In this document: positions 1-64,000 of the stretch, in pieces
How positions within the stretch are numbered: the first letter of the stretch is position 1
How the letters are laid out: every line of letters starts with the position of its first letter
Source of the DNA: Candidatus Woesearchaeota archaeon
GTDB taxonomy: Archaea > Nanobdellota > Nanobdellia > Woesearchaeales > WAPJ01
Direction: 5' to 3'
NCBI GenBank assembly: GCA_047602765.1
Contig: JBLKOL010000002.1
Coordinates: 10,597 to 74,596, forward strand
Length of the DNA stretch: 64,000 nucleotides
Notes under the pieces: generated by a model
The model's database searches: none
What the model was told of the DNA's origin: nothing
Seen by the model: only the letters and a program-made list of their open reading frames with translations
Translations under genes and position numbers: made by a program

Positions 1-3000
1 GCTCACTCCCCATCCGGCAACGCCGAAACGGTAGTCAGCTCCACAGCCACCGAGGTGGTCGAGGTCGAAGGTCACGCTGAACGTGTCCATTCCGCTCTCC
101 GAGACACTGACCCACGTGGGCAGTACCATCCACGACGTCCAACTTCCGCCAACGACTTCTCGGTAACCCCAGTAGTCGCCATCGTAGTGGCTTCCCTGAT
201 CTGCGTGGTACGACATCTGGAAGTTGGCTTCGCCATCGTTGTTCGCGTCGAACGTGAAGGCGACGTTGTCCTGGCTCCCGTCGACGAACGTGATGGGCGT
301 CGTTGCGGTGAAGGTCACCATACCATCGGTTCCGTAGAGAACCTCGACTTCGAGGTCTTCGTCGTAGGGGGTTTCTGCGCTGTACTCATGGGCGGTGTCT
401 ACGAGCAGGCACGTTCCAACGTCCTCCATCGTTGCTTCTCCCCAGCAGTACGCATCATCTACGAGTGCCCACGCATAGTACGTCCGGTTCACTCCGCTCG
501 GGTGCGGTTCGGGATCGTACGCGTCGAGTTCATAGCGCGTCTCTGTGTCCGTCCAGGTCACACCGTCCGCAGTGTACTGGGGTCCGGTGATCTCGAGTTC
601 GGTCACAGGCGGTACCGTTTCGACATAGTAGAACTGGTCTGCCATGTCCTTGCGGTTGCCGAGTGCGTCTTCACAGTACCACTTGAGCACGTGCTCCGAG
701 TCCTCGTTGAAGTCGAACTCGTAGCTGACGCCTGCAAAGCCCTTCGCCAGGAGTTCTGCTTCACGGAGCATCATTCCGGTTACGAGGCAGTACTCACCAT
801 CGTACTCCATACCAAAGCCCGGGAACTCGACGACCTTCTCGCAGAAGTCACCGTCGCATTCTTCGCGACCCAGGTTGCAGTAGCTCTCCGTGATGTCTTC
901 TCCGTCGTTGTAGACCTTGAAGCCGATCACTTCGCCACCGACCGGGTGGGGCATGACATCCTCACAGCTCAGGGTGATCGGAGTGTCTTGCGTGACGTAC
1001 GTGTAGTAGTCGAAGCAGACGCTTCCCGGCTCGGTGCTGCCACCGTTGCCGTTCTCACCGTTATACTCGGGAGAGGCTTCGAGGCTTGCGATCGCATCTG
1101 GTGTGATGCCATCAGCGGTACCAGCGAGCGCTTCGTCTACCTCTACGCTTCCGGAGGCGACCGGTGCGGTGTTCGAGCAGAGCCAGGTCACAGTAGTGCT
1201 GAGAAAGTTCTCATTGGTGTATCCGGTACCGTCGTAGTGTTCGAGACCCCCGCTTCCGCAGTATCCGCACACGGTTCCACACGTTCCACCCCAGTCGGCG
1301 AGGTACGTGTAGCCGAGCGAGTTGCAGATGTTCAAGGCATCATACTGACCTCCGCTGTTCGCCGAAACCCATGCGGTCTCAGTGTCAGCGCGGCAGACGA
1401 TGTAGGGCGAACCATACGAGGATTCTCCCGTCTGTCCATCGAAACCAGCTCCCGATCCGGGCGCATCATCGACGATGCAGATCTCGTCTTCAACAACGAT
1501 CTTCGGCTCGCCGACAATCTTGGTTCCATTGGGTGCCTGGTTGTCGACCATGACAAACTGCTGCTGCATCTCTTCTTCGTGACCGAACTTGTCGACCGCG
1601 AAGTAGCGGATCACATGGCAGCTCGTCTCGTCGATGGTGAACTCGACCGATTCTCCCTCGACCATAGTCCACTCCGGAGCCACATCAAACCGAACCCAAT
1701 CAAAGTACCAGTCGCTTTCTGCACCAACAGAAACACGAACTTCCACATAACCATCTGCCTCAACTTCCAAAATCGCAGAGTCCGGACCTGTAAGGCAGGT
1801 AAAGTGCGGAGCTGTGTTGTAGTAGTCCGGAATATCATACCAAGGGTTAGAACCGCTTGACAGACTTGTATCTCCATCAGGTCTGACCTCAAAGCAAGAC
1901 ATCAGAGGACCTCCATAATTGACTTCAAGGACTACATGTGTCGAGTTTGCATCCAACATAACCACATGCGGTCTATTAGTACCTATGTTTTCCTCATTAG
2001 TGGACTTAAACTCAAACGTTCCACCAGATACGTCAGCAACGGGCCCTACCACATCCGGATAGGCTTCACACACATCATCGCTTACCCATTCAACACTATA
2101 GTTGATGTAAGCGACTCCGATCTTCTCATCATCTGCTTCGAGGGTGATCGGGGTGCTAGAGGTAATCCAGCGGTACGTTCCGTCAAAGACCATGGGTTGT
2201 CCGTAGTCCTTGTCGGTAACCGGCGGCGTGCCGTCGACGAGGAAGCGTTCGACATCACTCATGGTGTTTCCGAGCAGGTCTTTGCACGTTACCGAGAGGA
2301 TGTGCTCGCTGTCGTACTCGAATACGATGACTGCGGGGTTGTCTTCGTCGAAGTAACCACCGTCATAGTGTTCGTAGACACCATCGTACTTGATCGTGTA
2401 CGTACAGTAGGCACCGCCAGAGTAGTGGACTGCTGCGTCTCCTTCCATGAAGTCTTCGACCGAGAGGTGTACTTCGGTCTCTCCCATCTTGAGGTAGCAC
2501 TCAGCTTCCATGTCTCCGTTATCGGGGACTTGGTCGGTTCCTGCAGGGCAGTCGGGTCCATCGTGCGGTCCGACAAGCGTCTTGGTGAGAACCGGAGCTT
2601 CATCGTCGATCTTGAAGTATTCGACGTCCTGCTCGCTCATCTTATCGACAGCATCGATGCACCACGCAGAGAGCCTGTGCAGGCTCGTCTGATCGAACGT
2701 GACGGTGTCTTGGTTCCGCGTGACGCCTCCGTCAACCTGTTCCCAAGTCTCTCCATCTTCCGTGCGGTGGAGTGCCCAGTGGACTACTTCCCCTCCTGAC
2801 GGGTGGGGTCCGACGTCTTCACAGACGAGCGTGACGACCGTGTCGGTGGTACCGAAGAAGTTGAGCGTCTCGTGGTATGCTCCGTTCGCGGTCCAGCGCG
2901 TCCAGTCAGCCGGGAAGTGCTTCTGGCTGCTGCCAGCTGTGTCCTTCCAATCAGCTTCAGCATTGACAGCCCAACCAAGCGTACTTGTATCGCCAAGAAT

Positions 3001-4658
3001 CGCATTGAGAACAGCTAGGTCAACCGAAATACTGAAATCAGTGCCTCCAGCAACGCCGGTAACGGTTACTCCTGGAGGAAGGGCTTCGGCATCTCCCCAA
3101 CCATTATCCCATTCCTTAATGTATGGAACACCGCCAAACTCAGCATCGTTTATACCAACGAGACCGATGGGCTCAGCACCGTTCGTGAGAACGACTTGGA
3201 TGCCGCTTGCAGTCACATCATCTTCCGTTTTGTCTAGACCGAGTTCAACATCAATCGTGACGCCTTCACAGGTGAAGGTACGTGTCATTGTTAGGTCGAA
3301 GTCGTCCTTGTTGCCAACACTAAAGTCAGCACCAGTCCAGGTGTCCACAACATCCTCACGGTCGAGATCGCACAGGTGCGGGATCGCATCCTCTACGGTC
3401 TTCGTGAGCTCCGGAGGAGTCTTGTCGACAAAGAATCGGAGGTACTGAACGTTCTCGTGGTTCTGGAGCTTGTCGTAGCTCTTGAACTCGATGACGTTGC
3501 AGCTCTCGTTGAATCCGCCGATCGTCTCTCCTTCGTATTCGATCCAGTCGCCATCGTAGGGTCCGGCAACGTGACCGTTTCCGAGAGGGTTGAGTGCGTT
3601 CTCATGATCGAAGCACTCGTGGTAGTCCGCCGGATCATCGAAGTAGTGGAGGCGGTATTGCGTCGTGACACCTGATGCATCGAACTTGTTGTCCTCTGCG
3701 CTCAGGGTGAATGTCGTACCACCGTTGGCGTACCATGCGTCGCGGAGCGTTCCGGACTGGTAGGTGCCTTGGTAGAGCGGACCGTCGTGGGACCAGCTCG
3801 TTACGGGCGCGGTTCCATCAACGATGTACTCTTCAGTGACCTGGTCCGCTTGGTTACCGGCGACATCCCAGCAGTCGACGACGAGCTCGTGATCGGAGTC
3901 ACGGTCGAAGTAGACGTTCCACGTGATCGAGGGCTCGCCACTACCGTATTCGGTTCCGCTGTCTTCGACTTCGCCGTTTCGGTAGAGCGTCCAGTCACAG
4001 TAGTCGATGCCGCTCTGGCAGTCGACATCAGCGACGTCGTTCGCCGTTATTTCAACGTACGAATCGCTGGGGTGAACATAGAGATCACCGTTGTGGGTCA
4101 CGTTCGTTCCGAAGAGCTCGGTCGTGATCACAGGCGGCGTCACATCGATGCTCGTGAAACCGTGGTTCATGTTAGCGTCTCCGCCAATCTCACCGGGATA
4201 CGTGTCGACCGTCTGAACATACCACTTCAACTCACACACATCTCCGGCACCCGCAGGAGTCTTAGCGGTGAAGGTGAAGTCCTTGCTCGTATCGTCATCG
4301 AAACCGTCGGTGAGTCCTGCTTGTGCGACCCACTGGCACGCATCGGTGACGATCTGGTTCGTTCCTGGTTGGTACACGTTGTGGTAGTTCAAGTTCCATC
4401 CGGTTATTGGATCACACACGAAATCCTCGTAAAGAGGATTCTTGTAGATCCAGACCTGTTGGATGGGGTCTGAATCAGCTTCGTTCGTTATTTTGAACGT
4501 ATAATCGATCACTTCATCGGGCTGCGACCACTCGGGGCTGAGCTCGACCGTCGCGGTATGTGCGAGCGGCGCGATCCCTCTGCGCTCACCGCGGTTGCGA
4601 CGAGAAGCAGAGCGAGCAGTGCGGCCGTGAAGCGCGTTACTCTTGTATGTTCTACCAT
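1..4658 (-). CDS. Giant secreted Cys/Asp/Trp-rich surface protein, partial (continues past the window start). The signal-peptide exon is in a different frame from the body (frameshift near 4577).
   Basis: Triplets at window positions 1-3, 4-6 and so on, complemented, contain no stop from position 1 to 4803 (checked triplet by triplet). ATG at 4658 has a GGAGGA Shine-Dalgarno sequence 7 nt upstream and encodes MVEHTRVTRFTAALLALLLVATAVSAEG, a classic signal peptide, but that frame stops after 49 codons. The long open frame is offset by one base. Confidence 0.6.
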
Positions 4659-4876
4659 TGTTGTTTCCTCCATATACAAATGGGAACTGATTGATGATCA
4701 TGATGATCAGGAATCGATTCGTGTACCGGGCTGTTGGGGTAGTCCGATACTTCGGGGCATACGAGAACCAGCAAAGACTGAAACGTACCCCCCAACTGTG
4801 CGTTCAAACGCATAACGCCTTGGAAGCGCACCCACAGTTATAAACCTTGCCCGGATGTGACCACTAATGGTGAGTA

Positions 4877-7800
4877 TCACGACGAGAAAACAGAATATTT
4901 TCGTCCCGCAAAAAGGACAAACATAACGAGTGCGAGTGATGCGATGAGGAGCACGAGCGACACCGGCTCGTCTTCGATCGGTCGCGGTTCTTCGGGCAAC
5001 GGCAGATCAACGAGCGGCATGTCAACGACAGCTCCAATCCGTTCTTCGGCGACCCCTATGACGAACACACTCAGTCCCGGTGCAACAGCCACATAATAGT
5101 AGAACCCCTCCGAAAACCGAACCATCTCAGTTTCAAGCAACTCCCAGCCAGTAGCGAACCTATACAGGCCTATAGCATCAGGATGTACTCCTTCGGTTTC
5201 GATCCACACAGCGGGAACCCTGAAAGAGAATTCGACCTCGCCCGCTTCTTCAACACGGATTTCGGCGATCTCATACGTGCGACCACGGAACGGTTCGACG
5301 TGTTCAGGCACCTGTGCGAGTTCTCGGATCTCGATACGCGGTTCGATACGCGGAGTGGACAATCGCGCTTCGATACGCTCGAATGATCCGGCGCGCTCAA
5401 CGCTCACGACGTCGACCGGTTCGGATTCGGGTTCTCGATCGGGTTCGTGCGGTTCGCTCGTCGTCGCCATGCCACCGCCACCTCCTCCACCCCCACCGCT
5501 CGGAGCACCACCCGTGCTCGGCTGCGTGATTTCGATGGTGAATTCGTTGCTCTCTACCGTCACACCATCGCGTTCTGCTACGATCCGTGCGGTTCCGCTT
5601 CCCGAATACGCGCTTGGAGCGTTCAGCGTTGCGCTCGAGCCGCTGATGGTCATCGTGACGGGAAGAGTCGTGTTGAGCGAGAACGAAACATCGTTCGCAG
5701 TGGTGAAGTACGAGAGAAGATCGATCGTCCGACTCGACCCTTGATTCCATGTTTGAGCAGGGATGGTGCTCGTGGTTTCGAGCGGTACGGGTTCGGGCGA
5801 TACGATGATATCCCACGCGACGTCTGTTTCCGCAAGGCTGTTGGTTGCGCTCAGTACGAGCGTTCCGCTCTCAAACGCGTTGAAGAGGAATTCGCTCTGT
5901 GATCCCGTGGTCGGGAAGGGTCCGATGAGGTGTCCTGCTTGGGAGACTTTGTCGAGCCATACGTCGTATTCGTCTTCTTCGGCGCTGCACGGCACAGGGT
6001 CTGATCCGAAGAGCGCCGTGTTATCGGTCCATGAGGTTGCGTCAGGAGTCCACCAGTTGTTTCGAACGGTTGGCGTGCTCATCCATCCGATCGCGTTCCC
6101 GCGTCCGCTGTTGTTCTCGAAGTCTGCGCTTGCGTGCAGGTTCCAGATGTATGCTCCGACGTTCTGCGAGTCGACGAACACCAGGTCTCCTTCGGGGTTC
6201 GTCACGTATCCGCATGAGATGATCGTGTTGTTCTCGATGCGGTTGTGTGCTCCTGCGCTGATCGCGATGCCATAGTTGCTCGTCGATACGACGTGATTGT
6301 TGTATGCGTGGAGGTATCGGTTCTCGCTCGTTCCGTCTCCGAGCATGATCCCACCACCCGAGTACGATCCGTGTTCGGGGTCGAGCGGGTAGGCTCCTTG
6401 GAAGTAGTTGTCGTGTATCCGGATCGGATCACCTGTTCTTCCCGAGGTTCGGTAGAGGCTGACGATGTCTTCGACGAAGCTCTCGTACGGCTCGTTGATG
6501 ACCTGGTTCCATGCGACTCGGGTGTTCGTCATGTTCCTGCTCTGGTCGAATTGGACGAATTGGACGTAGTGGACTCCTGAGAACCCTCCACTCCCATCGG
6601 ATATGCGTCCGTCGATGTTGCGCACCGTGTTCTTGAGGATCTGTACGGTTCCTCCGTGGGTTGAAGGGTGCATGTGCAGGTAGACTCCGCTCGTGTTCTC
6701 GAGGTGTGAGTGTTCGAGGAGCAGGTACGTGTAGCTGTCGAGGGCGATGAACCGCCCAGGGTACCTTCCTGCCTGTTCGGGTCTCACGCCGATGCCTTCG
6801 ACGTTTCGTACCGTTACGTTAGCGACGTATTCCGGTGGCGAGTAGATGTGGGTTGCGACGCTTCTCGTTCTCGAGTTCTCGATGGTTACGGGCTCGCTTG
6901 TTGCGATCGTTACGGCAGCAACGTCCGGGTCGGTGCTCTCCCACGATCCGCTGTAGGTTCCTCTTTCGGTGATCGTGATCGGCGAATCATAGGATTGTGC
7001 GCTCGTGGTCGTGAACGTCCAGTCGAACGTGACGGTTCGTCCTTTGACGTCGCTCGCGTTCGCACTGAACGTGCGTGTTTCGTTGTGTTCGAGTTCGATC
7101 GTTCCCGGCTGTGGATGTGCTTGGACGATCGGCCCCACAGCTTCTATGGTGAGGTCCCACGATTCTGTTACGTTCGAATCCTGGTTGGCGACTACCACGC
7201 GCACCTCGTAGAGAGCAGGGTCGAGGTCCATGCCATCGATCGTGACGTTCGACTCGTTCCCGAGCGGTGTTCCGTTGAGCGTCCACGTATAGTTGAGTCC
7301 TTCTTCGTACGGGTCGAAGGCTTCGACGGAGAAGGTGATCGTTTCGTTCTCGAGGACCGATACGCCACCATCTTCTTGGCTGCGGCTCGTGATGAAGGGT
7401 GAGGGGTCGATGATCGTGATCGTATATTCCTGTTCAGCAGATCCGTGTGTCTCAGTCTCATCGTGTCTGACCCGAACCGAGTACGAACCGGGTGCCATGA
7501 ATGCTTCGGTGTGGTTGATCGTCGTATTCGAGGCGTTGATGAACACGTCGTCGATGAAGAGTTCTATGATGGATCCGCTCGTCAGGTTCGCATGGATCGT
7601 TGCGTTGACAACTCCCACGTGTGTCAGGTTCGAAGCGTTGCCGTTGATCGTAACGTCGAATAAGGATTCGTATCGAGCGTGGAACGTTTCGGTGACGTGC
7701 GATTCTGTGCCGCTCGTCGTGTTCGCATATACTGTGATCGTGTACATGCCTGCGGTGAGGTTCTCGACCGTGAGGGTTCCTGTCGGTTCGCTGCGGATGA

Positions 7801-9193
7801 TCGTCTCGTTCGGTGTCGTAAGGTTCACTCGTGTCGTATCGAGTTCTCCTCCTGTTGTGATGCTCCACTCGAACGTCCAATCGGAATCGGGTTCGGGCGT
7901 GCTATCATACTCGAGGAGTATGGCTGGCGAGAACGTATCGAACGCTGATACGAGTCCGAATGCGTCGATCCGATGGTACGTTGTATCCGAGGCGCTGTCG
8001 TAGACGGGTACACCGGTTGCGATGAGTGTGTAGAGCGCTTCTGCAGGCGTCACGCTCAGATTCTGCCAACGCACGTATTCGTCGAGAAGCGCAAGGGCTC
8101 CGGATACGTGCGGTGTTGCCATGCTCGTTCCCGACTTGCTCTGTATGCCGCCGGGCACGGTCGAGCTGATAAGCACGCCGGGAGCGAGGATGATGTCGTC
8201 GAATGTTGCTGCGCGATTCGTGAATGCTGTGATCGCGTCGTTCGAGAGCGTTGCGCCTACGCGCATCGAATTGCTCGCGCACGCAGGGAATGAGATGCTC
8301 GAGTTCGAACCGGTGTTTCCCGTCGCTGATACAACGCTGATGTTCTGAGCGACCGCATCATTGATCGTGGCGACCCATGAAGACACCCATCCATCACATG
8401 GGCTCATGAACCGCTGTCCGGTTCCAAGACTCATACTGATGACTGAGATGTTGTACTCGTCTTTGTACGTCGTACACCATTCGACGCCGTGCATCGCGTC
8501 CGAGATGAAGCCATCGCCGTTCTCATCGAGGGATTTGATCGCGATGATCTTCGCTCCGGGAGCCACTCCCGTGACGGATCCGTTCGCGGCGATGATGCCG
8601 GCGACGTGGGTTCCGTGACCCTCATCATCCCACGGGTCATCGTCATCGTTGACGAAGTCGTATCCTCCGATGACTTTACTACACTCGCCTGCGAGGAACT
8701 CGGCGCTCGTACATCCTCCGAGCGACGGATGCGTATAGTCGACGCCGCTGTCGATCACGCACACCGTGCTTCCGGCTCCCGAGAGGGTGACGCCCTCAAA
8801 ACCCAGATCCCATACGGCGCTCGTGTTGATGATCTCGCGACTCGTCGAGAGCATGGTGCTCACGCGTACATCTTCGAAGATGCTCTCGATCCCAGGGTCC
8901 TTGCTGAGCTGTTCGAGCTGCGAGCGGGTGACCATCCGTGCTTCGAACCGCGACGCGAAAGCGCGAGGAAGCCGCTCACTCATGATTCGCATTCCTCGAT
9001 CACGTGCGTTTTCGCGGTACGTGATGACGACGCGTACCTCGTCTTCTGCTTCGAGGGTTTCGACGAGTGCTGGATCCACAGAAGCTACGAGTCCGGTCGG
9101 CTCTGGCTCGGAGTAGTAGACGAGCACGGCGGCTCCTGCGATGAGGAGAAGCAACGCGACGCGCACACCCCGATTTACGACTGACGAGCCCAT
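4877..9193 (-). CDS. Secreted S8 subtilisin-like serine protease with I9 propeptide, Ig/PKD-like repeats, a right-handed beta-helix (pectate-lyase/CASH-like) region, a Gly9 linker and a C-terminal transmembrane anchor.
   Basis: N-terminal signal peptide. Catalytic triad motifs VIDSGVD, HGTHVAG and GTSMATPHVSG. Beta-helix-like NxxxxS/T-rich repeats. C-terminal LVLLIASLALVMFVLFAGRKY transmembrane segment. Confidence 0.85.
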   Translation of the reverse strand: MGSSVVNRGVRVALLLLIAGAAVLVYYSEPEPTGLVASVDPALVETLEAEDEVRVVITYRENARDRGMRIMSERLPRAFASRFEARMVTRSQLEQLSKDPGIESIFEDVRVSTMLSTSREIINTSAVWDLGFEGVTLSGAGSTVCVIDSGVDYTHPSLGGCTSAEFLAGECSKVIGGYDFVNDDDDPWDDEGHGTHVAGIIAANGSVTGVAPGAKIIAIKSLDENGDGFISDAMHGVEWCTTYKDEYNISVISMSLGTGQRFMSPCDGWVSSWVATINDAVAQNISVVSATGNTGSNSSISFPACASNSMRVGATLSNDAITAFTNRAATFDDIILAPGVLISSTVPGGIQSKSGTSMATPHVSGALALLDEYVRWQNLSVTPAEALYTLIATGVPVYDSASDTTYHRIDAFGLVSAFDTFSPAILLEYDSTPEPDSDWTFEWSITTGGELDTTRVNLTTPNETIIRSEPTGTLTVENLTAGMYTITVYANTTSGTESHVTETFHARYESLFDVTINGNASNLTHVGVVNATIHANLTSGSIIELFIDDVFINASNTTINHTEAFMAPGSYSVRVRHDETETHGSAEQEYTITIIDPSPFITSRSQEDGGVSVLENETITFSVEAFDPYEEGLNYTWTLNGTPLGNESNVTIDGMDLDPALYEVRVVVANQDSNVTESWDLTIEAVGPIVQAHPQPGTIELEHNETRTFSANASDVKGRTVTFDWTFTTTSAQSYDSPITITERGTYSGSWESTDPDVAAVTIATSEPVTIENSRTRSVATHIYSPPEYVANVTVRNVEGIGVRPEQAGRYPGRFIALDSYTYLLLEHSHLENTSGVYLHMHPSTHGGTVQILKNTVRNIDGRISDGSGGFSGVHYVQFVQFDQSRNMTNTRVAWNQVINEPYESFVEDIVSLYRTSGRTGDPIRIHDNYFQGAYPLDPEHGSYSGGGIMLGDGTSENRYLHAYNNHVVSTSNYGIAISAGAHNRIENNTIISCGYVTNPEGDLVFVDSQNVGAYIWNLHASADFENNSGRGNAIGWMSTPTVRNNWWTPDATSWTDNTALFGSDPVPCSAEEDEYDVWLDKVSQAGHLIGPFPTTGSQSEFLFNAFESGTLVLSATNSLAETDVAWDIIVSPEPVPLETTSTIPAQTWNQGSSRTIDLLSYFTTANDVSFSLNTTLPVTMTISGSSATLNAPSAYSGSGTARIVAERDGVTVESNEFTIEITQPSTGGAPSGGGGGGGGGMATTSEPHEPDREPESEPVDVVSVERAGSFERIEARLSTPRIEPRIEIRELAQVPEHVEPFRGRTYEIAEIRVEEAGEVEFSFRVPAVWIETEGVHPDAIGLYRFATGWELLETEMVRFSEGFYYYVAVAPGLSVFVIGVAEERIGAVVDMPLVDLPLPEEPRPIEDEPVSLVLLIASLALVMFVLFAGRKYSVFSS

Positions 9194-9407
9194 ACGGTTC
9201 TAGAGCACGCTCAGGTTATAACGTTTGGGTATCATCCGCAGAGCTTCTTGCGCATCCATGGACCGTGGTATCAGTGAACCGATCGATCCTTAGACAGCGG
9301 TGTCTGTAGATCGCTGCATCCATACCACTCGCTCGCAGCGACACGCTACGACCACGCACAGATGCTCAACGGCTCGTTAAGAACTCATACGCACGCTTCT
9401 TATAGGA

Positions 9408-11765
9408 GTGGTATGCTCAAAGCCTATGGTACGCGCATTCCTCGGTGAAGCGAACTCGAAGCGCTTCTCGTACGAACTCTCTAAACTCACACGGCATGCG
9501 GCGATCCTCGGGACGACGGGTTCGGGCAAGACGGTGATGGGCAAAGTCCTCATCGAAGAAGCCCTCGCCTCGGGCGTTCCGGTGATCGCCATCGATCCGA
9601 AGGGTGATCTCGGCTCGCTCGGGGTGGTGCATAAGGACTTCGACTTCCGTCCGTACGGCAAGCTCACTACGTCTCGCGCGCTCAAAGTGCGCGACCACTA
9701 CCGCCAAGCGAACATCCCATCAGGACTTGTGGATTCGCTCACGAAGGTTACGACGACGGTCTACACGCCAAAATCACAAGTGGGGCGTGCGGTGAATCTC
9801 ACGCCTGATCTCTCAGCGCCCAAGCGGTTCGCCCATCTCTCAGCGTCCAATCCGATCGCAGCCGCAGGATTCGTCGAGCCGATCGCCGCTTCGCTCCTCT
9901 CCCTTGCAGGGATCAGCGGGTCGCTCGAAGAACGTGCCGAGTCGTTCATCGCAGCGCTCATACTCCATTCGTGGAATGAGGGTCGTGATCTTGACATCCC
10001 TGCGCTCATCGCACACGTCAAGGATCCGATGATCGATGGTATCGGATCGCTGAGCGTCGGAGAAGTCGTATCGGATAAGGAGCGTACGCGTATCGCAGCT
10101 CAGCTCAATACGATCATCTCGTCTCCGGCCAAGCGCGCGTGGTCGCTCGGTGATCCGCTCGATATGGAGTCGATGCTCTCGAAAAAGACGCTTTCGGTCT
10201 TCGATCTTCGCTGGGCGACGAGCCAGTCTGATAAGCAGTACGTCGCTGAGCGTATCATGAGTGAATTGTATCGCGCACTGCTCAGCCGTGGAGGCTCTTC
10301 GAGGCTGCGTTACGTGCTCTATATCGATGAACTCGCAGGACTTCTCCCACCACCGCCGGCGAGCCCGCCGTCCAAGCGAGCCCTCGAACTCCTCGTACGA
10401 CAGGCGCGGGCCTTCGGTCTTGGTATCGTCGTAGCGACGCAGAACCCTGGTGATATCGATTCGCGTCTCTTCGGTAATATCGGAACGCGTTTCATCGGAC
10501 GCCTGCGTACGAGCATGGATATCGAGAAGGTTGCGATCGCCATGGACCTTCCTCCTTCACAGTTGCGCGAAGAGGTCTCGGCCTTGACGGCCGGAGGGTT
10601 CGTCGTGAACGATGCCGTCGACAATCGCATGAGCGTCTTACGCTGCCGTTGGCTCGCCTCGTTCCACGAAGGTCCGCTCAGCGAACGCGAGGTCGGATGG
10701 GTGAACGATGGTGCACCGGCACCGGCAGAGCCGCTTCCCAAGCCTTCACGGTCCGCTGCGGCTTCGAAGGATGCGAAGACGTCCGCGAAGGGTGCGAAGG
10801 GCCGGACGACAAGGGGCACGAACAAGAGCGGAGCAGGGAAAGCGGAGCCTTCGCGTATCGCCGGTAAGAACATCGTACGCGATGCGAAACGCGCGAAACA
10901 CACGACGGTTTCTCGTACGCAGCACCTTGCGCCTTCGGTGGACAAGCAGATCAAGAATCTGATCGGACTCGTCAAGAAGCATGCTGATGACGTACAGCTC
11001 AAGGTCGAGATATCCGAGCGACCTGCGCAGTCGTATACGCCACACCTGCGTCTTGTCGTAGCGCCCAAGCCGCTGCGCGGACTCGAGCTTCCGATCCAAG
11101 GACCGTTCGTCTTCGATATGACGAGTCGTCTCATCCCGATCGGAAACTACCTGAAGGGCAAGACGTTCTCAACGTACGTTCCATCCGATATCTCGATCGA
11201 GAAGCACGCGCGTTCGGTGATGAAGGCCGTAACCTATGCGCGTCACGAGGCGAAACGCGAACTCGCAGGTACGTTCTACGAGTCCAAGCTCACCGCCTTC
11301 GCATCACCATCACGTTCGGAGGTCGAGGATATGAACCACCGCTTCCTCTCTGAGGAGCTCACGCCGTTCTTGCGTCAGATCGATGCGAAGGCCCGGCGTG
11401 ATATCGACGATCTCAAGGCGCGTATCTCAGCCCTTCGGACCAAGCGTTCGAGCCTCAACCGCGAGCATACGATCCACCGCGCTCGTCGAGCCATGAGGCG
11501 CGTGCTCACCGATCAGAAGCTCAAGAAGCGTACGGCACAGATGCAAGAGCGCGAACGACGCATGGCGATGATCGACAAGGAGATCGCACAGCTCAAAAAA
11601 CGCATCGAAACAGTCAAAGAGCGCGCATCAGAGCAGAAGGAACGCCGCAAGGCACGCGTGTACGAGAAGGCGCACTCACAGGTACGCTCGATCCGCTATC
11701 GTCCGACGAACGACGATCTGCGCATCCACGCACAGGTGTTGCTCGTACGCAGCCGCGGACGATAA
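9408..11765 (+). CDS. HerA-like / DUF853 (YjgR)-family P-loop ATPase with a ~340-aa Lys/Arg-rich coiled-coil C-terminal extension.
   Basis: Walker A AILGTTGSGKTV followed by VPVIAIDPKGD. Walker B VLYIDELAG. VVATQNPGDIDSRLFGNIGTRFIGRL motif. GTG at 9408 or ATG at 9426 as start. Confidence 0.75.
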   Translation: MVCSKPMVRAFLGEANSKRFSYELSKLTRHAAILGTTGSGKTVMGKVLIEEALASGVPVIAIDPKGDLGSLGVVHKDFDFRPYGKLTTSRALKVRDHYRQANIPSGLVDSLTKVTTTVYTPKSQVGRAVNLTPDLSAPKRFAHLSASNPIAAAGFVEPIAASLLSLAGISGSLEERAESFIAALILHSWNEGRDLDIPALIAHVKDPMIDGIGSLSVGEVVSDKERTRIAAQLNTIISSPAKRAWSLGDPLDMESMLSKKTLSVFDLRWATSQSDKQYVAERIMSELYRALLSRGGSSRLRYVLYIDELAGLLPPPPASPPSKRALELLVRQARAFGLGIVVATQNPGDIDSRLFGNIGTRFIGRLRTSMDIEKVAIAMDLPPSQLREEVSALTAGGFVVNDAVDNRMSVLRCRWLASFHEGPLSEREVGWVNDGAPAPAEPLPKPSRSAAASKDAKTSAKGAKGRTTRGTNKSGAGKAEPSRIAGKNIVRDAKRAKHTTVSRTQHLAPSVDKQIKNLIGLVKKHADDVQLKVEISERPAQSYTPHLRLVVAPKPLRGLELPIQGPFVFDMTSRLIPIGNYLKGKTFSTYVPSDISIEKHARSVMKAVTYARHEAKRELAGTFYESKLTAFASPSRSEVEDMNHRFLSEELTPFLRQIDAKARRDIDDLKARISALRTKRSSLNREHTIHRARRAMRRVLTDQKLKKRTAQMQERERRMAMIDKEIAQLKKRIETVKERASEQKERRKARVYEKAHSQVRSIRYRPTNDDLRIHAQVLLVRSRGR

Positions 11766-11863
11766 CCAGAGCACGCTCTGCTCGAAGCGCTCTCGCTCGG
11801 TGAAACCATCACGTCGGATCATCACGCAGAGATTCTTAAGGAACTCCCGTCATCCGAAAGCGT

Positions 11864-12280
11864 ATGGCTCGATTCGTCGACATCGAAACGCCCTACTCAG
11901 CAAGGAGCGACGAGGAAATCAGAAGGAATCTCCTCTATGCAAGAGCGTGCATGAGAGATAGCATGCTGCGCGAAGAGATCCCGTTCGCGTCACACCTCAT
12001 CTACACCCAGCCAGGGATCCTCGACGACGAAGTCCCGCACGAGAGGGATCTGGGGATCATCGCCGGCAAAGAACTGATCGAAGCGCTTCCCGGAGTCGTC
12101 ACCGTAGTCTACCAGGACCTCGGGATCTCTTCGGGGATGCAGTTCGGGATCGACCGTGCACACGAACAGGGAAGAAGAGTGGAGTATAGAACGCTCAGAG
12201 ACGATTGGGAAGCGAACGAACGCGAAATCGCAGCGAAGCACGCTCATGCGCATCTGTGGGGCCTCGACGCAGAACGCTAA
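11864..12280 (+). CDS. Hypothetical 138-aa cytoplasmic protein.
   Basis: Clean ORF with native acidic composition, sited between the HerA-like and MoxR genes. No confident family recognised. Confidence 0.55.
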   Translation: MARFVDIETPYSARSDEEIRRNLLYARACMRDSMLREEIPFASHLIYTQPGILDDEVPHERDLGIIAGKELIEALPGVVTVVYQDLGISSGMQFGIDRAHEQGRRVEYRTLRDDWEANEREIAAKHAHAHLWGLDAER

Positions 12281-12373
12281 GATCTATCGGAGCGTGTTCT
12301 CCTCAGCACACCGATACACAGGTTCTGTGTTCGCGATGAAGCGTTCCTTCTTTCCGGTGGCAGCAAAGCATAT

Positions 12374-12700
12374 TTGAATGGCGAGCGGCTTAGGAGTCGT
12401 ATGGCGGATGCGTTCCACATGCACGCAGGCGGTTCGTTCGACGATATCGACTCGTTCGAGCTCGCACTCATCCATATGGACGAACACGTCTTCGCCCATC
12501 ATACCGACGGGCGCAACGACTTCGCGAGTTGGGTTGAGAGTTCGCTCAAAAAGCCGCTTCTCGCCGCGCTCCTGCGCGAATGCCGCAGTGCTCATGAAAT
12601 GGCGATGGTACTCGAGACCTATCAGCTCGTAAGCCAAGCACCCGAACAAGAGGTGCTCGTCTCTGATGTCGTGCGTCGGCTCGTCGGACGATTCTCATAA
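12374..12700 (+). CDS. Hypothetical protein carrying an NDFASW-motif domain, paralogous to the N-terminus of the downstream MoxR protein.
   Basis: FHMHAGGSF..ELALIHMD..FAHHTDGRNDFASWVESSL aligns with MoxR residues 9-70 (FVLHDGRQV..ELVSVLESMD..YAHYCNEYKNDFASWIRTAL). Confidence 0.6.
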   Translation: MNGERLRSRMADAFHMHAGGSFDDIDSFELALIHMDEHVFAHHTDGRNDFASWVESSLKKPLLAALLRECRSAHEMAMVLETYQLVSQAPEQEVLVSDVVRRLVGRFS

Positions 12701-12762
12701 CAACATATTTAAACGGATGTCTGATTGGTCTGCACGGGGATTCCAGGGTCGCGGCTCCTCAC

Positions 12763-14337
12763 GTGATACTCATGACAGCAGGCGGATTCGTACTACACGA
12801 CGGAAGACAGGTGCATTCGATCTCAGAGCTCGTATCCGTGCTCGAATCGATGGATCCTACTACGTATGCTCACTATTGTAACGAGTACAAGAACGATTTC
12901 GCGTCGTGGATCCGCACGGCGTTGCACGAGTCCCAACTCGCCGATATTCTCGAAGAGACACAGAATCGTGAAGCTGCGATCAGCGTTCTGCGCACGTACG
13001 TGAGACTCCACGCTCCAGAGGACCCGTTCCGGGTCGAACACTCCGAATCGGATCGCAAGAAGTTCTTCTTCCACAAGAAGCCATCCCGCTCTGAGCCAGA
13101 TGACCCTGCACGTGTCGCACCGCCTGAACCTCCACAACCCGTCTCGATGGACAAGCAGATGTTCAAGGAAGCCGACATAAGGTTCGAACCCGAGCAGCCG
13201 ACACAACCGGTACAGGAACCAACCCCTCCGGCAGAGCCGCAGCCGACACCACCACCAGTTCAACCCTCTCCACCACCTGTAGGCAGCAATCCTGATGCTC
13301 CGTACGAGCCGCACGCCGCGAAGGGCGCTACGCAGTTCACGGATTCCGGAGAAGAGGTACTCACCGAGACCGTGGTCGAAGAGTATGCTGAGACGCTCCA
13401 TGCCATGCGCTCTGAGATCAACAAGGTCTTCATCGGTCAGGAGGAGATCGTCGAACAGGTGCTCTTGTGCCTCATGTGCGATTCCCATTCGCTCCTCGAA
13501 GGAGTACCTGGACTTGCGAAGTCGCTCCTCGTAGAGACGCTCACGCACGTCGTCGACGGGACGAAGTTCAACCGTATCCAGTTCATCCCCGACCTGCTCC
13601 CTTCAGATGTCATCGGAGGTCAGATCTACAATCCGAAGACGCAGGAGTTCACTGTTATCAAAGGTCCGATCTTCGCGAATTTCGTGCTCGCAGACGAGAT
13701 CAACCGTGCCCCTCCCAAGACACACGCAGCGGTCATGGAGGCGATGCAGGAGAAGAAGATCAACATCGACAAGGAGGAGTTCGACCTCGACCCGCCCTTC
13801 CTCATCATCGCAACACAGAATCCGCTCGAGAACAAGGGAACGTACGAGCTTCCCGAGGCCGTTCTCGACAGGTTCATGTTCAAGCTCGATCTCGACTACC
13901 CGTCGCGCAAAGATGAGAAGATCATCATCACCGAGAACGCTACGACGAAGAAGTACGAGAAGCAGGCGGTCCAGAAGGTCGTCACCAAAGAGCGCTTCTT
14001 GCAGATGCAGCGCAACGTGAAGAACGTGTACCTCTCTGAGCGTATCCGTGACTACATCCTCGACCTCGTAGAAGCCACTCGTGGTATCAATAAGGACATC
14101 GAAGGATACCAGTTCGTCAAGTACGGTGCTGGTCCGCGTGCGTCGATCTACCTCGGTATCGGTGCGAAGGCTCGTGCGATCATGCAAGGCCGAAACTACG
14201 TCTTGCCCGACGATGTGAATTTCGTGGCGAAGCCGATCATGAGGCATCGCGTCGCGCTCAACTTCAAAGGTAAGGCTCACGGTATCAAGTCGGATCGCAT
14301 CGTCGAGGAGATCCTTCATAAGGTCACGACTCTTTGA
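12763..14337 (+). CDS. MoxR-family AAA+ ATPase with a ~200-aa N-terminal extension (NDFASW domain plus Pro/Gln-rich linker).
   Basis: C-terminal 320 aa carry MoxR hallmarks (GVPGLAKSLL Walker A, FVLADEINRAPPKTHAAVMEAMQEKKI, ATQNPLE). The N-terminus is paralogous to the 12374..12700 ORF. Confidence 0.85.
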   Translation: MILMTAGGFVLHDGRQVHSISELVSVLESMDPTTYAHYCNEYKNDFASWIRTALHESQLADILEETQNREAAISVLRTYVRLHAPEDPFRVEHSESDRKKFFFHKKPSRSEPDDPARVAPPEPPQPVSMDKQMFKEADIRFEPEQPTQPVQEPTPPAEPQPTPPPVQPSPPPVGSNPDAPYEPHAAKGATQFTDSGEEVLTETVVEEYAETLHAMRSEINKVFIGQEEIVEQVLLCLMCDSHSLLEGVPGLAKSLLVETLTHVVDGTKFNRIQFIPDLLPSDVIGGQIYNPKTQEFTVIKGPIFANFVLADEINRAPPKTHAAVMEAMQEKKINIDKEEFDLDPPFLIIATQNPLENKGTYELPEAVLDRFMFKLDLDYPSRKDEKIIITENATTKKYEKQAVQKVVTKERFLQMQRNVKNVYLSERIRDYILDLVEATRGINKDIEGYQFVKYGAGPRASIYLGIGAKARAIMQGRNYVLPDDVNFVAKPIMRHRVALNFKGKAHGIKSDRIVEEILHKVTTL

Positions 14338-15245
14338 GGGAACGCATGGAGAAGAATGATTCGAGCATTCCGGTCAACATGTTCGATTTCGAAACGCTCA
14401 TGCGCGAGACGGTACGCGAGTCCGTCAAGCTCCTCGAATACTTCCGCCTCAGCCTCATCTACTACCAGCTCGTATCGGGTAAGGGTCTTGAGTTCGACCG
14501 TATCCGCGAGTACCACCCCGGTGCCGATCCGCGTCGTATCGACTGGAAGATCTTCGCCAAACGAGGAGAGCTCAAGATCCGCGCGTTCAAGGAAGAACGC
14601 CATTTCGACATCATTATCGTGCTCGACGTTTCGGATACGATGCTTCTGGGTACGACGTCGATGACCAAGAACGAGTATGCTGCGATCGTGGCCGGAGCGT
14701 TGACGTTCGCGGCGATCGAAGCGTCGGATAACGTGGGGCTCGTGATGAACTCTTCGAAGGTTTCGCTCGCTACGGATCCGACATCGGATTTCGCCAAGAT
14801 CATGGCGGAGGTCGCGAACACGGATAACTATGGTGGCGAGAAGGACTGGGATAATCTCGTGCTCAACCTCACCGGTAACTACACGGAGGATTCGATCGTC
14901 TTTGTGATATCGGATTTCATCGATACGAATCCCGAACGGTTCTTGCCCGAACTCTCAGGCCACTTCACGAAGGTATATGGTATCATGGTCCGTGATCCTT
15001 CGGATAACGAGATCCCCCCAGGTGTGGGACGCATGTACCTTCAGGATGCCGGTGGCAAGAAGATGTACCTCACGGACTTGGACCACGTGCGCGAGGAGTA
15101 CGCACTGCTCGCTCGCCGGCAGATCGATCTGATACGCGATTCGTTCCACAGCTACGACCAGCTCTTCTTCGAGATCACGACGCTCGGAGAGTTCGCTGAG
15201 GAGTTCATCAAAGCCCTCGGATCCGAAGAGGTGATCGTATCGTAA
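14334..15245 (+). CDS. DUF58 family protein (MoxR partner).
   Basis: 4-bp overlap with the moxR stop (ATGA). Typical DUF58 length and position between MoxR and the VWA protein. Confidence 0.75.
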   Translation: MRERMEKNDSSIPVNMFDFETLMRETVRESVKLLEYFRLSLIYYQLVSGKGLEFDRIREYHPGADPRRIDWKIFAKRGELKIRAFKEERHFDIIIVLDVSDTMLLGTTSMTKNEYAAIVAGALTFAAIEASDNVGLVMNSSKVSLATDPTSDFAKIMAEVANTDNYGGEKDWDNLVLNLTGNYTEDSIVFVISDFIDTNPERFLPELSGHFTKVYGIMVRDPSDNEIPPGVGRMYLQDAGGKKMYLTDLDHVREEYALLARRQIDLIRDSFHSYDQLFFEITTLGEFAEEFIKALGSEEVIVS

Positions 15246-15265
15246 CCGCACAACTCGGAGGATTC

Positions 15266-16216
15266 GTGCTCGACCTGTACAATCCGTTCGAGAACCTCAT
15301 GCTCCTCGTCTTGCTCTTGGTATTCACCACGCTCGCCTTCTACAGTTTCACGTTCCTGCGTAAGAAGCGCGCGTCGCGCTTCGGGAACATCAAGACGCTC
15401 GAACGCGTCCACGGCTTCAAACGCTTCCACATCTCTCCGGGCATCTTGATCATCAAGCTCTTCGTGGTAAGCCTGCTCTTTCTCGTCGCGACGGATTCGG
15501 TGCAGGTCTCGCGGTTCCAGCCGACTGCTGATACGGATTACGTCCTCTTGCTCGACACGTCTCCTTCGATGACCCAGACGGATCTCAATCCGAGCAGGCT
15601 CGGAGCAGCTAAGAACATCGCAACCGACTGGCTCAGAGTCGTTCCCAACGGAACCCGTGTGGGCCTCGTATCCTACAGTCGCGAACTCGGATCCACGGTA
15701 GACCCGACGTTCAACAAGGAGCATATCCGCTCCGAGATCGCTCGTGTGGAGGTCGATCTCAACCAGACGGATACGTCTCCGGATTTCGCCATCCAATACG
15801 CTACGAACATGCTCAACGATTCTACGAACAAACGCGCGGTGCTCCTCTTCACCGATGGAACGCAACCGGTTGATCCTTCGACCATCCGTCTCGCCCAGAA
15901 CCTGAACGTTCGTATCTATGCGTTCGGTATCGGAACCGAAGAGACGCGCGAGTTCGACCTCTCGGACATCCCCGAAGAGTTGTGGGATACGTTCGATCGC
16001 CTCGAGTTCAACTTCTCACGCCTCCAATCCCTCTCCGAAGCGACGAACGGAACCGCATACCACATCGGCAGCCAAGACGACCTTCGCCAAGCCTTCCGCG
16101 ATGCGACGTACGAGGAAGCGGCTATCCAACTCAACAGCGCCTTCTACGTGCTCATCCTCATAGCCCTCATTTCGATCCTCGAACTCTTCGTCTACGCACA
16201 CTTGGGTGGAATCTAA
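15266..16216 (+). CDS. VWA-domain membrane protein (BatA-like).
   Basis: N-terminal and C-terminal transmembrane segments. VWA MIDAS-like LLLDTSPSMTQTD motif. Completes a MoxR-DUF58-VWA operon. Confidence 0.8.
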   Translation: MLDLYNPFENLMLLVLLLVFTTLAFYSFTFLRKKRASRFGNIKTLERVHGFKRFHISPGILIIKLFVVSLLFLVATDSVQVSRFQPTADTDYVLLLDTSPSMTQTDLNPSRLGAAKNIATDWLRVVPNGTRVGLVSYSRELGSTVDPTFNKEHIRSEIARVEVDLNQTDTSPDFAIQYATNMLNDSTNKRAVLLFTDGTQPVDPSTIRLAQNLNVRIYAFGIGTEETREFDLSDIPEELWDTFDRLEFNFSRLQSLSEATNGTAYHIGSQDDLRQAFRDATYEEAAIQLNSAFYVLILIALISILELFVYAHLGGI

Positions 16217-16221
16217 CATCT

Positions 16222-16494
16222 TTGAACGTCACGCAGTCCCCCTATGGTATCTTTCGACAACCGGATGCTACGCTTGAGGAGCGCGCTGAGAAGCTGAGAT
16301 TCTACTTCAGGGATACGCGCACAGGCGAGAAGTGTGAGGGCACGGTCACGATCGACGAGTCGCTCCGGCTGATCGGCGTTCCCGATGAGTTCACCCACTT
16401 CCATCTTCTCCCCGAATACGTCCAAGACGTGCTCAGAGCCTCCTATGAAGCAGCGATCGATTCGGGATGGTATATTCCTAACGAAACGACGTAG
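16222..16494 (+). CDS. Possible small acidic protein (~90 aa) with no ATG. TTG start, or the tail of a frame-shifted transcript.
   Basis: Open frame in the -1 frame relative to batA with protein-like composition (…EERAEKLRFYFRDTRTGEKCEGTVTIDESL…). The only start candidate is TTG. Confidence 0.25.
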   Translation: MNVTQSPYGIFRQPDATLEERAEKLRFYFRDTRTGEKCEGTVTIDESLRLIGVPDEFTHFHLLPEYVQDVLRASYEAAIDSGWYIPNETT

Positions 16495-16582
16495 ATCCAC
16501 ATTCCTCGTAGTCGCACTCTCATGCCCGTAGCATCTGCGCGAACAGGGAACGTTCTTAAGCCGTATCAGCGCAACCAATGGT

Positions 16583-17137
16583 ATGCTCGCTCGGCGTGTG
16601 CTTGCAGGATTGATGGTCGCTTCGTTCGTCTTTCTTCTCATAACCGTCTTCGTGATAGCGGCTCGTATGGATGAGGCGAACCGGCTCGACCCGCTCGAAC
16701 TCGAGACGATGACGCACGATCAGATCATCGCTCGCGTCTATGAGGTGAACGGACGCTCGACGCTCGGACGCTCTTTCCTGATGCCTGCCTTCGGTTTTTT
16801 CGGCGTGGTTGTGGGTGCGATCGCCTACTTCCTCCTCGAAGGGCACCAATCCAAGAGTCGGAGCGATGATCGGGCTGTGCTCACGCTCGTGCGCGGTATG
16901 CTCTCGGATCAAGAACGCCAGGTGTTCGATCTTCTCAGGACTCGGGGTTCGCTCTTCCAATCGGAAGTATCATCCATGAAGGGATTCACGAAGGTCAAGG
17001 CGCACCGAGTCATCTCGGATCTCGAACGCAAGGGCATCGTGACCCGTACGGCTGCGGGCAAACAGCGCGTCATCCGGCTCCACACCGCGCTCGCTGCGCT
17101 CATAGAAGAGGTTCACGACGATGGTTTCACGAGATGA
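16583..17137 (+). CDS. Membrane-anchored winged-helix transcriptional regulator (2 transmembrane segments plus C-terminal MarR/TrmB-like wHTH).
   Basis: Two hydrophobic helices, then LSDQERQVFDLLRTRGSLFQSEV…KAHRVISDLERKGIVTR, a wHTH signature. Confidence 0.6.
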   Translation: MLARRVLAGLMVASFVFLLITVFVIAARMDEANRLDPLELETMTHDQIIARVYEVNGRSTLGRSFLMPAFGFFGVVVGAIAYFLLEGHQSKSRSDDRAVLTLVRGMLSDQERQVFDLLRTRGSLFQSEVSSMKGFTKVKAHRVISDLERKGIVTRTAAGKQRVIRLHTALAALIEEVHDDGFTR

Positions 17138-17228
17138 TACGATGGTTTCACGAAAGGTTACGTATGGTTTCAGGCATAAGAAGGGGTGTGGTGAACCTCG
17201 AACGAGGGGATCTACGGAGGAACAGCAC

Positions 17229-17624
17229 ATGAAGACAACAACGGTATTCGCAACAGCTCTGGGAGCCGTGCTCGTGCTCAGCATGGCATCGCTCGCCGTA
17301 GCAGCCTTCGGGAACGGAAACGGAGCGAACTATGATGCTGATGTGCACGAAGCGCTCGTCGAAGCGATGGAGCAAGGCGATTTCGAGTCGTGGCGTACGA
17401 TCCGCAAGGAGAACGGCCTGCCGATGCGCGGCAGGGTGCTCACGAACATCGATGCTGAGAACTTCGAGCGGTTCGTCCAGATGCGACGCGCCTACCACGA
17501 AGGAGATGTCGATCGGGCCTCTGAGTTGCGCGAGGAATTGCGCGGCGAGAGGCTCCAGCAACATTCGCAGCAGCTCCGAAAGAGGCTCCAGAAACGCATG
17601 GGAGCATGCGGTGCGTGGAACTGA
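17229..17624 (+). CDS. Small secreted protein (signal peptide).
   Basis: GGAGG 8 nt upstream of ATG 17229. MKTTTVFATALGAVLVLSMASLAVAAFG signal peptide. Confidence 0.55.
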   Translation: MKTTTVFATALGAVLVLSMASLAVAAFGNGNGANYDADVHEALVEAMEQGDFESWRTIRKENGLPMRGRVLTNIDAENFERFVQMRRAYHEGDVDRASELREELRGERLQQHSQQLRKRLQKRMGACGAWN

Positions 17625-17678
17625 ACAGACAGCAAAACCATTTAAACCCCTTTCTTCCTGTTCGTCATAGGTGTTCCG

Positions 17679-18110
17679 ATGGCCCTCTATATGACGTGGA
17701 TGGATGCGATCCTGCTCGCACTGCTCCTGCTCTTTGCCGGCTTTCTCGGATTCTTCGTTCGTAGGCTCTGGGTCTGGGAGGTGAAGATCCAAGACCAGCT
17801 CGAACAGTTGCGTACCGAAACGCGGCTTGCGGACATGTTCTCGGGTCAGGGAACCTCTGAGAACGTCTTTGCGCTCGCGAATAACCTCTTCCGGACGGTC
17901 AAACAACAGTTCAAGCTCGAAGCCACTTCGTATACCCAGGTCATCCGCGAGCTCGAACACGCTCATATCTCGACGGACCTTCGCGAGGCGCTCATCGACT
18001 TCTTCGAACACATGGTTCTCATCTCGTATAAGGATCATGAAGTCTCAGGCCAGGAACGCGAGCAACTCAAGTCCAAGATACGCTTGATCATGAAGAAAAT
18101 CGAGACGTAA
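17679..18110 (+). CDS. Hypothetical protein with N-terminal transmembrane anchor.
   Basis: N-terminal hydrophobic helix. Native composition. Co-directional with the neighbours. Confidence 0.5.
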   Translation: MALYMTWMDAILLALLLLFAGFLGFFVRRLWVWEVKIQDQLEQLRTETRLADMFSGQGTSENVFALANNLFRTVKQQFKLEATSYTQVIRELEHAHISTDLREALIDFFEHMVLISYKDHEVSGQEREQLKSKIRLIMKKIET

Positions 18111-18605
18111 GGCTTCCGAGCTGATTGGTTTACGCGTCTTGAGGATCGGGTGTTCATCGATGCTCTGTGCGCGAAGTTCGTTCTATCCGGGGAAGTGGAT
18201 GGAACTCGCCGGTAGACTAATCTGCTCATCCCTCCTTTTATCGGATGGCTTTCGATCGCCGCTCTCCGAGCTGGCTCTATCGGATACTCGTTTGCGCAGA
18301 TCGGGGAATCTCGATTGCTTATCGACTGAAGGCGTCTCACAAGTGTGGTTCTCGATAGAGGTGGATGTGCTCTACCGGGCCGATGAGGCGATCCTGCTGA
18401 TGTCGGTACGAGTTGAGAGTAGACCGGGAGGACGTGCGCATCGGCCCAACTCTATCATACCGGAACAGAACCACACGTGGGTTTGTGAAGTGGCGGTCAC
18501 GAGGTGCCGCATCGTTTGCGCTGCCTGCTCCTGCGCAGGGTACTCGAGTGGATGTCATCACGTGGATGAGCGGCCGGTCAACCGAGGCTCGTACGCACCT
18601 ACCCT

Positions 18606-18806
18606 TCAGAATAACGGTACGACGTTAGCTATGACGAGGATCGTGTAGGTTACGAGTCCGACTTCGACTGCGATGATCAGGTACTCCCACCATGCGAATG
18701 AGAGTTTCGGTCGCTCTTCGTCTTTAGGTGATGCTCCTGCTTTTCCGTAGAACCCTCCTTTGACGTCGGTGTCGAAGAGATCCGGTTTGTCGTCGTAGAA
18801 TCCCAT
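18606..18806 (-). CDS. Small membrane protein (66 aa), last gene of the surface-protein operon.
   Basis: GGAGGAGG immediately upstream of ATG 18806. C-terminal transmembrane helix. Start abuts the stop of the upstream gene. Confidence 0.5.
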   Translation of the reverse strand: MGFYDDKPDLFDTDVKGGFYGKAGASPKDEERPKLSFAWWEYLIIAVEVGLVTYTILVIANVVPLF

Positions 18807-21260
18807 CTAGTACCTCCTCCTGCGGATCACCCATACGGTGAGCAGCGTCCATGCGGCGAGTATGATCATGAGGATGGAGAAGCTGAGCGGGCGGTCGAGG
18901 AATCCTCGTTCTTGGATGAGGAGGGTTACGGGTACGAATCCTACGAGTCGTCCTTCTCCGTCTTCGAATCGCAAGTGGTAGTCGCATACGTCTGATCCTG
19001 CCGATCGGAACGTGTAGGTGAGTGCTGATCGTTCTCCGACTTCGAGCGAGCCCGATCCAGTGATGTCGCTGAGGCACGGTGTCGGGTCGAATCTGATGGT
19101 GATGTCGTCGAGCGGGTTGTCTCCGATGTTCTCGATGAGGAAGCTTACGTCCTGTCGGGCGTTGGGAGGCATGCGTATGACCGGTGGATACTCGATGACT
19201 CTGAGTCGGTAGAGGTCTCCTCGGGGGAGTACGATGACGCGTAGTACGTCTCTGAGGACGCGGTTGCGGCTCAGCCCGTCTGCGGAGTCGACGTATACGT
19301 CTACGGGTATGAAGTATTCTCGTGGTGTCGCTCGAACGTCGGGTGAGAGCAGGTACGAGTCTGACACGCGCTCTCCCGGAGGGAGCTGGAGGAGTCGGAA
19401 TATCTCAGCTTCCCATTCTCGTGGTACTTGGGTTTCGATCGAGATGTTGCGTGCGCTCGTTCCTCCGACGTTCGTAAGGTTGAAGTCTACGCTTCCGATC
19501 TCTCCTTGTCGGAGCGTGATGTTCTCTGGGAGTTCGAGTTCGAGTTCTACGATCTCGGGGAATACGTCTACTTCCGGTATCTCTACGGGTGCGCTCGGCG
19601 TTCCTCCCGCTCCTGTGCCGCTTCCTGCCTGTGGTTGGGGCTGTGGTTGAGGTTCTGGTTCGGGTTCTGGTTGTGCGAACGTCGATTCGAAGGCGTACGG
19701 TGCGAATACGGAGAAGTCTGTGATGTTGGTGGGTGAGAATACGATGCTCATCTGTGGTGCTACGAGTGTGAAGAGCTGTTCCCACTCTCCATCGGTCCAC
19801 GAGCTGTGGTTCGACTGGTTCGACTGGTTCGTCGCGTTGCCGTTCGTCACGTTACCTATCGTTTGGTTGACCGGTCCGATGTAGGTTCCGTTGAATTTGA
19901 AGATGCTCACGTTGTCGATGACCGCGTCGTTGGGAAGCGGTTCGCTGTACTTGAAACCGATCTGTACCCACGAGTTAGGTCCGTTCCTGATGAATTCGAC
20001 CCAGTGGCCTATGTCTGTGATGTTCGTGATGTTAGGTGGTGGTGGCGGGTCGGGTACGGGTCGTACGAGTGCGTCTGCGAAGGAGGCGTTGAGTACGGAC
20101 GTTGAGAAGTTCGTTTCGAAGAGCCTGACCCTCGAGTTGCCGGATGCGTTGATGTCGTTGTCTTCGTTGGAGAGGATCATGGCTTCTGCGATGAGTACGT
20201 CGGATTGGTTTCTGATGAGCACGCCGGTATTGTGGAATACGGCTGACTCTCCGAATATGGCGACCGAGCTGTTCGTCACGCAGAGTCCGTAGCGGAACTG
20301 TGCGGTCTTCAGGTTCTCAAAGGTGATACCTTGGCTGTTGCGCACGTCGACCGGGCATCGTCCAGGGGCTTTGCTCCCTGCCGGATCGTTGTCTCCGTGG
20401 ATCTGCTCTCCGACGAAGTTGAGTACGATGTTCGATGCGTTCTCTACGATGACGCACGTTTCGTTGACGTTGTTGATCGACTTGTTGAGGATGTAGTATC
20501 CTGATTCGTTGAGCGGTTCGCATGGCTCGTATACGAGTACTTCGAGGCTCAGGATGCCGTTGACGTAGATGCGTTCTCCTCCTTGGAAGCTTCCGTCGAA
20601 GAGTATGAAGTCGTCTTGGTTCATGATCGAGCGTTCGATGACCGAGTCGTTGGCTGCTACGATGGAGGTGACCATCTGGCGTTCGTTTCGCGTGATCGGC
20701 ATGCCGGTCTCGTCGAATACGGTGTCGATCGTGATGAAGTACTGTTTGGGAGGTCCTCGTACTTCGATGCCGATCCGGAACGAGCCGTTGAGCAGCGTAT
20801 CGAGGGGTTCGAAGTCTGAGATGACCGTCTCGTTCGTCGCGTTCTTTCTGATGATGAACGGTGTCGGATAGCCGGGGTAGAGGCTGTTGAGGCTTGAGAG
20901 GTCGACGTCTACCGACGAGCAATACTCGGTGCCTACGAGCGTCACTTCGTGTACGCGGGGTTTGAAGTTGAGCAGGCTCCATTCGAGTTCTTTGTCTTCT
21001 GATACGAATCGCAAATCGATGCGATCATCGACTTGGAGGTCCGGATGGCATATGTCGAGTACGACGTCCGGGTTCGTCGGGCTCTGGTCGATGTAGGCGT
21101 CAGCTCCGAAGGTCGCAGGGTACGATGCGTTGTAGACCGATCCTGAACGGTCGTATCTGAGTTCCAATACGGGTGTGCCGTCCTGGGTGACGAGGCTCGC
21201 GTTCGCTGCGAGCGCGGTGGGTACGAGGAGCAGTACGAGCACGAGCCATTTCATGGTCAT
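18807..21260 (-). CDS. Secreted cell-surface glycoprotein with beta-helix (NosD/CASH-like) repeats, very many N-x-S/T sequons, a PEPEPEPQPQPQ linker and a C-terminal transmembrane anchor with RRRRY tail.
   Basis: Signal peptide MTMKWLVLVLLLVPTALAANA. More than 30 N-glycosylation sequons. C-terminal LSFSILMIILAAWTLLTVWVIRRRRY. Confidence 0.8.
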   Translation of the reverse strand: MTMKWLVLVLLLVPTALAANASLVTQDGTPVLELRYDRSGSVYNASYPATFGADAYIDQSPTNPDVVLDICHPDLQVDDRIDLRFVSEDKELEWSLLNFKPRVHEVTLVGTEYCSSVDVDLSSLNSLYPGYPTPFIIRKNATNETVISDFEPLDTLLNGSFRIGIEVRGPPKQYFITIDTVFDETGMPITRNERQMVTSIVAANDSVIERSIMNQDDFILFDGSFQGGERIYVNGILSLEVLVYEPCEPLNESGYYILNKSINNVNETCVIVENASNIVLNFVGEQIHGDNDPAGSKAPGRCPVDVRNSQGITFENLKTAQFRYGLCVTNSSVAIFGESAVFHNTGVLIRNQSDVLIAEAMILSNEDNDINASGNSRVRLFETNFSTSVLNASFADALVRPVPDPPPPPNITNITDIGHWVEFIRNGPNSWVQIGFKYSEPLPNDAVIDNVSIFKFNGTYIGPVNQTIGNVTNGNATNQSNQSNHSSWTDGEWEQLFTLVAPQMSIVFSPTNITDFSVFAPYAFESTFAQPEPEPEPQPQPQPQAGSGTGAGGTPSAPVEIPEVDVFPEIVELELELPENITLRQGEIGSVDFNLTNVGGTSARNISIETQVPREWEAEIFRLLQLPPGERVSDSYLLSPDVRATPREYFIPVDVYVDSADGLSRNRVLRDVLRVIVLPRGDLYRLRVIEYPPVIRMPPNARQDVSFLIENIGDNPLDDITIRFDPTPCLSDITGSGSLEVGERSALTYTFRSAGSDVCDYHLRFEDGEGRLVGFVPVTLLIQERGFLDRPLSFSILMIILAAWTLLTVWVIRRRRY

Positions 21261-21559
21261 GACCCGATTACGGTTTCGAGGAACGCGGTGTAGCTGTGGT
21301 AGACGAAGTCGAGGACTTGGCTGATGATTTCGCGGCGGTGGATCGTCTTCGCGGGGTACGGTCCTTGGAAGGCCGGGTCGGCGATGTAGAAGGGATACTG
21401 TTGGGTGAGTACTCCGTCCACGACGAACGTGAATTCTTCTCCGTCCTCTTGGCGTCCGATCATGGAGAGTTCGTATCCGCCGATGTAGTTCTCAAGATCG
21501 GTGTAGTTGTATTGTGGGAGGTAGAGTTTGTTGTAGGTCGGCATGAAGTAGAGCGACAT
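21257..21559 (-). CDS. Small hypothetical ORF, probably the frame-shifted C-terminal portion of the upstream 371-aa secreted protein.
   Basis: Overlaps the 3' end of 21492..22607 by 68 nt in another frame. The open frame continues upstream of its Met with protein-like sequence (…ITFRTDYSGAMSLYF…). Confidence 0.4.
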   Translation of the reverse strand: MSLYFMPTYNKLYLPQYNYTDLENYIGGYELSMIGRQEDGEEFTFVVDGVLTQQYPFYIADPAFQGPYPAKTIHRREIISQVLDFVYHSYTAFLETVIGS

Positions 21560-22607
21560 CGCTCCTGAATAGTCGGTTCTGAACGTGATCGATGTTTGTG
21601 AACGCGAGGGTGTCGATGTTTCCGCGGTTCCGGTACGTTACGAGGAGCACGTTCGCATCCGTGTAGCGCACTACGGATTCTATGACGAGATCAGCGCTCG
21701 GGTAGTCTACGAAGAACGTTTCAAGGTCGAGGATCTGTCCGGTCATGCCCGGAAGGTTCGTGATGGTCCGTCCGTATTTGAGCATGAGCGCGATGTCGCG
21801 TCCTGCTCCTGAGCGGATCTGTTGTCCGAGGTTCGCAGCGTCAGCGCTCACGATCTCGAACCGGTTCACGTTGATGTCTCGTACCGTTGCGATCGTATCG
21901 GCGAGCATACCTGAGTAGACGACGACGGGTTGTCGTTTGAGGAGCGATTCGTAGTCGACGCGGTCGACCCTCATGATCACTCCCCACTCAGCGTTGAAGC
22001 GTTCGGATACCATCCGTGTGATATCATCGGCGTTCGTGGGGCTCAGTTGTTCGTAGCGTTCTTCGGCGTCGATGCCTTCTACGAGCCGGACGGGAAAGCG
22101 TCCTGCGATGATGATGCGCTCTGCGCTGCGCGCTGCGCGTTCGACGTCATCTCGGCTCTCTTCGTCGAGGAAGAAGGGGCGCATCGGCGCGTGTCCTGCG
22201 AGCGGGAGGATCGAGATGGCTTCTGCTCCGAACTTCGGGTCGAGGAGGACGAGCGCTTCGTACCGGTCGGTGAAGTGGTCTCGTTGGAAGTCGCGGAACG
22301 TTCCTGATTCGTGCACCGTGAAGTCTGTGAAGCCGTTCGTGCGCAGTACGGATGCGTAGTTTCGCACGATGGGTCGTGAGGATTCGAATACGACGATCGT
22401 CGAGTTGGGTCTGATCGTCTGTGTCTTGATCTGAGCATCTCCAAGGTTGGTGAACGAGACGATGTTCGCCTCGTGTTGTATCGCGTATACGGTTCCGAGC
22501 GTGACGTCACGCCAGTCTCGGCTGTTCACGACGACGACATCGGTCGCTACTGCTGCGTATGCGCTCACGAGCAGGAGCATGACGATGAGTACGACGCGCA
22601 TAGGCAT
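21492..22607 (-). CDS. Secreted protein with three ~100-aa alpha/beta repeats (CWB2-like cell-wall-binding-type triple repeat), paralog of 22641..24344.
   Basis: Signal peptide. Three internal repeats. N-terminal domain alignable to 22641..24344 (VNSRDWRDV / VSDSREWTDV; TIVVFESSRPIVRNYASVLRTNGFT / TIEVYESSERPFVRNTAQKLRSAGYT). Confidence 0.7.
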   Translation of the reverse strand: MPMRVVLIVMLLLVSAYAAVATDVVVVNSRDWRDVTLGTVYAIQHEANIVSFTNLGDAQIKTQTIRPNSTIVVFESSRPIVRNYASVLRTNGFTDFTVHESGTFRDFQRDHFTDRYEALVLLDPKFGAEAISILPLAGHAPMRPFFLDEESRDDVERAARSAERIIIAGRFPVRLVEGIDAEERYEQLSPTNADDITRMVSERFNAEWGVIMRVDRVDYESLLKRQPVVVYSGMLADTIATVRDINVNRFEIVSADAANLGQQIRSGAGRDIALMLKYGRTITNLPGMTGQILDLETFFVDYPSADLVIESVVRYTDANVLLVTYRNRGNIDTLAFTNIDHVQNRLFRSDVALLHADLQQTLPPTIQLHRS

Positions 22608-22640
22608 CGCTGGCGATTCGTGCTTATTAAACTATGCGGG

Positions 22641-24344
22641 TCAGCGTCTCGTTTTGACGTAGAAGAACATGCCGAGTGCTGCGATGACTAGGAGCGCGAT
22701 GAGTCCTGCGACGGCGGCTCCTGCTCCTCCGGTGACGAGTCCTGCGAGGAGTCCTCCGCTCTTCGTCTGGAAGGGTACATCCTCGGTGATTCTCAGGAGC
22801 AGTGCGTCTTGGCTCGCTCCGTAAAGGATGTCGATCGAGAGCACGTCGTTCTCTTGCATGTCGATCTCGTCGAGGCGTACGGGCAGGTACGTCGTCTTCT
22901 CTTCGCCAGCGCGGATGCGGTCTTGTGAGAAGAGGTCGGTGGGCAGTCCGTTGACGAGGATCTGTTGTACACGTACGTTGTAGTGTGCTTGTTCGCTCCC
23001 GGTGTTCTTGATGGTAACGCCTACGCGTCCGAGTCTCGGGTAGTATGCTGCTTCGACGAGTTCGAGCGATACGTCTCCTGCATCTACGGTCTCGACGGTG
23101 AGCGGGATGGTGAACGGCGGCCCGAACCGGTTTTCCATGGTGAGGAAGGTGTCGAGTTCGCTCGGAGTGAGTCCGAAGGACGTGAAGAATTCCGCTACGG
23201 TCGAGTCATCGATACGATCGATCGGTATCGAGACGGGGTAGCGCTTTGCGAACACCTCTCCGGTTCCCAGGTAGTTGATCTCATCATCGGATACGGCTGC
23301 GACTTCTTCATCTCCGGTTTTGACCGAGATGGTCGTCGTCTCGTATAACCCGATGTTTCCGATGTTCTCGAAGAATGCGATGAGTTCTTCGGTCGAGGGG
23401 TCGTATACGGCTCTCTGGATGGTGAGTCCGAGGAGCGGTTGGGGCAGTGGGAACATGGTGAGCGCATAGATGCGTCCGCTCGCCTGCGTATCTGACTGTC
23501 CGAATTTGATGAACACACCGATGCGGCGTTCTGATCGTTCTCGGATCTGTTCCCCTACGACGGCGAGCCGGTTCCCTATGACGACGACGCTCCTCACATC
23601 ACGCGAGAGGATCCATTCGTACGTCTGTTCGGATACGCGATTGTATCCTACGATGATCACCGGTGATTTCGCGGTGAAGAATTCTGATTCGATGCTGAAT
23701 CCGTCTGCGAGTATGATGTTGCTGTGCGAGTCGTATCTGTCGGCGAGGATCTGTGATTCTGCGAATACCGAGTCTTCGCGGATCCACTCATCGAAGGTGC
23801 CTTCGATGCGGCTGAGCAGGTCTCGTCTGAAGCTTCCGACGGCTACGACGCTCTGTGCGCCTTCGAGCCGTTGTGCGATCTCGTCGATGTTGCGATCGTT
23901 CGCGATGAGTACCCATCTATCTTCGGCGACGGCTATGGGTGCTACGGCTACGCCGATGCGATAGTAGTCTTCGCTGATGACGAAGTAGCGTCCGTTCTGC
24001 GGGTCGAGGTCGAGGTTGAACGATGCGCTGCGCGTATCATCCGCTACGGTGTATCCTGCGCTGCGCAGCTTCTGAGCGGTGTTTCTCACGAAGGGGCGTT
24101 CGCTCGATTCGTAGACTTCGATGGTGGCTCGCTCACTCACCGTGCGCAGAAGGCCCGTGAGCGTTTCTGAGTTGAGGAATACGGCTCTTCCGTCGTTCAT
24201 CGTGCTGTGGAGCAGGACGCTGTAGACGTCCGTCCACTCGCGCGAGTCTGAGACGGCGATGGTATCGGCGGTTACAGCGGGGAGGATGAGAAGTCCAGCG
24301 AGGAGCATGACGGCTAACAACCCTCCTCGTCCGTTTTTAACCAT
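22641..24344 (-). CDS. Secreted triple-repeat surface protein with C-terminal Gly/Ala-rich transmembrane anchor (KTRR tail).
   Basis: The track start is GTG 24419. The likely true start is ATG 24344 (MVKNGRGGLLAVMLLAGLLILPAVTA signal peptide). TTTATAA box ~37 nt upstream. Confidence 0.75.
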   Translation of the reverse strand: MVKNGRGGLLAVMLLAGLLILPAVTADTIAVSDSREWTDVYSVLLHSTMNDGRAVFLNSETLTGLLRTVSERATIEVYESSERPFVRNTAQKLRSAGYTVADDTRSASFNLDLDPQNGRYFVISEDYYRIGVAVAPIAVAEDRWVLIANDRNIDEIAQRLEGAQSVVAVGSFRRDLLSRIEGTFDEWIREDSVFAESQILADRYDSHSNIILADGFSIESEFFTAKSPVIIVGYNRVSEQTYEWILSRDVRSVVVIGNRLAVVGEQIRERSERRIGVFIKFGQSDTQASGRIYALTMFPLPQPLLGLTIQRAVYDPSTEELIAFFENIGNIGLYETTTISVKTGDEEVAAVSDDEINYLGTGEVFAKRYPVSIPIDRIDDSTVAEFFTSFGLTPSELDTFLTMENRFGPPFTIPLTVETVDAGDVSLELVEAAYYPRLGRVGVTIKNTGSEQAHYNVRVQQILVNGLPTDLFSQDRIRAGEEKTTYLPVRLDEIDMQENDVLSIDILYGASQDALLLRITEDVPFQTKSGGLLAGLVTGGAGAAVAGLIALLVIAALGMFFYVKTRR

Positions 24345-24380
24345 TCGCACGTGCCCCTTGGGTGTTCTCGCCCTTCGACC

Positions 24381-24388
24381 TTTATAAT
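24381..24388 (-). promoter_or_regulatory. TATA-box-like element (TTTATAA) for the minus-strand surface-protein operon.
   Basis: AT-rich hexamer in a GC-rich context, ~37 nt upstream of ATG 24344. Confidence 0.35.
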
Positions 24389-24825
24389 CGTTTCGTCGCC
24401 CAGCGAGAGCAACACTCACGAGTAGTGACGATTAGGACCTTATATATGTTTGGGGGACGCTGATCGGTCGAACCACGAGGTGTGCGCCCCTCGAAACGAT
24501 CCGAAACCAAGCCGAGCCCTATCAGTGCTCACAGACCACGCAGATTTCAAGACCTTGCTTCGAGAAGCCGACACACTGCGCCCGTATCTCTACAGGTTAG
24601 CCTCTCACGCGACAGCTGCAGGTACGAAACCGCCTCTTCAGCGTATCTAACACTAAGATACGCAGGGACGCGTTCAGAATACGAGTGGAAGGCCTGCAAT
24701 ACGTTCAGCCATGTGAATACGTATCCGGCAAGGATCATGAAGTACCGTTTCACGAACTGCGAGCAGAAGAACCGTCGGATCGGAGAAGGATGAGAAAGGG
24801 TTGAAGAAAAAGGTTTCACACAGCA

Positions 24826-25095
24826 CTACGGCAGTTCGAGGTAGAAACTGTACGTTTCGATTCCGCTGTCAGCTGGTGCGAGGAGCTGGTAGTCGATCGT
24901 GCTTCCATCGAATCCGACTCCGTCGCCTACGGCAACCGCTGCATAGACGTTCCGACCGTCTGCTGTCAGTGCGAACGTGTTCCATACGGTCGTGTCGTTG
25001 CTGAACGTCGTCACGAATGGAGCGTCCGCGATACTTAAGGTGGCGGACGTGAACGTATCCGTGTCATGCACCTCTTTGTTCGTCAACCCAACCAT
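24826..25095 (-). CDS. Hypothetical 89-aa protein.
   Basis: Protein-like composition (beta-rich, Asp/Thr/Val). TTATAAATA box ~75 nt upstream on the minus strand. Confidence 0.35.
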   Translation of the reverse strand: MVGLTNKEVHDTDTFTSATLSIADAPFVTTFSNDTTVWNTFALTADGRNVYAAVAVGDGVGFDGSTIDYQLLAPADSGIETYSFYLELP

Positions 25096-25350
25096 ACGGG
25101 TCGGGCAAACACTGTTTTATGCAGTTTAATACACTTTTTTGTATATCAGTAATGCTTCTATTTATAACAGTTTGTTTTTATCACACTATATTTCCAGAGA
25201 ATCAGCCCGTCGACAGGTCGAGTACAGCGGATCAACACACCAGGATACACACACTTCTACACCCACTCACCGTCGAGAACCACAACTCAGAGGCACAGAT
25301 TACGTCACCTACCGATACACACGAGAATACTCACGACGAGACGAACACCA

Positions 25351-25809
25351 TCAACAACCAGAACACTCGGCGACGCTGACGAGACATGCGTTAAGGTTGG
25401 CTCGCATGCGCTCAGTGATGAGCTCGAGCGCTTGGACGCGGGATACGACATCGTCGCGTTCCCGTCGGATCTCGAGCCACGCATCTCGTTCGGTCGTCGC
25501 GCGCTCTTCTGCTTCGCTCCGCTGGACCCGTAGTTCTTCGATCTCGTCGCGGACCATGGCATAGGCTTCCTCAAAATCTCGAGCTCCAGCGGTTGTGATG
25601 AGTTCTTCGATGACACGTTGTTCTTGGAAGGAGCGTTGACGCATCTCGGCTTCGAGCAGGGCCGTGCGAGCCGAGAGGCGTTCTTGTCGTTCGAGACGCT
25701 CGTCGAGTACGATGCCCCGTAGTACGAATATGAGCATGCCGGTGACGAGCGTATAGATGAGGAGGAATACGAGTATGTACGTCACGAGGTGCGGATCACT
25801 GCGTTTCAT
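25351..25809 (-). CDS. Membrane protein with N-terminal transmembrane segment and coiled-coil.
   Basis: N-terminal LVTYILVFLLIYTLVTGMLIFVL hydrophobic segment, then a heptad-rich Glu/Arg region. 4-nt overlap with the upstream regulator gene. Confidence 0.55.
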   Translation of the reverse strand: MKRSDPHLVTYILVFLLIYTLVTGMLIFVLRGIVLDERLERQERLSARTALLEAEMRQRSFQEQRVIEELITTAGARDFEEAYAMVRDEIEELRVQRSEAEERATTERDAWLEIRRERDDVVSRVQALELITERMRANLNACLVSVAECSGC

Positions 25810-26096
25810 GGCAGGAGCCGGTACGCCGCGGTGAGGTGTTCGGCGATGCGTTCACCTTTCGCTGTGAGGGAGAGCAGCTTGAGCCGTCCTTTCTTCTTGA
25901 ACGATACGAGTCCGTGCTCTTCGAACTCTTTGAGGATCTTGACGACGTGCGAGTATGTGCAGTCGACTTTTTTGGCGAGGTTCGACGCGTAGAGCACCTG
26001 TACGTTGCTATCGTGCTGATCTTGGAGGAGGTGTATGAGCATGAGTGCCGGTTTCTCCCTGAAGATCGTGTCGAAGAGTTGTGGTGCTGTCGTCAT
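25806..26096 (-). CDS. Winged-helix transcriptional regulator (~97 aa).
   Basis: wHTH pattern NVQVLYASNLAKKVDCTYSHVVKILKEFEEHGLVSFKKKGRLKLLSLT. ATG 26096 has a TATA-like element 25 nt upstream. The N-terminal part of the track ORF is R-rich and rejected. Confidence 0.6.
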   Translation of the reverse strand: MTTAPQLFDTIFREKPALMLIHLLQDQHDSNVQVLYASNLAKKVDCTYSHVVKILKEFEEHGLVSFKKKGRLKLLSLTAKGERIAEHLTAAYRLLP

Positions 26097-26166
26097 GCGG
26101 ATACCTTCTGCGATATAGAGGTTTGAGGAACCATTTAAGTGTGTTCCTCCGGTTCGAAGCCGGATT

Positions 26167-26916
26167 TCACCCCCAGTTCGGCTCTGCGCGCTCCCTTGAT
26201 TTAAAGCTTTGGGATACGTGTTCGATGATCGCATCCGCACCCATCGCGTATCCGAACCGTGCGAGATCCGAGGAGAGGTTGTGTGCGTCGCGTTCGAGGA
26301 GTTCGCGTGCGTTGGGAGCGTCGAGCGGAACCGCTTGGCTGAAGTCTATGAAGACCGGCTCGCCGCGGTCGACGAGGATGTTGAAGCGCGAAAGATCACC
26401 ATGGCTGAGCCGCGCGTCGCACCACAATCGTGTGAGCATCGCGATGATCGCATCACCCATACGCTGCGCGTCCTCGACCTCGACGTCTTTGAGCTGCGGT
26501 GCAGGTCTCGATCCTCCGATGGATTCCATGACGAGGATGTTCGCCCGATTAGCATAGACCGCCGGAACCGCGATGCCGGCGGTGCGTGCCTTGAGCAGGT
26601 TGGCGTATTCGCGGCGGCACCATGCGAAGATCGTCTCGCGACGGTTCTTGGTGAGCGAACCGTACCGTGGGTCGACGATGAGGTATTCGTGCATGCGGTT
26701 GAAGTCGCACGTCTCAAGGCGGTAGATCTTGATGATCACCCATCCCTTCTCGCTCTTGGCTCGGAAGATGTTCGCTTCCTTGCCGATCATAACCGGACTG
26801 AGCGTTTCCTCGTCGAAGAGCCCTCGGCTCGCGAGCATGAACAGGTTGCGTTCGGTGAACGCATCGAAGACGTCGTTGCGCGTCTTGTGCTTCTCGCGGC
26901 TCGGCCGGCGACCCAT
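26167..26916 (-). CDS. rio1: RIO-type serine/threonine protein kinase (Rio1-like).
   Basis: GKEANIF ATP-binding motif and catalytic LSHGDLSRFNILV. ~250 aa. Confidence 0.85.
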   Translation of the reverse strand: MGRRPSREKHKTRNDVFDAFTERNLFMLASRGLFDEETLSPVMIGKEANIFRAKSEKGWVIIKIYRLETCDFNRMHEYLIVDPRYGSLTKNRRETIFAWCRREYANLLKARTAGIAVPAVYANRANILVMESIGGSRPAPQLKDVEVEDAQRMGDAIIAMLTRLWCDARLSHGDLSRFNILVDRGEPVFIDFSQAVPLDAPNARELLERDAHNLSSDLARFGYAMGADAIIEHVSQSFKSRERAEPNWG

Positions 26917-26953
26917 ACCATTGAGCACGACTCCCCCTATATATAGGAGCGCG

Positions 26954-27604
26954 TCACGTTCTGCGGGCTCGTTCGTACACCGCTCTGATGTCGAGTTCAG
27001 GTGTGGTGAACGCTTCTTCGTCGAGTCCGAGTTCGTGACTGATGATCGCGCGTATGCGGTGCGCGTGTCTGCTCGTCGCGTCCGTTTCGTGATCTTGCGC
27101 CCACGTCGCTGCAGCCACGGCGAGGCCTGCTACGTGTTCGGCGTTGAGACGTGACGTGTTGATCGTCACATCGAATCCGGTATGATCGTCGATGTCGATC
27201 CCGTAGAGTTCGAGGTATCGTTGTCTGTTCTCGCGGTCGCGTACGATCGTCTTGGCGAGCACATCACCTGCTGATCCCCCTTCACGTGCGAAGATGCGTT
27301 CTGCACGTGCTTCGACAGGTGCGTCGAGCCAGATGCGCAGGTCGGCGTCGAAGATCCACCCTGCAAGGCGCGTTCCGATCACAACGTTCTCGCGTGAGCC
27401 TGCTCTGATGAGCATCAGATCAGTGAGATAATCGTAGAGCGGGTCGTTGAGGCTCTCCTCTTGGATGTCTTCGAACGATAACCCGAGGTCTTCGGCGAGG
27501 TTTCGGAACGTGTAGTTGACGACGTCAAGGTCGAGTTCGCTTCCGACGGCGCGCGTAACCGTCGTGTTTCCGCATCCGCTGTGTCCTGAGATGGCGATTC
27601 GCAT
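26954..27604 (-). CDS. cmk: Archaeal-type cytidylate kinase.
   Basis: N-terminal P-loop MRIAISGHSGCGNTTV, typical of archaeal Cmk. Confidence 0.75.
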   Translation of the reverse strand: MRIAISGHSGCGNTTVTRAVGSELDLDVVNYTFRNLAEDLGLSFEDIQEESLNDPLYDYLTDLMLIRAGSRENVVIGTRLAGWIFDADLRIWLDAPVEARAERIFAREGGSAGDVLAKTIVRDRENRQRYLELYGIDIDDHTGFDVTINTSRLNAEHVAGLAVAAATWAQDHETDATSRHAHRIRAIISHELGLDEEAFTTPELDIRAVYERARRT

Positions 27605-27664
27605 ACGAACGGTCGAGCCCTCGTCCTCTTAACGGTTGCGAGTCCGGTGCGTGAATATCTCTTC

Positions 27665-28801
27665 TCAGAGCCGCTTCGCGATCCTGAGCCAGTTCCGGTA
27701 GGGGTGCGCGTAGAACCGGTCGGCGCTCTCGATGTATGTGCGGCTCAACGAACGTTCGTTGATCGCGCCCCATGCATCGGCGATCCGCTCGTGGTGTGCT
27801 GGGCGTGCGATGCTGCGCCTATCGTGCGATCGGAAGTATGCTGTGTTCGCGGTGAGCCAGAGCGATATTATTCGTGTTTGTATGAAGTGTTCGGGTTTCG
27901 AACCGATGATCGAGGGTATGAGCAGTTTGGGTATGACAAGATCCCAGTCGTCGAGCGCTCCGGTGACGAAGGCGAGGTTCCACGCAACATACAGGCGCAT
28001 CCACTCGTTTCCGACAGGAACATTCAGTATGCGTGTTTCGGGTGATGTTCGGATGGATGGGCTGCATGCGTGGCGCGGGATGATCCTGCCGTCTTCGAAG
28101 GACACCGATGGCTGGTTCTCTTCGATCATCCGGCTCAATGCATGCGCGCACCGTGCGTTCGAGCGTCTGCCGGCTCGGTGGTCGGTGATGCCTGCTTCGT
28201 AGATGTTGAGCGTGATGAGGTCGAGGAGTTCTCGTTCGGGTGACTCGATGAGTCGTCGTTCGAGCTTCGTAAGCCCATGCAAGTCTCCTGTTCGGTGTAC
28301 TCTCAGATACGTCATCGCAGGATCGACGGAGAACGCTTTGATCGTTTTGAAGAGCGAGTGTGTGATGCCGAGTGCGTGGAGGAATGATCGCGCGAAGCGA
28401 CGCGTGTCGATGCCTCGTTCGCGCTCCTTGCGTTTGAGGTGGTCGTGTACCTCTGCGAAGAACGAAGCGTCGTTGTTCATCCCGGATACGAGCGCTTCGA
28501 GGATGTACGTTGTGTGGAGCGCTCTGGTCACATGTGGTGATGGACTGAGCCATTCGAGGGCGTGTTCGAGGAACTCTATGATGGCCGGATGGTTCGAGAG
28601 GTTCGCCCCGATGCATCGGACGAGTGGCATAAGACTCTGTGGTGTGGACCGTGCTCGTCGGAGGAGTCGGCGTATCACCTCGTTCTCTGTTTGGAGGTCG
28701 TGGAGCTGGTAGGTCTCAAGAACGGTTTCTATGATCACCGGATCGCTCGTCTGATCTTCGAGTCCGAGTGCCTTGATCGCTCGCTCGACGGTCGTGTGCA
28801 T
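27665..28801 (-). CDS. Hypothetical alpha-helical protein (378 aa from ATG 28801).
   Basis: Long native-composition ORF. No family recognised. The track start is TTG 28855. Confidence 0.55.
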   Translation of the reverse strand: MHTTVERAIKALGLEDQTSDPVIIETVLETYQLHDLQTENEVIRRLLRRARSTPQSLMPLVRCIGANLSNHPAIIEFLEHALEWLSPSPHVTRALHTTYILEALVSGMNNDASFFAEVHDHLKRKERERGIDTRRFARSFLHALGITHSLFKTIKAFSVDPAMTYLRVHRTGDLHGLTKLERRLIESPERELLDLITLNIYEAGITDHRAGRRSNARCAHALSRMIEENQPSVSFEDGRIIPRHACSPSIRTSPETRILNVPVGNEWMRLYVAWNLAFVTGALDDWDLVIPKLLIPSIIGSKPEHFIQTRIISLWLTANTAYFRSHDRRSIARPAHHERIADAWGAINERSLSRTYIESADRFYAHPYRNWLRIAKRL

Positions 28802-28867
28802 ACAGTCCACCGTGTTCTGAGGTTTATCTGTATGCTGCAATCCTTCTTCACACAAAAAACGGGATTC

Positions 28868-29038
28868 TCACGCCTTCGAGATCTTCGCCTCGAGCCGTCC
28901 GATCGCCTTCTCCATCTCGACCGGGAGGTCGATGTTGCTTCGCTCCGCTACGAGCACGAGGAACACAAGTGCATCGGCGAGTTCTGCGCCGAGGTTCTCT
29001 GGATCGTACTTCTCCGGTCGGTGCTCTTTGTTCCTCAA
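28868..29038 (-). pseudogene. MazG-like nucleotide pyrophosphohydrolase C-terminal fragment (remnant).
   Basis: Translates to …EHRPEKYDPENLGAELADALVFLVLVAERSNIDLPVEMEKAIGRLEAKISKA, the helix-3/4 half of a MazG domain. No ATG, and the upstream stop is at 29138. Overlaps the stop of the TIM-barrel gene. Confidence 0.3.
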
Positions 29039-29808
29039 GTGCCGGGCGACCGCTCTGGTCGCATCGAGAAGTAGTAGTCGTGAAGGTCCTCTGCGCTCGT
29101 GGCGAGGTCTTCGAGCGTGCGTACTTCCATGATGATCTTACGCACACGGTTCGGGTCGAGCAGATCGAGCACGTGCCTCCAGTTGAGCGTGCCGTCGCGC
29201 AGCGCGCGGTGATCGTCGCTCGTTCCCGAATTGTTGTGCGCGTGTACGTACACGATGCGATCACGTACGCGGGTGACGAATTCTTCGATCGTGCATCCGA
29301 GCATTCCTCTCCCATACCCGTTGTTCAGGTGGCCGAGGTCGAGCGTGTAGTTCACATCGGGGAATCGTGCGAGAAAGTCAAGGGCCACATCTGCGACGAG
29401 AATGCCGTTCGATTCATAGAGCATCTCGACCGAACGCTCCTGCGCGAAGTCGACAACGCTTCGGAGGCGATTCGCTTCGTCATCGGTGAGCGGATCGTGC
29501 TTGAGATGGAAGACGAGTTCTTTGGCGCCGAGCATCTCACAGAGCACGACCTCTGATTTGAGCGTCTCGAGCTCGGTGACTGTGAACTGTTCGTTCGACG
29601 TGAAGATTTTCGTGGTTCCCGAGTGCATGCTCACGTCGAACCCGTTCAGAGACGGTGCGATCTTCGCGATCCATTCAGGATCGAGATACATCCGTGCAGA
29701 GCGCCTCCCGATCTCGAGTACGCGGTACGGTTGACTTGCTATCTCTCTGTACCATGACTTCTGGTCGAACGTGCTCGTAGTGATCCCTATTTGGGGTACC
29801 ATCTTCAT
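29035..29808 (-). CDS. Sugar phosphate isomerase/epimerase (xylose-isomerase-like TIM-barrel) family protein.
   Basis: LDLGHLNNGYGR…YVHAHNN motifs. Leaderless-type promoter (CCTATATATTCG ~20 nt upstream of ATG 29808). Confidence 0.7.
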   Translation of the reverse strand: MKMVPQIGITTSTFDQKSWYREIASQPYRVLEIGRRSARMYLDPEWIAKIAPSLNGFDVSMHSGTTKIFTSNEQFTVTELETLKSEVVLCEMLGAKELVFHLKHDPLTDDEANRLRSVVDFAQERSVEMLYESNGILVADVALDFLARFPDVNYTLDLGHLNNGYGRGMLGCTIEEFVTRVRDRIVYVHAHNNSGTSDDHRALRDGTLNWRHVLDLLDPNRVRKIIMEVRTLEDLATSAEDLHDYYFSMRPERSPGT

Positions 29809-29823
29809 GCGGATGCACACACG

Positions 29824-29833
29824 AATATATAGG
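29824..29833. promoter_or_regulatory. TATA-like element (AATATATAGG) in a divergent promoter region.
   Basis: Only AT-rich stretch in the 112-bp gap between the divergent TIM-barrel and APH-family genes. Confidence 0.35.
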
Positions 29834-29920
29834 TAAGTATCCGCGCGGACCGGACCATGCCAGCATTCATGAGTTGATGGTATCGAAACCCTTAACCACC
29901 ACTCCCTCCTTCACACGCAC

Positions 29921-30895
29921 ATGGAACTGAGCCGCGAAGCGCTCGATGGGATCTGGTCGTCGTACGGTCGAGGAGCCATCATCTCGTTCGAAAAGGCACG
30001 TATGGGAGTGGCGAACCACAATTGGATGATCACCACGTCCGAAGGCCGGTTCGTGCTGCGGTGCGTGAACACCGACAAATCCGAATGCGATCTCACCGCA
30101 GAGTTCGATTTCATCAGAACGCTCGAACAAGCCGGCTTTCCCTATGAGATGCCCACGCCGCTCACAGCCGGAGACGGCTCGCGCATCATCGAGCACGAGG
30201 GCAGGAGGTGTTGGAGCTATCCGTACCTTCAAGGCTCTACGATCACAAGTCCCGTCACGCGTTCACAGGCACAGCAGATGGGCGTGATGATCGCACAGAT
30301 GCACGCGATCATTGTATCGTCCGATCTCAAAGAGCGCATCGGCAACCCGACGTTCTCGATCGATCATGTGATCGCTCATGCACGAGAACTGCTCGATGAA
30401 CGCGCTGACGAAACACGAACCAGTTACTATGCGAGAACGCTCCCGGTGTTTCTCGACATCATCGAACGTACACCGTATCCGCAGCTCAACACCTACCCGA
30501 TCCACCGCGACATCAATCCGGAGAACGTCCTCTTCGAGGGTGATACGCTCACTGCGGTGATCGATTTCGATAATGTGAGCGTCTGCGACGAGCCGCTCGT
30601 CAAGGATCTTTCGAACGCGCTTCTCTACTCGTGCACACACGATCGCCGCGCATTCGATTTCGAGCGGTGTGCGGACATCGTGCGATCCTATCGTTCGATC
30701 CGGAATCTCTCACGAGCCGAGATCCAAGCCGTTCCGGATCTCATCGTCCTCGGCTGCTTGGAGGACTTCGCCTACGAGTACTGGCTCGCCATCCACGAAC
30801 CCGAGCGTACGGCTCCTCACAAGCTCGAGAAGCGTTTCGCGATGGGCCGCTGGGTGTTCGAACACCGTGATGAGCTCATCCGTGCGATCATGTGA
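29921..30895 (+). CDS. Phosphotransferase (APH/choline-kinase-like) family protein.
   Basis: Catalytic IHRDINPENVLF and VIDFDNVSVCDEPLVKDLSNAL motifs. Confidence 0.8.
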   Translation: MELSREALDGIWSSYGRGAIISFEKARMGVANHNWMITTSEGRFVLRCVNTDKSECDLTAEFDFIRTLEQAGFPYEMPTPLTAGDGSRIIEHEGRRCWSYPYLQGSTITSPVTRSQAQQMGVMIAQMHAIIVSSDLKERIGNPTFSIDHVIAHARELLDERADETRTSYYARTLPVFLDIIERTPYPQLNTYPIHRDINPENVLFEGDTLTAVIDFDNVSVCDEPLVKDLSNALLYSCTHDRRAFDFERCADIVRSYRSIRNLSRAEIQAVPDLIVLGCLEDFAYEYWLAIHEPERTAPHKLEKRFAMGRWVFEHRDELIRAIM

Positions 30896-30916
30896 AACCG
30901 TACGGCACATCGATTA

Positions 30917-31393
30917 CTATGGTCGTCGTAGGTAGAGGTGTTGTCCGGGGATGCTGTTGCAGATATCGATCGCTTCGAATCCGAATCGTTCGTACGCTCC
31001 GATACCGTCCGGTGTGGGGCTTGCGAGCAGGTGTGCGTCTGAGAGCGATTCGATGAGCGAGCGCAGATGTCCTCGTTTGCGGTCGAAGGATTCGACGAGT
31101 TAGAGGTGGAGGAACGGTTCGCCTCCAGTGATGTCTGCGAGCGTTCCGGTATAGTCGTCACCGTTCGCATCGACGAGCCATAGTCCGAGCACGGAGCCTC
31201 GTTGTACGAGGTCAGATGCGGTGTATGCTGAGATGATGGCGATTGAGCGCGGGCGGTGGAGCGGTCCGCTGATCGCTGCGAACCTGCTCGGAGACGGATC
31301 GTCCACCTCACGTACGAGGTCCGTCGGCGTTCTGCGCTTCGCGTAGTCCGTGACCTTCGCGTAGTCCGGGCTCGTCGAGTCGATGAAGCGCAT
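30917..31393 (-). pseudogene. GNAT-family acetyltransferase interrupted by an in-frame TAA (at 31100-31102).
   Basis: …TGGEPFLHL-TAA-LVESFDRKRGHLRSL…GIGAYERFGFEAIDI… is continuous in one frame (verified codon by codon). GNAT motif A/B-like segments lie on either side of the stop. Confidence 0.55.
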
Positions 31394-31549
31394 GCACTGT
31401 GGTGCGATGAGCGATTCAAAAACGAGAGGGATGAAGAAAGGAGAGGGCCGACCGAAGTCGGCGCCCCACACGCTGGCTCCCATACGAACAGTTGGGGGTG
31501 GTTGGAATGAGAGCCAAGAAAAACCGTTTGGAGAGGGGGATACGGATCC

Positions 31550-32620
31550 TCAGTTGAGGATCTCGATGCCGAGCTCGTCGCTCAACTCCTGGCGCCGGGA
31601 TTCGACGCGCTCGCGCACGTCTTCCTTGCCCAGGATCCACGGGCTCTTGACACCGGTGATGATCGTCATCACGGTGACCTTGCCTTTCATGTCGTCGGTG
31701 ATGCGTGCGCCCCAGATGACGTTCGCATCTTCGTCGAGCTGTTCGGTGACGAGGTCTCCGACCTTGCTCACTTCTTCGAGCGTGAGGTCGTTTCCTCCGT
31801 GCACGTGGATGAGCGCTCCGGTGGCTCCCGCGTAGTCGACGTCGAGGAGCGGATTCGAGAGCGCTCCGTGGACGGATTCTTGGACGCGGTTGGCGGTGTC
31901 CGAGCTTCCGACGCCGATGATGGCGACGCCTCCGTTCGTCATGATCGCCTTCACATCAGCGAAGTCGAGGTTGACGAGGCTGGGCACCGCGATCGTTTCG
32001 ACGATTCCTTTGATCATCGTGGCGATGAGCTCGTTGGCGACGGCGAACGCCTGTTCGATCGGCAGGTTGCCGGCGATCTGTACGAGGCGGTTGTTGTCGA
32101 TGACGATGACCGTGTCGGATACCTGGCGCAGCTGTTGGAGTCCGAATTCGGCTTTGTCGACGCGTGCGCGTTCGATCTTGAACGGCATCGTGACGGTTCC
32201 GATGACGATGGCTCCCATCTCTTTGGCGACTTTGGCGACGATCGGAGCCGATCCGGTTCCGGTTCCGCCACCCATGCCTGCACATGCGAAGACCATGTCG
32301 GCGCCTTTGAGCGATTCGCGGATCTCGGTGAGCGCTTCTTTGGCAGCTTCTGCTCCCTTCTCGGGGAAGCCTCCTGCTCCGAGTCCTCGTGTGACGTCGC
32401 GGCCGATGAGGAACTTCTTGTCCGCTTCGGTGATGTTGAGGTGCTGCTGGTCGGTGTTTGCCGCGATGATCTCTGCACCGCGGATGCCCTTTTTGAAGAG
32501 CCAGGAAACCATGTTGTTTCCTGCACCGCCGCAACCGATGACCTTGATGTTGGCCTGTCCGACGTCGAGTTGTTCTGTGTCTTGGCTCGTTTGAGCTGCC
32601 TTTTGTACGATGAAGTCCAT
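31550..32620 (-). CDS. ftsZ: Cell division GTPase FtsZ.
   Basis: GCGGAGNNM tubulin signature, GGGTGTG T7 loop region. GGGGGA Shine-Dalgarno sequence 9 nt upstream of ATG 32620. Confidence 0.9.
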   Translation of the reverse strand: MDFIVQKAAQTSQDTEQLDVGQANIKVIGCGGAGNNMVSWLFKKGIRGAEIIAANTDQQHLNITEADKKFLIGRDVTRGLGAGGFPEKGAEAAKEALTEIRESLKGADMVFACAGMGGGTGTGSAPIVAKVAKEMGAIVIGTVTMPFKIERARVDKAEFGLQQLRQVSDTVIVIDNNRLVQIAGNLPIEQAFAVANELIATMIKGIVETIAVPSLVNLDFADVKAIMTNGGVAIIGVGSSDTANRVQESVHGALSNPLLDVDYAGATGALIHVHGGNDLTLEEVSKVGDLVTEQLDEDANVIWGARITDDMKGKVTVMTIITGVKSPWILGKEDVRERVESRRQELSDELGIEILN

Positions 32621-33039
32621 TTGTGGTATCCCCCTTGGGTCTTGTTTTCTCTTGCGAGCGTTCGGAGCCAGGCTCCGCTGGTCTACCACGAGAATCTAAC
32701 CGATAACCCTTTTCGACGTGCGATTCATCTCGCCCGTCGCCCCTTTTCCCTTTGGAACGATTCCATGAACGGACAATATATAAAAATATCGCTCTTGGAA
32801 CGATGAAACCGGCGTGGTGTTTACGTTGCCTGCGCATCGCTCATGATTTGTGCGCGTCGATCCTTTAGCACCGTGAAATGAACTCACGATCGGATCCGAA
32901 TAAGGTCTTCAGCGCAATCCAGCGAAGATCGCAAATCCACGCGTCCTCGAGTTCAACACCCAATACAAACACCACAAAACACTCACATTACCACTTTTAA
33001 GTAGCTAAAATAAGTAAGATTTAAGTATGTACACTCCAC

Positions 33040-33237
33040 ATGTTCGAAATCATGTCAGAACTATCAGATAAAATACTCGGGTGGACGATGAGCGCCGTAG
33101 GTGCCGGAGGACTGATTTCGGCGATCGGACTCGTCGCACACAACCCCGAGAACATGCTCGGATACACCGGCGCGATCGCCGGAGCGGGCTGTTTGGGATA
33201 CGGTATCGACTATCTCAAGAAGGCATATTCGAAGTGA
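33040..33237 (+). CDS. Small Gly-zipper membrane protein (65 aa).
   Basis: GxxxG-rich hydrophobic ORF in the AT-richer island. Confidence 0.45.
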   Translation: MFEIMSELSDKILGWTMSAVGAGGLISAIGLVAHNPENMLGYTGAIAGAGCLGYGIDYLKKAYSK

Positions 33238-33369
33238 GGCCGAACGATCAAACCGAGAGATGAACGAGCGTTTAGGCCACACAAGAGAGCGTAATCGAAC
33301 ACAGCGAACAGTTCATCACGGCCAACCCCGAAGACCGAGCATTTAAGTCGAGCATTACCCCCCAACGGT

Positions 33370-33696
33370 ATGACACAGAACGATTCTTTGAACGAAGTCC
33401 AACCGATCGACGGATACGTGCAAGACCTCTTGCGGACCGCTCAAGCGACGTACGGGCTCGACATAGACCTTGACCGTCCGACTCGAGGTCAGCGGCTCGA
33501 AGCCGCACTTGCGATGCAGGATGAAGCACATGGGTTCTATTCGATGGAACTCATGGTTGGAAGACGCGTGGATTCAAGCGAACCGCTCGCAGGAACGTTC
33601 GCCATGCTCAAGATGCTCGACTCAACCTCCGACGTACGAGGGTTCTATAGTGGTTTTGCGCACCACTATTGGCCCAACGATGATCGAGCGCGCTGA
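33370..33696 (+). CDS. Hypothetical protein (108 aa).
   Basis: Clean ORF. No family recognised. Confidence 0.4.
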   Translation: MTQNDSLNEVQPIDGYVQDLLRTAQATYGLDIDLDRPTRGQRLEAALAMQDEAHGFYSMELMVGRRVDSSEPLAGTFAMLKMLDSTSDVRGFYSGFAHHYWPNDDRAR

Positions 33697-33735
33697 ATCG
33701 TCGAGACCAACCACCTATTAATAGATGTAGAGCTC

Positions 33736-33850
33736 TCACGCACCATGACCCTCACTCTCATAGGCCTCGGACTCGATCCGAACGATCTCCCGATACGCGC
33801 ACACGATGGCATCGCAGCGTCGGAGGTCGTGCTCGTCGAGACGTACGCCT
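33736..33850 (+). repeat. Direct repeat copy 1 (dphB 5' end and ~10 bp upstream).
   Basis: Aligned by eye to 34863..34980. Confidence 0.6.
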
Positions 33851-33942
33851 CGCGGCCGACCGGAAAAAGTGCGAAGGCACCGCTTCCGACATATCAAGCC
33901 CATACCAACGACCACACCCAACGTAACACCACTAAACAATAG
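33745..33942 (+). pseudogene. Truncated duplicate of the diphthine synthase 5' end (first ~34 codons), then unrelated sequence.
   Basis: MTLTLIGLGLDPNDLPIRAHDGIAASEVVLVETY matches MTLTLIGLGLDPNDLSIRARDAIAASDVVLLETY of the intact gene at 34875. The nucleotide repeat is ~85% identical over ~115 bp. Confidence 0.5.
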
Positions 33943-33989
33943 TAACAAATCACAACATTTATCTATGTGAAGAACAAGGTACATGTGAG

Positions 33990-34724
33990 GTGCTACCAAT
34001 GTCATCACAGGAATCTTTGGAAAGAAACGAGCTTGAAGATGCGATCCGCACGGCGCTCATCAACAGGACAGCACACGAGTACAGCCGCACAATGAGTAAC
34101 CCAGATCTCCAGAACGGATTCGAAGAACACCTCTACAAGGCAGCGGCAGCAAGAACAGGTTCTGAAGGACTCAGATTCGGCCCCGGTAAAGACGTAGGGG
34201 ATCCTGTGATCGCACAGGTGAGCGCACGGGTACGCGAGATGTTTGCTCCCATCCGAATCAGAACGGGCGCTCTTGAGACTGCCATGAACCAGTACAGGAA
34301 CCCCGAGGAAGCGAGAGCAGAGTTCGAAAACACCTTCGCCACCCCAGAAATGGCAGGACTCGGGGAAGCGATGGAACCGCTCCTCGGATACCTTTCCCGT
34401 ACAGCGCAGGTCGTGTCAGAACTCGGAGAAATCGCCGAACGCGAGGGACTCGATACAGCCCTGGCAAGGGAGACAGAGTATCGAGTACTGCGATCGATGT
34501 TCCCTACTGCACAGGCATACGTTGCCCACGCTCTGCAACCAGTTCAAGCAGCCACGGACTATCTTGCGGCGTTCGAGGAGTTCGTAACCCTCACCGCCCC
34601 GTCGGAAGCAGACAGGGAAGAAGTCGTAGAAAGCATCTCAGTTCAACGAGTTCTCATGGAATGGGCACAGCCATACATTGAACGTATGCTTGAAGAGAAG
34701 GCGTCCGCGATCTACAACGCATGA
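33990..34724 (+). CDS. Hypothetical 244-aa protein encoded between the direct repeats (A-ending codon bias, lower GC).
   Basis: Clean ORF. AT-rich upstream region. Codon usage (aga/aca/gga) differs from the flanking genes. Confidence 0.55.
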   Translation: MLPMSSQESLERNELEDAIRTALINRTAHEYSRTMSNPDLQNGFEEHLYKAAAARTGSEGLRFGPGKDVGDPVIAQVSARVREMFAPIRIRTGALETAMNQYRNPEEARAEFENTFATPEMAGLGEAMEPLLGYLSRTAQVVSELGEIAEREGLDTALARETEYRVLRSMFPTAQAYVAHALQPVQAATDYLAAFEEFVTLTAPSEADREEVVESISVQRVLMEWAQPYIERMLEEKASAIYNA

Positions 34725-34862
34725 ACCACGAAGCACCCATCATGACTTTCACGGAAAGCAGAAAACCGTTTCGTTTCCTCAAGTCATGCGAACCACACCC
34801 CGCTCAAATTCGATACGAGAACCTCGCCGAAGCGCGCCAGCAGAATCTAAAACCCCACCCAC

Positions 34863-34980
34863 TCACCGCACTTCATGACCCTCACCCTTATCGGACTCGG
34901 ACTCGATCCGAACGATCTCTCGATCCGTGCTCGTGATGCCATCGCAGCGTCGGACGTCGTGCTCCTCGAGACGTACACGT
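34863..34980 (+). repeat. Direct repeat copy 2 (native dphB 5' end).
   Basis: See copy 1. Confidence 0.6.
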
Positions 34981-35717
34981 CATACGCTGCGATATCGATG
35001 GAGGAGCTCGTATCCATCGTCGATACCGAGATCACGCCGCTCACGCGCCAGATGGTCGAACACAATGATATCGTCCTCGAAAGGGCTCGCACGCAGCGCA
35101 CAGCGCTCCTCGTCTTCGGCGACCCGCTCGCCGCGACGACTCACCTCGAGCTCGTGTTGCGCGCGCGTGCTGAGGGGATCGGGACGAATATTATCCATGC
35201 GCCGTCGATCTTCTCGGCCATCGGTGAATCAGGTCTTGAGCTCTACCGCTTCGGTCTCACCGCGTCGCTCGTCTATCCGCGTCGCAACTGGCTTCCTGAG
35301 CGAGCGCGGGATGTCATCGCGCTCAACCGTTCGATCAAGGCGCACTCGCTCGTACTCCTCGACATCATCACCGGCGATGAGGAGCTCGCGCTCCTCGACC
35401 GCGACCACGAGGCGTTCGCAGGGCTCGATCGTTCGCGAATCGAACACGAAGCCGTGAGCCTTGCAGGGGAGCCTCAGTTGCTCATGAGTCCGAACGAGGC
35501 GATCGCGCTCCTCGTATTCCAGAAGGTCGTCGAACCTTCTGACCCTCTTATCGTCTGCTCGCGTCTCGGAACCGGCTCCGGAATTGTCTCTCGGGGATCG
35601 GTAGGTGAGCTTCTGGCTCGCTCGTTCGGCCTCGGTCCGCATGCGATCGTGATTCCTGGCGAGCTGCACTTCCTCGAATCCGAGCCTTCGTCTGCGAACG
35701 GGAGCGAATCCTCTTAA
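34875..35717 (+). CDS. dphB: Diphthine synthase (tetrapyrrole-methylase fold).
   Basis: N-terminal MTLTLIGLGLDPNDLSIRARDAIAASDVVLLETYTS. Length and motifs typical of archaeal Dph5. Confidence 0.85.
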   Translation: MTLTLIGLGLDPNDLSIRARDAIAASDVVLLETYTSYAAISMEELVSIVDTEITPLTRQMVEHNDIVLERARTQRTALLVFGDPLAATTHLELVLRARAEGIGTNIIHAPSIFSAIGESGLELYRFGLTASLVYPRRNWLPERARDVIALNRSIKAHSLVLLDIITGDEELALLDRDHEAFAGLDRSRIEHEAVSLAGEPQLLMSPNEAIALLVFQKVVEPSDPLIVCSRLGTGSGIVSRGSVGELLARSFGLGPHAIVIPGELHFLESEPSSANGSESS

Positions 35718-35799
35718 ACGACAGGTCCACCCGAATCGTGGCCCGGCACGAGAGTACCGTGGGGAGCGTACGGCATCGTCCAAGCGATGAACCTCGGGG

Positions 35800-36474
35800 T
35801 TAGTGTCCCGGGCCACATCCAATATCTGCGTCTGAGAGTTTGCAGCGCTTCGGTGCCAGGTCCGATAATCGGTCGTAGAGGTTATGGTGGTCCCCGTAGA
35901 CGCGGTCGAGTCCTGCCACGTGTACGACATGTACGCCAGGGTTCTCGTGGATCACTGCTCGCAGGATCCGTTCTGCGTGTTCGTCTCGTTCTCTGTAGAA
36001 GGTTACGAGTTCGGGGCTGTCTGCGACAGGGTAGGATTCTTGAGCGTATTCTTGTGCGATCTGAGCACGTGCTTTTTCTAATGGGAGACTGAGGAACTGT
36101 TCGAGTTCTGGGTTGAGTAGATACGGGTTGGGGGTGCCCTGTGTGATCCATCGGTCCGTGGAGTCCTCGTCGTCTGCGAAGATGATCGGTACCTCCCAGG
36201 TGTTCCGATACGCTTCGATAGCTTCAGGTACTGCGTGCAGGTTCTCGAACCACCTCATGAACGTGTCATGGTTGAGACTCGGATTGTGCTGTGCGATGCA
36301 GTCCCATTCTTCTCTGACGAGCGTTACGAGTGCTCCGTGGATTGGCCGATCGTATTCGTATCGAGTCTCGACATCTTCAACGCTGATGATGTCCGGTTTG
36401 AGCCGGTTCAGGAGCGTTCGCAGTCTCGTGTGAGCATCGACGTCGAAATGGGACTCCCCTACGAAAGATAACAT
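35800..36474 (-). CDS. TraB/GumN-family protein.
   Basis: GESHFD…KPDIISVE N-terminal pattern and C-terminal VHVVHVAGLDRV, as in the TraB/PrgY family. ATG 36474 chosen; the track start is further upstream. Confidence 0.55.
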   Translation of the reverse strand: MLSFVGESHFDVDAHTRLRTLLNRLKPDIISVEDVETRYEYDRPIHGALVTLVREEWDCIAQHNPSLNHDTFMRWFENLHAVPEAIEAYRNTWEVPIIFADDEDSTDRWITQGTPNPYLLNPELEQFLSLPLEKARAQIAQEYAQESYPVADSPELVTFYRERDEHAERILRAVIHENPGVHVVHVAGLDRVYGDHHNLYDRLSDLAPKRCKLSDADIGCGPGH

Positions 36475-36786
36475 GATACTACTACAAAGTAGCCATTTAT
36501 CTGCCTTTCGTTCGTGTCGCGACGCCATACGACGAAACCCTTCGTCGAGCACCCGTCGGAGCCGACTGAACTCGGCTTAACAATCTTTTTAAGGCACTAG
36601 CGTATAGCCGTACTACGAACGAAAGGGAGTGGTGCAAGCGCTGCCTTGATGACATTCAACCAATCACAACCGCGATGAGCGGCTTTCAGCAACCCATTCA
36701 TCACTCACCAGTCACTGGCGGTCACCCGCCCGTGTCGTCTGTGGCGATCACGTTCTGAGAGCCCTCACGAGAAGGAGGGACCCCAA

Positions 36787-38016
36787 ATGGGCAAAATCAG
36801 TCCAGTATCAGCAAAATACATTATCCACGCACACATCGCCATCGAAGGCGTCGTCGACCGTCCTGATGTCATCGGAGCCGTATTCGGCCAGACCGAGGGA
36901 CTTATCGGTTCTGAACTCGAATTGCGCGAACTCCAACGATCAGGTCGTATCGGTCGCATCGAGGTCATCCTCGATACGAAGAACGGCAAGACGCAAGGGT
37001 CGATCACGATTCCCTCGAGCCTCGACAAGGCTGAGACGTCGATCATCGGAGCGTCGCTCGAGATCATCGAACGTATCGGCCCGTGCAACGCGTCGGTCCA
37101 GGTCAAGAAGATCGAGGACGTGCGCATCAGCAAGCGCGGAGCCGTCATCAACCGTGCCAAGGAACTCTTGCGCGACATGATGGAGAAGACGATGCCCGAC
37201 AGCCAGGAGATCGCTGACGAAGTCACCTCGGCGGTGCGCGTTATGGAGATCACCTCGTACGGCAAGGAGCGCATCCCGGCAGGTCCTGCGATCGACGAGT
37301 CCGATGAGATCATCATCGTCGAAGGACGCGCTGACGTGCTCAACCTGCTCAAGTACGGGTTCAAGAACGCGATCGCGATGAACGGTACCTCGGTGCCTCA
37401 GACGGTCAAGGACCTTGCGGCGAAGAAGACGGCTACGGTGTTCCTCGACGGAGACCGCGGAGGAGACCTCATCCTCAAAGAGCTCCTCGCAACGACCGAA
37501 CTCGACTTCGTATCACGCGCACCCGACGGAAAGGAGGTTGAGGAGCTCACCAAAAAGGAGATCCACAAGGCCCTGCGCGGTAAGATCGCCGTCGAACAGG
37601 CCAAGCTCGAGTCGGAGACGCCTCGGCCTTCGAACACCCAGAAGCGCTCGCGCAAGGAACGCCCTGAGCGCAAGCGCGAGGAACGCGAAGAGGCTCCTGC
37701 AGTTGAGGAGCTCTCTGCGGAGAACCGTGAACGTCTGCGCATCCTCGTCGAGGATCTGATCGGTACGAAGGCCGTGTTCTTCGTCAACGACAAGCTCGAC
37801 GTCCTCGGTAAGGTTCCGCTCTCAGAACTCGAATCGACACTTGCGGATCTTCCCGGAACCTACGCGATCGTCGTCGACAACACGATCGATAAGGATCTGT
37901 GCAAGACGGCTAAGAAGGCGAACGTGCGTATCGTTGCAGGAGCGGACAAGAAGACGACGAACAAGGATGAGGAAGGACTGCTCGTCTTCAGCGCCGCTGA
38001 GCTTACGGAGGCATGA
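36787..38016 (+). CDS. dnaG: Archaeal DnaG-type primase (TOPRIM domain).
   Basis: Conserved N-terminal MGKISPVSAKYIIHAHIAIEGVVDRPDVIGAVFGQTEGL and TOPRIM IIIVEGRADVLNL…DGDRGGDLI. GAAGGAGGG Shine-Dalgarno sequence upstream. Confidence 0.9.
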   Translation: MGKISPVSAKYIIHAHIAIEGVVDRPDVIGAVFGQTEGLIGSELELRELQRSGRIGRIEVILDTKNGKTQGSITIPSSLDKAETSIIGASLEIIERIGPCNASVQVKKIEDVRISKRGAVINRAKELLRDMMEKTMPDSQEIADEVTSAVRVMEITSYGKERIPAGPAIDESDEIIIVEGRADVLNLLKYGFKNAIAMNGTSVPQTVKDLAAKKTATVFLDGDRGGDLILKELLATTELDFVSRAPDGKEVEELTKKEIHKALRGKIAVEQAKLESETPRPSNTQKRSRKERPERKREEREEAPAVEELSAENRERLRILVEDLIGTKAVFFVNDKLDVLGKVPLSELESTLADLPGTYAIVVDNTIDKDLCKTAKKANVRIVAGADKKTTNKDEEGLLVFSAAELTEA

Positions 38017-38672
38017 TGAGACGGATCGCCTGGGGCAAGGTATTCTTCATGCTCGCCGTTGTGTGTATCGTTGCGGCGTTCGCGCTCGTGCGCCTAGGCA
38101 ATCCCGAGTTCCTCTCAGGGTTGGTGGCCGGCGAACGCGATGCGGACGTCTACGGATACGTCGGCTCGAAGCCGGTCTTCATCGACGATGTCGAACGCTC
38201 GTACGAGCAGCGCAGTACGATACAACAGGATCTTTCGATCGGCGAGTTCTTCAACGAGACGTACGCTCCGCGCACGATGCTCCTGCTCGAAGCCGAAGCG
38301 ATCGGCGTCACCGTTACCGAAGAAGAGGTCGATGCGTGGATCACAGTCATCAACTCGTCACTCAAGAGCCGTAACTCAACGTTCGAATCATACCTTGAGG
38401 ACCTCGATGTAACGATGGACCAGCTTCGCAGGGATATCTACGAGTCGACGCTTCTCGATAAGGTGCTCGAAAAGCTCGTAGCTCGAGAAGTGGTGGTCAC
38501 CGCCGAAGAGGTTCGGGAAGCCTACGACGCTGCTGGATACGAAGCGCTCGGGATCTCGCTCGAAGAGGCTCGTAACGAGATCGGTCCGATGATCCTTCGT
38601 GAGAAGCAGGATGCGCACCTGCGCGGGATCGTCGAGGAGTTGCGTGAGCGCTATGACGTCACCTTCGTCTGA
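38013..38672 (+). CDS. Membrane-anchored SurA-N-terminal-like chaperone domain protein.
   Basis: N-terminal transmembrane segment, then an acidic helical domain resembling the SurA_N/PpiC chaperone module. ATGA overlap with dnaG. Confidence 0.5.
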   Translation: MMRRIAWGKVFFMLAVVCIVAAFALVRLGNPEFLSGLVAGERDADVYGYVGSKPVFIDDVERSYEQRSTIQQDLSIGEFFNETYAPRTMLLLEAEAIGVTVTEEEVDAWITVINSSLKSRNSTFESYLEDLDVTMDQLRRDIYESTLLDKVLEKLVAREVVVTAEEVREAYDAAGYEALGISLEEARNEIGPMILREKQDAHLRGIVEELRERYDVTFV

Positions 38673-39078
38673 AGGGTACGCTCTTACCGAGCACCCTGCT
38701 GATATCGGTATCGAGGCTGCGAGCGCGACGCGTGAGGGCATCCTTGAGCATTCGTGCTTGGGATTGATGGCGGTGATGACCGATCCTTCACGCGTACGTG
38801 ACACGTATGAGCGCTCGTTCACCGTAGGCGATGCGGATCCTGCCATCGTCTTGCGTCGTGTTCTGAGCGAGGTGCTCTTCCTCGCGAGCAGTGAGGGACT
38901 CTTCTTCTCATCGTTCGCCATAACCTGGGGAGAGGATGTGCGTGTTGTGTGTCGTGGTGAGCCGATCGACCCGTCGCGTCATGAGCTCCGCGTTGAAGTG
39001 AAGGCTATTACGGATTCGGGCCTTCGTTTCGAGCGTTGCGGCGATTCGTGGGTTTCGTTCGTGCTCGTAGACGTCTGA
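38653..39078 (+). CDS. Archease (RtcB activator).
   Basis: N-terminal GYALTEHPADIGIEA, the archease signature. C-terminal …VSFVLVDV. Confidence 0.8.
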   Translation: MTSPSSEGYALTEHPADIGIEAASATREGILEHSCLGLMAVMTDPSRVRDTYERSFTVGDADPAIVLRRVLSEVLFLASSEGLFFSSFAITWGEDVRVVCRGEPIDPSRHELRVEVKAITDSGLRFERCGDSWVSFVLVDV

Positions 39079-39337
39079 GCGCTCCGCATGGGCAGTGCAG
39101 ATAGATGCTCGCTCCTCGTATGCGCCGCTTCGCGCTCGTAGGATACACGTTCATACACGCAGGACAGTAGAGGATCCGTTCGGATGCGAGTACGGGGACG
39201 CGGTGGCGCAGACTGTAGGCTCGTACGTGTTCGAGGATACGAGCAGCGTCTTCAGGATGCTGTTCGAGCTGTCTGAAGAGGATTGCGATCGCTCGTCGTG
39301 CGCGTTTCGACTTCCGATCCGACCTCACCAGTCTCAT
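39008..39337 (-). CDS. rnp4: RNase P protein component Rpr2/Rpp21.
   Basis: N-terminal ARRAIAILFRQL helix and zinc ribbon CPACMNVY…HCPCG. Overlaps the archease 3' end by 70 nt (convergent). Confidence 0.7.
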   Translation of the reverse strand: MRLVRSDRKSKRARRAIAILFRQLEQHPEDAARILEHVRAYSLRHRVPVLASERILYCPACMNVYPTSAKRRIRGASIYLHCPCGALRRLRARTKPTNRRNARNEGPNP

Positions 39338-39362
39338 GGATGCGAGGATGCACGCGCCTGTT

Positions 39363-39788
39363 TTAACCGTTCCTCAGGTGTCCGAGGAGGTCTTTGACCG
39401 CGTCTTTGAGCTGGTGTATCGTCTGGTTCTGTTGTTCTATCCGCTCGTTCTGGGCTGCGATCCGTGCTTCGAGCGTCTCGAACCGTTTGGCGATGTCCGC
39501 GTGCGATTGTTGTATGGTTCGTGAGAGGTAGTTCACGCTGGGCCTGATGTCGGCGTGCACAGGGGGTTCTGCTGGTCCGCTCATCTTCGAGACGGCTTCG
39601 TAGATCGAACGCAGTTTTCCATCCAGGTTCGGAACGGTTCCGAGCGCTCCGGATGCCATCTGACGTGCGATGAGATCGAGCCGGGTCTTTATGAACTCGA
39701 TATCCGCTTCGAGCTTCTTGCTCGGATCGGAATCAGCGACTCCCAAAACACCCATAGGTCGCTTCACGCACCCCCCGTTTTTAAACAA
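39363..39788 (-). CDS. Hypothetical coiled-coil protein.
   Basis: Heptad-rich ORF. Native composition. Confidence 0.45.
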   Translation of the reverse strand: MFKNGGCVKRPMGVLGVADSDPSKKLEADIEFIKTRLDLIARQMASGALGTVPNLDGKLRSIYEAVSKMSGPAEPPVHADIRPSVNYLSRTIQQSHADIAKRFETLEARIAAQNERIEQQNQTIHQLKDAVKDLLGHLRNG

Positions 39789-39859
39789 TACGCACCTGTG
39801 CGTCTGTTGAGGACCAGTAGCTTTAAAGAAGGCCGCTCGTCCCGTGACTCCGACAGATA

Positions 39860-41095
39860 ATGGTTACATTCGCAGAACTCGGACTCGATGAAGGATTGCT
39901 CCGCGCGATCGACGCGATGGGCTTTACGACACCGACACTCATCCAGGAGCGTTCGATCCCACACGTGCTCGAAGGCAAGGACGTGCTCGCAGGATCGGCG
40001 ACCGGATCGGGTAAGACGCTCGCCTTCGCAGCCGGCATGATCAACACGGTCACCGCCGGTTCAGGGGTGCAGGCGCTCGTACTGACACCTACGCGTGAAC
40101 TCGCCGATCAAGTAGCTGAGCAGATCCGTGCGTTCAGCCGGTTCAAACCCGTTACGGTCGCGACCGTGTATGGGGGTGTGGCGATCGAGCCTCAGATGGC
40201 TCAACTCCGGCTCGCCGATATCGTCGTTGCGACGCCTGGGCGCGTCCTCGACCACATGGAGCGTTCGACGATTGACCTCTCCAAGGTACGCTACCTCGTC
40301 CTCGACGAGGCTGATCGGATGCTCGACATGGGTTTCATCGATGATGTCAAGCGGATCATGAGCCGGTGCCCGAAGGAGCGTCAGACGCTGCTCTTCTCGG
40401 CTACGTTGCATCCTGAGATCGTCTACATCTCGCAGACGTTCATGGCGGATCCGGTCGAGGTTTCGGTCGACAGCTACGTCGATCCGAGCAAGCTGCACCA
40501 GGTCTACTATGACGTATCGGATAAGGGGAAGTTCTCCTTGCTCGTACACTTGCTCCGCGAAGAATCAGGGTTGGTCATGGTCTTTTGCAATTCGCGCGTA
40601 CAGGTCGACTTCGTCGCGAACAACCTGAAGGCGAACGGTATCGACGCGCTCGCCATCCATGGAGGCTTCACGCAGGATAAGCGTTCGAAGACGATGGATT
40701 CGTTCTCAGAGCCGGGTAAGGTGGCGACGCTCGTCTGTACGGATGTCGCTGCGCGAGGCCTTGACATCGCGGGTATCTCGCACGTGTACAATTATGATGC
40801 GCCGAAAGAGCCACGCCAGTATGTGCATCGCATCGGTCGTACGGCGCGGGCCGGTTCTGAGGGTATCGCGGTGAACCTGATCGCTCCGCGCGATCACGAT
40901 AATTTCGACCGTGTACTCCAGCATAACGCTGTTGAGGTCGAACGTGTCGAGACGCCCAAGCATCCGCGTGCGAAGATCACGTGGTTCCCTGAGCGCGACG
41001 AGCGCAACGGTCCCAGAGCTCCTCGTGGCGGAAACCCGCGGGGTCCGCCTCGACGTACACCGGGCAGACGCCCGAGAAGGAGGAAACAATCATGA
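39860..41095 (+). CDS. DEAD-box ATP-dependent RNA helicase with basic Arg/Pro-rich C-terminal tail.
   Basis: Q motif, AGSATGSGKT, PTRELA, DEAD, SAT, ARGLD and HRIGRTAR motifs. Confidence 0.9.
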   Translation: MVTFAELGLDEGLLRAIDAMGFTTPTLIQERSIPHVLEGKDVLAGSATGSGKTLAFAAGMINTVTAGSGVQALVLTPTRELADQVAEQIRAFSRFKPVTVATVYGGVAIEPQMAQLRLADIVVATPGRVLDHMERSTIDLSKVRYLVLDEADRMLDMGFIDDVKRIMSRCPKERQTLLFSATLHPEIVYISQTFMADPVEVSVDSYVDPSKLHQVYYDVSDKGKFSLLVHLLREESGLVMVFCNSRVQVDFVANNLKANGIDALAIHGGFTQDKRSKTMDSFSEPGKVATLVCTDVAARGLDIAGISHVYNYDAPKEPRQYVHRIGRTARAGSEGIAVNLIAPRDHDNFDRVLQHNAVEVERVETPKHPRAKITWFPERDERNGPRAPRGGNPRGPPRRTPGRRPRRRKQS

Positions 41096-41559
41096 AAGCT
41101 AAGAACGGACAGACAGTAACGATCGAGTACCGTGGTACGCTCGACTCCGGTGAGGAGTTCGATGCGTCGAAGAACCATGGCAGGCCACTTGTGTTCACGC
41201 TCGGAGAAGGACAGGTGATTCCCGGATTCGAGAAGGCTGTTGAGGGTATGGAGGTCGGCGAGAAGAAGTCGTTCCGCCTCGAGTCTTCAGAAGCGTACGG
41301 TGATCGTCGTGATGATCTGATCATCGACTTCCCCAAGTCCCAGGTCGAAGAGTCCGATGTGTCGCTCGAAGTAGGAGCGCAGATCGGGTTGCAGACGCCT
41401 CAGGGTCCGATCCCGGCTACGATCGCTGACATCGGAGAAGAGTCTGTGAAGATCGATGCGAACCATCCGCTCGCCGGTCAGCCGCTCAACTTCGAGATCG
41501 AGCTCGTCTCCGCCGAGGACCAGGCTCCTCAGGACGCTGAGTCAGCGAAGTCCGAGTAG
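41092..41559 (+). CDS. FKBP-type peptidyl-prolyl cis-trans isomerase (SlyD-like, with insert-in-flap domain).
   Basis: VTIEYRGTLDSGEEFD…VIPGFEKAVEGMEVGEKK FKBP core. ATGA overlap with the helicase. Confidence 0.85.
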   Translation: MKAKNGQTVTIEYRGTLDSGEEFDASKNHGRPLVFTLGEGQVIPGFEKAVEGMEVGEKKSFRLESSEAYGDRRDDLIIDFPKSQVEESDVSLEVGAQIGLQTPQGPIPATIADIGEESVKIDANHPLAGQPLNFEIELVSAEDQAPQDAESAKSE

Positions 41560-41594
41560 AAAACGCGTTAAACCATTTCGCCATACACGATCCT

Positions 41595-43022
41595 ATGGAT
41601 ATCAAGCCTTCAGATGCGGGCGTTTTCGAGTTCCGAACCGATGCTATGAGGGTTCCCGCCCGTCTCTTCACTTCGGAAGCCTTGCTCGATGCGCTCCGTG
41701 CGGGTGAGACGGGTGAGTGGAGTTCGCTCGCTCAACTACGCGATGTCGCCTCGCTGCCCGGAGTGGTAAGTCATGTATGTGGTCTTGCCGATCTGCACCC
41801 CGGGTATGGGTTTCCCGTCGGAGGTGTTGCCGCTTTCGATGCGCATGACGGTCTCGTCATGGTCGGAGGCGTCGGGTTCGATATCAACTGTGGCGTGCGG
41901 GTGTTGCGCACCGACCTTTCGGTCTCTGATGTGCGTGAACGCCACGAGGAGCTTGCAGATGCGCTCTTCGAAGCGGTGCCTGCAGGTCTTGGTGTTCCTG
42001 GAGAGTTGCGCGTCGAGGTGTCTGAGATGGACGAGCTTCTTCGTGGCGGTGCGCGTTTCGTCGTTGAACGCGGCTATGGGTCTGAGGATGACCTCTCCTT
42101 CATCGAGGATGGCGGCATGCTCGATGCTGATCCGAACGCTGTCTCGTTGCGGGCTAAGCAGCGTAACATCAAGCAGGTGGGTACGCTCGGTTCGGGCAAC
42201 CACTATCTTGAGGTCCAGTATGTCGATGAGATCTTCGATGATGCAGCGCGCATCTTCGGACTTGAGGAGGGGTCGGTGGTCATCATGCTCCATTGCGGTT
42301 CGCGCGGCCTCGGACACCAGGTCGGTCAGGAGTATCTTGATGAGATGAGCGATGCGATGCCGGACTTCAACCTTCAGGTACTCTCGTCCGAACTCGTCGG
42401 CGCTCCCATCTCTTCCGAACTCGGCATGCGCTATCTCAATGCGGTTCGTGCGGCTTCGAACGCTGCTTTCGCGAACCGTCAGATGATCGCTCATCTCACG
42501 CGTCAGGCCGTGGCATCCGTCTTCGAGGGGGCTTCGGTTGAGACGCTCTACGAGGTCGGTCATAATACGGCGAAGCTCGAGTCGCACGTCGTCGGGGGCG
42601 TCGAACGCGAGCTCATCGTCCATCGCAAGGGTTCTACGCGTGCCTTCGGGCCGGGTCACGTCTCGCTTCCCGAACGTTACCGTTCGGTGGGTCAGCCGAT
42701 CCCGGTCGGGGGTACGATGGGTACGGCTTCGTACCTGCTTCGCGCTACGCCTCGTGCGATGGAACTCGCGTTCGGGTCGGCGATCCACGGGGCTGGTCGT
42801 TCGAAGTCTCGTGTCGAGTCGAAACGGACGTACGATGCTGATCGTATCGTCGCTGAGTTGCGTGAGCGTGGTATCATCGTGAAGGGTCGTTCGCTGAAGG
42901 GTATCAGTGAGGAGGCTCCAGGCAGCTACAAGGATATCGAACAGGTGGTTGCGGCTACGACGCTCTCGGGCATCGCTGCTCGGGTCGTAAGGCTCAAGCC
43001 GCTCATCTCGATCAAAGGATAA
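41595..43022 (+). CDS. rtcB: RtcB RNA-splicing ligase.
   Basis: Metal-binding DINCGV, GSGNHYLEVQ and HNTAKLE…HRKG motifs. Confidence 0.9.
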   Translation: MDIKPSDAGVFEFRTDAMRVPARLFTSEALLDALRAGETGEWSSLAQLRDVASLPGVVSHVCGLADLHPGYGFPVGGVAAFDAHDGLVMVGGVGFDINCGVRVLRTDLSVSDVRERHEELADALFEAVPAGLGVPGELRVEVSEMDELLRGGARFVVERGYGSEDDLSFIEDGGMLDADPNAVSLRAKQRNIKQVGTLGSGNHYLEVQYVDEIFDDAARIFGLEEGSVVIMLHCGSRGLGHQVGQEYLDEMSDAMPDFNLQVLSSELVGAPISSELGMRYLNAVRAASNAAFANRQMIAHLTRQAVASVFEGASVETLYEVGHNTAKLESHVVGGVERELIVHRKGSTRAFGPGHVSLPERYRSVGQPIPVGGTMGTASYLLRATPRAMELAFGSAIHGAGRSKSRVESKRTYDADRIVAELRERGIIVKGRSLKGISEEAPGSYKDIEQVVAATTLSGIAARVVRLKPLISIKG

Positions 43023-43054
43023 GCCTGCGTATCGTACGCCCACGAACGCGTGGT

Positions 43055-43618
43055 TCACGTGCTCCGGATCTTGTTGAGTTCGTTCTCGAACTGCCGAGCT
43101 ACGTTGACGCTCGCCTCTTCGGCGGTGTTCACCCATCCTTCGAGTTTGTCGTTCTCGAGTGCTTCTCGTGCTGCTCGTATGATCGGCTCGACGGATCCGG
43201 GCGTGATGGTTTCGAGGGGTAATGCGTCGATGCGTGCTCGTTGTTCGACGAGTGCCGCGCGTGCATCCGAGTCGAATCCTTCGATACGTGCACGGGCGCG
43301 TGCGATCTCCGAGTACGCGGTGTATGCGTGTACGTCGATCATCGTGTCTACATCAGGTCTTTGGCTGTGCCTGCTTCCGAGCAGTTGTCGTTTGGCGCGT
43401 ACGACGTCGAAGGCTACTTTCTCTTCGCTCGATGAGAGGCGCGTGTAGGCTTCTGAGACTCGTGATTCGTGTTCGAGTGCGAGCGCGTTGATCTCGTGGC
43501 GTGCGTCAGTGAGCGTGTTGTGTTGTGCGAACGGTTCGAGCCTGTCGGAGGTGACGTAGTCCGGTTGGCATGCGGTAAGTACGAAGAGTGCGAGTACGAG
43601 TACGACGATGGAGCGCAT
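43055..43618 (-). CDS. Hypothetical lipoprotein.
   Basis: Signal peptide with LTAC lipobox. Confidence 0.55.
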   Translation of the reverse strand: MRSIVVLVLALFVLTACQPDYVTSDRLEPFAQHNTLTDARHEINALALEHESRVSEAYTRLSSSEEKVAFDVVRAKRQLLGSRHSQRPDVDTMIDVHAYTAYSEIARARARIEGFDSDARAALVEQRARIDALPLETITPGSVEPIIRAAREALENDKLEGWVNTAEEASVNVARQFENELNKIRST

Positions 43619-43685
43619 GAGGAATCCTACCCGAGGGTGTTTTTAAGCATTTACATCAGGAAAGGACCGTATACGGATTCCAAGG

Positions 43686-44285
43686 TTAGAGATCGATAAT
43701 CGTCGGTGAGCGTGCGACGTTGATCACTCGTGTCTCTGCGATCCTCTCGACGAGTCCTGCTCCTTCGTGTACATGTCCGCAGATGTGAACGGCTGGTGCG
43801 ACGTCTCTTATGAGCTCTTCGATCGTCGGTGATCCGCGTACGAAGGGCGAGAGGTGTTCCATGAGCGTTCCGGTCGGGTGCGTGTGCGTCATGCTCACGA
43901 TCCGTTCGGCGCGTGCGTAGTGTGCTGCTCTGAGGAAGGATTCGCGCATCTGCTGCGAGCTTTGCCGTGAGCGTCCGATGGTGAGTCCCCGGGTGCCTGC
44001 GAATCCGATTCCTTCGATGACGACTCCGTATCCGTCGAGGTGTATGGCTCCGTAGCGTTCTGCGAGCGCGCGTATGCGTTCGTATTCGTCGTGGTTTCCT
44101 CCTACGATGAGAAGCGGTACTCCAAGGGTTGCGAAGGGTTCTATGATGCCGGTGAACTCGGCTCCGAACGCGCTCACATCTCCTGCGATCATGACGATCT
44201 CGGCTTTGTGCCGCGCTGCCTCTCGCGCTGCGGTTTTCGCGAGCCGCTGATCTGCGTGTAGGTCTGATATGGCGAAGATGCGCAT
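43686..44285 (-). CDS. Metallophosphoesterase (calcineurin-like, MJ0936/Vps29-type).
   Basis: MRIFAISDLHAD, GDV…, GNHD, …GHVHE motif series. Confidence 0.75.
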   Translation of the reverse strand: MRIFAISDLHADQRLAKTAAREAARHKAEIVMIAGDVSAFGAEFTGIIEPFATLGVPLLIVGGNHDEYERIRALAERYGAIHLDGYGVVIEGIGFAGTRGLTIGRSRQSSQQMRESFLRAAHYARAERIVSMTHTHPTGTLMEHLSPFVRGSPTIEELIRDVAPAVHICGHVHEGAGLVERIAETRVINVARSPTIIDL

Positions 44286-44352
44286 CGGTGTGCGGCGTGG
44301 CACGTGGTTTTTGAAGGTAACGCTTATAGAGTGGATGTGGACGTCTGGCGGT

Positions 44353-44922
44353 ATGGAACGTCTCTCGATGACTCAGGCTCTAGACGAGTACGAGCGGATC
44401 GCTGCAGTGCTCGAGTCGGGCGGTCTGATCATCGTACCTACGGATACGATCTACGGCTTGTGTTGTCATGCGTATTCGGAGCCTGGGTTGGCTGCTATCC
44501 GCTCGCTCAAGGAACGCTGGGGTAAGCCGATGAGCATCATCGCTCCTTCCAAAGAGTGGATCGAGGAGCATTTCGTGCTCGGTACGAATAGGGTGTGGCT
44601 CGATGAGCTTCCCGGTCGCTATACGCTCGTGCTCACACCTCGAGAGCCGTTCTCCGAGCAGCTCTCCGTTTCAGGTACGGTCGGTGTGCGTATCCCCGAT
44701 CATCCGATCGCTCGTCTCGTCGAACGCCTCGGATTCCCGATCGCGGCGAGCTCGGTGAACCGGGCTGGGTTCGAGCCGCTCGTATCGATCGATCAACTCG
44801 GCGATTCTGCGTACGAACGCTTCGGTCAGGTCGCGTTCGCGATCGATGACGGGGTCAAGGAGGGTCCTCCTTCGAGCGTCGTCGATGTGACGGGTGAGCG
44901 TCCGGTGTATGTGAGGATGTGA
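44353..44922 (+). CDS. YrdC/Sua5/TsaC-family threonylcarbamoyl-AMP synthase-like protein.
   Basis: IIVPTDTIYGL, and SSVN…G motifs. Confidence 0.7.
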   Translation: MERLSMTQALDEYERIAAVLESGGLIIVPTDTIYGLCCHAYSEPGLAAIRSLKERWGKPMSIIAPSKEWIEEHFVLGTNRVWLDELPGRYTLVLTPREPFSEQLSVSGTVGVRIPDHPIARLVERLGFPIAASSVNRAGFEPLVSIDQLGDSAYERFGQVAFAIDDGVKEGPPSSVVDVTGERPVYVRM

Positions 44923-44933
44923 TGGAGCCTCGT

Positions 44934-45710
44934 TCATTCGATCGTGTAGTCGTTGAGAAACGTTGATCCTCCTGAGTGTTCTACGATGGCTCGTACGCGT
45001 ACGTACTGTTCGAGTCCTGATCCTTTGAGTTTGCGTTTGAGCAGGTAGTCGACTTGGAACACTCCTGCGAGCGTGTTCATGATGATCTCGATCTCGATGG
45101 GTCGCTCTCCTTCTGAGATGCGGACCTTTTCGATGCTCATCGCCGATACGGAGTGGATGTCTTTGTTGCCTTGGTCGAAGCTGATGCGTGCACGTCCCTT
45201 CTCCATGTCGAGTGCGTCTGCGAGCCGCAGGATGCCTCCTTCGAGCGTGAGCGGTCTGATCTTGTCTTCCGAGTGCGATACCATCGCGCTCATGACCTCG
45301 GTCGTGAGGATCTGGCTCTCGCGAGGCGCGTAGTGGGGTGCGAGCAGCTCTTCGATGAATCCGCGTGCGAGGGTAGGTCCGAGTACGTCGTGGATGTCGC
45401 GGTGCACGGCGTTCCCTACGTCGTGGAAGAGCGCTGCGAGGACGACGACGACTTCTGCGTCGTGTGGGGTGAGTTCCCAATCTTTGATGATGCTCGCTTC
45501 GATGCCATGCTTGGCGAGGTTGCGTAAGAGTTTGAGTGCGATGTTCGCGACGATCGCGACGTGTACGGGTCCGTGATCGGACATGCCGAGGCGTTTGATC
45601 GCCATGACGTTGCACGCTTCGAAGAGCGCTTGGATGCGTTCGTCTTCGTTTACGCGTGCCTGGATTGATTCGAGCACAGGGTTGTTCTTTGAGGGTATGT
45701 TGAATGCCAT
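44934..45710 (-). CDS. HD-domain phosphohydrolase.
   Basis: HVAIVAN…LFHDVGN HD motif. Confidence 0.7.
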   Translation of the reverse strand: MAFNIPSKNNPVLESIQARVNEDERIQALFEACNVMAIKRLGMSDHGPVHVAIVANIALKLLRNLAKHGIEASIIKDWELTPHDAEVVVVLAALFHDVGNAVHRDIHDVLGPTLARGFIEELLAPHYAPRESQILTTEVMSAMVSHSEDKIRPLTLEGGILRLADALDMEKGRARISFDQGNKDIHSVSAMSIEKVRISEGERPIEIEIIMNTLAGVFQVDYLLKRKLKGSGLEQYVRVRAIVEHSGGSTFLNDYTIE

Positions 45711-45872
45711 GATCTCTCCTTCTCTCTTTTTTTGTATCGTCGTTCGAGCACCGGCGAGGTGTTTTTAAGCGTGTGCGAAGATACGGATGTATCCAGACAT
45801 CCTACGGGGAAAAGGGGAAGGGCAGCCGAGGCTGCCCCTCGCAGAGGTGGGCGGTTAGAACTCTGGTAAGCG

Positions 45873-46016
45873 TCAGGAGAGTACGGTGATCGTCGGTTCG
45901 TCGGCGAGGATGCTTCTCTTGAACCGGTTCTCGAGTCTGATCCTCGAATGGTAGTAGCTGCGCATCGTTGCGCGTTTGGTTGTTTCGAAGAGCAGGGTTT
46001 GGATGTGTGTTGTCAT
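45873..46016 (-). CDS. Possible small ORF (47 aa) in a 410-bp intergenic gap.
   Basis: GGTGAGGTGG 5 nt upstream of ATG. No other support. Confidence 0.2.
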   Translation of the reverse strand: MTTHIQTLLFETTKRATMRSYYHSRIRLENRFKRSILADEPTITVLS

Positions 46017-46120
46017 GGATACCACCTCACCTACCGTACGTTCGCACGGTATTTAACCAGCCTCCGCGGCTGTCCAGTGGCTCGTGATAAGCGGAGCGTT
46101 TTTGAAGCACAAGAGGCAGA

Positions 46121-47302
46121 ATGGCGTTCATGAAGCCTCATCTGCCCCTCTCGATCGGACTGCTCGCGCTCTCATCAGTGCTCCTCGCGCTTCTCGTGAA
46201 CGGCTACAGCATCCTCGGATTCTCCCTCTTATGGTTGATCGGGCTGCTCGCCTTCGGAGGGCTCGTCTCGGCGTTCCACCACCGAGCGGTCCACCGCTCA
46301 TGGGCGCTCGATACGGTGCTCGTCTCATCTGCGGTAGGCCTCGGATTACTCGCATCGGTGCTCGTCTTCAGCCTGATCGGTTCGCTTCTCCCCGAGGGGT
46401 CTGTGCAGCCTCATGTGCTCATCGGGATCATAATGGGGATCGTCTCATTCATCGGATTGTTCGTCATCCAGCTCTCCTATGAGCTGAATGTGCGCTCGAT
46501 GAAACACGTGGTGGTCCGCTCGCTCATCGGAGCTGGAGCGGTCATACTCATCGCCGTGCTCATCGTGCAGACTGCGGCTACGATCATGATTTATGAACAG
46601 GTTGAGATATCCTTCGAATTCGATCCTGAAGCAGGGCATGACCTTGAACGTCGAGTGGCGTATGAAGCGATCGCAGGCACACCTCTGAGCGAAGCGGTCG
46701 ACTCGTTCAGACTCAGCCGTCATGAGGACTTCAAAGCCGCTCGTGAACCGCTCCGGTCATGCCACGGCATGCTTATCGACACAGTAGTGTGTTCTGAGCT
46801 TGTCGTGGATTCGATCTCCTCCACTGTTGACCTCGTCGTCTTGGAATTACTGGTGCTCTCGTTCGTCGAGGATGCTGCGAATGCGACGATCGATGGTCGC
46901 TCGCTCGACCCCTCTGAGCGTGCGTTGCTCGAAGAGACACGCGTATCGTTCCATGAGCGCTTCTCGCGCGTTACGGGTATGGGGAATCGGCTCGATTCGA
47001 TCAGAACGCGTTTCGAACAAGAGAGCGAGGAAGAACTGAGTCTCGCACAGTTCGTGCGTCCGGAGCAGAGCGTGCTGAGCCGATCGTTCACGGGCGCGGT
47101 TCAGGCAAGTGCGTACGGAGCATCGCTCAGGGATCTGCAGGCGGGTGTCATGGAGCGAACGCACATGTACCGAACATATACTCGTATCGCCGCGCCCGCG
47201 CTCCTCGCTGAAGAGCATCCTGAACTGCTCGATGATCCGCTCTTCATCTCGGTAACGCGCGATCGTATCGAGAAGCACCGTGAGCAGGCCACTACGGAAT
47301 AG
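46121..47302 (+). CDS. Polytopic membrane protein with C-terminal cytoplasmic domain (hypothetical).
   Basis: ~6 hydrophobic helices, then an acidic soluble domain. Confidence 0.6.
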   Translation: MAFMKPHLPLSIGLLALSSVLLALLVNGYSILGFSLLWLIGLLAFGGLVSAFHHRAVHRSWALDTVLVSSAVGLGLLASVLVFSLIGSLLPEGSVQPHVLIGIIMGIVSFIGLFVIQLSYELNVRSMKHVVVRSLIGAGAVILIAVLIVQTAATIMIYEQVEISFEFDPEAGHDLERRVAYEAIAGTPLSEAVDSFRLSRHEDFKAAREPLRSCHGMLIDTVVCSELVVDSISSTVDLVVLELLVLSFVEDAANATIDGRSLDPSERALLEETRVSFHERFSRVTGMGNRLDSIRTRFEQESEEELSLAQFVRPEQSVLSRSFTGAVQASAYGASLRDLQAGVMERTHMYRTYTRIAAPALLAEEHPELLDDPLFISVTRDRIEKHREQATTE

Positions 47303-47352
47303 GCCTCTTAACGGGGCAAACGACTAAATAGCATACCACCACCCCTGAAGTC

Positions 47353-47886
47353 ATGGCGCAGGGTTCGAGGGCGACGGCGATGTTCGCCGGTGGGTGTTTC
47401 TGGTGTATCGAGCATGCCTTCACAAAGGTCGAAGGAGTGCTCAGTGCGATTCCTGGGTATACGGGCGGCGAGACTTCTGATCCGACGTACAACCAGGTCG
47501 CTCAGGGGACCACCGGTCACCGCGAAGCGGTACTCGTAACGTATGATCCGACGATCGTGTCGTACGATGAGCTGCTCGAGATTTTTTGGCGTTCGATCGA
47601 TCCGACGGATGACGGTGGCCAGTTCGCCGATCGGGGCTCGCAATATACGACGGCGATCTTCACCGGGACCGAAGAGGAGAAGCAGAAGGCCGAAGAGTCC
47701 AAACGCAGGCTCGAAGCCTCGAACCGCTTCTCGAAACCGATCGTCACCGAGATCCTTCTTGCAGGACGGTTCTGGATCGCTGAAAACGAACACCACGACT
47801 ATGCGAATACGCATCCGCTCCAGTACCGTGCGTACGCGATCGCCTCGGGACGCGAGGTCTACTGCAAGCGGATGTGGAAGGAGTGA
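47353..47886 (+). CDS. msrA: Peptide methionine-S-sulfoxide reductase MsrA.
   Basis: GGCFWCIE active-site motif. Confidence 0.9.
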
Positions 47887-48320
47887 ACCGCTCGAAGTCT
47901 GATGAGTTGAGGCGAAGGCTCGATCCGCAGGCGTACCGTGTGACGCAGGAGGGAGCAACCGAGCCTCCGGGTTCTTCGCCGCTCGATTCGGAGTTCGGCG
48001 ATGGCATCTATGTCGACATCGTTTCCGGCGAGCCGCTCTTCTCTTCGAAGGACAAGTACGATGCGGGGTGCGGGTGGCCGAGCTTCGCGCGTCCGATCGA
48101 TAATTCTGCGCTCGCCGAGCGCGAGGACCGCTCGCACGGCATGGTGCGTGTCGAGGTCCGTTCCGCTCGTGCCGATTCGCACCTGGGCCACGTCTTCTCC
48201 GACGGTCCTCGTCCGGGTGGTCTTCGCTACTGTATCAATGGAGCCGCGCTTCGCTTCGTCCCGCTCGAGGACCTTGAGCGTGAAGGGTACGGCTCGTACC
48301 GCGCGCTCTTCGATCGGTGA
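47874..48320 (+). CDS. msrB: Peptide methionine-R-sulfoxide reductase MsrB.
   Basis: HLGHVF…RYCINGAAL motifs. Zn CxxC pairs. Confidence 0.9.
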
Positions 48321-48371
48321 GCCGGATGACGAGCACGTAACGGATATAAGGATAGGATCGGTACCGCGACG

Positions 48372-48773
48372 ATGCTACCGCATGAGATCGTACAACGTCT
48401 CCGGTATGAGTCTAGGCGGAATCCTGAGCGCGTCGTAACGCATACCGGTATCTCGAGGTATCGGCTCGGTCGTATGACTGATAGAGCACAAGGGTATCTG
48501 ACGCTACGTGAACTCGAAAGCATCGCTCGCGGTCTCGAACTCGAGCCGCTGGTGATTACCGAACCCTTGGAGCTGAAGGATAAGAAGCCGTTCACCCTTG
48601 TTCATGAACGCAACTCTGAGGGTTTAGAAGGATACATCAAACGCGTAGCCGGCCTCTCAGTCTCACCATCGATCGGAATGCACACGCTCCACGATATGCT
48701 GACAGAGCGCGAATTCGTACTGGTGTACCTCGCGGAGCACGCCGATCCTACGGGTCGATCTGATCTTCGGTGA
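48372..48773 (+). CDS. Putative XRE-like HTH protein.
   Basis: THTGISRYRLGRM…LTLRELESIARGLEL helix-turn-helix pattern. Confidence 0.45.
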   Translation: MLPHEIVQRLRYESRRNPERVVTHTGISRYRLGRMTDRAQGYLTLRELESIARGLELEPLVITEPLELKDKKPFTLVHERNSEGLEGYIKRVAGLSVSPSIGMHTLHDMLTEREFVLVYLAEHADPTGRSDLR

Positions 48774-48920
48774 GCAAGCCTTTGAGGTCGGGACCGCTCC
48801 GTTCGTATCTCTCGAACCGCTCACGAACATCGGAACGGGCAGGACCCGCAGTTATGCGCATGGCCCTGACAAGAGGAAACCTGCATAACTCTCAAAAGGA
48901 GGTCTTCGGCCTCCGCTACG

Positions 48921-49823
48921 ATGCGTGAAACAGAGAAGGACCATGCTGATGATGTGTCGACGACCGGATTGCACCATATCACGGCGGTCTGCTCGGATGG
49001 GAAGAGGAACGTCCGTTTCTACACGAAGGTCCTCGGGCTCTCGTTCGTGAAGAAGACGGTGAACCAAGATGACGTGGGTTCGTACCACCTCTACTACGGT
49101 GATGGCACGGGAAGTCCGGGTACGCTTATCACGTTCTTCACGTGGGATCTGCCTCCCGCTCGCAGCGGCCATCCGTTCGCGACGAGCGTCTCGTTCTCCG
49201 TCGGTGACCTCGATGCGTGGAAGAGCCACCTCACAGAACACAGGATCGCGTTCGACGTGCTCGAACGTTTCGGTGATCGATCGCTCAGGCTTGCGGATCC
49301 TGACGGGCTGACCATCTATCTCTCCGAGCATCCGATGCCTTCTCGCATTTCGAGTGGCACTCCACCGATGCACGGCGTTTCGGGGGCTGGGCTCTCGCTC
49401 GCCGATCCTGGTGTGAGCATCGGCTTGCTCTCAGCGTTCGGATTCTCCGAGGTCTTCGAAGACGGCGATCTGACGCGATACGTACATCCGGCTTCTTCGA
49501 CGTTCGTCGAGATCGCCAAGGATACGACTCGAGGCTCGCTCGGTTCGGGATCGATCCACCACGTAGCCTTCGGCGTCGATCCCGAAGATCAAGAGCGGGT
49601 CAGAGAGGGCATCGCTTCGCGAGGATTCTCTCCGACCCCAATCATCGAGCGGTTCTACTTCCGGTCGGTGTACTTTAGGGAGGCGAACGGGTCGCTTTTC
49701 GAGATCGCGTCGAACGGACCGGGGTTCTTCGTCGATGAGGAGGTTCTCGGCTCTCGACTCGTGCTCCCGCCGTGGCTTGAAGAGCACCGTGAACGCATCG
49801 AGAGGGGGCTTCCTGAACTATGA
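48921..49823 (+). CDS. Two-domain VOC (glyoxalase/ring-cleaving dioxygenase) family protein.
   Basis: Duplicate GLHHI…VRFYTKVLGL and HHVAFGV… VOC modules. Confidence 0.7.
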   Translation: MRETEKDHADDVSTTGLHHITAVCSDGKRNVRFYTKVLGLSFVKKTVNQDDVGSYHLYYGDGTGSPGTLITFFTWDLPPARSGHPFATSVSFSVGDLDAWKSHLTEHRIAFDVLERFGDRSLRLADPDGLTIYLSEHPMPSRISSGTPPMHGVSGAGLSLADPGVSIGLLSAFGFSEVFEDGDLTRYVHPASSTFVEIAKDTTRGSLGSGSIHHVAFGVDPEDQERVREGIASRGFSPTPIIERFYFRSVYFREANGSLFEIASNGPGFFVDEEVLGSRLVLPPWLEEHRERIERGLPEL

Positions 49824-50410
49824 GATCGGTCCGTATCGAGGGGAGTGCTCCGCGGCTCATCGTGTTTCATGGCACGGGTGGTGACGAGCACGATCTGATC
49901 GACCTTGCGCATGCGATCGCTCCTGCACATGCGATCGTCTCGTATCGGGGTATCGTCGAAGAGAACGGTATGCTCCGGTGGTTCCCGCGTCGCGGTCCGA
50001 ACGTCTTCGACGAAGCAGAGGTACGCGAGCACATCGATCGTATCATGGCAGGGCTTCGTGCCGAGTTCTCGGACGACGATCTCGCTTCGAGTGTGTTTCT
50101 CGGGTATTCGAACGGCGCGAACGCGATCGCATCCATGCTCCAACGCGGCCTTCCGATAAGGCGCGCCGCACTTCTGCATCCGATGCTCGTACTCTCCGAT
50201 GAGCGCGTGCTCGATGGTGTCGATGTGTTCGTCTCGACTGGAGAGCATGATGTGATGATCCCTGCTGTCGAGTCCGACAGACTCGTCGGGTTCTTCGAAC
50301 GAGCCGGTGCGAGCGTGTCGTATCATCGATTCGCAGGAGGACATGCGATCAGCCGCGCTGAGGTCGAAGCGATCACGACGTGGTTCACGGGTCGATCCGA
50401 TCCTCGGTGA
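49820..50410 (+). CDS. Alpha/beta-hydrolase (phospholipase/carboxylesterase family).
   Basis: IVFHGTGGDEHDL…GYSNGANAIA (GxSxG-like) pattern. ATGA overlap with the upstream gene. Confidence 0.7.
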   Translation: MRSVRIEGSAPRLIVFHGTGGDEHDLIDLAHAIAPAHAIVSYRGIVEENGMLRWFPRRGPNVFDEAEVREHIDRIMAGLRAEFSDDDLASSVFLGYSNGANAIASMLQRGLPIRRAALLHPMLVLSDERVLDGVDVFVSTGEHDVMIPAVESDRLVGFFERAGASVSYHRFAGGHAISRAEVEAITTWFTGRSDPR

Positions 50411-50708
50411 GCGAGCGTTTGAGGTCGTGGAAGCTTCGTTGGATCGATTTCTCGAGTTCTACGAACCGGTCGTCCTCTTCGGCGAGTCGTACGGCTTCGC
50501 GCAGCACCATGCGCGCGTGCAGGTTCGGTCTGAGCGCATCTGAGAGGAGCGCGACCCGACCTGACGGGTCTGATCCGTCGAGGTAGCGGTCGATGAGGTC
50601 TATGTACGCTGCGAGGAACTCGGGGATCCGATCAGCGGTTTCAGCTTCGTCGAGCATGCTCGTCAGCTCGTTGAGCAGTTGTGCGTGTACGTCCTCTTTG
50701 AAGGCCAT
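50385..50708 (-). CDS. Hypothetical acidic helical protein.
   Basis: Native composition. Convergent 26-nt overlap with the esterase gene. Confidence 0.4.
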   Translation of the reverse strand: MAFKEDVHAQLLNELTSMLDEAETADRIPEFLAAYIDLIDRYLDGSDPSGRVALLSDALRPNLHARMVLREAVRLAEEDDRFVELEKSIQRSFHDLKRSLTEDRIDP

Positions 50709-50804
50709 GTTCAGGGTGCTTCGTGCGGGTTTATCTCACTTGTGCGCGGTTCCGACGCGTGTTTTCGGCGCAAACTACATATACGAGGAGCGCCTCGGAA
50801 GAGC

Positions 50805-51104
50805 ATGTGTGACCCGTTCAAGGGGGACATCGCCGGCTACGTGCAGTTCATGGTCGCACGTGGTATCTCTCCGCGGTTCACTGATGCGCGTGCGTTCTAC
50901 GAATTGCTCGAAGAGGGGTTCATCGGCCCGTATACGTCGATCGGACTCGAGGATGGGGTATCGACGATCGGTATCAGAAGGAAGAACGGCGTGTTCGAGA
51001 CGAGCGGTGGTGTCGAACTCGACAACCTCGATTCGCTCCTCGATGGTCCGTGGTACCTTGAGAGTTTCGATCGTACGCCGCTCTACGAACGCGGCTTCAA
51101 GTAG
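50805..51104 (+). CDS. Hypothetical protein (99 aa).
   Basis: Protein-like plus-strand ORF. The competing 223-aa minus ORF has antisense-like composition. Confidence 0.4.
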   Translation: MCDPFKGDIAGYVQFMVARGISPRFTDARAFYELLEEGFIGPYTSIGLEDGVSTIGIRRKNGVFETSGGVELDNLDSLLDGPWYLESFDRTPLYERGFK

Positions 51105-51107
51105 CTG

Positions 51108-51539
51108 GTGGCGTTCGATATACCAAAGTTTCTTCGATGTGTATTCATAAGGCGTCAGAACGTACTCGGGGCCATGCCATACGCTCGGTGCACGCAGGAG
51201 TCGTACAGCCACCTCGATCACGTGGTTGCTCACAAGCTCTCGGAATTCGAGCGCAGGGGTTCGATGATCCGGTTCGATGGGTCTTCGGGGCTCGAAGGGA
51301 TCTTCAGGTTCCACCACGAGGGTTTGCTCGATGATCGCACCGTAGTCGAAGTGCATCGTCCGAGCGGTGTTTCGGTCGAATTCTATTGGAGTCCAGATGA
51401 TGCTCAGCTCAAGAGGGATCCTCGTGGACCAGGCGTGAGCGTTCAAGATGCGCTCCAGGATTGTAATTCATATACGCTCCACCTGAACATGCCGTACGTG
51501 CGCGATCGCGTCGCACGGCTCCGCTCTGAGCGCAGTTGA
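51108..51539 (+). CDS. Hypothetical protein.
   Basis: Co-directional ORF immediately after 50805..51104. Confidence 0.35.
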   Translation: MAFDIPKFLRCVFIRRQNVLGAMPYARCTQESYSHLDHVVAHKLSEFERRGSMIRFDGSSGLEGIFRFHHEGLLDDRTVVEVHRPSGVSVEFYWSPDDAQLKRDPRGPGVSVQDALQDCNSYTLHLNMPYVRDRVARLRSERS

Positions 51540-51606
51540 ACGTTCCTCGGCTGATCACCGGACAGACGCGGCACAGCTTTAAAACCGACCCGGATACTCA
51601 TGTCTT

Positions 51607-52659
51607 ATGGGAGTCTTCAAGGATATGCTCGGTTCGGGTCAGACGCTCTTCAAGAATCCGAACGCGCTCGAATACGACTTCATACCCAAGCTCATCCCCT
51701 TCCGTGAAGGCGAGCAACGAGAGATCGTCTCGGCCATCATGCCGCTCATGCAACAGCGCAACGGGCGCAACCTCTTCATACACGGAACGCCGGGTATCGG
51801 CAAGACGCTCGCGGTGCGCGCTGTCATGCGCGAGGTCGAAGACGAGACCGAAGAGGTCATCCCGCTCTACGTGAACTGTTGGAACAAGAACACGACGTAC
51901 AAGATCCTCACGCACCTCGTCGAGGAACTCGGCTATCCGTTCACACAGAACAAGCGCACCGAGGAACTCTTCAAGATCCTCAAGGAACGCGTGAACAACG
52001 CATCCGCGGTCTTCGTCTTCGATGAGATCGACAAGGCTGAGGAGCTCGACGTCCTCTACCTGATCCTCGAGGAGATATTCCGCAGTTCGATCATCATGAT
52101 CACGAACCATGAGGAGTGGATCGTACACCTCGACATGCGTATCAAGAGTCGGCTCATGCCCGACCACCTCTCCTTCGAGCCGTATTCGCTCGAAGAGCTC
52201 AAAACGATCCTGCGCGAACGAGCCGAAGCCGCGTTCTACGACGGCGTGATCACCCCTGAACACGTGGGCATCATCGCTCAGAAGACGTTCTCGGCGAAGG
52301 ATGTGCGTACCGGGCTCTTCTTGCTGCGCGAAGCGGGGACGTACGCCGAGTCCGAATCCAAGAAGGCCGTCGAAGCCGAGCACGTCGCTCGTGCCGTTGC
52401 GAAGATCGACGAGTTCAAGATCAAGAACGTCGACGACCTCGACCCGGATCTTCAGAGCGTGCTCTCGCTCATCAAAGAGCACGATGGTGAGCGTATCGGC
52501 TCGCTCTTCGAACGCTATTCGAAGGCTGCGGACGTATCTTACAAGACGTTCCAGCGTCGCGTCGGAAAACTCGAGAAGGGACGCTACATCAGCGTCGATC
52601 ACGTCGAAGGCGGCGAAGGCGGTCGCACGAGCATCTTGCACTACAACGCGAACCGCTAA
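51607..52659 (+). CDS. orc1: Orc1/Cdc6 replication initiator (AAA+ plus winged helix).
   Basis: LFIHGTPGIGKT Walker A, FVFDEIDK Walker B, C-terminal wH (RRVGKLEKGRYISV). Confidence 0.9.
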   Translation: MGVFKDMLGSGQTLFKNPNALEYDFIPKLIPFREGEQREIVSAIMPLMQQRNGRNLFIHGTPGIGKTLAVRAVMREVEDETEEVIPLYVNCWNKNTTYKILTHLVEELGYPFTQNKRTEELFKILKERVNNASAVFVFDEIDKAEELDVLYLILEEIFRSSIIMITNHEEWIVHLDMRIKSRLMPDHLSFEPYSLEELKTILRERAEAAFYDGVITPEHVGIIAQKTFSAKDVRTGLFLLREAGTYAESESKKAVEAEHVARAVAKIDEFKIKNVDDLDPDLQSVLSLIKEHDGERIGSLFERYSKAADVSYKTFQRRVGKLEKGRYISVDHVEGGEGGRTSILHYNANR

Positions 52660-52661
52660 GT

Positions 52662-53681
52662 ATGCGTCCAGAGCCAAGCCCGACGGACGTCCTCACGGAT
52701 GAGGACGTGCGGCGTATCGTGCGCTCGTATGATGAGACGATCTCGATCGAGGAGTACCGCCCTTTGACGTCGGGGAACATGAACCTCCTCTTCGAAGTGG
52801 TCACCGACCGTGGAACGCTCGTGCTCAAGCTCGTCCGCGAAGGATACACACTCGGAAAAGATCTTGTGGTCTATTCGATGCTCGAAGAACGAGGGGTACC
52901 GGTTCCTCGTGTGCTCTTCGTCGATCGCTCGAAGCGCATCGTCTCATTCGAATACTACCTCATGGAGAAGCTTCCAGGGCGCATGCTCCGCTTCACACCA
53001 CTCTCAGATTCTCAGCGCGAGGGACTCTACAGGGTGCTCGGCTCCACGCTCGCACGCATACACTCGATCAGACTCCCCGCGTTCGGATGGCTGCTCGAGG
53101 AGGGAGTCTCGCGTAGGAAGGATCGCTTCGTCGAACCGCTCTCGAACTGGAGGGACACGTTCGTCGAGTGGTACGATACGATCAAACGCGACCTCGGCAC
53201 GTGTGAGAACGCATCTTACGGTTCACTCGATAAGGATTCGTTTCTCGAACTCACCGCTCGTATCGATCGCATCGTTGGGGACCATGCGCATCTTCTCGAG
53301 GATGCAGAGCCTGTCTTGCTCCATAACGATTACACACTGCGAAACGTGCTCGTGATGGACGACCCGTGGCGGGTAACGGGAGTGCTCGATGTCGAATTCG
53401 CACGAGCAGGACACAACGAGCTCGAGCTCGCAGGGCTCGACCACTTCCTCTGTGATCCTGATGATATCCTCGCCTACTCCGAGCAGGCTCATGCGTTCCT
53501 GAAGGTATACACGAGCATACAACCCCTCTCGGATCGTTTCGAAGTACGAAGACCGCTCTACCTGCTCGTCTCGTTGTTCTCGCTCGCGGTATACGAGACG
53601 TTCAAGGAGGGGATCAACGATAATGATGAAGTAGCGTTCCTCTATCGTTCGATCACGCGGATTCTCGATCACTACGAATAG
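52662..53681 (+). CDS. Phosphotransferase (APH-like) family protein, paralog-class of 29921..30895.
   Basis: LLHNDYTLRNVLV…VLDVEFARAGHNELELA catalytic/activation segments. Confidence 0.8.
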   Translation: MRPEPSPTDVLTDEDVRRIVRSYDETISIEEYRPLTSGNMNLLFEVVTDRGTLVLKLVREGYTLGKDLVVYSMLEERGVPVPRVLFVDRSKRIVSFEYYLMEKLPGRMLRFTPLSDSQREGLYRVLGSTLARIHSIRLPAFGWLLEEGVSRRKDRFVEPLSNWRDTFVEWYDTIKRDLGTCENASYGSLDKDSFLELTARIDRIVGDHAHLLEDAEPVLLHNDYTLRNVLVMDDPWRVTGVLDVEFARAGHNELELAGLDHFLCDPDDILAYSEQAHAFLKVYTSIQPLSDRFEVRRPLYLLVSLFSLAVYETFKEGINDNDEVAFLYRSITRILDHYE

Positions 53682-53716
53682 CCTTCAAACACAAAGGCTT
53701 TAACCGCTCAGCAGGC

Positions 53717-54172
53717 GTGGTTCGCATGGATATCAGGCCGTTCTCCGAGGATGATGCGGTGGAGGCATCCGAGTTGATCGGTCGGTGCCTTTCCGAGGTT
53801 ACGAGCAAGCATTATGATGCGCGTGCTATCGAACAGATCCGCGAGGAGTACACGCCTGAGCGGCTCGTCGAGAAGGCTCGGAAGAGCACGATGCTCATAG
53901 CTGAACTCGATGGTCAGGTGGTGGGGACCGTTCGTCTCGAAGGCGATACGATCTTCACGCTCTATGTGGATCCTTCGAAGCATCGGAGCCGTATCGGTTC
54001 GAAGCTCATGACCCAAGTCGAGTCGCTCGCGCGTGAACGCGGATATGCGAGGGTTCGTGTTGAGGCTCTCGTCTCGTCGACCGGCTTCTATGCACGTCGG
54101 GGATACCACAAGGTGCGTGTGATCAGTCAGGTTGGCTTCGGTGACGTCGTCGAGATGGAGCACGTGTTCTAG
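53717..54172 (+). CDS. GNAT-family N-acetyltransferase.
   Basis: QVVGTVRLEGDTIFTLYVDPSKHRSRIGSKLM (motif A) and GFYARRGY. Confidence 0.8.
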   Translation: MVRMDIRPFSEDDAVEASELIGRCLSEVTSKHYDARAIEQIREEYTPERLVEKARKSTMLIAELDGQVVGTVRLEGDTIFTLYVDPSKHRSRIGSKLMTQVESLARERGYARVRVEALVSSTGFYARRGYHKVRVISQVGFGDVVEMEHVF

Positions 54173-54624
54173 TTCACGTACCGTTGGTTCTCATAGGCCC
54201 GTCCGATGTCGAGGTCCTGCATTTGGAACGTTGCGATGCCGCGTGGTCGTTCGCTGTATACGGTGTCTGACATCGCAAGGGTGAGGTGTTCGTACGATGC
54301 GGGCGGCATGTGCCAGTTCGGGATGAGGTAGTGGGTGATTTCGTGTCGTTTCGCCGAGACGCGCATGTCCGGTCTGTCGGCTGCTGCTTCGTTGAGGATC
54401 CAGTAGTCTGATCCGATGATGAATGCTCCGTAGAATCCAGCGGCTGGGTCGTTGATCGTCACATGCGGTATCGCATCATCAACGTAGCCGCCGGTGTAGT
54501 CACGAGGCTCGACCTGATGCGGTTCAGGAGCTGATTCGTACACGACCTGCTCGAGTTCTGAGACGCTTCCTGGAGGATGCGCATCTGTAGTGGGCGCTGG
54601 TTCGAGCGAGTATGGAGTGTTCAT
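54169..54624 (-). CDS. Hypothetical protein with HExxH motif (possible small zinc metallopeptidase-like protein).
   Basis: KRHEITHYLIPNW. Overlaps the serS stop by 4 nt (co-transcribed). Confidence 0.5.
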   Translation of the reverse strand: MNTPYSLEPAPTTDAHPPGSVSELEQVVYESAPEPHQVEPRDYTGGYVDDAIPHVTINDPAAGFYGAFIIGSDYWILNEAAADRPDMRVSAKRHEITHYLIPNWHMPPASYEHLTLAMSDTVYSERPRGIATFQMQDLDIGRAYENQRYVN

Positions 54625-55904
54625 CGCGCGATCCTGTCGAATCCGAGGTAGGGTACGAGTACGTCGGGCATGAGTACGCTGCCATCAGCTTGCTGGTGGT
54701 TCTCCAAGATGGCTGGGATCGCTCGTGAGGTTGCGAGCGCTGTGTTGTTGAGGATGTGCACATGCCTACGTTCTCCTGCTTCGTCATACTTTATGCCGAG
54801 CGGTACGGATTGGTAGTCGGTGCAGTTGCTGCATGAGGTGACTTCTCGGTAGGCTCCGCTCTTCTCGTTCTGTCCGGGGAACCATGCTTCGATGTCGTAT
54901 TGGAGCGCTTGTTTGAGTCCGATGTCGCCTGTGCAGATGTTTACGACGCGGTACGGGATGCTGAGTCCTTCGAAGAGCTCTTCGCTGAACCGTTGTATCT
55001 TCTCGAACCACGCATAGCTCTCTTCGGGTTTGGCGAATACGATCTGTTCGACTTTGTTGAACTGGTGTACGCGGAAGATGCCTTTCGTATCACGACCATG
55101 TGAGCCTGCTTCTTTGCGAAAGCATGATGATACGCCGACGATCTTGTTCGGGAGTTCTGATGGGTGGAACACGTATCCTTCGCGCAGGGCTATGAGCGCG
55201 TGTTCTGAGGTTCCGATGAGGTAGAGGTCTTCGTCTTCGAGCTTGTAGATCGTGTCTTCGAATTCTGAGAGGTTGACGGTTCCAGCGAGGACTTCGCGTT
55301 TGAGTGCGAACGGCGGCATGACGAGTTCGAATTCTTCGGCGCGCAGACGATCGATCGCGTATCGTTGGAGTGCTTGGTCGAGGAGTACGGCTTCTCTCTT
55401 CAAGTAGTACCACCTCGCTCCTGAGACGCGTGCGGCGGTGTCGAGTTCTACGAGGTCGAGCGATTCGAGGAGTTCGATGTGGTCCTTGTGTTCGAAGTCG
55501 AATGCGGGCTTCTCGCCCCATGAGCGCAGTTCGACGTTGTCGTCTTCCGTCTCTCCGGTAGGGACGCTCTCGTGGAGGATGTTTCCGATGGTTTTGAGCA
55601 GCGCATCGCGTTCTTCGAGGAGCTGTTTGGTCCGAGCAGCTTGCTCGTTGATCCGTTTAACATGCGCTTGCATGCGTTCGATGCCCGCCTGTGCTGCCTT
55701 CTCATCCCCGCTCTTCTTCGCGGCATTGATGGATTCGGATACTTCGTTTCTCGTCTTGCGCAGCGTCTGTTCTTCGCGTGCGGACGCCTTCCATGCGTCG
55801 TCGAGTTCAAGGACTTTGTCTACGACGGCAGGGTCTCTTCCACGGCGCGTTTCCGAAGAGCGTACGAGGGTAGGATCCGAGCGGAGTGTTCTGATGTCGA
55901 GCAT
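54621..55904 (-). CDS. serS: Seryl-tRNA synthetase.
   Basis: N-terminal coiled-coil arm. Class II motifs (…FRKEAGSHGRDTKGIFRVHQFNKVEQ…, GLKYDEAGERRHVHILNNTALATSR). Confidence 0.9.
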   Translation of the reverse strand: MLDIRTLRSDPTLVRSSETRRGRDPAVVDKVLELDDAWKASAREEQTLRKTRNEVSESINAAKKSGDEKAAQAGIERMQAHVKRINEQAARTKQLLEERDALLKTIGNILHESVPTGETEDDNVELRSWGEKPAFDFEHKDHIELLESLDLVELDTAARVSGARWYYLKREAVLLDQALQRYAIDRLRAEEFELVMPPFALKREVLAGTVNLSEFEDTIYKLEDEDLYLIGTSEHALIALREGYVFHPSELPNKIVGVSSCFRKEAGSHGRDTKGIFRVHQFNKVEQIVFAKPEESYAWFEKIQRFSEELFEGLSIPYRVVNICTGDIGLKQALQYDIEAWFPGQNEKSGAYREVTSCSNCTDYQSVPLGIKYDEAGERRHVHILNNTALATSRAIPAILENHQQADGSVLMPDVLVPYLGFDRIAR

Positions 55905-55941
55905 GGACGAGTGGTCTTCAGCCGGTTTATATCTGTTCGGG

Positions 55942-56529
55942 TCACGCTGATTCTTGTGTGAGGAAGAGTATGGTGAACGTGGCGATGATGAAGAATACGG
56001 CGAGTCCTATGATCGCTGGGTTGAAGAGGGTTGCTCCCAGATTCTCGCGGAAGCTGTCGGTGTCCGTCGGTGGTACTCCGTTCGATACGGTGGCGTTTCC
56101 GGTGCCCGGCTCGGTGTATTCGAGGAGCGCATCGCCGTATACGGATGCTGCTGCGAATGCGAGGATGATGCCTCCGATGACAATGAAAAGCCAGGTAGCG
56201 CTCTTCCCTTCCGGTCCTCCAAGGCTCTTGAACATCATATCCATGCTCGTGCCTCCCGATATGAAGAGGAATCCGGTTGCTACGAGTACCATGAACAAGA
56301 AGAGGAAGAAGAACCATGGTACGACGAGGATAATGAGCCGTGTGACGTCCGGAAGCGCTATTACGAATATCGCTATGACGAGCGCGATGATCGAGTTGCG
56401 GTTCTTGTTATCCGCGAGCACCGCGGTCTTGCTGAGCAGTGCGAACGAGACGACCCATACGAATATGGCTACGAAGAACGGCAGGGTTGCTCCGAGTACG
56501 GTGCTGATGCCGTCGATCGGTGTCGCCAT
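55942..56529 (-). CDS. Polytopic membrane protein, tandem paralog 3 of 3.
   Basis: N-terminus MATPIDGISTVLGATLPFFVAIFVWVVSFALL is homologous to the next two genes. Confidence 0.6.
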   Translation of the reverse strand: MATPIDGISTVLGATLPFFVAIFVWVVSFALLSKTAVLADNKNRNSIIALVIAIFVIALPDVTRLIILVVPWFFFLFLFMVLVATGFLFISGGTSMDMMFKSLGGPEGKSATWLFIVIGGIILAFAAASVYGDALLEYTEPGTGNATVSNGVPPTDTDSFRENLGATLFNPAIIGLAVFFIIATFTILFLTQESA

Positions 56530-56540
56530 CTATGCTCCTC

Positions 56541-57176
56541 TCAAGTTCTCTCGTTGCCTTGCGATTTGCCAATCTCCTGCAACCCTTTGCCGAGTATTTC
56601 GAAGAAGCCTTTCTTTCCGTCTCCGTCGCCACTGGGAGGATCCGACAAGAGCCATACGAGTAAACCTATGGTAATAGCGACGATGAGGATAACCTGCAGA
56701 ACGCTCTCATCGATGGTATTGAGCCATTCCGAGACACCCCAACTCTCCGGGAACCATCCTGCTGCATGGCCGAATATCGTCGCTACTACGATGACAGATA
56801 CTACGGTGATGAACCCTTGGAAACCCTGTGTCGGCTTTCCGAACGGAACGGGCATCCCAAATGCTGCGAGGAGAAGCCAGAACGCGAAGATCGCAACGAC
56901 CCAGAGCACGACGTTGGGAAGCGCATCTTGCATCATCTTGACCGGGTCGGCTCCGGACGGATAGCTGTTCGTCACCGAGGGTACGACGACCATAAGACCG
57001 ATGATGAGTGCAAGCATGACGTTGAACTTCTTACCCGAACCATCACTATCACCTTTATCGAAGAGCTTGCTCTTCTGCAAGAACGCGAATACGAGGGTGA
57101 ATACCAAAAAGAACGGCAGGAGCGCGTCGTACGCTCCGGACGTCATGAACCACGTGAATATCTGTTCGATCGCCAT
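56541..57176 (-). CDS. Polytopic membrane protein, tandem paralog 2 of 3.
   Basis: MAIEQIFTWFMTSGAYDALLPFFLVFTLVFAFLQK. Shared topology. Confidence 0.6.
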   Translation of the reverse strand: MAIEQIFTWFMTSGAYDALLPFFLVFTLVFAFLQKSKLFDKGDSDGSGKKFNVMLALIIGLMVVVPSVTNSYPSGADPVKMMQDALPNVVLWVVAIFAFWLLLAAFGMPVPFGKPTQGFQGFITVVSVIVVATIFGHAAGWFPESWGVSEWLNTIDESVLQVILIVAITIGLLVWLLSDPPSGDGDGKKGFFEILGKGLQEIGKSQGNERT

Positions 57177-57226
57177 GGGGGTCTCCTCCTGTGATTTCTT
57201 CGGTGATGGTATTTATAAAGATTTGC

Positions 57227-57832
57227 TCACTCATCTCTCGGCGGTACGTTGGGTTTTCCGACGATGAACGCGATCCCTCCTATGATGAGCAGGAGGAGTA
57301 TGACAACGCTCCACAACTCCGATGACGAGCCGGTCAGGCTCGTGCGTACGCCGTCGAATATGATCGAGAGCCAGCTGCGCCCGTCTTCGGTTGTGATCGC
57401 GTTGAGGAATATGAATACGATGGCGGTGACGCTCACCGTGATGAGCCCGTAGAAGAGTACAGGGTTCTGATCTTTGCTGAAGTAGATCCCGTGCTCGGTC
57501 TGCTGCATGAAGCTTCCTATGACGAGCATGATGAGGAAGCTGAGTACGATGAGCAGCACGGTCTGTGCGAGGACTTGGTTGATGATACCGACGAGTTGTG
57601 CTGAGAGTACGACGAAGAGGCCGGTTACGAATGCGACCATCGCGTTGAGGTTCTTCTTGGCGATGTTGATCGGTTCTGAGTCTCCGCTCCGCCAGTACTT
57701 CTCGGTTCCGAGCACGCGCGTCTTGTCGAGGAAGGCGTACATGAGCGTGAAGACGAGCAGGAACGGCAAGATGACGTCGTAGAGTCCGATACTGACGAAC
57801 AGATCGATCGCATTGCGGAGCGCCGATGCCAT
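57227..57832 (-). CDS. Polytopic membrane protein, tandem paralog 1 of 3.
   Basis: MASALRNAIDLFVSIGLYDVILPFLLVFTLMYAFLDK. Shared topology. Confidence 0.6.
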   Translation of the reverse strand: MASALRNAIDLFVSIGLYDVILPFLLVFTLMYAFLDKTRVLGTEKYWRSGDSEPINIAKKNLNAMVAFVTGLFVVLSAQLVGIINQVLAQTVLLIVLSFLIMLVIGSFMQQTEHGIYFSKDQNPVLFYGLITVSVTAIVFIFLNAITTEDGRSWLSIIFDGVRTSLTGSSSELWSVVILLLLIIGGIAFIVGKPNVPPRDE

Positions 57833-57911
57833 ACACGAATCCGTCCGAAGTCGGTTTATATAGTTTTGTAGTATCGGTAGCCTTATAGCATGCGGCCTTC
57901 ACTGCTCGTGT

Positions 57912-58346
57912 ATGGAGCGAAGACTCAAGAAACGCCGTCGAGGCACGGCGATCATCGAGTATGAGAAGGGCGTGCTCGTGGTTACGATGAACGGTCGGGC
58001 GTACATGACGCTCGGCGGTGAGGCGAACCGCAACGAGTCGCGGATGCAAGCTACGATCCGCGAGATCAAAGAGGAGACGGGCCTTGAACCGTACTTTTCG
58101 ATGGCGCTCTTCCGCTACTCGGGCCTCAAGCGAAAGACGCACCAGAACTTGCATACCGTCTATTACGTGAAGGCTACCGGTACGCCGCGGCCCAAGCAGG
58201 AGATCAAACGCATCGCATATCATACGCCTGGTTCATCGCTGATCCTCTCAACGGAGACGCGTGAGATCCTCACGCGGTTCTACGCCTTCAAAGAGAAGCA
58301 TGCGGAGCTCTTCGATACGATCAATGCGTATGCGTTCGCACGTTAG
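57912..58346 (+). CDS. NUDIX hydrolase.
   Basis: Nudix box GGEANRNESRMQATIREIKEETG. Confidence 0.8.
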   Translation: MERRLKKRRRGTAIIEYEKGVLVVTMNGRAYMTLGGEANRNESRMQATIREIKEETGLEPYFSMALFRYSGLKRKTHQNLHTVYYVKATGTPRPKQEIKRIAYHTPGSSLILSTETREILTRFYAFKEKHAELFDTINAYAFAR

Positions 58347-59131
58347 ATCCTGAAGAGGCGTCGTGCGTTCTCGTAGAGTATGAGTTCGCAGTCGCGCGCT
58401 TCGAGTCCTTTGAGCTCTGCGATGATCGGGATCGCACGGGCGATGTGCGCTGGCTCTGAGCGGTCTTCTCCTTTGGGTGCGAGGAACGGTGCGTCGGTTT
58501 CGGTGAGCAATCTTGATTCGGGTACCATGCGTACGAGGTTCTGGAACTGTTCGGAGTGTTCGACGATGACCGGTACGGAGAACCACGTGCGTGCGCGTTC
58601 GAGCGCGCGGGTGATGAGTTTCTTCTTGCCGCTGAAACAGTGGAGTACGGCTTTGACATCGCGGTGGTGTTCGAGGAGTTCGATGATCCGCTCTTCTGCT
58701 CTGCGCGAGTGTATGATGACCGGCAGGTCTCGTTCTCGTGCGATCACCAGGACCTCTTCGAAGAGTTTCTCGTCGCGTAGACGGGTTTCTTCGGTTGTCT
58801 GCGTGAAGTCGAGTCCTACCTCTCCGATCGCGACGATGCCGTCTTGTTCTCTGAGCAAGGAGAGGTTTCGCTGTATATCGAGTTCTGCTTCTTCGAGGAA
58901 TCCTGCCACAACGTCCGCTTCGAGTCCTGCGAGCGGGTAGAATCCTACGGCGCGGTGGAGCCGTACGGGTCCTGCATAGGCGCTCGTGATGCGCGTGGCT
59001 GTTTCGAACGTTGTTGTCTCAAGGCTGTTGAGGATGATGTCAGTGACGCCTACTGCGTGTGCGCGTTCGAATACGTCGATGAGCTCAGCGGTCGTGAACC
59101 TCTCGAGGTGGACGTGGATGTCGCAGATCAT
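58343..59131 (-). CDS. TatD-family metal-dependent hydrolase/DNase.
   Basis: MICDIHVHL… and conserved E/H/D series. Confidence 0.8.
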   Translation of the reverse strand: MICDIHVHLERFTTAELIDVFERAHAVGVTDIILNSLETTTFETATRITSAYAGPVRLHRAVGFYPLAGLEADVVAGFLEEAELDIQRNLSLLREQDGIVAIGEVGLDFTQTTEETRLRDEKLFEEVLVIARERDLPVIIHSRRAEERIIELLEHHRDVKAVLHCFSGKKKLITRALERARTWFSVPVIVEHSEQFQNLVRMVPESRLLTETDAPFLAPKGEDRSEPAHIARAIPIIAELKGLEARDCELILYENARRLFRI

Positions 59132-59176
59132 GCTATTCGGAACCGAGCCGATTATAAAAGGATACGGGCTTGGGAT

Positions 59177-59863
59177 ATGATGCGTATCGTGAGCGTGAAT
59201 ATCGAAGGATCACGACACCTCGATCGTGTTTCTGAACTTCTCGACGAACTCGATCCGGATGTCGTGTGTATGATGGAGCTCTTCGAACGCGACCGTTCGA
59301 TCCTCACCGAGCGGTTCGAGCACACGTTGTTCGCAACGGGCGTTCTCCAAGCTCAGGATGATCATCCGATCGGAGGTGTTGGCTTGGGCTTCGCCTCGAA
59401 GGAGCCGTTCGAGCCTTTCAGCTTCAAGTATTCGGGTCCTGACGCTCCCGGCGAGTACGTGAAATTCGACGAATCGGTACAACAGCACTGGCTCATCGGA
59501 GGAGTGGTACGAGGCGTTGCGATCGCAACGACGCATATGATGGTGACGCGTGATGCGACGATCGTAGCGCAACAATTCGTGGATTGCGAACGCATCATCC
59601 GGTTCCTTGAACGCTACGAACGCGTCGTGTTCTGCGGCGATCTCAACACGCATCGCGGCGGTATCATCTTCGAACGCTTCGCATCTGCATTCACGGACAC
59701 GATACCTGCTGAGGTGACGACGACGCTCGATCAGACGTTGCACCGGTCCGCTCCGATCCACCTTGTTGTTGACGGTGCGTTCACGCGCGGCATCGAAGCA
59801 AGAACGACGCTTCGCTTCGGCGTCTCCGACCACGCAGCACTCGTCATAGAAACTTCAGAGTAG
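59177..59863 (+). CDS. Endonuclease/exonuclease/phosphatase (EEP) family protein.
   Basis: MMRIVSVNIEG…CMMEL…FCGDLN…VSDHAAL pattern. The upstream part of the track ORF is antisense to tatD and rejected. Confidence 0.65.
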   Translation: MMRIVSVNIEGSRHLDRVSELLDELDPDVVCMMELFERDRSILTERFEHTLFATGVLQAQDDHPIGGVGLGFASKEPFEPFSFKYSGPDAPGEYVKFDESVQQHWLIGGVVRGVAIATTHMMVTRDATIVAQQFVDCERIIRFLERYERVVFCGDLNTHRGGIIFERFASAFTDTIPAEVTTTLDQTLHRSAPIHLVVDGAFTRGIEARTTLRFGVSDHAALVIETSE

Positions 59864-59889
59864 CAACGCACCTTTAAAAGACTCTCGAC

Positions 59890-60318
59890 GTGCCCTCCTC
59901 TATGTTCGGTCCTCGGATCGCGCGCGACCTCTTCAATCTGCGGTCGACGCGCAAAGCGGAAGAGAAGACGCTCGTCATCTCCCGCGGAACTAAGACGTAC
60001 ATCGAATCGAACGGTCGTTCGATCAGGCCGCTCGTTGAAGCGATCGCACTGCTCGATCGGCTCGAAGGATGCACGATCTTCGATCGTACCGTCGGGCTCG
60101 CAGCCGCCAAACTCCACCTCGAACTCGAGCCGGGTTCGGTGTATGCGCACGTCATGTCGCGTGAAGCCCAAGAGTTCTTCGAGGCGCACGGCATCCCCTT
60201 CTACGCGCACCGGACGGTCGAGACGATCATCGCGAACGAACGCACGTGCCCGCTCGAAGTCCTCGCCCGCCGTCACGAAGCCGACGAATTGCTCGAGATC
60301 CTCAGCGAATTCTCGTAA
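59890..60318 (+). CDS. Hypothetical protein (possibly DUF1893-like).
   Basis: …GRSIRPLVEAIALLDRLEGCTIFDRTVGLAAAKLHLEL… pattern. Tentative. Confidence 0.45.
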   Translation: MPSSMFGPRIARDLFNLRSTRKAEEKTLVISRGTKTYIESNGRSIRPLVEAIALLDRLEGCTIFDRTVGLAAAKLHLELEPGSVYAHVMSREAQEFFEAHGIPFYAHRTVETIIANERTCPLEVLARRHEADELLEILSEFS

Positions 60319-60361
60319 GGCCGAAACCTATATAACCGGTCCGCCGCGCCGACGACGCTAT

Positions 60362-60434
60362 GCCTCTGTAGCTCAGTGGCCAGAGCGGTTGCCTCGTAAG
60401 CAACAGGTCCGGGGTTCAACTCCCCGCAGAGGCT
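60362..60434 (+). tRNA. tRNA-Thr (anticodon CGU).
   Basis: Manual fold of 73 nt. Acceptor GCCTCTG/CAGAGGC, D-arm GCTC-AGTGGCCA-GAGC, anticodon stem GTTGC/GCAAC with loop CTCGTAA, T-arm CGGGG-TTCAACT-CCCCG. Confidence 0.85.
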
Positions 60435-60600
60435 TGGCCAACAAAGTCTCGTTTCTTTGAGTCTCCCATACACAATCTCGTCGCGGAGGTCGGACTGTAT
60501 CGTTAAGGCACCTTCATCATGCTCCTACCTAGGCGGACTCCAACTAAAGACTCTCAGAAGGACCGAAGCACTCTAATACTCGAATCGCGAAGAATCGCCT

Positions 60601-61431
60601 ATGGCGCGCCGGAAAAAGAACTACACGACCAATCCAATAACCGGAAAGCAAGAACGGGTCCTGCGCTCAGATGAAACCCAGAATCCGTGGACCGGAAAGG
60701 TCAGTAGAAGAAGAACCGGAAAGCGTAGGCTACCAACCAAGAAAAGCGCCCGCTCGAGTAAGCAAGAAATCGACCCTGCCTTCATTCTATTCGTTCTCGT
60801 GGCAGTAGCACTAGCAATCGTGTACCAATGGGCTGTCAACAACCCAATCCTATTCTGGAGCATCATAACTTTGATTGTCGTGGGAACCGGAGTAGCGCTT
60901 TGGAAGATACCAAGCATAAGACCTAGATTCCTGAACAACGTTTTGGGATCAGCGACTTCACACCCGAAATCAGACGAGGCATCAGATCTGGAAGACCCGT
61001 ATGGGAGCATCGTACAAGCCATCAGAGAGACAGAACTCGAACCCGTACGAAACGAGGAGGACTTCGAGAAACAACTCTATCAGTGGCTCAAGGCCAAAGG
61101 ATTCAAAGTACAACGACAAGTCAATGACAGGACCCGTTCACCAGTCGATATAGTCGTAGACGGACAAGTTGCTATAGAGTTGAAGATCGCAGAGTCACTC
61201 AACAGCGTTAGGACCTTAGTCGGTCAAGTAGCTGATGACGTGGACGAATACGACAATGTCATAGGAGTAATCCTCGATGCTGGCAAACTATCAGGAGTAG
61301 AAGAGTACGCTGAGAAGATCAAGCGCGTCAACCCTGAGAAGGTCGACAGCGTAATCCTCAAAGCACCCTTGAACCGAAGGAAGCGAAAGGACAAGTACTT
61401 CCAAGTACGACAGAGCACGACGTACAAGTAA
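60601..61431 (+). CDS. Low-GC gene for a membrane-anchored PD-(D/E)xK nuclease-like protein (basic N-terminal tail, 2 transmembrane segments, restriction-endonuclease-like core).
   Basis: …EEDFEKQLYQWLKAKGF…PVDIVVDGQVAIELK… (E…D…ExK). Codon usage (gga/aca/aga/ata) and ~48% GC differ from the flanks. Directly 3' of the tRNA. Confidence 0.65.
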   Translation: MARRKKNYTTNPITGKQERVLRSDETQNPWTGKVSRRRTGKRRLPTKKSARSSKQEIDPAFILFVLVAVALAIVYQWAVNNPILFWSIITLIVVGTGVALWKIPSIRPRFLNNVLGSATSHPKSDEASDLEDPYGSIVQAIRETELEPVRNEEDFEKQLYQWLKAKGFKVQRQVNDRTRSPVDIVVDGQVAIELKIAESLNSVRTLVGQVADDVDEYDNVIGVILDAGKLSGVEEYAEKIKRVNPEKVDSVILKAPLNRRKRKDKYFQVRQSTTYK

Positions 61432-61436
61432 GAATC

Positions 61437-61979
61437 ATGAAAGCGCTCATCATCATCGATATGCTCGAAGGGTATGCGCAGCAGTGCTACAACCGTGACG
61501 AGGTCGTTGCGAATCAGCTCGCGTTGATCGGTGCGTTCCGAGATCGGAGGCTTCCGATCATCATCGTGAGTGCTGATCTGAGCGCGCCGCCCAATCCGGT
61601 CATGGTTCGGTTGTGGGGTGTGGAGTTCGCTGATGAACCTGAGAAGGCTCGGCTCATCGGTGAGCTCGAGAACGTCGAAGGCGCGACGTACTTCTCCAAG
61701 ACCGAGTACTCTGCGTTCTTCAGAACGCCGCTCGAATCCTTCTGTGAGGAGCACGGTATCGATGAACTGTTCTTCTCTGGTTACGCTTCGGGCGTGTGCG
61801 TGTTCTTCTCGGCGGTTGATGCGGCGATGCGTCGTATCCTTCCCGTGCTCGTCTCTGATGCGTCTACGACGAACGAGCGCTCATGGCACGAGAAGACTTG
61901 TGAGCGTTTCGAGGAGGTCCTCGGTCCGGTGTTGGATACTCAGCAGATTCTCGTGAATCTCGATAATCCGAAAGGGTGA
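61437..61979 (+). CDS. Isochorismatase-family cysteine hydrolase.
   Basis: MKALIIIDMLEGY… and …GYASGVCVFFSAVDA (catalytic Cys region). Confidence 0.75.
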   Translation: MKALIIIDMLEGYAQQCYNRDEVVANQLALIGAFRDRRLPIIIVSADLSAPPNPVMVRLWGVEFADEPEKARLIGELENVEGATYFSKTEYSAFFRTPLESFCEEHGIDELFFSGYASGVCVFFSAVDAAMRRILPVLVSDASTTNERSWHEKTCERFEEVLGPVLDTQQILVNLDNPKG

Positions 61980-62024
61980 CCACACCGTCTCTGATGTGGA
62001 TGGTTTGTGGTCACCTGTGTGACC
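61975..62024. terminator. Three-copy GTGACC/GGTCAC palindrome set between convergent genes (putative bidirectional terminator or regulatory site).
   Basis: GTGACCACA(61975-83)…TGTGGTCAC(62006-14) and GGTCAC-ctgt-GTGACC (62009-24). Confidence 0.35.
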
Positions 62025-62067
62025 TACACCCTTTCATCGTCTGAACCTGCGGGTAGAAAGAATCGTT

Positions 62068-62262
62068 TTACTCGTCGAACACGAACACGTCATCGATTTT
62101 CGAATCGAGTTCTCGTGCGATCCGGTATGCTAATCGCAGTGAGGGGTTGTATTTGCCCGATTCGATGAATACGATGGTCTCTCGCCTCACTCCCACTTTA
62201 TCGGCGAGCTGTTCTTGGGTGAGGGTGTGCCGCGCGCGCAATTCTTTGATCCGTGTTCTCAT
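62068..62262 (-). CDS. XRE-family HTH transcriptional regulator (64 aa).
   Basis: [45 protein letters not shown], a Cro/C1-type HTH. Confidence 0.75.
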
Positions 62263-62582
62263 CGTTCATAGAGGCTCAGCGAGAAGCTGAACGTGAGTAC
62301 CTGGAGTACGAAGAGGCTTGCGATCCCGACCGCTGCCATCTCCATGCTCTCAAGCATGATGAGGGCCACCATGAGCGTTGCGAGTCCGATGGTTGATACG
62401 ACGAACGCGTTTCGTGCGGCTTTTCCGATGTTCTCTGTGAGCATCTCGTCATCCTTCATGCGTGCGAGCGCGAGGAATCCGAAGAAGCCGAAGAAGCCGA
62501 ACAATCCGTAGTTCTGGGTCGGTATGCCGATCAGGCCTACGAGGCCGAGCAGTGCGAGGAGCGCGAGTCGATTCATCTTCAT
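62259..62582 (-). CDS. Small membrane protein co-transcribed with the XRE regulator.
   Basis: Start ATG 62582 ([13 protein letters not shown]…) with GGAG 9 nt upstream. 4-nt overlap with the regulator gene. The AT-rich 62590-62636 is promoter, not coding. Confidence 0.55.
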
Positions 62583-62728
62583 AGCCATCATCTCCGTGTT
62601 CGTTATTTCTAACGTAATGTTAGGTATGTATAACATCCACGTATTTGAATGTTTCGCTTCGAGATACGCTCTTAAGCCCAGAGAGCCGCATCACACGTGT
62701 TATGGCACAACCGAAGCGAAGCGACCCC

Positions 62729-62869
62729 ATGAATACCTACGAGTACCGGTGCATCGCGATCATCGGATCCGGTGAGAAGACCGCTCGTATCCTCAACAGG
62801 TACGGCAACGAAGGCTGGGAGCTCGTATCCGTGGTGTGGATATGGCACTATCTGAAGCGAGCGCGCTGA
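62729..62869 (+). CDS. DUF4177-like small protein (46 aa).
   Basis: MNTYEYRCIAIIGSGEKTARILNRYGNEGWELVSV matches the DUF4177 pattern (M.YEYK…LN.yG.eGWELV). Confidence 0.45.
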   Translation: MNTYEYRCIAIIGSGEKTARILNRYGNEGWELVSVVWIWHYLKRAR

Positions 62870-63201
62870 TGCTTCTCAGCGGAGCAGGGCTCTTCGTGCT
62901 CGGACTGGTCATCAGACGCTACAAGCTGAGCGTTCTGATCGCCGGATACAATACGGCTTCCAAAGCAGAGAAGGAACGCTACGATGAAGAGAAGCTCGTA
63001 CGAACCGTCGGAGGCTTCCTCATGTACGCTGCGATCCTTCTGGTGTTCGGCGGCTTGGTCTCAATGCTCCTCGTACCGTACGCGTCGTACATCGCTACGG
63101 CATCATGGATCGTCTTCTCTGTTGCGCTGCTCATCTGGCTCGTGTATATCAATACGGGCGGGCTGTCTTCTGAAACGATACACACGCATATAAACGCGTG
63201 A
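62836..63201 (+). CDS. DUF3784-like membrane protein.
   Basis: IAGYNTASKAEKERYDEEKL motif flanked by transmembrane helices. Confidence 0.6.
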   Translation: MDMALSEASALMLLSGAGLFVLGLVIRRYKLSVLIAGYNTASKAEKERYDEEKLVRTVGGFLMYAAILLVFGGLVSMLLVPYASYIATASWIVFSVALLIWLVYINTGGLSSETIHTHINA

Positions 63202-63216
63202 GCGCTCGATATCGGT

Positions 63217-63780
63217 GTGGAAACGCTCTTCACAAGCGATCTCTTCGTGTACGTGTTCGTTCCTCTGCTCATCATGCTCTCACGCGTCGTTGATGTGAGT
63301 CTGGGTACTGTTCGGATCATCTTCGCGAACAAAGGTATCAAGGCGTACTCGGCGATCATCGGGTTCTTCGAGGTGCTCGTCTGGCTCGTTGTGATCACGG
63401 CGGTCGTCAACAACCTGAACAACGCCGTCTCGTACGTGGCGTACGCTCTGGGTTTCTCGCTCGGAACGTATCTGGGCATCATGCTCGAAGAGCGCATCGC
63501 GGTCGGCCAGGTGCGTATGAGGATCATCACGAAGAAGAACCTGACGAAGATGATCGATGATCTCAAGCCGACGCGGTACGTGTTCGTGAGCGACTCGACG
63601 GACAGCTCTGAGGGTACGATCAAGATCATCAATGCGTTTCTCGATCGTTCGGACCTCAAGAAGGTCGTAGCGAGGGTGAAGGAGCGCGATCCCGAGGCGT
63701 TCTATACGGTGGAGGATCTCAAGATGATCAAAGAAGAGTACAAGGAGCGCAAGCGCTTCTTTTTCGCGAAACGCAAGTGA
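63217..63780 (+). CDS. DUF2179/UPF0316-family membrane protein.
   Basis: N-terminal transmembrane segments, then a C-terminal domain of UPF0316-like length with basic tail. Confidence 0.6.
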   Translation: METLFTSDLFVYVFVPLLIMLSRVVDVSLGTVRIIFANKGIKAYSAIIGFFEVLVWLVVITAVVNNLNNAVSYVAYALGFSLGTYLGIMLEERIAVGQVRMRIITKKNLTKMIDDLKPTRYVFVSDSTDSSEGTIKIINAFLDRSDLKKVVARVKERDPEAFYTVEDLKMIKEEYKERKRFFFAKRK

Positions 63781-63842
63781 ATATACTCCTTCCTACACCC
63801 ACCAAGAAAGCCTCTTAAACGGTTCTTCGGACAGCCCACCTG

Positions 63843-64000
63843 GGTGGTTGGATGTACCGATACATCAGTGTGTTGCTGATCGCAGTGTTCTCTCTGAGCG
63901 TCGTATCTGCGCTCGAAGTCGATCTTTCGGCGAGCGACGTGCGCTATGGTCAGCCGATCGTATCGGGCTGTATCGAGTCGTCGATCGGTTGTTCTCGTAT
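63843..64000 (+). CDS. Start of a secreted protein (partial, signal peptide).
   Basis: MYRYISVLLIAVFSLSVVSALE signal peptide. Runs off the window. Confidence 0.3.

Follow-up and report, generated by a model that had tools for sequence, protein, structure and literature searches.

The window analysed here, a 64,000-nt stretch of Woesearchaeota DNA, carries at its left edge a giant gene whose start and body lie in different reading frames; all coordinates given for this gene refer to the minus strand. Its intact upstream neighbour encodes an S8 subtilase of 1438 aa (MFT4307882.1; 4877-9193, minus strand). In the 218-nt spacer that follows the subtilase gene, the sequence TTTATAA at 4838-4844 is a candidate archaeal TATA box, and a Shine-Dalgarno motif, GGAGGA (4666-4671), stands 7 nt ahead of an ATG at 4658. 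The open reading frame that starts there (4658-4509) has 49 codons, the first 27 of which (4578-4658) specify a predicted Sec-type signal peptide, MVEHTRVTRFTAALLALLLVATAVSAE, now in a frame of its own. Sec (type I) signal peptides are expected to have an n-region with positive charge, 10-15 hydrophobic residues as the h-region and, for cleavage, a small-x-small motif; here these are a charged MVEHTRVTR, the stretch FTAALLALLLVATAV (hydrophobic core LLALLLVATAV, mean Kyte-Doolittle value 2.92 over 11 residues) and SA-E, within a VSA-E cleavage-type motif. The product of ATG 4658 begins with MVEHTRVTRFTAALLALLLVATAVSAEG and turns into Arg/Ser-rich junk thereafter, the frame continuing with SRRSHIPRRSSSAPSGRSPMK up to a TGA at 4511-4509. 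The out-of-frame tail of this ORF, GSRRSHIPRRSSSAPSGRSPMK and then TGA, occupies 4509-4577.

The body of the giant protein is read in register with position 1 of the window, a frame without a stop from 4803 to 1 (1601 codons). From 4578 this frame reads GIAPLAHTATVELSPEWSQPDEV, and from Ile 4575 it comprises 1525 codons (1-4575) before it runs off the window edge. A sister contig (L002) supplies the C-terminus: counted from Gly 4578 the body has 2104 residues, and the protein with its two frames repaired would have 2131 aa. The earliest start codon of the body frame is an ATG at 4699-4701, which NCBI annotates as the start of a 2145-aa protein (MFT4307881.1, MIINQFPF...). This start has neither a Shine-Dalgarno motif nor a signal peptide; its N-terminus is Arg-rich and non-hydrophobic, and the first 69 residues contain no signal-peptide-like stretch. 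Their Kyte-Doolittle maximum over 11 residues is 1.03, reached by GIAPLAHTATV, which lies downstream of the junction between the frames. Two other genes of the window, those for DnaG (36787) and FKBP (41092), also have GGAGG followed by A or G upstream at a similar spacing. Because the context of ATG 4658 matches these other genuine starts and ATG 4701 lacks a Shine-Dalgarno motif, we take ATG 4658 to be the real, ancestral start codon.

The two frames can be joined by a single base. Between 4567 and 4591, no homopolymer other than GGG at 4578-4576 reaches three bases, and one base added to this GGG gives ...AVSAEG followed directly by IAPLAHTATVELSPEW. An earlier note on this DNA had drawn the same picture, from the stop-free frame continuing beyond the window and the signal peptide behind GGAGGA at ATG 4658 to the stop after 49 codons, the Arg-rich N-terminus at ATG 4701 without a signal peptide and the joining of the frames by one extra base, and in all of this it holds; it had, however, placed the GGG run at 4577-4579, one position away from where the run lies.

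We compared this layout with that of related proteins, as the earlier note had suggested. An exhaustive HMMER search with the first 1200 body residues against 1.84 billion representative proteins gave 893 homologues, 223 of them below 1e-30; the repaired N-terminus retrieved a single homologue (P0001) in a word-indexed protein search. For 11 intact homologues, the alignment begins somewhere in residues 23-47 of the homologue and in body residues 2-7 of the window protein, and the window signal peptide aligns with their signal peptides. In all 11 a single frame covers signal peptide and body: the signal peptide is followed, 0-7 residues on, by the motif H-[TDN]-x4-L-[QSE]-P-E-W-S, and this H-x4-L-x-PEWS motif is what opens the body frame of the window. 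As the homologues join signal peptide and PEWS motif in frame, the match of the two pieces in the window goes beyond chance, and the ancestral gene should likewise have had both in one frame. Homology thus crosses the break into another frame while intact relatives are single-frame, as expected of a frameshift pseudogene. It follows the signal-peptide frame up to ..AVSA (about 4591) and the body frame from LAHTATV (about 4567), so that the window would have lost one base (or gained two) within 4567-4591. GGGG to GGG at 4578-4576 would be the simplest such event.

The giant protein is very acidic (pI 4.05). It has no Pfam domain above threshold, and sequence searches of the full protein against Pfam, PHROGs and PDB gave no significant match. 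It scores 68.4 bits against the NCBIfam OmpL47-type beta-barrel domain NF047446 (cut-off 40) and does not reach the equivalog NF047441 (71 bits; cut-off 250). With the OmpL47-type proteins (NF047446/NF047441, Leptospira OmpL47) the body shares the repeat signatures YYSVD-x-x-GN-x-E and PHPSG; unlike Leptospira OmpL47, it is archaeal, roughly 2100 aa long, multi-module and below the equivalog model; its N-terminal module is family-specific, and its conserved C-terminal module (about 230 aa) belongs to no named family. An AlphaFold2 model from a 13-sequence alignment, covering body residues 1-276 (pLDDT 88.3), has two beta-sandwich modules, for which Foldseek returned cohesin/FN3 pairs, transglutaminase C-terminal barrels, pilins and integrin domains. 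These features fit a secreted, multi-module cell-surface protein that would need its signal peptide.

The first of the two modules (4575-4150; body residues 1-140) resembles the copper-binding YcnI/DUF1775 fold (PDB 7me6 and 8um6; TM 0.74-0.78, 20-23% identity). A nearly invariant His, shared by the window protein and the relatives aligned with it, stands 1-9 residues past the predicted signal-peptide cleavage site. YcnI binds Cu via its N-terminal His; if the conserved His acts in the same way, correct processing of the signal peptide would matter for function.

We then looked at the junction in sister assemblies. The same genome is present in Logan assemblies of SRR32456828, -845, -846, -847, -854, -879, -880 and -894; all of them belong to one run series (SRR324568xx), apparently from the same project as the NCBI MAG. 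The 28-nt junction is identical in the Logan loci of four runs (SRR32456845, -846, -847 and -828), and it is therefore reproduced within this one project by two assembly pipelines, that of the NCBI MAG and the k-mer-based Logan, with contigs of up to 67-82 kb. None of the Logan loci examined has the GGGG form. Two further contig collections, one of genomes and one of metagenomes, lack this organism and have no bearing on its alleles: neither an alignment nor the junction pattern with 0-2 extra bases had a match in them. Compared pairwise with the window, sister contigs show 0-2 substitutions per 8-21 kb and not one indel, with more than 70 kb compared in total, and about 36 kb of gene calls on them include no split gene. 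Random sequencing error is excluded as the source of the frameshift, because the same junction occurs in four runs, GGGG in none, and indels nowhere in these pairwise comparisons. The protein catalogue, of about 15 billion proteins, agrees: the repaired 2131-aa protein is absent from it, and the frameshifted products appear as a 289-aa fragment on 13 contigs and as the 2145-aa protein on four, counts that fragment length biases and that do not represent allele frequencies. At 90% identity, the giant protein is also clustered with an unrelated 48-aa sequence (P0154, on a 215-Mb contig), an artefact of the database.

Two of the sister contigs (L004 from SRR32456847 and L005 from SRR32456846) begin at 12168, adjoining a SNP at 12169, which is where contigs from a clean de Bruijn graph should break, and these contig starts suggest polymorphism within the sample. 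Across about 36.6 kb surveyed there are six substitution sites in total, and the population is nearly clonal, with about 1 SNP per 6 kb or less. One of the six lies in the giant gene: G>T at 3834 turns GAA (Glu, body codon 249; 3832-3834) into TAA in both contigs of SRR32456845 (L002 and L003) and in L004, which differ from the window inside the giant gene by that single base. L005 keeps GAA. The TAA allele, which truncates the body at this codon, is present in many sister contigs and segregates as a nonsense allele. A variant found on two contigs (P0153) combines it with a 9-nt in-frame deletion that removes NVG from the conserved YYCVDNVGNVGE motif. Against six substitutions in about 36.6 kb, a nonsense allele and a motif deletion in one gene amount to an excess of damaging variants, and both alleles, seen directly in the contigs, are signs of relaxed constraint on the giant gene.

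The 9-nt deletion, which takes NVG out of YYCVDNVGNVGESD, falls in a short tandem repeat beyond position 1 of the window, at about 14,200-14,300 of L002, when P0153 is compared with P0002. The other sites that separate sister assemblies from the window are 12169, 37580, 47573, 49525 and 50840. The in-frame TAA of L002, together with one of the stops in the orthologue described below, raised the question of TAA reassignment, which we rejected: TAA terminates seven of the 26 window genes, as well as the giant gene itself, and is an ordinary stop.

The closest orthologue (L001; JGI 3300076001, Ga0645781_32943) comes from a different archaeon of 34% GC, lies at 1037-6531 of its contig and shares about 47-50% protein identity. 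It carries five lesions, namely three changes of frame (near 1136, 1200 and 3232) and two in-frame stops (TAA at 2063-2065, another at 2393-2395), and reads as a decayed pseudogene. Its signal peptide is in one frame and the segment HDATVDLHTPEWS in a second; what remains of the N-terminal domain returns to the first. The first shift is due to one extra base, where the window misses one, and lies about three codons downstream of the position in the window. Both genomes have a lesion no more than about 10 codons away from the signal-peptide junction. Of the five in the orthologue, two fall within 170 nt of its start, adjoining that junction, and their early position may be a coincidence or reflect a preference for early knock-outs.

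The giant gene is likely a real and recent single-base frameshift pseudogene in a near-clonal Woesearchaeota population, with later lesions still segregating. In such a gene, a single base would have been deleted in the archaeal DNA no more than about 25 nt from the region where the signal peptide is cleaved. Ribosomes loading at the Shine-Dalgarno motif and ATG 4658 would yield a 49-residue signal peptide with a junk tail, terminating at 4509, and the 2104-codon body could be read from the ATG at 4701 alone. As that start provides no export signal, the surface protein would no longer be made or exported. Its loss would be neutral or favoured, and with the body still stop-free in the window allele, more inactivating lesions would be spreading in the population. 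Of the three explanations that the earlier note had offered for the split, recent pseudogenisation is the one that gains support, from the junction repeated in four runs and from the nonsense and in-frame deletion alleles in the same gene. Counting against it, 2104 stop-free codons in the window allele would also fit a functional gene if the junction were artefactual or bypassed, and we weighed the explanations of both kinds.

The earlier note had also considered a sequencing indel. The true genome would then read GGGG, the gene would be intact, and a systematic one-base undercall would have been repeated in every assembly of the run series. As a single project appears to underlie both the NCBI MAG and the Logan contigs, a platform-specific systematic error at GAGGGGATC is conceivable, and the junction has a GATC motif adjoining the G run, a context that troubles some long-read base-callers. 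Nanopore-based Nanobdellota genomes, in a data set separate from that of the window, have about six assembly frameshifts each (bioRxiv 10.64898/2026.05.13.725050). Such an undercall would nevertheless have to recur identically in four runs through a different, k-mer-based pipeline and its long contigs, and it would have to stand alone, with no indel over the more than 70 kb compared and no other split gene among the calls, in assemblies that break at SNP sites like clean de Bruijn graphs. Moreover, accurate platforms do not tend to err at a run of 3-4 G, where a systematic error is improbable, and the independent nonsense and deletion alleles indicate that constraint on this gene has already been lost. 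We therefore consider an artefact quite unlikely. A bypass by the ribosome would leave the DNA as it is: in programmed or leaky -1 frameshifting, a Gly-tRNA would slip from GGA to GGG (G_GGA to GGG_A), and a fraction of ribosomes would make the full secreted protein. The geometry fits, a -1 shift at G_GGA giving exactly AEG-IAPLAH, and P-site-only slippage is known from the archaeal fucA1 system (PMC1616953). As in the window, fucA1 of Saccharolobus solfataricus has overlapping 0 and -1 ORFs that would make one functional protein if joined (PMC1616953); it differs in having a slippery A-AAA-AAT with a stem-loop and an overlap of 40 nt, where the window has neither element and an overlap of 225 nt (4803-4579), and in that the split is not conserved among the relatives of the window gene. 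The 150-nt overlap holds no X_XXY_YYZ heptamer, so that only a single-tRNA slip at G_GGA is conceivable, and the downstream RNA is no stabler than its dinucleotide shuffles (four folds, z = +0.40, +0.16, -0.97 and +0.35). None of the 11 homologues needs a shift, the broken orthologue would need a different one and has in-frame stops besides, and the TAA allele at codon 249 would defeat it. These results make frameshifting very unlikely as the way in which the gene works, though residual slippage at G_GGA might still give a trickle of exported protein. Transcriptional slippage, for which there is no long A/T or G/C run, was rejected.

The third suggestion of the earlier note, a slippery homopolymer that makes the locus phase-variable, would have slipped-strand mispairing in the G run toggle the surface protein. 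Giant surface proteins are the usual target class of phase switches, and the lesion does sit at a short run of G right where the gene begins, as the frame break does in the poly-G/C contingency loci of Neisseria, Campylobacter and Haemophilus surface genes. Contingency loci are recognised by a hypermutable tract, typically of seven to eight or more identical bases, and in Neisseria the tracts that vary are those of eight or more (PMC5084427). The tract in the window, by contrast, has three G, one of 818 such runs on the plus strand (480 G3 and 338 C3); no variant of its length occurs in any assembly examined or in the protein catalogue; and the nonsense and deletion lesions downstream could not be reversed by any change at the junction. 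Phase variation is accordingly not supported, and we regard it as highly improbable. It is also scarcely credible that the locus functions as it stands, with a secreted 49-aa peptide and a separate 2145-aa protein, cytoplasmic or otherwise exported, made from ATG 4701. NCBI does annotate that CDS and its ORF is intact in the window, but the start lacks a Shine-Dalgarno motif and opens an Arg-rich, non-hydrophobic N-terminus, all full-length homologues are signal-peptide proteins with extracellular-type beta-sandwich modules, and the nonsense allele truncates the 2145-aa product too.

A frameshift pseudogene needs no new mechanism, and the case is ordinary in kind. In the frameshift pseudogenes of surface and adhesin genes of host-associated, reduced-genome prokaryotes, a 5' single-base indel likewise severs start and signal peptide from the body, secondary nonsense and indel lesions follow, and annotation pipelines pick a shorter or alternative CDS, as happened here. 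What differs is that the window comes from an uncultivated DPANN archaeon and that the gene was caught early, with 2104 codons open and later lesions polymorphic. It offers a snapshot of the order of gene decay, the frameshift being in every assembly inspected while the nonsense and in-frame deletion alleles still segregate. The 2145-aa "hypothetical protein" of NCBI has an artificial start (MIINQFPF...) and should be annotated as the frameshifted pseudogene of a 2131-aa secreted protein. Giant DPANN surface proteins are thought to mediate host contact, and the loss of this one may bear on DPANN lifestyle. Two Woesearchaeota lineages would have lost the same orthologue independently, and one could read this as loss that is favoured and not neutral, in which case further knock-out alleles may also be rising in the window population; we find this unlikely. 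Were it true, it would point to DPANN archaea repeatedly losing, by mutation, a protein that serves in host contact or as a virus receptor.

The subtilase encoded upstream and the giant protein may be functional partners. The subtilase has an N-terminal signal or anchor, a Gly run and a C-terminal transmembrane helix, with weak matches to PKD-like and Y_Y_Y-like beta-domains that both fall below Pfam cut-offs, and an identical protein is found on 20 contigs. No subtilase was called upstream of the closest orthologue, where the contig extends for about 1 kb, too short for such a gene. On the opposite strand directly upstream, genes at 9408-16216 (plus strand) encode a HerA/FtsK-like ATPase (785 aa), a DUF7768 protein, a MoxR AAA+ ATPase with an N-terminal extension and DUF58/VWA proteins, forming a MoxR-VWA type module that adjoins the surface-protein genes. 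What looks like a second surface-protein cluster lies at 18807-24419 (minus strand), where three consecutive genes have signal-peptide-like N-termini (817, 371 and about 592 aa), the first with an NPCBM_assoc/Ig-like domain. The window also encodes the archaeal markers DnaG primase, diphthine synthase, RtcB, SerRS and an archaeal CMP kinase.

Follow-up and report, generated by a model that had tools for sequence, protein, structure and literature searches.

A putative glycan depolymerase module nested in the Ig-like stalk of a surface subtilase from a Woesearchaeota archaeon

Our analysis points, with a probability of roughly 0.6, to a surface-anchored subtilase that bears a putative glycan depolymerase on the same stalk, the nested module being specific to its lineage. 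The gene lies in a 64,000-nucleotide stretch of Woesearchaeota DNA (the window) and, exactly as originally predicted, is one minus-strand ORF of 1438 codons plus stop with an ATG start, as seen in the ORF list and the translation. The protein itself is already on record: it is 100% identical to P0001, annotated at NCBI as 'S8 family serine peptidase [Candidatus Woesearchaeota archaeon]', and this origin in a Woesearchaeota MAG bears out the proposed DPANN affiliation. Its scaffold is likewise known and common in DPANN and other archaea, and the rare part is the beta-helix at residues 727-1097, a complete, lineage-specific module inserted in a loop of the fourth Ig-like domain. The features of the gene, from the N- to the C-terminus of its product, and of its neighbour are:

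4877-9193, minus strand: whole gene, for a predicted surface-anchored S8 subtilase that carries the nested beta-helix (ORF, translation, identity to P0001)
9104-9193, minus strand: N-terminal hydrophobic segment, signal peptide or signal anchor, residues 1-30 (Kyte-Doolittle windows)
8819-9103, minus strand: propeptide-like region, residues 31-125 (weak Inhibitor_I9 match; N-terminal to the Tk-SP alignment start)
7922-8818, minus strand: S8 catalytic domain, residues 126-424, with D148/H193/N293/S357 (Pfam Peptidase_S8, 3afg alignment)
7130-7921, minus strand: three sequon-dense Ig-like beta-sandwich domains, residues 425-688 (AF2, Foldseek, sequon count)
7016-7129, minus strand: N-terminal half of the split fourth Ig-like domain, four strands, residues 689-726 (AF2; joined to residues 1098-1135 in P0002 and P0003)
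5903-7015, minus strand: nested right-handed beta-helix, putative glycan hydrolase or lyase, residues 727-1097 (alignment gap, AF2, Foldseek)
5789-5902, minus strand: C-terminal half of the split fourth Ig-like domain, three strands, residues 1098-1135 (alignment A1, AF2)
5513-5788, minus strand: fifth Ig-like beta-sandwich domain, residues 1136-1227 (AF2; kept in P0002 and P0003)
5375-5512, minus strand: flexible Gly-rich and acidic/Pro-rich linker, residues 1228-1273 (sequence, AF2)
5045-5374, minus strand: PGF-pre-PGF domain (TIGR04213), residues 1274-1383 (NCBIfam, AF2)
4880-5044, minus strand: acidic/Pro spacer, transmembrane helix (residues 1411-1435) and short tail, residues 1384-1438 (hydropathy, AF2)
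1-4701, minus strand: giant Cys-rich gene, 2145 residues in full, running off the window (full length from L003)
4573-4658, minus strand: out-of-frame signal-peptide ORF of this neighbour, with a 1-nt deletion site at 4573-4583 (three-frame translation, L005 comparison)

What distinguishes this protein from its relatives? A homolog search, recommended with the original prediction for DPANN giant proteins, returned 2609 matches at E ≤ 1e-3, many of them named Woesearchaeota, Micrarchaeota, Nanoarchaeota, Pacearchaeota, Aenigmarchaeota or Altiarchaeota. Among the 119 best of these, from DPANN and other archaea, a C-terminal hydrophobic segment is present in 92 and a BLAST-detectable counterpart of the PGF-pre-PGF domain in 34, and the set shares with our protein the order of signal, pro region, S8 domain, Ig-like domains, PGF-pre-PGF domain and transmembrane segment. 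These homologs typically combine an S8 domain with an Ig-like stalk and a hydrophobic anchor at the C-terminus, so that the 'unusual architecture' claimed earlier shrinks to the nested module. This module of 370 residues is found in none of the 119 others, and none of them covers the insert; a beta-helix of a different, unrelated NosD/CASH type occurs in 3 of 120 proteins, in series rather than nested. The orthologs P0002 (78% identity) and P0003 (68%) are collinear and syntenic with our protein, orthology with P0002 being supported by the same giant gene that follows it downstream (L005, 69% identical to the neighbour here). Both lack residues 727-1097, and the flanks of the gap align there as one contiguous domain. 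The insertion preserves the reading frame and lies precisely where one strand of the fourth Ig-like domain ends and the next begins; both halves of this domain are modelled confidently by AF2, with a pLDDT of about 88-91 for the strands of the first and 75-91 for those of the second (model residues 674-708). The beta-helix had been noticed before, but its nature as a whole foreign module, nested in an Ig-like domain and lineage-specific, emerges only from the alignment and the 119 homologs.

That this fusion is an artefact of assembly or gene calling, or a functionless, decaying pseudogene, is most improbable, even if the sequence is metagenome-derived and the neighbouring giant gene does bear inactivating mutations. 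The product identical to P0001 recurs on 20 contigs, among them those of four separate Logan run assemblies, as well as at NCBI, and the insert, with a GC3 of 0.72 and a Lys-poor composition, resembles its host gene, which together with the in-frame placement between strands argues against a chimera. Moreover, translation reveals neither stops nor frameshifts over 4.3 kb, and each of the two enzyme modules retains conserved residues.

The protease half appears intact. Domain parsing with Pfam and NCBIfam, one of the checks suggested beforehand, returned an S8 match above cut-off, plus TIGR04213. Peptidase_S8 (PF00082) covers residues 139-393 (E 1.5e-46; 159.5 bits, cut-off 21.8), and 165 PDB subtilases match the protein at E ≤ 0.01, with the Thermococcus subtilase Tk-SP (3afg, E 2e-37) as the top sequence relative. 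In the alignment with 3afg, D148 (VIDSGVD), H193 (HGTHVAG), N293 (ATGNTG) and S357 (GTSMATPHV) map onto the motifs IDTG, HGTHV, GNSG and GT(S)MATPHV, giving the Asp-His-Ser order of the S8 family and the oxyanion Asn, each in its canonical motif. As all four motifs are intact, the domain is predicted to be catalytically competent, which answers the question of a predicted-active protease raised along with the original prediction. Of the 'complete S8 protease' proposed there, the catalytic triad stands, whereas the propeptide is faint: residues 31-125 are probably propeptide-like, with a weak Inhibitor_I9 match at residues 88-113 (E 0.038), and the Tk-SP alignment begins at residue 115. Kyte-Doolittle windows exceed 1.6 across residues 5-30; cleavage of signal peptide and propeptide can be proposed only tentatively. 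A PA domain was not found by Pfam. Pyrolysin, lactocepin PrtP and the streptococcal C5a peptidase represent the cell-envelope proteinase type, with which, as with Tk-SP, our protein shares an S8 domain preceded by a propeptide (here a probable one), an extended beta-rich C-terminal part that holds the protease at the cell surface, and a C-terminal anchor. By analogy, the scaffold may do for this archaeon what cell-envelope proteinases do for Gram-positive bacteria and Thermococcales. It differs from Tk-SP and these proteinases in its anchor, a plain transmembrane segment after a PGF-pre-PGF domain rather than an LPXTG motif or an S-layer stalk, and in the second, enzyme-like module nested in the stalk.

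The stalk was modelled with AF2 as residues 425-1438, a model in which the beta-helix insert is without alignment depth and which was read by pLDDT and secondary structure. It contains confident beta-sandwiches, at a pLDDT of about 90 for residues 425-729 and 75-91 for residues 1096-1224; the first three domains are all-beta at 88-96 and the fifth is all-beta at 80-90. Foldseek matches the stalk to tandem-Ig proteins and arrays (E about 1e-10). The predicted 'PKD/Ig-like repeats' are hence upheld as Ig-like domains, while PKD stays below the Pfam threshold at residues 613-681 (19.1 vs 23.5 bits). Residues 425-726 hold 19 N-X-S/T sequons. In the linker, which includes the Gly9 run described as a hinge (residues 1233-1241), pLDDT drops below 50 and length differs between orthologs. 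Overlooked in the earlier account of the C-terminus was the PGF-pre-PGF domain, which immediately precedes the anchor: TIGR04213 matches residues 1287-1379 with 45.5 bits in the whole protein and 49.1 in a C-terminal fragment, both above the cut-off of 28, and AF2 renders the domain beta-rich at a pLDDT of 63-84. The anchor is the plain transmembrane helix that had been described, with a hydropathy of up to 2.9 and a helix in the AF2 model (residues 987-1011 therein), followed by the tail GRKYSVFSS. The pattern EPVS...GRKY.VFSS is invariant across the three orthologs, and this EPVS-TM-GRKYSVFSS tail is free of a PGF motif. The predicted absence of PGF-CTERM (TIGR04126) also holds, since in the last 46 or 205 residues no NCBIfam model other than TIGR04213 matches at E ≤ 10.

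What can be said about the nested module? Its structure prediction, called for at the outset, predicts a beta-helix with high confidence: given a 67-sequence alignment, AF2 returns a model (pLDDT 95.5, pTM 0.93) of short beta-strands throughout and a C-terminal helix. The Pfam Beta_helix model (PF13229) falls just short of its cut-off on the module (24.0 vs 25.9 bits, E 3.3e-5); several family members pass it, for example P0241 with 37.9 bits. All Foldseek matches in the PDB are right-handed beta-helix carbohydrate enzymes, at weak similarity (best E 7.7e-4, TM 0.3-0.4). The top matches in BFVD are likewise right-handed beta-helix proteins, one of them fibronectin-binding adhesin-like. The enzymes matched in the two databases, polysaccharide hydrolases, lyases and epimerases, are GH87, PL6, AlgG, GH28, GH136, PL9, RbmB and phage depolymerases.

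The module has 344 homologs with 40-66% identity over about 95% of its length, and its family comprises 441 cluster representatives below 1e-30, mostly bacterial (Deinococcus, Hymenobacter, Pontibacter, Planctomycetota). It represents a whole mature stand-alone protein, from the 'ITxGGTYSGxW' start to the C-terminal helix. The family is uncurated, with no Pfam or NCBIfam entry, and to our knowledge none of its members has been characterised. Neither phmmer nor a 67-sequence profile found a sequence relative of the module among all PDB sequences, and by the same searches it is without sequence relation to a characterised or solved member of a CAZy family (GH28, GH87, GH136, PL6, PL9 and others). 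Relatives are fused to NPCBM, CBM6, CBM35, CBM60, dockerin, F5/8-C and PA14 domains. Of eight loci of relatives that were inspected, three have the gene next to polysaccharide-synthesis genes: in Deinococcus yavapaiensis three tandem paralogs lie beside a GT4, a Wzx-like flippase and an AAA_31 ATPase, in the second locus the neighbours are three GT4, an NDP-sugar transferase, AAA_31 and Bac_transf, and in the third a GT2 synthase and DUF2334. Residues invariant in the family are retained in the fused module (D861, R863, D866, E908, D909, H927, D953). From the CBM fusions, the neighbouring polysaccharide-synthesis genes, the Foldseek matches and these acidic and His residues, we infer a family of polysaccharide-active enzymes, hydrolases or lyases. 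In fold, and in the polysaccharide-synthesis neighbours and CBM fusions of its relatives, the module resembles the beta-helix enzymes of exopolysaccharide (EPS) loci, such as the polysaccharide lyase RbmB of Vibrio cholerae (PDB 9ozl; PMC11637428) and WceF of Pantoea (PMC7949094). It differs from them in lacking a sequence relation even by profile against the PDB, in Foldseek TM values of 0.3-0.4 and in the lack of a Pfam or NCBIfam model. Further comparators are the alginate epimerase AlgG (4nk6), PL6 and PL9 lyases, and GH87 and GH28 hydrolases; a catalytic mechanism cannot be transferred to the module from the known beta-helix enzymes.

The fused copy carries three derived substitutions, E892R, R990T and D1046N, at positions conserved to 87-94%, and its closest relatives are free of them. 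The module could therefore be binding rather than catalytic, a glycan-binding adhesin or lectin by which the protein would dock on host or matrix polysaccharide and cleave proteins only. Beta-helix folds also serve as adhesins, as the adhesin-like BFVD match illustrates, and an Ig-like stalk is a typical setting for an adhesin. We nevertheless consider this reading unlikely: the invariant acidic, His and Arg residues are all kept, Thr at position 990 recurs in a bacterial relative (P0125), and the separate carbohydrate-binding modules of family members suggest that the helix is their catalytic part.

A putative depolymerase thus remains our preferred reading of the module, and the surroundings of the gene invite a further one. 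As predicted, two giant minus-strand genes lie side by side. The frame of the second is open for 1601 codons, from 4803 to beyond the edge of the window, and gives 1567 residues there from the called start at 4701. The neighbour is Cys-rich as described (50 Cys, 2.3%), matches no Pfam family and has only 15 homologs. The label 'secreted' could not be confirmed for it in this genome, because its signal peptide, with an ATG at 4658 and a GGAGG 8 nt upstream, is in another frame. Comparison with L005 exposes the frameshift (GCAGATGGGATC vs GCAGAGGGATC), for which L001-L004 are all alike, and in several samples a nonsense SNP introduces a premature stop; with these inactivating mutations, the giant gene seems dispensable. 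Divergently upstream of the S8 gene lies a 785-residue ATPase matching HerA_C, DUF87, AAA_10 and TrwB. Together, the three genes might by analogy form a host-interaction locus that opens the host envelope, as the pairing of S8 gene and giant gene recurs in a relative and the giant SPEARE proteins of nanohaloarchaea are reported to adjoin VirB4/TraG-family ATPases (PMC10266531). We hold this to be quite improbable, given the apparent dispensability of the giant gene, an ATPase linkage seen in this one genome only and the absence, by Pfam and NCBIfam, of an ATPase or SPEARE-type domain from the S8 protein. SPEARE giants, of 5-9 thousand residues, have a C-terminal VirB4-like ATPase and a disputed protease domain (PMC10266531). 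Like our protein, they come from DPANN archaea, carry Ig-like arrays, are anchored in the membrane and have a P-loop ATPase gene as neighbour, whereas the S8 protein has 1438 residues, a bona fide S8 domain and no ATPase domain. We reject its assignment to the SPEARE type on grounds of size and missing ATPase, and the suggested likeness to the giant surface proteins of DPANN archaea is superficial.

We thus return to the two-module protein, which is best pictured as a presumably glycosylated, membrane-tethered subtilase on the surface of the archaeon. From N- to C-terminus, a signal or anchor segment, a propeptide-like region and the S8 domain are followed by five Ig-like domains, the Gly/Pro/acidic linker, the PGF-pre-PGF domain, one transmembrane helix and a short cytoplasmic tail, with the module of about 370 residues, in this lineage only, inserted into the fourth Ig-like domain. 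One end of the stalk would then hold both a protease and a glycan depolymerase, making a surface enzyme of two activities. If this is true, such an enzyme would allow a metabolically reduced cell to digest a glycoprotein or exopolysaccharide matrix, whether one found in the environment or the envelope of a host or adjacent cell.

What can be discerned from the sequence of the minus-strand frame at 4877..9193? The ORF list and the translation bear it out as a real open reading frame of 1438 codons, as in the original prediction, and a database protein of identical sequence (100%) occurs on 20 contigs under the name 'MAG: S8 family serine peptidase [Candidatus Woesearchaeota archaeon]'. The gene has thus already been deposited and automatically annotated, and the DPANN origin first guessed for it agrees with this name. 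The protein clearly belongs to family S8: aa 139-393 match Pfam Peptidase_S8 (E 1.5e-46), among solved structures Tk-SP, a subtilase of Thermococcus kodakarensis, comes closest (3afg; E 2e-37), and in the alignment to 3afg residues D148, H193, N293 and S357 fall in the motifs IDxG, HGTHV, GNxG and GTSMATPHV. This substantiates the protease with its catalytic residues that had been proposed, and the active site is competent-looking, with no sequence feature arguing against an active enzyme. From a hydrophobic N-terminal stretch (aa 5-30) and a weak I9-type propeptide signal N-terminal to the catalytic domain (E 0.038), we infer signal and propeptide processing. The product contains 0.7% Lys and has a pI of 4.4. 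Such acidic, Lys-poor sequence hints at salt-in halophily, but the other proteins of the window have mixed pI values (4.4-10.2), so that the bias is that of extracellular proteins and not of the whole proteome.

The region C-terminal of the protease (aa 425-1438) was modelled with AF2 from a 10-sequence alignment of S8 homologs only, which leaves the beta-helix at aa 727-1097 without alignment depth; combined alignments of S8 and beta-helix homologs were discarded, as MAFFT placed the Ig domains of the homologs on this segment. The model and the sequence delineate the following features:

aa 425-729: all-beta domains (AF2, confident, pLDDT about 90)
aa 1096-1224: all-beta domains (AF2, confident, pLDDT 75-91)
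aa 1228-1273: disordered linker including Gly9 at aa 1233-1241 (AF2 model and sequence)
aa 1274-1382: beta-rich domain, PGF-pre-PGF (AF2, pLDDT 63-84)
aa 1384-1410: second spacer (AF2 model)
aa 1411-1435: C-terminal transmembrane helix (AF2 model)

In Foldseek, the beta domains of the stalk match arrays of tandem Ig domains and the stalks of bacterial adhesins with E about 1e-10, confirming the anticipated Ig-like arrays, and the predicted Gly9 hinge indeed lies inside the disordered linker. N-X-S/T sequons are dense in the stalk, with 19 in aa 425-726, which fits an archaeal surface glycoprotein. The domain preceding the anchor, overlooked at first reading, is PGF-pre-PGF (TIGR04213; 45.5 and 49.1 bits versus a cut-off of 28). 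The tail, EPVS followed by the transmembrane helix and GRKYSVFSS, matches neither PGF-CTERM nor any other sorting-signal model in NCBIfam, even at E<=10, in agreement with the plain transmembrane segment and basic tail described originally. By these profile matches, the protein belongs to the PGF-pre-PGF domain set, outside the PGF-CTERM substrates.

How common is this scaffold? At E<=1e-3 a search returned 2609 homologs. Those with a named source belong in many cases to Woesearchaeota, Micrarchaeota, Nanoarchaeota, Pacearchaeota, Aenigmarchaeota and Altiarchaeota, and several bear the label 'PGF-pre-PGF domain-containing protein'. Among the best 119 of these, 92 have a hydrophobic segment within the last 90 residues and 34 a PGF-pre-PGF region detectable by BLAST; a subtilase with Ig-like stalk and C-terminal anchor is thus the regular type of surface protease in these archaea. 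As an ordinary scaffold that has been annotated before, it requires the notion of an unusual architecture to be given up at this level. Three homologs (P0051, P0056 and P0073) also carry a beta-helix of the NosD/Beta_helix type C-terminal of the protease. By analogy, the S8 protein would function like a cell-envelope proteinase. The suggested likeness to the giant surface proteins of DPANN archaea does not extend to the SPEARE proteins of nanohaloarchaea, which comprise 5-9 thousand aa and a VirB4-like ATPase domain, their protease domain being disputed (PMC10266531); the S8 protein has 1438 aa and no ATPase domain found with Pfam, and is not of this type.

What sets the protein apart is a nested insertion. 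Its closest homologs, P0002 (78% identity, 1078 aa) and P0003 (68% identity, 1075 aa), are collinear with it end to end, except that they lack aa 727-1097. The sequences flanking this insert are contiguous in both homologs and form a single domain of about 75 aa, which in the S8 protein is divided into a four-stranded part (aa 689-726) and a three-stranded part (aa 1098-1135), both halves being modelled by AF2 at high confidence. As the giant gene 3' of P0002 is the counterpart of the one downstream here (69% identity), P0002 and the S8 gene are orthologs, and their difference is an insertion or deletion at one locus. None of the 119 best homologs covers the insert, making a gain in this lineage the parsimonious reading. 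A scan of GTDB genome contigs recovered no second fusion of S8 and insert; its matches were all bacterial stand-alone relatives of the insert. An assembly chimera was considered and rejected: the 20 contigs with the identical 1438-aa product include four separate Logan run assemblies, NCBI holds it as well, and the insert shares GC (0.574), GC3 (0.72) and Lys-poor makeup with its host gene. Misassembly of the fusion is thus unlikely.

The insert represents a sizeable family. A search with the insert alone gave 344 proteins that are 40-66% identical to it across about 95% of its length, and when 1.84 billion cluster representatives were searched exhaustively, 1336 matched at E<=1e-3, 441 of them below 1e-30. 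Most relatives stand alone, as secreted proteins or lipoproteins with 380-560 aa, and their mature part starts and stops at the ends of the insert, so that a whole module has been nested. NCBIfam has no family for the insert and four relatives, the Pfam Beta_helix match is marginal (24.0 versus 25.9 bits), and neither the single sequence nor a 67-sequence profile found relevant sequence relatives in the PDB. In the literature on Woesearchaeota subtilases, PGF-pre-PGF and beta-helix/NPCBM/EPS enzymes we found nothing on the S8 protein or on the beta-helix family. Modelled separately from a 67-sequence alignment (AF2; pLDDT 95.5, pTM 0.93), the insert forms a coil of short strands with a helix as its C-terminal cap. 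Its Foldseek matches are weak (best E 7.7e-4, TM 0.3-0.4), and those in the PDB are all right-handed beta-helix enzymes acting on polysaccharides. The matches in PDB and BFVD include the hydrolases GH87 alpha-1,3-glucanase, GH28 and GH136, as well as the lyases PL6 and PL9, RbmB, fucoidan lyase, the epimerase AlgG and phage tailspike depolymerases. The beta-helix of the original prediction is thereby upheld; searches by PDB sequence, profile and Foldseek gave no support for membership in a defined GH or PL family.

The partners to which family members are fused are carbohydrate-binding modules: NPCBM, CBM6, CBM35, CBM60, dockerin and GH115_C, and further F5/8-C, PA14, Big_2 and T9SS tails; no protease domain was seen in the long members examined. 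The copy in the S8 protein retains the family-invariant D861, R863, D866, E908, D909, H927 and D953, and is derived at three positions conserved at 87-94% (E892R, R990T and D1046N). The main rival to an enzymatic function, namely that the module now merely binds glycans, we consider unlikely.

Genomic context was inspected for eight relatives of the module, the contig of P0121 being too short to judge. Deinococcus yavapaiensis (QJSX01000002.1; L008 2963-9233) carries three paralogs within about 6 kb, 40-44% identical to the insert and 597 (with NPCBM), 422 and 410 aa long, which adjoin GT4, a Wzx-like (Polysacc_synt) flippase and an AAA_31 ATPase; this tandem array would be a good system for identifying the substrate of the family. 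A second locus contains three GT4 genes, an NDP-sugar transferase, an AAA_31 ATPase and Bac_transf, in a third the relative adjoins a GT2 synthase and DUF2334, and three more lie among genes for secreted beta-helix or CAZyme-like proteins; the Woesearchaeota copy P0123 has housekeeping surroundings. By analogy with beta-helix depolymerases of EPS loci such as RbmB (PMC11637428) and WceF (PMC7949094), the module may act in a similar way. GTDB carriers are mostly Deinococcus, Hymenobacter, Pontibacter and Tepidisphaeraceae/Phycisphaerales, and matches far longer than one gene suggest tandem copies in many of their loci. In a neighbour-joining tree the insert clusters with P0124, P0121, P0123 and P0122, of which P0123 stems from a different Woesearchaeota MAG (38% GC) and P0124 lies on a contig of 33% GC with a DRG-type GTPase. 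The insert therefore probably derives most directly from a stand-alone copy in DPANN archaea, the family as a whole being mainly bacterial.

Downstream, a second open frame on the minus strand extends from 4803 past the window edge, and in L003, one of four Logan contigs of the same locus (L001-L004), the full gene encodes 2145 aa with 50 Cys. The product matches no Pfam family and has just 15 homologs. Its orthologs have ordinary signal peptides; here the signal peptide, MVEHTRVTRFTAALLALLLVATAVSAEG, begins at an ATG at 4658 (-), with GGAGG 8 nt upstream, in a frame that differs from that of the 2100-aa body. The shift is due to a 1-nt deletion at window 4573-4583 relative to the ortholog on L005, the contig carrying P0002, and the deletion site is identical in all four run assemblies fetched. 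In L001 and L004, moreover, codon 290 (window 3834) has changed from GAA to TAA; the window and L003 lack this change, and L004 has a 9-nt in-frame indel as well. A 1694-aa fragment resulting from the change is in the database on 7 contigs, the full-length product being absent. The gene looks recently inactivated or dependent on frameshifting, so that of the giant Cys-rich secreted protein originally described the Cys-richness stands and secretion is unsupported in this genome.

Divergently upstream of the S8 gene, 9408-11765 (+) encodes a P-loop ATPase of 785 aa and pI 10.2, matching HerA_C, DUF87, AAA_10 and TrwB_AAD_bind; giant nanohaloarchaeal surface proteins have been reported beside VirB4/TraG-type ATPases (PMC10266531). 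A cluster at 12763-16216 (+) comprises genes for a MoxR-type AAA_3 ATPase, a DUF58/VWA protein and a VWA protein. Three consecutive large ORFs at 18807-24419 (-), of 817, 371 and 592 aa, lie in a stretch where GC skew is markedly positive and AT skew negative; their products are very Lys-poor (1.1-2.0% Lys), the 817-aa one alone has a Pfam match, marginal, to NPCBM_assoc/NEW3 (24.7 bits), and they may be further surface proteins. A tRNA-Thr (CGT) at 60362-60434 (+) is the sole RNA gene detected in the 64 kb.

Taken as a whole, the S8 protein is membrane-tethered and probably glycosylated, and its S8 site and a complete, polysaccharide-enzyme-like beta-helix share one stalk. The original observation is confirmed, and part of its interpretation is borne out. 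What is new is the module: nested, specific to this lineage, and belonging to a CBM-linked beta-helix family that is uncharacterised and has several members beside polysaccharide-synthesis genes. We read the protein as a surface-tethered protease and putative glycan depolymerase, with a probability of about 0.6, the domain map alone being much more certain. Once secreted and freed of its propeptide, the protein would be held by its C-terminal helix and would expose both a proteolytic and a glycan-cleaving activity, some tens of nanometres away from the membrane. There a cell of reduced metabolism could digest a glycoprotein or EPS matrix and take up the products, or open the envelope of a host. 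That the dual enzyme serves to breach a host's or neighbour's glycoprotein/EPS envelope and that its module founds a new carbohydrate-active enzyme family is, in this full form, quite improbable; if true, this family would span more than 400 sequence clusters and be abundant in Deinococcus, Hymenobacter and Pontibacter. A role of the S8 protein in a host-interaction locus is a weak possibility, to which we give very little credence.

DPANN archaea have tiny genomes and rely on external or host-derived nutrients, and the chief hints at their modes of feeding and attachment come from their surface enzymes. The surface-tethered protease described here shows that a very common DPANN scaffold is able to accept a whole enzyme-like module nested in an Ig-like domain. 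Its locus also points to a sizeable beta-helix family without a curated model or a solved or characterised member, in which the characterisation of one protein would annotate hundreds of genes, including those of radiation- and desiccation-tolerant bacteria.

Follow-up and report, generated by a model that had tools for sequence, protein, structure and literature searches.

The Cwp proteins of C. difficile (Cwp6, Cwp8, SlpA; PF04122) carry three tandem alpha/beta units of ~90 aa, and in Firmicutes CWB2 modules of this kind (Cwp6/Cwp8, SlpA) bind wall polysaccharide, an anionic polymer, non-covalently. In the Sulfolobales, the gene for the secreted glycoprotein SlaA lies directly upstream of the gene for SlaB, a beta-sandwich stalk with a transmembrane (TM) anchor, a pairing conserved clade-wide. 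Archaeal S-layer glycoproteins in general are sequon-rich, secreted or membrane-anchored, build a paracrystalline outer lattice and rank among the most abundant proteins. Among the giant surface proteins known from DPANN archaea are the SPEARE proteins of Nanohaloarchaeum antarcticus. At the DNA level, microhomology-mediated deletion in reduced symbiont genomes leaves out-of-frame stubs joined at a short shared sequence, with low stub dN/dS and further lesions nearby. Our search of the literature returned nothing specific on CWB2 or cell-wall-binding domains in DPANN archaea or Woesearchaeota.

Here we analysed a 64-kb stretch of DNA (the window) from a metagenome-assembled genome (MAG), focusing on five minus-strand ORFs that had been predicted to form a native surface-protein operon. 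All five are present where they had been placed, and their assignment to an archaeal envelope gene cluster is supported, the MAG being labelled Candidatus Woesearchaeota at NCBI. The native operon did not hold up: the apparent five-gene unit is an accident of deletion, which welded two conserved modules together. Taken as a whole, the region is very probably a deletion scar fusing two conserved surface modules of a Woesearchaeota-type DPANN archaeon. Its features, all on the minus strand, are as follows.

18606..18806, minus strand: g4 (ORF), 66 aa, with one C-terminal TM segment (aa 40-66)
18807..21260, minus strand: g3, 817 aa, signal peptide and C-terminal TM segment, a glycoprotein candidate (Pfam, sequon count)
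19789..19792, minus strand: polymorphic site in g3, TG insertion GATG[TG]GAGAG (assembly comparison)
21257..21592, minus strand: '584 remnant, the 3'-terminal ~111 codons of a 584-aa gene (tblastn and profile)
21492..22607, minus strand: g2', a truncated paralogue of g1 (family profile and orthologues)
21576..21602, minus strand: deletion junction (DNA compared with a g2 orthologue, L001, and 584 orthologues, L002 and L005)
22641..24344, minus strand: g1, 567 aa, an intact type-I membrane protein (AF2 model)
24381..24387, minus strand: TATA-like box, TTATAAA on the coding strand, ~37 nt 5' of the g1 ATG
24826..25095, minus strand: remnant of a 219-aa gene, the last ~80 codons without a signal peptide (profile positions 147-227 of 227)
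25068..25190, minus strand: conserved promoter and 5' leader of a lost 225-aa gene (alignment with L003, L004 and L012)

The original prediction had read g2 and the overlapping 100-aa ORF (21257..21559) as one gene split by a 1-nt frameshift. The frames do overlap, both are protein-like around 21575-21600, and the frame of the 100-aa ORF indeed stays protein-like upstream of its own Met, an internal codon not followed by a signal peptide. However, profile matches assign the two frames to two different families, which refutes the frameshift. The g2 family profile matches g2' only at positions 7-342 of 563. Codons 1 to ~340 are native and encode a signal peptide, three CWB2-like units and the first strands of the first Ig-like domain, and over the last ~31 codons (21492-21587) the ORF reads the '584 remnant out of frame and resembles no orthologue, confirming that g2 lacks an anchor and ends in a non-native tail. 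In orthologues of g2, which are 540-556 aa long and anchored by a C-terminal TM segment, the match to the window copy stops at codon ~340 but the protein runs ~200 residues further, through a second Ig domain and the TM anchor, both absent from the window. The '584 remnant matches its own family profile at positions 469-588 of 588 and is 80.6% identical to aa 461-584 of the L002 protein (tblastn). It is the C-terminus of a family of CARDB-containing, secreted 584-aa proteins unrelated to g2, whose full-length members (581-599 aa) have their own signal peptides. No homologue matches a fused protein along its whole length, the first 75% belonging with one family and the last 25% with another, and we found no orthologues with the same g2/stub overlap. 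A single frameshifted gene, whether the product of sequencing error, recent mutation or a programmed +1 shift, is therefore barely conceivable; programmed frameshifting was rejected because there are two different parental genes and the site has neither a slippery nor a stop-stalled motif. The frameshift is only apparent, because the two stumps are out of frame.

At the junction the DNA is g2-like on the left and 584-gene-like on the right, and the switch falls within AACATCGAT (21588-21596), around a TCGA core common to both parental orthologues. Since the window derives from a MAG, and since assemblies often break at giant repetitive surface genes (the L012, L013 and L003 contigs end in them), the junction might be a contig chimera joining two loci at a short repeat. 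We regard this as very improbable. At least 23 sequencing runs yielded the identical junction in independent assemblies, on contigs of up to 82 kb with identical flanks. Among contigs from separate sequencing runs, 27 encode the exact truncated g2' protein and 31 the stub ORF, and, a TG indel apart, the Logan contigs match the window at 100% identity. Moreover, the sequence shared at the junction (at most 9 nt) is too short to mislead a k-mer assembler, and no near-identical undeleted g2 exists in a collection of 5.8 billion proteins, where the next best match is 79% identical. The deletions in the window are real, and they are recent: stub dN/dS is low (0.11 for the '584 remnant, and 0.155) and lies within the 0.10-0.20 range of intact genes, at dS of 0.7-1.3.

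The relatives show what the two modules look like when undamaged. Module A contains, in order, secreted proteins of 225 and 219 aa, g1, g2, a ~245-aa protein and at least one giant protein; module B contains a 547-aa protein, a 584-aa protein, g3 and g4. The order g1-g2-245-giant is found in L001, L003, L004 and L012, and giant-547-584-g3-g4 in L002, L005, L016 and L017, followed by the same MoxR/DUF58/VWA neighbours as in the window. Both modules are intact in a distant relative, L018, but differently arranged. The giant proteins are secreted, adhesin-like and 1,000-4,300 aa long, form variable tandem arrays and carry Laminin_G_3 (lectin-like), Big, CARDB, DUF2341 and Ig domains; by description they can be likened to the SPEARE proteins.

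The main deletion runs from codon ~341 of g2 to codon ~470 of the 584-aa gene, with its ends at the TCGA microhomology. Lost with it were the membrane anchor and Ig domains of g2, four fifths of the 584-aa gene, and everything in between: the 245-aa and 547-aa genes and all the giant ones. Between g2 and the 584-aa gene, the nearest relative has an interval of ~30 kb, as pieced together from L012 and L002, which represent one population and have no DNA overlap; the ancestral adjacency of modules A and B is inferred from these two and from the synteny flanking the window, no relative's contig spanning g2 to 584. Family profiles for the 245-aa protein, the 547-aa protein and the N- and C-termini of the giant proteins gave zero matches across the 64-kb window. 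Copies of the lost genes could lie beyond it. The converse scenario, an insertion in the relatives, was rejected because g1 and all g2 and 584 orthologues have complete architectures. In its out-of-frame stubs, short shared sequence, low stub dN/dS and neighbouring lesions, this part of the finding is ordinary and resembles microhomology-mediated decay in reduced symbiont genomes.

A second deletion, with its junction at about 25059-25077, lies upstream of g1 and removed the 225-aa gene as well as two thirds of its 219-aa paralogue, counted from the 5' end. The leader of the lost 225-aa gene, with a BRE/TATA element (AAACTGTTATAAAT), a hairpin (CCCGACC-CGTAT-GGTTGGG) and GAGGTG, now abuts the 219-aa gene remnant. 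This leader is 96% identical to positions 6199-6321 of L012, compared with ~76% for the flanking genes.

The third lesion affects g3. The TG insertion splits the gene into fragments of 500 and 314 aa in 20 of 23 assemblies (each fragment on 20 Logan contigs); the intact allele is carried by the NCBI MAG, window included, and by two Logan contigs. The proposed excess of N-glycosylation sequons in g3 is real, with 29 N-x-S/T sites against 7.1±2.4 in shuffled sequences (maximum 20 among 2000), although the count falls short of the 'more than 30' first given. The predicted hinge is present as a linker rich in Pro/Glu/Gln, PEPEPEPQPQPQPQ, at aa 531-544. Two Ig-like domains follow, NPCBM_assoc (585-651) and a HYDIN-like domain (702-761). 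Only these C-terminal Ig-like domains are significant, NPCBM_assoc in seven of nine homologues, and a PDB sequence-profile search with the g3 alignment returned a sialidase Ig-like domain as its sole meaningful match. A beta-helix core is possible, as PF13229 matches one of the nine homologues at 1.7e-4 but not the window g3 itself. All nine homologues (36-82% identity) are encoded after a 584-like gene, and g4 is kept after g3 in L002 (74%), L017 (52%) and L018 (42%). The Shine-Dalgarno motif claimed for g4, GGAGGAGG, does occur at 18813-18820, but the same bases double as the RRR codons that end g3. Transcription of g3 and g4 would now depend on read-through from the g1 and g2 promoters.

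Pseudogene status is most likely for both g2' and the '584 stub. The NCBI record annotates both as ordinary hypothetical proteins (ACMXYM_00805 and ACMXYM_00810). This annotation can now be corrected: neither stub is an ordinary gene, and the operon is a by-product of deletion. Alternatively, g2' could still be functional, being secreted and associating with g1 or its ligand, with the deletion streamlining the envelope. Its signal peptide and CWB2-like module are intact, its own TATA-like box, TTTAATAA, is retained within the 33-nt spacer, and a lineage-specific duplicate that is absent in 71 of 80 loci should be dispensable or adaptable. We nevertheless find this rather unlikely, since the break interrupts the first Ig domain (at strand 333-343 in the g1 model) and leaves ~70 residues of non-native or unfoldable tail, and the two further lesions at the locus form a pattern of decay rather than design.

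The one surface gene of module A to have remained complete in the window is g1. The AF2 model (pLDDT 87.4, pTM 0.77) bears out the predicted signal peptide, three alpha/beta repeats and Gly/Ala-rich C-terminal TM anchor: an N-terminal signal peptide or hydrophobic segment precedes three CWB2-like units within aa 28-280 (28-106, 119-188 and 209-280), and the TM helix (542-566) ends in a KTRR tail. Between them lie two Ig-like beta-sandwich domains (307-417 and 427-524) that the original prediction had not described. The paralogy of g1 and g2 was likewise confirmed (23% identity over 316 aa, E 6e-15), and the TTTATAA box claimed to precede g1 is present on the plus strand at 24381-24387, in an upstream region 81% identical to that of L012. 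No N-glycosylation sequon is found in g1 (2.6 expected) and one in g2; a classical archaeal S-layer protein without such sequons would be unusual. Pfam gave no match for g1, g2, the 100-aa stub ORF or g4, its S-layer families matched none of the five ORFs, and an Rfam scan of the window returned one tRNA and nothing else.

We next consider the proposed CWB2 identity of the three-unit module. Foldseek searches with full-length g1 were dominated by uninformative matches to tandem beta-sandwich proteins (transglutaminase, RbmA), and for this reason the N-terminal domain was modelled alone (pLDDT 89.3). Against the PDB, its top-ranked match was Cwp6 (5j72_A, E 7.4e-5, probability 1.0), the only one at E<=1e-3, with the next at E>=0.015. 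The alignment is a moderate match, with a TMq of 0.49, an rmsd of 5.3 A and 14% sequence identity over 269 columns of 276 residues. At the sequence level, g1 and g2 themselves have no match to PF04122 at E<=1, below the Pfam gathering threshold, and PDB sequence-profile searches with alignments of g1/g2, the N-domain and the 219 family gave no meaningful match. Among 20 close family members there is one PF04122 match (0.0047), and among 61 distant members (profile E<=1e-33) there are 16, of which one, P0150, exceeds the gathering score (26.7 bits versus a cut-off of 24.9). Similarity between the g1 units is weak (hhalign P 0.002 and 0.022, the third comparison not significant). Together, the Cwp6 match and the PF04122 matches in distant members support the CWB2-like triple repeat, with sequence homology of the g1 family to CWB2 supported transitively rather than directly. 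Compared with the Cwp proteins, g1 has its own C-terminal TM anchor, so that the module is membrane-distal and not itself the anchor; the module leads into two Ig-like domains where the Cwp proteins have an enzyme or S-layer domain; and the organism is an archaeon, lacking both peptidoglycan and PSII polymer.

The g1 family is a widespread, previously undescribed archaeal family. It comprises 531 clusters at 50% identity and spans at least 99 GTDB species of DPANN archaea, with an architecture of signal peptide, three CWB2-like units, two Ig-like domains and membrane anchor. MAGs of Woesearchaeota/Nanobdellota contain full-length homologues of g1 with 40-85% identity. The species breadth derives from a scan of genome contigs with the g1 alignment, which did find relatives, whereas a profile scan of genome and metagenome contigs with the g2 alignment found none. 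Of 80 loci, 71 have a single copy of the family and 69 have a neighbouring gene cluster of the 219/225 type. With a dN/dS of 0.105 against the nearest relative, g1 evolves more slowly than any other gene of the cluster. It would be the core envelope protein of the clade, standing on the membrane via its C-terminal helix with the two Ig domains as a stalk, and its pseudo-trimeric CWB2-like module would bind a glycan or glycoprotein.

Following the lattice-plus-anchor logic of SlaA/SlaB, the partner of g1 would most likely be the glycosylated protein of the 219/225 type, whose gene directly precedes g1 in most DPANN genomes. The likeness lies in the gene arrangement and its conservation across the clade; unlike in the Sulfolobales, the upstream partner is small (~220 aa) and g1 has no sequons. 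Alternatively, instead of belonging to the archaeon's own envelope (as an S-layer-like or anchor component), g1 could be a host-binding adhesin whose distal module grips a glycopolymer of the host cell wall, as would suit its membrane-distal position, the wall polysaccharide binding of Firmicutes CWB2 and the typically ectosymbiotic life of DPANN archaea. The slow evolution of g1 and its single copy and fixed architecture in at least 99 species from many habitats, however, are unlike host-range adhesins, and the variable giant proteins nearby fit that role better, making an adhesin unlikely.

In Woesearchaeota-type DPANN archaea the cell envelope has hardly been characterised, and g1 provides a concrete candidate for its core component and for glycan-mediated attachment, being a single-copy, clade-wide protein in which a wall-binding trimer of bacterial type is joined to a membrane stalk of archaeal style. 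The three independent lesions constitute a natural experiment on which surface genes a symbiont can lose. As a speculative proposal, with the odds against it, the g1 family may be the anchor of an undescribed two-component envelope of Woesearchaeota, Pacearchaeota and related DPANN archaea, in which the Ig-stalked CWB2 trimer holds the upstream ~220-aa glycosylated protein or a host glycopolymer, and the population studied here would be a natural multiple knock-out. If so, this population has lost the 219/225 proteins, the g2 anchor, the giant proteins, the 547/584 pair and mostly g3, and its persistence across more than 20 samples would show which parts of the envelope are dispensable.

The surface-protein cluster comprises five minus-strand reading frames, which lie where the original prediction had placed them:

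22641..24344, minus strand: g1, the intact paralogue, 567 aa
21492..22607, minus strand: g2, the cut-short paralogue, 371 aa
21257..21559, minus strand: the stub, a 100-aa ORF
18807..21260, minus strand: g3, a sequon-rich protein, 817 aa
18606..18806, minus strand: g4, a membrane protein, 66 aa

In the order g1 to g4, the frames are joined by a 33-nt spacer, an overlap, a 4-nt overlap and direct adjacency, and the TATA-like box is present at 24381-24387. The predicted paralogy of g1 and g2 was borne out (23% identity over 316 residues, E 6e-15), as were several smaller features: the stub frame is open and protein-like from about 21620, upstream of its own Met; the g2 frame closes with an Arg/Leu/His-rich tail; the proposed hinge of g3 is present as a Pro/Glu/Gln linker; and the GGAGGAGG motif is found at 18813-18820, where the same bases form the Arg codons that end g3.

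The g2-stub overlap had been explained as a 1-nt frameshift splitting a single gene. When a hypothetical repaired g2+ORF protein was used as the query, residues 1 to ~340 matched 540-544-aa proteins, while the last quarter matched the C-termini of another set, of 567-599 aa. Orthologues of g2 run on past ...NRGNIDT..TNI(E/Q) for ~200 more residues, with a hydrophobic anchor and an RRR tail at the end, all of which the window g2 lacks. Members of the separate 584-aa family have their own signal peptide and, in some cases, a CARDB match, and their C-terminus (...FRTDYSG..YFMPTYNKLYLPQY...AFLETV.GS) is exactly that of the stub. Profile HMMs run against every window ORF gave the same division: g1 spans positions 7-562 of the g1/g2 profile and g2 only 7-342, and the stub spans only positions 469-588 of 588 in the 584-family profile. 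A frameshift within one gene is thus ruled out, since the two reading frames match two different families in both searches. On these sequence comparisons, the apparent frameshift is a deletion junction joining two different genes; the original observation was largely accurate and its position exact, but the cause is a large deletion. At the DNA level, the sequence to the left of TCGA (window 21589-21592) resembles the g2 orthologue and that to the right the 584 orthologues, with AACATCGAT (21588-21596) common to both parents. The junction is a short-microhomology deletion, after which the stubs are out of register by one base.

Twenty-seven contigs carry the exact truncated g2 product, of 369 aa, and 31 carry the stub ORF; these contigs come from separate runs (SRR324568xx) and from the NCBI MAG, in which the two carry the locus tags ACMXYM_00810 and ACMXYM_00805, respectively. 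Six contigs compared across the junction are identical to the window. The protein collection holds no near-identical undeleted g2, the next match being 79% identical. The junction is real and recent.

In relatives, the genes are distributed over two conserved surface gene sets:

Module A (contigs L001, L003, L004, L012-L015): ~225-aa and ~219-aa secreted paralogues, g1, g2, a 233-257-aa protein and giants
Module B (contigs L002, L005, L016, L017): giant protein(s), a 547-564-aa protein, the 584-aa protein, g3 and g4

The giants of module A contigs range from 1,084 to 4,331 aa. Giants carry Laminin_G_3, Ig-like, CARDB and DUF2341 domains, and the N- and C-terminal regions conserved among them connect the end of A with the start of B. 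Beyond module B, relatives have the same neighbours as the window, a 143-aa gene and the VWA/DUF58/MoxR operon (window 12.7-18.1 kb). Both modules are also complete, in a different arrangement, in a distant relative (L018, NCBI GCA_964444505.1). Rather than the single five-gene operon originally proposed, the cluster is two modules fused by the deletion. Because no contig runs across the boundary from A to B, we only infer from sequence that A lay next to B in the ancestor. The 245-aa, giant and 547-aa families have left no trace within the 64-kb window, including in profile HMM searches of its ORFs, and the lineage has therefore lost the interval that starts at codon ~341 of g2 and ends at codon ~470 of the gene for the 584-aa protein. 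Summing gene lengths on two contigs of the nearest relative population, JGI 3300001336 / 3300077565, puts this interval at roughly 30 kb in that relative; conserved genes alone would give about 5 kb. L012 shares 99.7% identity with L001, and L002 shares 99.9% with L016; a single metagenome supplied both L001 and L016.

Upstream of g1, a second deletion took out the gene for the 225-aa secreted protein together with the first ~140 codons of the paralogous 219-aa gene. What is left of the latter is the 89-aa ORF 24826..25095, which covers its final ~80 codons (profile positions 147-227), has no signal peptide and is fused, near 25059-25077, to the promoter/leader that belonged to the missing 225-aa gene:

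25068-25190, minus strand: leader of the lost 225-aa gene, 123 nt, non-coding

This stretch is 96% identical to L012 (6199-6321), compared with ~76% for the flanking genes, whose synonymous sites are near saturation. Besides BRE/TATA elements and GAGGTG, it holds a 7-bp hairpin (CCCGACC/GGTTGGG) in which L004 shows a single compensatory change. It is probably the strong promoter and structured leader for a surface protein made in large amounts. The g3 gene is polymorphic in the population: in 20 Logan contigs it is broken at 19789-19792 by a TG insertion, giving fragments of 500 aa and 314 aa, whereas the window carries the intact allele, as do the NCBI MAG and two Logan contigs. Contig L008 stops exactly at this site. 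Only g1 and g4 are untouched in all assemblies. The spread of the g3 frameshift fits relaxed selection after partner loss. Against the nearest relative (dS 0.7-1.3), the stubs have dN/dS values of 0.11 and 0.155, equal to the 0.10-0.20 of intact genes; most of the divergence therefore accrued under selection, and the deletions are young. Decay at the locus is, in itself, ordinary.

The AF2 model of g1 (alignment of 33 sequences, pLDDT 87.4, pTM 0.77) has, in order, a signal segment, three beta-alpha units (28-280), a flexible linker, two beta-sandwich domains related to each other (hhalign E 4e-5) and a TM helix. Foldseek matches for full-length g1 were limited to the Ig-like part. Modelled separately (pLDDT 89.3, pTM 0.87), the N-terminal domain has a single PDB match at E<=1e-3, the C. 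difficile protein Cwp6 (E 7.4e-5, TM 0.49, 269 columns, 14% identity), whose sole three-unit alpha/beta module is the CWB2 trimer. Window proteins give no match to Pfam CWB2, and PF04122 is matched by 16 of 61 distant members of the family, in one case above the gathering score. Given the Cwp6 fold match and these PF04122 hits, the description of the triple repeat as CWB2-like stands. Searching with the domain profile yielded 531 clusters at 50% identity, 178 of them with E<=1e-30, and almost all are of 550-600 aa with the domain N-terminal; the g1 family stands as a divergent archaeal CWB2 branch with a new architecture. Members were found in at least 99 GTDB species representatives, which bear the labels Woesearchaeota, Pacearchaeota, Nanoarchaeota or Nanobdellota. 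Of 80 loci, 71 have a single copy, and g1 and g2 stand in tandem only in the nearest clade. Several genomes hosting this DPANN-specific family (L019, L024, L027, L030 and others) have the record title 'uncultured Methanosarcinales archaeon' or 'Acidobacteriota bacterium'; mislabelling or mis-binning of DPANN contigs is probable.

Genes of the 219/225-type cluster adjoin the g1-type gene in 69 of 80 DPANN loci (L019-L098), commonly on the same strand and immediately upstream of it. The cluster has no Pfam or PDB match; its ~220-aa proteins are secreted and sequon-rich, with the motifs GGNVT...W.GF.GN.SG...YYFYLEL, and it also takes in ~2,000-aa proteins in the same position. Example loci are:

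L021, 5040-5786: 219/225-type family
L065, 3-5966: 219/225-type family

Within the window cluster, g3 has 29 N-x-S/T sequons versus 7.1±2.4 in composition-matched shuffles, in strong contrast to g1, which has none (2.6 expected). The predicted sequon excess of g3 thus holds, at 29 rather than more than 30, but its beta-helix amounts to a faint signal; two Ig-like domains are significant.

Three further features lie near the cluster:

12763-16216, plus strand: MoxR-type AAA ATPase / DUF58 / VWA operon
4877-9193, minus strand: 1,438-aa protein with a subtilase (Peptidase_S8) domain
9408-11765, plus strand: 785-aa HerA/FtsK-like ATPase

The MoxR/DUF58/VWA operon adjoins module B not only in the window but also in all the relatives examined (L002, L016, L017, L018), which suggests a conserved association with surface-protein genes. 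The subtilase protein and the HerA/FtsK-like ATPase are encoded a few kb away from the cluster, and L017 has a HerA-like gene at the same relative place.

In the most likely scheme, g1 would be the conserved core, anchored by its C-terminal helix and lifted on two Ig domains, and its CWB2-type trimer would bind a glycan-bearing partner. The obvious candidate is the sequon-rich 219/225-type protein encoded just upstream of g1, and the two together would be analogous to SlaA/SlaB lattice-plus-anchor pairs. The main alternative is that the trimer binds a host glycopolymer instead. Alongside a g1 core bound to its glycan-bearing partner, the giants may form a variable, adhesin-like part, and module B (547, 584, g3, g4) would be a second conserved unit. 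Since the deletion took the region upstream of the 584-aa gene, g3 and g4 would be expressed only via read-through. As far as literature searches show, neither the DPANN-wide membrane-anchored CWB2-like family nor the multiply deleted natural variant has been described.

Follow-up and report, generated by a model that had tools for sequence, protein, structure and literature searches.

The window analysed comprises 64,000 nt of contig JBLKOL010000002.1, and all coordinates are given as positions in it. The genes ftsZ and dphB enclose an islet consisting of two nested layers: layer 1 (approximately 32861–33744), which carries two small genes and the canonical dphB promoter, and layer 2, a unit of 1,130 bp which contains a diverged dphB 5' fragment, a 146 nt spacer, a gene for a protein of 241 amino acids (p241) and a new dphB upstream region (upB). 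The features are listed in Table 1. The dphB product scored 181.9 bits against TIGR00522 dph5 (cut-off 114.3) and matched Pfam TP_methylase; the FtsZ protein is 96.6–98.7% identical in the relatives L007, L008, L009 and L012.

Table 1. Features of the ftsZ–dphB interval (window coordinates).
Feature	Position	Strand	Description
ftsZ	31550–32620	−	Left conserved anchor; Pfam Tubulin and FtsZ_C
Conserved ftsZ upstream region	32621–32860		Right edge is the end of homology with islet-free relatives
Layer 1	32861–33743	+	Older lineage-specific block; p65a, p108 and canonical dphB promoter spacer
p65a	33040–33237	+	Glycine-rich hydrophobic small protein, 65 aa
p108	33370–33696	+	Conserved DPANN family, about 100–125 aa
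Canonical dphB promoter spacer	33697–33743	+	TATA-like box TATTAATA at 33716–33723
Repeat copy 1	33744–33851	+	Truncated, diverged dphB codons 1–36
12 nt core CATGACCCTCAC, left copy	33744–33755	+	Overlaps start codon; proposed crossover zone
Chimeric 65 aa ORF	33745–33942	+	36 dphB-like codons plus 29-codon C/A-rich tail
Unique spacer	33853–33998	+	Begins at nonhomologous junction 33852/33853
p241	33999–34724	+	Cargo gene; only gene between the copies
upB, new dphB upstream region	34725–34873	+	Replaces canonical promoter before the functional gene
Repeat copy 2	34874–34981	+	5' end of functional dphB; includes right core
12 nt core CATGACCCTCAC, right copy	34874–34885	+	Within copy 2
dphB/dph5 (diphthine synthase)	34875–35717	+	Intact, 280 aa, mosaic history

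Extent and content of the islet

The original prediction had placed a low-GC islet at 32690–34980; comparison with relatives narrows the lineage-specific DNA to 32861–34873. Homology to the left flank stops (blastn) at 32856 in L009, at 32857 in L012 and at 32860 in L011 (94% identical). The GC content is 0.45–0.54 across 32500–34150 compared with 0.56–0.62 in the flanks (300 nt windows), and the dips fall mainly in AT-rich promoter spacers. The coding sequences are only mildly unusual (GC z −0.8 to −1.6, GC3 z −0.3 to −1.3), and the A-ending codons of p241 (z +2.0) lie inside the range of other window genes. Of the atypical composition ascribed to the whole interval the GC dips were thus recovered, while the genes themselves are close to the host; so mild a deviation is therefore not diagnostic of foreign origin. 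Rfam and ARAGORN searches of a conserved block 3' of dphB gave no known family.

In layer 1, p65a is 98.5% identical in the sister genome L023 and the p108 gene differs from its L023 counterpart at three of 327 nt. The p108 protein had been taken for an orphan, but 30 homologous clusters were found at 54–98% identity, and family members in L024 and L025 are chromosomal, lying beside genes for GlnRS and ribosomal proteins. The 60 nt preceding the left ATG match L023 at 59 positions, and the TATA-like box TATTAATA keeps the spacing to the ATG that it has in L007–L010 and L012.

The spacer of layer 2 (33853–33998) had no match in any relative compared. An AT-rich box, TTTATCTA, at 33958–33965 is, from its position upstream of p241, a putative promoter of that gene. 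Read from the GTG at 33990, p241 would encode 244 residues, the form originally described; the public gene call begins at the ATG and gives 241, which is why an exact look-up of the 244-residue form was empty. No close homologue was present among 5.8 billion proteins, a word-indexed search returning only the protein itself, but a full HMMER scan yielded 43 remote full-length homologues (23–39% identity) from Nanoarchaeota MAGs in chromosomal context. The single gene predicted between the repeats therefore stands and its orphan status does not. On sequence similarity, p108 and p241 belong to chromosomal DPANN families. An AF2 model of p241 (pLDDT 91.9) consists entirely of helices and had no PDB or BFVD fold neighbour at E < 1, and the family profile found no credible match among PDB sequences; p241 belongs to an uncharacterised DPANN protein family that is all-alpha by this model. 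No p241-family genes were found beside dphB in distant archaeal loci. The upstream ORF of L010 resembled the 3' region of p241 by eye, a likeness that was unsupported by blastn and tblastx.

Upstream of the right ATG the window is unrelated to the corresponding L023 sequence as far as position −2. The sole homologue of positions 34809–34874 is the 66 nt stretch in front of L013 dphB (75% over 72 nt, E = 8e-9), and in L013 this upB sequence directly precedes dphB.

Pfam scans of the islet ORFs and 30 further window ORFs gave no integrase, resolvase or transposase match, none occurs in the precomputed Pfam list for window positions ∼24.9–45.7 kb (±10 kb) and no replication genes were found in the 40 window ORFs scanned, which bears out the predicted absence of an integrase. 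The products p65a, p108, p241 and p224 and the chimeric 65-residue ORF had no Pfam, PHROGs, PADLOC or NCBIfam match. The suggested search of the islet proteins for viral or plasmid relatives gave no match: there was no IMG/VR relative and no tblastn match in phage or plasmid collections.

The repeat and its counterpart in related genomes

An ungapped self-comparison of the window aligned 108 nt at 86% identity with a spacing of 1130; gapped blastn extended the match slightly (33735–33846 against 34862–34976, 86.1% over 115 columns, E = 1.5e-31). All other direct repeats in 30000–38000 are of 30 nt or less. The duplication of the dphB 5' end is thus real, and its identity lies at 86% rather than below 60%. 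An ATG begins each copy (33745 and 34875), homology between the copies stops after codon 36 and the 1,022 nt between them are single-copy.

Copy 1 shares 85% identity with copy 2 and 79.6% with L023; its left flank is ∼96% identical to L023. It carries eight unique changes, of which five are replacements (S16P, R20H, A22G, L31V and T35A; hand count), and L31 and T35 are otherwise invariant in the family. To judge from these replacements, it behaves as a decaying pseudogene fragment under relaxed constraint. Copy 2 keeps every family-invariant residue. The chimeric ORF that begins with copy 1 now sits behind the native dphB promoter and matches Pfam TP_methylase weakly (E = 0.0029; 18 bits against a cut-off of 27.8), and its tail had no homologue in any relative compared. 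The predicted fusion of copy 1 to unrelated sequence (ORF 33745–33942) was borne out by this tail together with the ORF list.

Comparison of the locus in related genomes, as originally proposed, revealed an uninterrupted site in L023, which is about 94–96% identical to the window. In L023 layer 1 is joined straight to an intact dphB, in the order p65a, p108, 48 nt, dphB; the p241 gene and the repeat are absent and dphB is single. L023 matches window positions 32674–33846 at 95.0% and then continues into 34862–35754 at 93.7%; its dphB is likewise 93.7% identical. A relative with the same gene content and no repeat had been named as evidence of a purely local tandem duplication; L023 has layer 1 and lacks the repeat, but it also lacks p241. 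Layer 1 is missing from L007, L009, L011 and L012, and ftsZ directly adjoins dphB in the more distant relatives L007, L009 and L011. The repeat brackets the 1,130 bp unit only, and p65a and p108, which occur in L023 without it, form an older layer and are not part of that unit; the idea that the whole ftsZ–dphB interval is one degraded integrative element was therefore dropped. L008, L010 and L012 carry unrelated genes in the ftsZ–dphB spacer, which marks it as a hotspot. The flanks of the window are nearest to L011 (94% left, 91% right), L010, L011 and L023 share one sample of origin, and the neutral divergence between the window and L023 is ∼10–12% in intergenic spacers. A single-protein search found no close dphB relatives in GTDB species genomes, and the loci recovered by alignment-based scans of genomes and JGI metagenomes were all distant (28–41% identity), none offering a useful ftsZ–dphB context.

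Since all of these sequences are metagenome assemblies, either the window or L023 might be a chimeric contig. This can hardly be credited: 24 contigs read from separate runs show the arrangement, an NCBI MAG name is attached to the same dphB protein as well, the shared identity (at most 24 bases, the core being 12 nt) is too short to mislead an assembly at k = 141, and L023 differs from both copies at positions of its own.

The core CATGACCCTCAC is identical at the left junction (attL), at the right junction (attR) and at the empty L023 site, and has just two occurrences in the window; as part of a conserved gene start, its identity across sites is to be expected in any case. The left junction is of L023 type upstream and through +11 and about 20% divergent thereafter, the switch falling at +12, and the right junction is 92.6% identical to L023 from the core onward. 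The two are thus reciprocal chimeras with an allele switch at one point. From +12 on, L023 is copy-2-like at all discriminating sites. Copy 2 is 93.5% identical to L010, 92.6% to L023 and 85.2% to copy 1; dS is 0.46 between the copies and 0.15 between copy 2 and L023, and to L011 it is 0.33 for copy 1 and 0.59 for copy 2. At synonymous codons 4, 5, 7, 18 and 36 copy 1 has the L011/L013 states, and at codons 4, 5, 7 and 36 copy 2 has those of L023/L010.

Because copy 2 is nearer to L023 and L010 than to copy 1, the repeat did not arise by duplication in situ, and because the copies differ in allelic origin DNA from another lineage was involved. The original suggestion of foreign DNA at the dphB start is upheld on this basis, the insertion itself being real by the empty site. 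Its alternative, a segmental duplication, is incompatible with the allele relationships and with the single-copy DNA between the copies; as that DNA is not duplicated, the repeat is not a tandem duplication either. A purely local duplication accompanying insertion of p241, by long target duplication or replication slippage with subsequent decay of the upstream copy, would produce direct repeats and would explain the relaxed constraint and the replacements at conserved residues in copy 1; of the 16 differences 11 fall at third codon positions (hand count), which could then reflect a mix of constrained and neutral change. It is nevertheless very improbable, since copy 2 is 93% identical to L023/L010 against 85% to copy 1, five of the differences in copy 1 are L011/L013 states and not new, and 16 differences are found where at most eight would be expected for a duplication after the split from L023.

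The dphB gene is mosaic among the lineages by sliding-window analysis and by the PHI recombination test (p ≤ 0.001). Relative to L010 the window is 92–93% identical from the ATG to about codon 55 and ∼79% beyond, and L023 behaves likewise. A breakpoint at the end of the repeat (codon 36) was considered and rejected, as the L010-like tract runs on to about codon 55, which leaves a crossover at the repeat's right edge unsupported. The mosaicism of dphB in co-occurring Woesearchaeota lineages is evidence of active homologous exchange.

Origin of the repeat-bounded unit

The repeat is tentatively interpreted as the scar of a recombinational insertion-duplication with DNA of a related lineage by a Campbell-type single crossover, a reading that may quite possibly be correct. 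The ancestral state would have resembled L023 (ftsZ–p65a–p108–promoter–dphB). The donor would have been a small circular DNA from a related Woesearchaeote carrying p241, upB and a dphB 5' segment of the other allele, this segment (approximately codons 1–36) being joined end to start to the sequence upstream of p241. One crossover within the 12 nt identity CATGACCCTCAC over the dphB start codon, effected by host recombination without an element-encoded recombinase, would leave the native promoter driving a truncated foreign-allele fragment plus spacer, the decaying 65-residue ORF, and would set p241 and the imported upstream region in front of the native, still intact dphB coding sequence, in effect a promoter swap. 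The circular intermediate, the direction (insertion here rather than loss in L023) and the expression of the ORFs are what we infer from this arrangement. It is consistent with the empty site in L023, with the repeats at both ends of the unit and the reciprocal-chimera junctions, with the different allelic origins of the copies and the presence of upB before dphB in L013, with the ancestral adjacency of ftsZ and dphB in L007, L009 and L011, with the mosaic dphB and a donor composition near that of the host, with the lack of an integrase, of dyad symmetry at the core and of a phage or plasmid match in the searches above, and with the reproduction of the structure in 24 contigs from independent assemblies. 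Given the uninterrupted site in a sister strain, the event looks like ordinary gene gain between relatives and not like a virus or plasmid remnant.

Several observations count against the Campbell-type crossover. Homologous recombination should favour the longer block, yet the crossover would lie in a 12 nt identity despite a 24 nt identical block deeper in the repeat. The unit might instead have been deleted from L023 through recombination between the repeats, and a circle of 1.13 kb would need end joining. Once its eight private changes are set aside, copy 1 differs from copy 2 by only ∼8 nt, so that its source was a close relative; with only 108 nt, the allele tree is weak. Finally, the L010-like tract from the ATG to about codon 55 is explained equally well or better by linear import.

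In that alternative, which we consider rather unlikely, a linear segment of a relative's DNA in native order (spacer, p241, upB and dphB 5' to about codon 55) would have entered by homology-facilitated illegitimate recombination or template switching, with homologous exchange near codon 55 and an illegitimate joint of the recipient's codon 36 to the donor spacer at 33852/33853; copy 1 would be the native relic and copy 2 imported, and L023 would later have lost the unit by recombination at the core. The nonhomologous joint at 33852/33853 and the end of the L010-like tract near codon 55 are both observed. No circular permutation of the donor DNA is needed and one event accounts for the p241/upB insertion and the L010-like tract together. 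Copy 1 is nearer to L011 at synonymous sites and the flanks are nearest to L011, as for a native allele, and its ∼8 private changes are compatible with neutral decay from an event no younger than the split between the window and L023. On the other hand, homology-facilitated illegitimate recombination has usually, in reported cases, deleted recipient DNA and not duplicated it. Linear import also needs a second event, the L023 deletion, with its crossover in the 12 nt edge block and not in longer blocks, and the discriminating sites of L023 from +12 onward are all of copy-2 type; moreover, the combination of upB with an L010-like allele is seen only in the window, L010 having the canonical promoter. 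The process itself has bacterial precedent (PMC3240628), and it has been put forward to explain orphan-gene arrays (PMC5361080).

It is improbable that the unit is a remnant or minimal site-specific integrative element using CATGACCCTCAC at the dphB start as its att core, with a recombinase acting in trans or an integrase since lost. The short core identical in attL, attR and the empty site, its restriction to two places in the window and an exchange at the edge of homology, as in enzyme-defined crossovers, would suit such an element, as would the hotspot, the presence of upB at the same position in L013 and the precedent of e14 in icd/icdC, a protein-gene target with a diverged gene-end pseudogene (PMC13626634, citing Hill et al., 1989). 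However, integrase, transposase and replication genes were not found in the ORFs scanned, the unit is only 1,130 bp with one cargo gene, and the p241 family occupies ordinary chromosomal surroundings, not beside dphB. Across the core of the reconstructed attP there is no inverted repeat of at least 6 nt and no dyad symmetry, and attB has only a distant imperfect pair of 10 nt that was equalled or beaten by eight of 200 shuffles; inverted repeats around the core are thus lacking, as is viral or plasmid similarity. The dphB-like segment (codons 5–36) lies 3' of the crossover, so that it is left in the truncated copy without restoring any gene, contrary to the design of e14 and of tRNA-integrating elements; the functional dphB retains host-type codons. 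The other insertions at the hotspot retain the canonical promoter and so did not use the core. A further proposal is very unlikely: that the 1.13 kb unit is a minimal integrase-less mobile gene cassette, inserting recurrently at the dphB start through the core by a host or trans-acting recombinase and moving between this genome and L013, with its own upstream region keeping dphB expressed and p241 serving as cargo or in mobility.

Relation to known systems

With filled and empty sites both present in near-identical genomes, the locus offers a before-and-after view, resolved to the base pair, of gene gain in a genome-reduced, uncultured DPANN archaeon. The gain, as interpreted here, took place at a hotspot between two core genes through recombination with a relative's DNA; no element-encoded recombinase was found, a gene connected with translation received a new promoter, and a decaying relic of its start stayed behind. 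Two supposed orphans proved to belong to conserved DPANN families, one of them with a confidently predicted fold that has no PDB or BFVD match.

In Campbell-type insertion-duplication a single crossover joins circular DNA to a homologous chromosomal segment, as in the integration of suicide plasmids. As in that process, the insert here lies between direct repeats of the homology segment, donor and recipient form reciprocal chimeras with one truncated and one intact copy, and the reverse recombination restores an empty site such as that in L023. The present event differs in having occurred naturally, in an uncultured DPANN archaeon, and in lacking a plasmid backbone; the homology is only about 85–93% identical and the exchange lies in the 12 nt start-codon block. 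Archaeal elements of the SSV/pNOB8 type carry an integrase and target tRNA genes, with identical att cores of tens of nucleotides. They share with the present unit the bounding of inserted DNA by direct repeats of a gene segment, but an integrase, a tRNA target and a long identical att core were not found here.

The cryptic prophage e14 of E. coli, 15 kb in length, has an integrase of its own and completes icd by contributing the gene's 3' end (Hill et al., 1989, as described in PMC13626634). e14/icdC resembles the present case in being an insertion inside a housekeeping protein gene with a functional gene end and a diverged partial copy; the copies differ mostly at synonymous sites and their recombination restores a single chimeric gene. 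It differs from the present unit in that the latter is of 1.13 kb, has no recombinase that was found, involves the 5' end and contributes a fragment that does not complete the gene, only the dphB upstream region being replaced. In orphan-gene arrays (Vibrio T6SS effector–immunity and Rhs loci; PMC5361080) a foreign gene likewise lies beside a conserved anchor without an integrase, displaced partial copies are left behind and the recombination hotspot is common to related strains. There, however, the anchor gene occupies one end of the array, and DNA of the recipient is lost or displaced (PMC3240628, PMC5361080). The present locus instead shows a duplication of 108 nt, with an allele pattern that a single reciprocal exchange explains no less well. 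Set beside these systems, the event is a clean and ordinary example that leaves current concepts unchanged and is not a new kind of system.

The duplicated dphB start

As predicted, the 5' end of dphB occurs twice: a repeat search returned a 108 nt direct repeat (copies 1 and 2) with 86% identity and a spacing of 1130 nt, and no other direct repeat longer than 30 nt in 30000–38000. In a gapped blastn self-comparison 33735–33846 matched 34862–34976 at 86.1% identity (E = 1.5e-31), above the 60% limit of the original prediction. Both copies open with ATG and the similarity stops sharply past codon 36; the predicted fusion of copy 1 to unrelated sequence was confirmed. The dphB protein is identical to an NCBI-named Candidatus Woesearchaeota MAG protein. 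Separate sequencing runs yielded 24 contigs with this arrangement, and an assembly accident is therefore ruled out as its source.

Features of the locus and of neighbouring or related loci
Feature	Coordinates	Strand	Remarks
copy 1	33744–33851
copy 2	34874–34981
chimeric ORF	33745–33942		65 aa, opens with copy 1; last 29 codons unrelated
dphB	34875–35717		280 aa, opens with copy 2; passes dph5 equivalog model TIGR00522
p65a	33040–33237		65 aa
p108	33370–33696		108 aa
p241	33999–34724		sole gene between the copies
upB	34725–34873		new dphB upstream region
p224	35800–36474	-	gene of second insertion
TCTTAAAC box	35712–35719		accompanies the ~80 nt conserved sequence
gene overlapping dphB stop	L007 9557–10198; L008 4064–4696		210–213 aa
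p108-family members	L024 2706–3011; L025 8001–8306
ORF	4877–9193	-	1438 aa; adjoins ATPase
HerA/FtsK/TrwB-like ATPase	9408–11765	+	785 aa
tRNA-Thr	60362–60434		sole tRNA of the window
lowest-GC ORF of the window	60601–61431		after tRNA-Thr; GC 0.49, 33% A-ending codons

Copy 2 is 93.5% identical to the related locus L010, 92.6% to L023 (the sister genome) and 85.2% to copy 1, which in turn matches L023, L010, L011 and L013 at 79.6–83.3%. dS is 0.46 between the copies and 0.15 between copy 2 and L023. Copy 1 carries the synonymous states of L011 and L013 in codons 4, 5, 7, 18 and 36, and copy 2 those of L023 and L010 in codons 4, 5, 7 and 36. The copies are different dphB alleles. A hand count from the alignment gave eight private changes in copy 1, five of them replacements (S16P, R20H, A22G, L31V and T35A); since these include the family-invariant L31 and T35, copy 1 evolves free of enzyme constraint. 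Intergenic spacers differ by about 10–12% between the window and L023. A simple local duplication was rejected: copying in place after the L023 split predicts about eight or fewer differences, and 16 were found.

The empty site and the ftsZ–dphB spacer

p108, originally described as an orphan, has 30 homologous clusters (54–98% identical small proteins), the 98% identical one being on L023. The order there is p65a, p108, 48 nt and an intact 280-residue dphB, with neither p241 nor the repeat. L023 aligns to window positions 32674–33846 at 95.0% and then passes straight to 34862–35754 at 93.7%. Because this alignment jumps the p241 unit, the islet comprises two layers and not a single unit: an older one (32861–33743) common to the window and L023, and a 1130 bp unit confined to the window lineage. 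Upstream of copy 1, 59 of 60 nt are identical to L023, the identity running on through ATGACCCTCAC; from position +12 about 20% differ. Upstream of copy 2 the sequence is unrelated to L023 up to CATG and 92.6% identical from CATG on. The 12 nt core CATGACCCTCAC is common to both copy sites and L023, with no further match in the window. The junction pattern points to one reciprocal exchange in this core.

Eight related loci, found via dphB and p108 homologues, were compared; protein identities were 97–99% for FtsZ, 89–94% for DnaG and 63–85% for dphB. Homology on the ftsZ side ends at 32856–32860 in L009, L011 and L012 and restarts at the dphB ATG. As had been envisaged, ftsZ lies directly beside dphB in relatives: in L007, L009 and L011 they are immediate divergent neighbours with about 300–430 nt between them. 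The spacers of L008, L010 and L012 each hold one unrelated gene, all different (an Lcl_C protein, an unknown ORF and a GNAT acetyltransferase), so the spacer is an insertion hotspot. L010, L011 and L023 come from one common sample.

dphB evolves far faster than the neighbouring ftsZ and dnaG and is strongly mosaic among close lineages (window, L007–L013 and L023): for example, window and L010 share 93% over codons 1–48 and 57–67% over codons 205–250, and L010 and L013 share 88% over codons 160–215. The PHI test indicated recombination (p ≤ 0.001).

Islet proteins and neighbouring features

The skew in composition is mild: GC content falls to 0.45–0.54 over 32500–34150, with the minima in AT-rich spacers, and the coding regions lie within about 1–1.6 SD of the window genes. 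p241 has no close relative, but the orphan label was too strong: 43 remote full-length homologues were found in Nanoarchaeota MAGs, none near dphB and one in an ordinary chromosomal neighbourhood recurring in four metagenomes. p241 and proteins P0152–P0194 form a so far uncharacterised DPANN/Nanoarchaeota family, its members about 240 residues long, with N-terminal LExQVREALI, central FPTxExY and C-terminal IYG motifs. The AlphaFold model of p241 with the family alignment was confident and all-helical (pLDDT 91.9); the family fold is predicted to be all-alpha, with no PDB or BFVD match. In other genomes, genes for GlnRS and ribosomal proteins lie close to the p108-family members, whose immediate neighbours are small hypothetical genes and not ftsZ or dphB.

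A ~80 nt sequence at 35740–35820 (+) is near-invariant across all eight related lineages. It contains a hairpin with a GGCCCGG/CCGGGCC closing stem followed by an invariant ACA, with GAUGA inside, and keeps to the dnaG side of dphB despite genes inserted right after dphB in L007 and L008. It matched no Rfam family, drew no ARAGORN tRNA call and may be an H/ACA-like guide sRNA. In L007 and L008, the two most distant relatives, the gene overlapping the dphB stop ends about 10 nt inside this block. The window dphB ends at the same relative position, which suggests that a window-lineage deletion joined its 3' end to the last codons of such a gene; dphB has 280 residues in the window and L023 and 274–276 in the remaining relatives. 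A second lineage-specific insertion (35821–36541) separates the block from the dnaG upstream region; L009, L010, L011 and L013 lack it, and L012 and L023 stop before the junction. No flanking repeat was seen, and p224 matched nothing in Pfam, PHROG, PADLOC or NCBIfam. Farther away, a DNA-translocation or secretion-type module may lie at 4877–11765, and ORF 60601–61431 had no Pfam match.

Recombination at the dphB start

The conclusion that recombination between diverged dphB alleles brought a segment with one gene to the start of dphB, duplicating codons 1–36, is robust. The mechanism favoured, tentatively, is a Campbell-type single crossover, in which a circular molecule would have recombined once with the chromosome of an L023-like ancestor; on this reading one integration event suffices and L023 would be the ancestral state. 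Its close competitor, somewhat less likely, is that a linear fragment was imported in native order through one homologous exchange near codon 55 and one illegitimate joint at 33852/33853, and was later lost in L023. This would account for the L010-like tract over codons 1–55 and for the synonymous states that copy 1 shares with L011, but it requires a second event with a crossover landing in the same 12 nt block. Functional effects are judged from position only: the canonical TATA-like box (33716–33723) now stands before the 65-residue chimera, and dphB lies downstream of p241 and upB. For the 66 nt upstream of copy 2, the sole homologous sequence is the one preceding dphB in L013.

The proposed scar of site-specific integration or of foreign DNA survives as a gene-start insertion scar involving other-lineage DNA, but not as a degraded integrative element. 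The noted lack of an integrase held: neither the islet nor 30 other window ORFs nor the precomputed Pfam list for ±10 kb yielded an integrase, transposase or replication gene. The suggested viral and plasmid searches were likewise negative, with no similarity to PHROG, PADLOC, phage, plasmid or IMG/VR entries, and dyad symmetry is absent around the core in the reconstructed element site (attP). A site-specific remnant is compatible with the 12 nt core, but every other defining feature is missing, and it is improbable. Unlike e14 in icd (PMC13626634), the dphB unit carries its homologous fragment on the side of the crossover from which the gene cannot be repaired. In a little-known archaeal group, the islet is a well-resolved case of an already known process.
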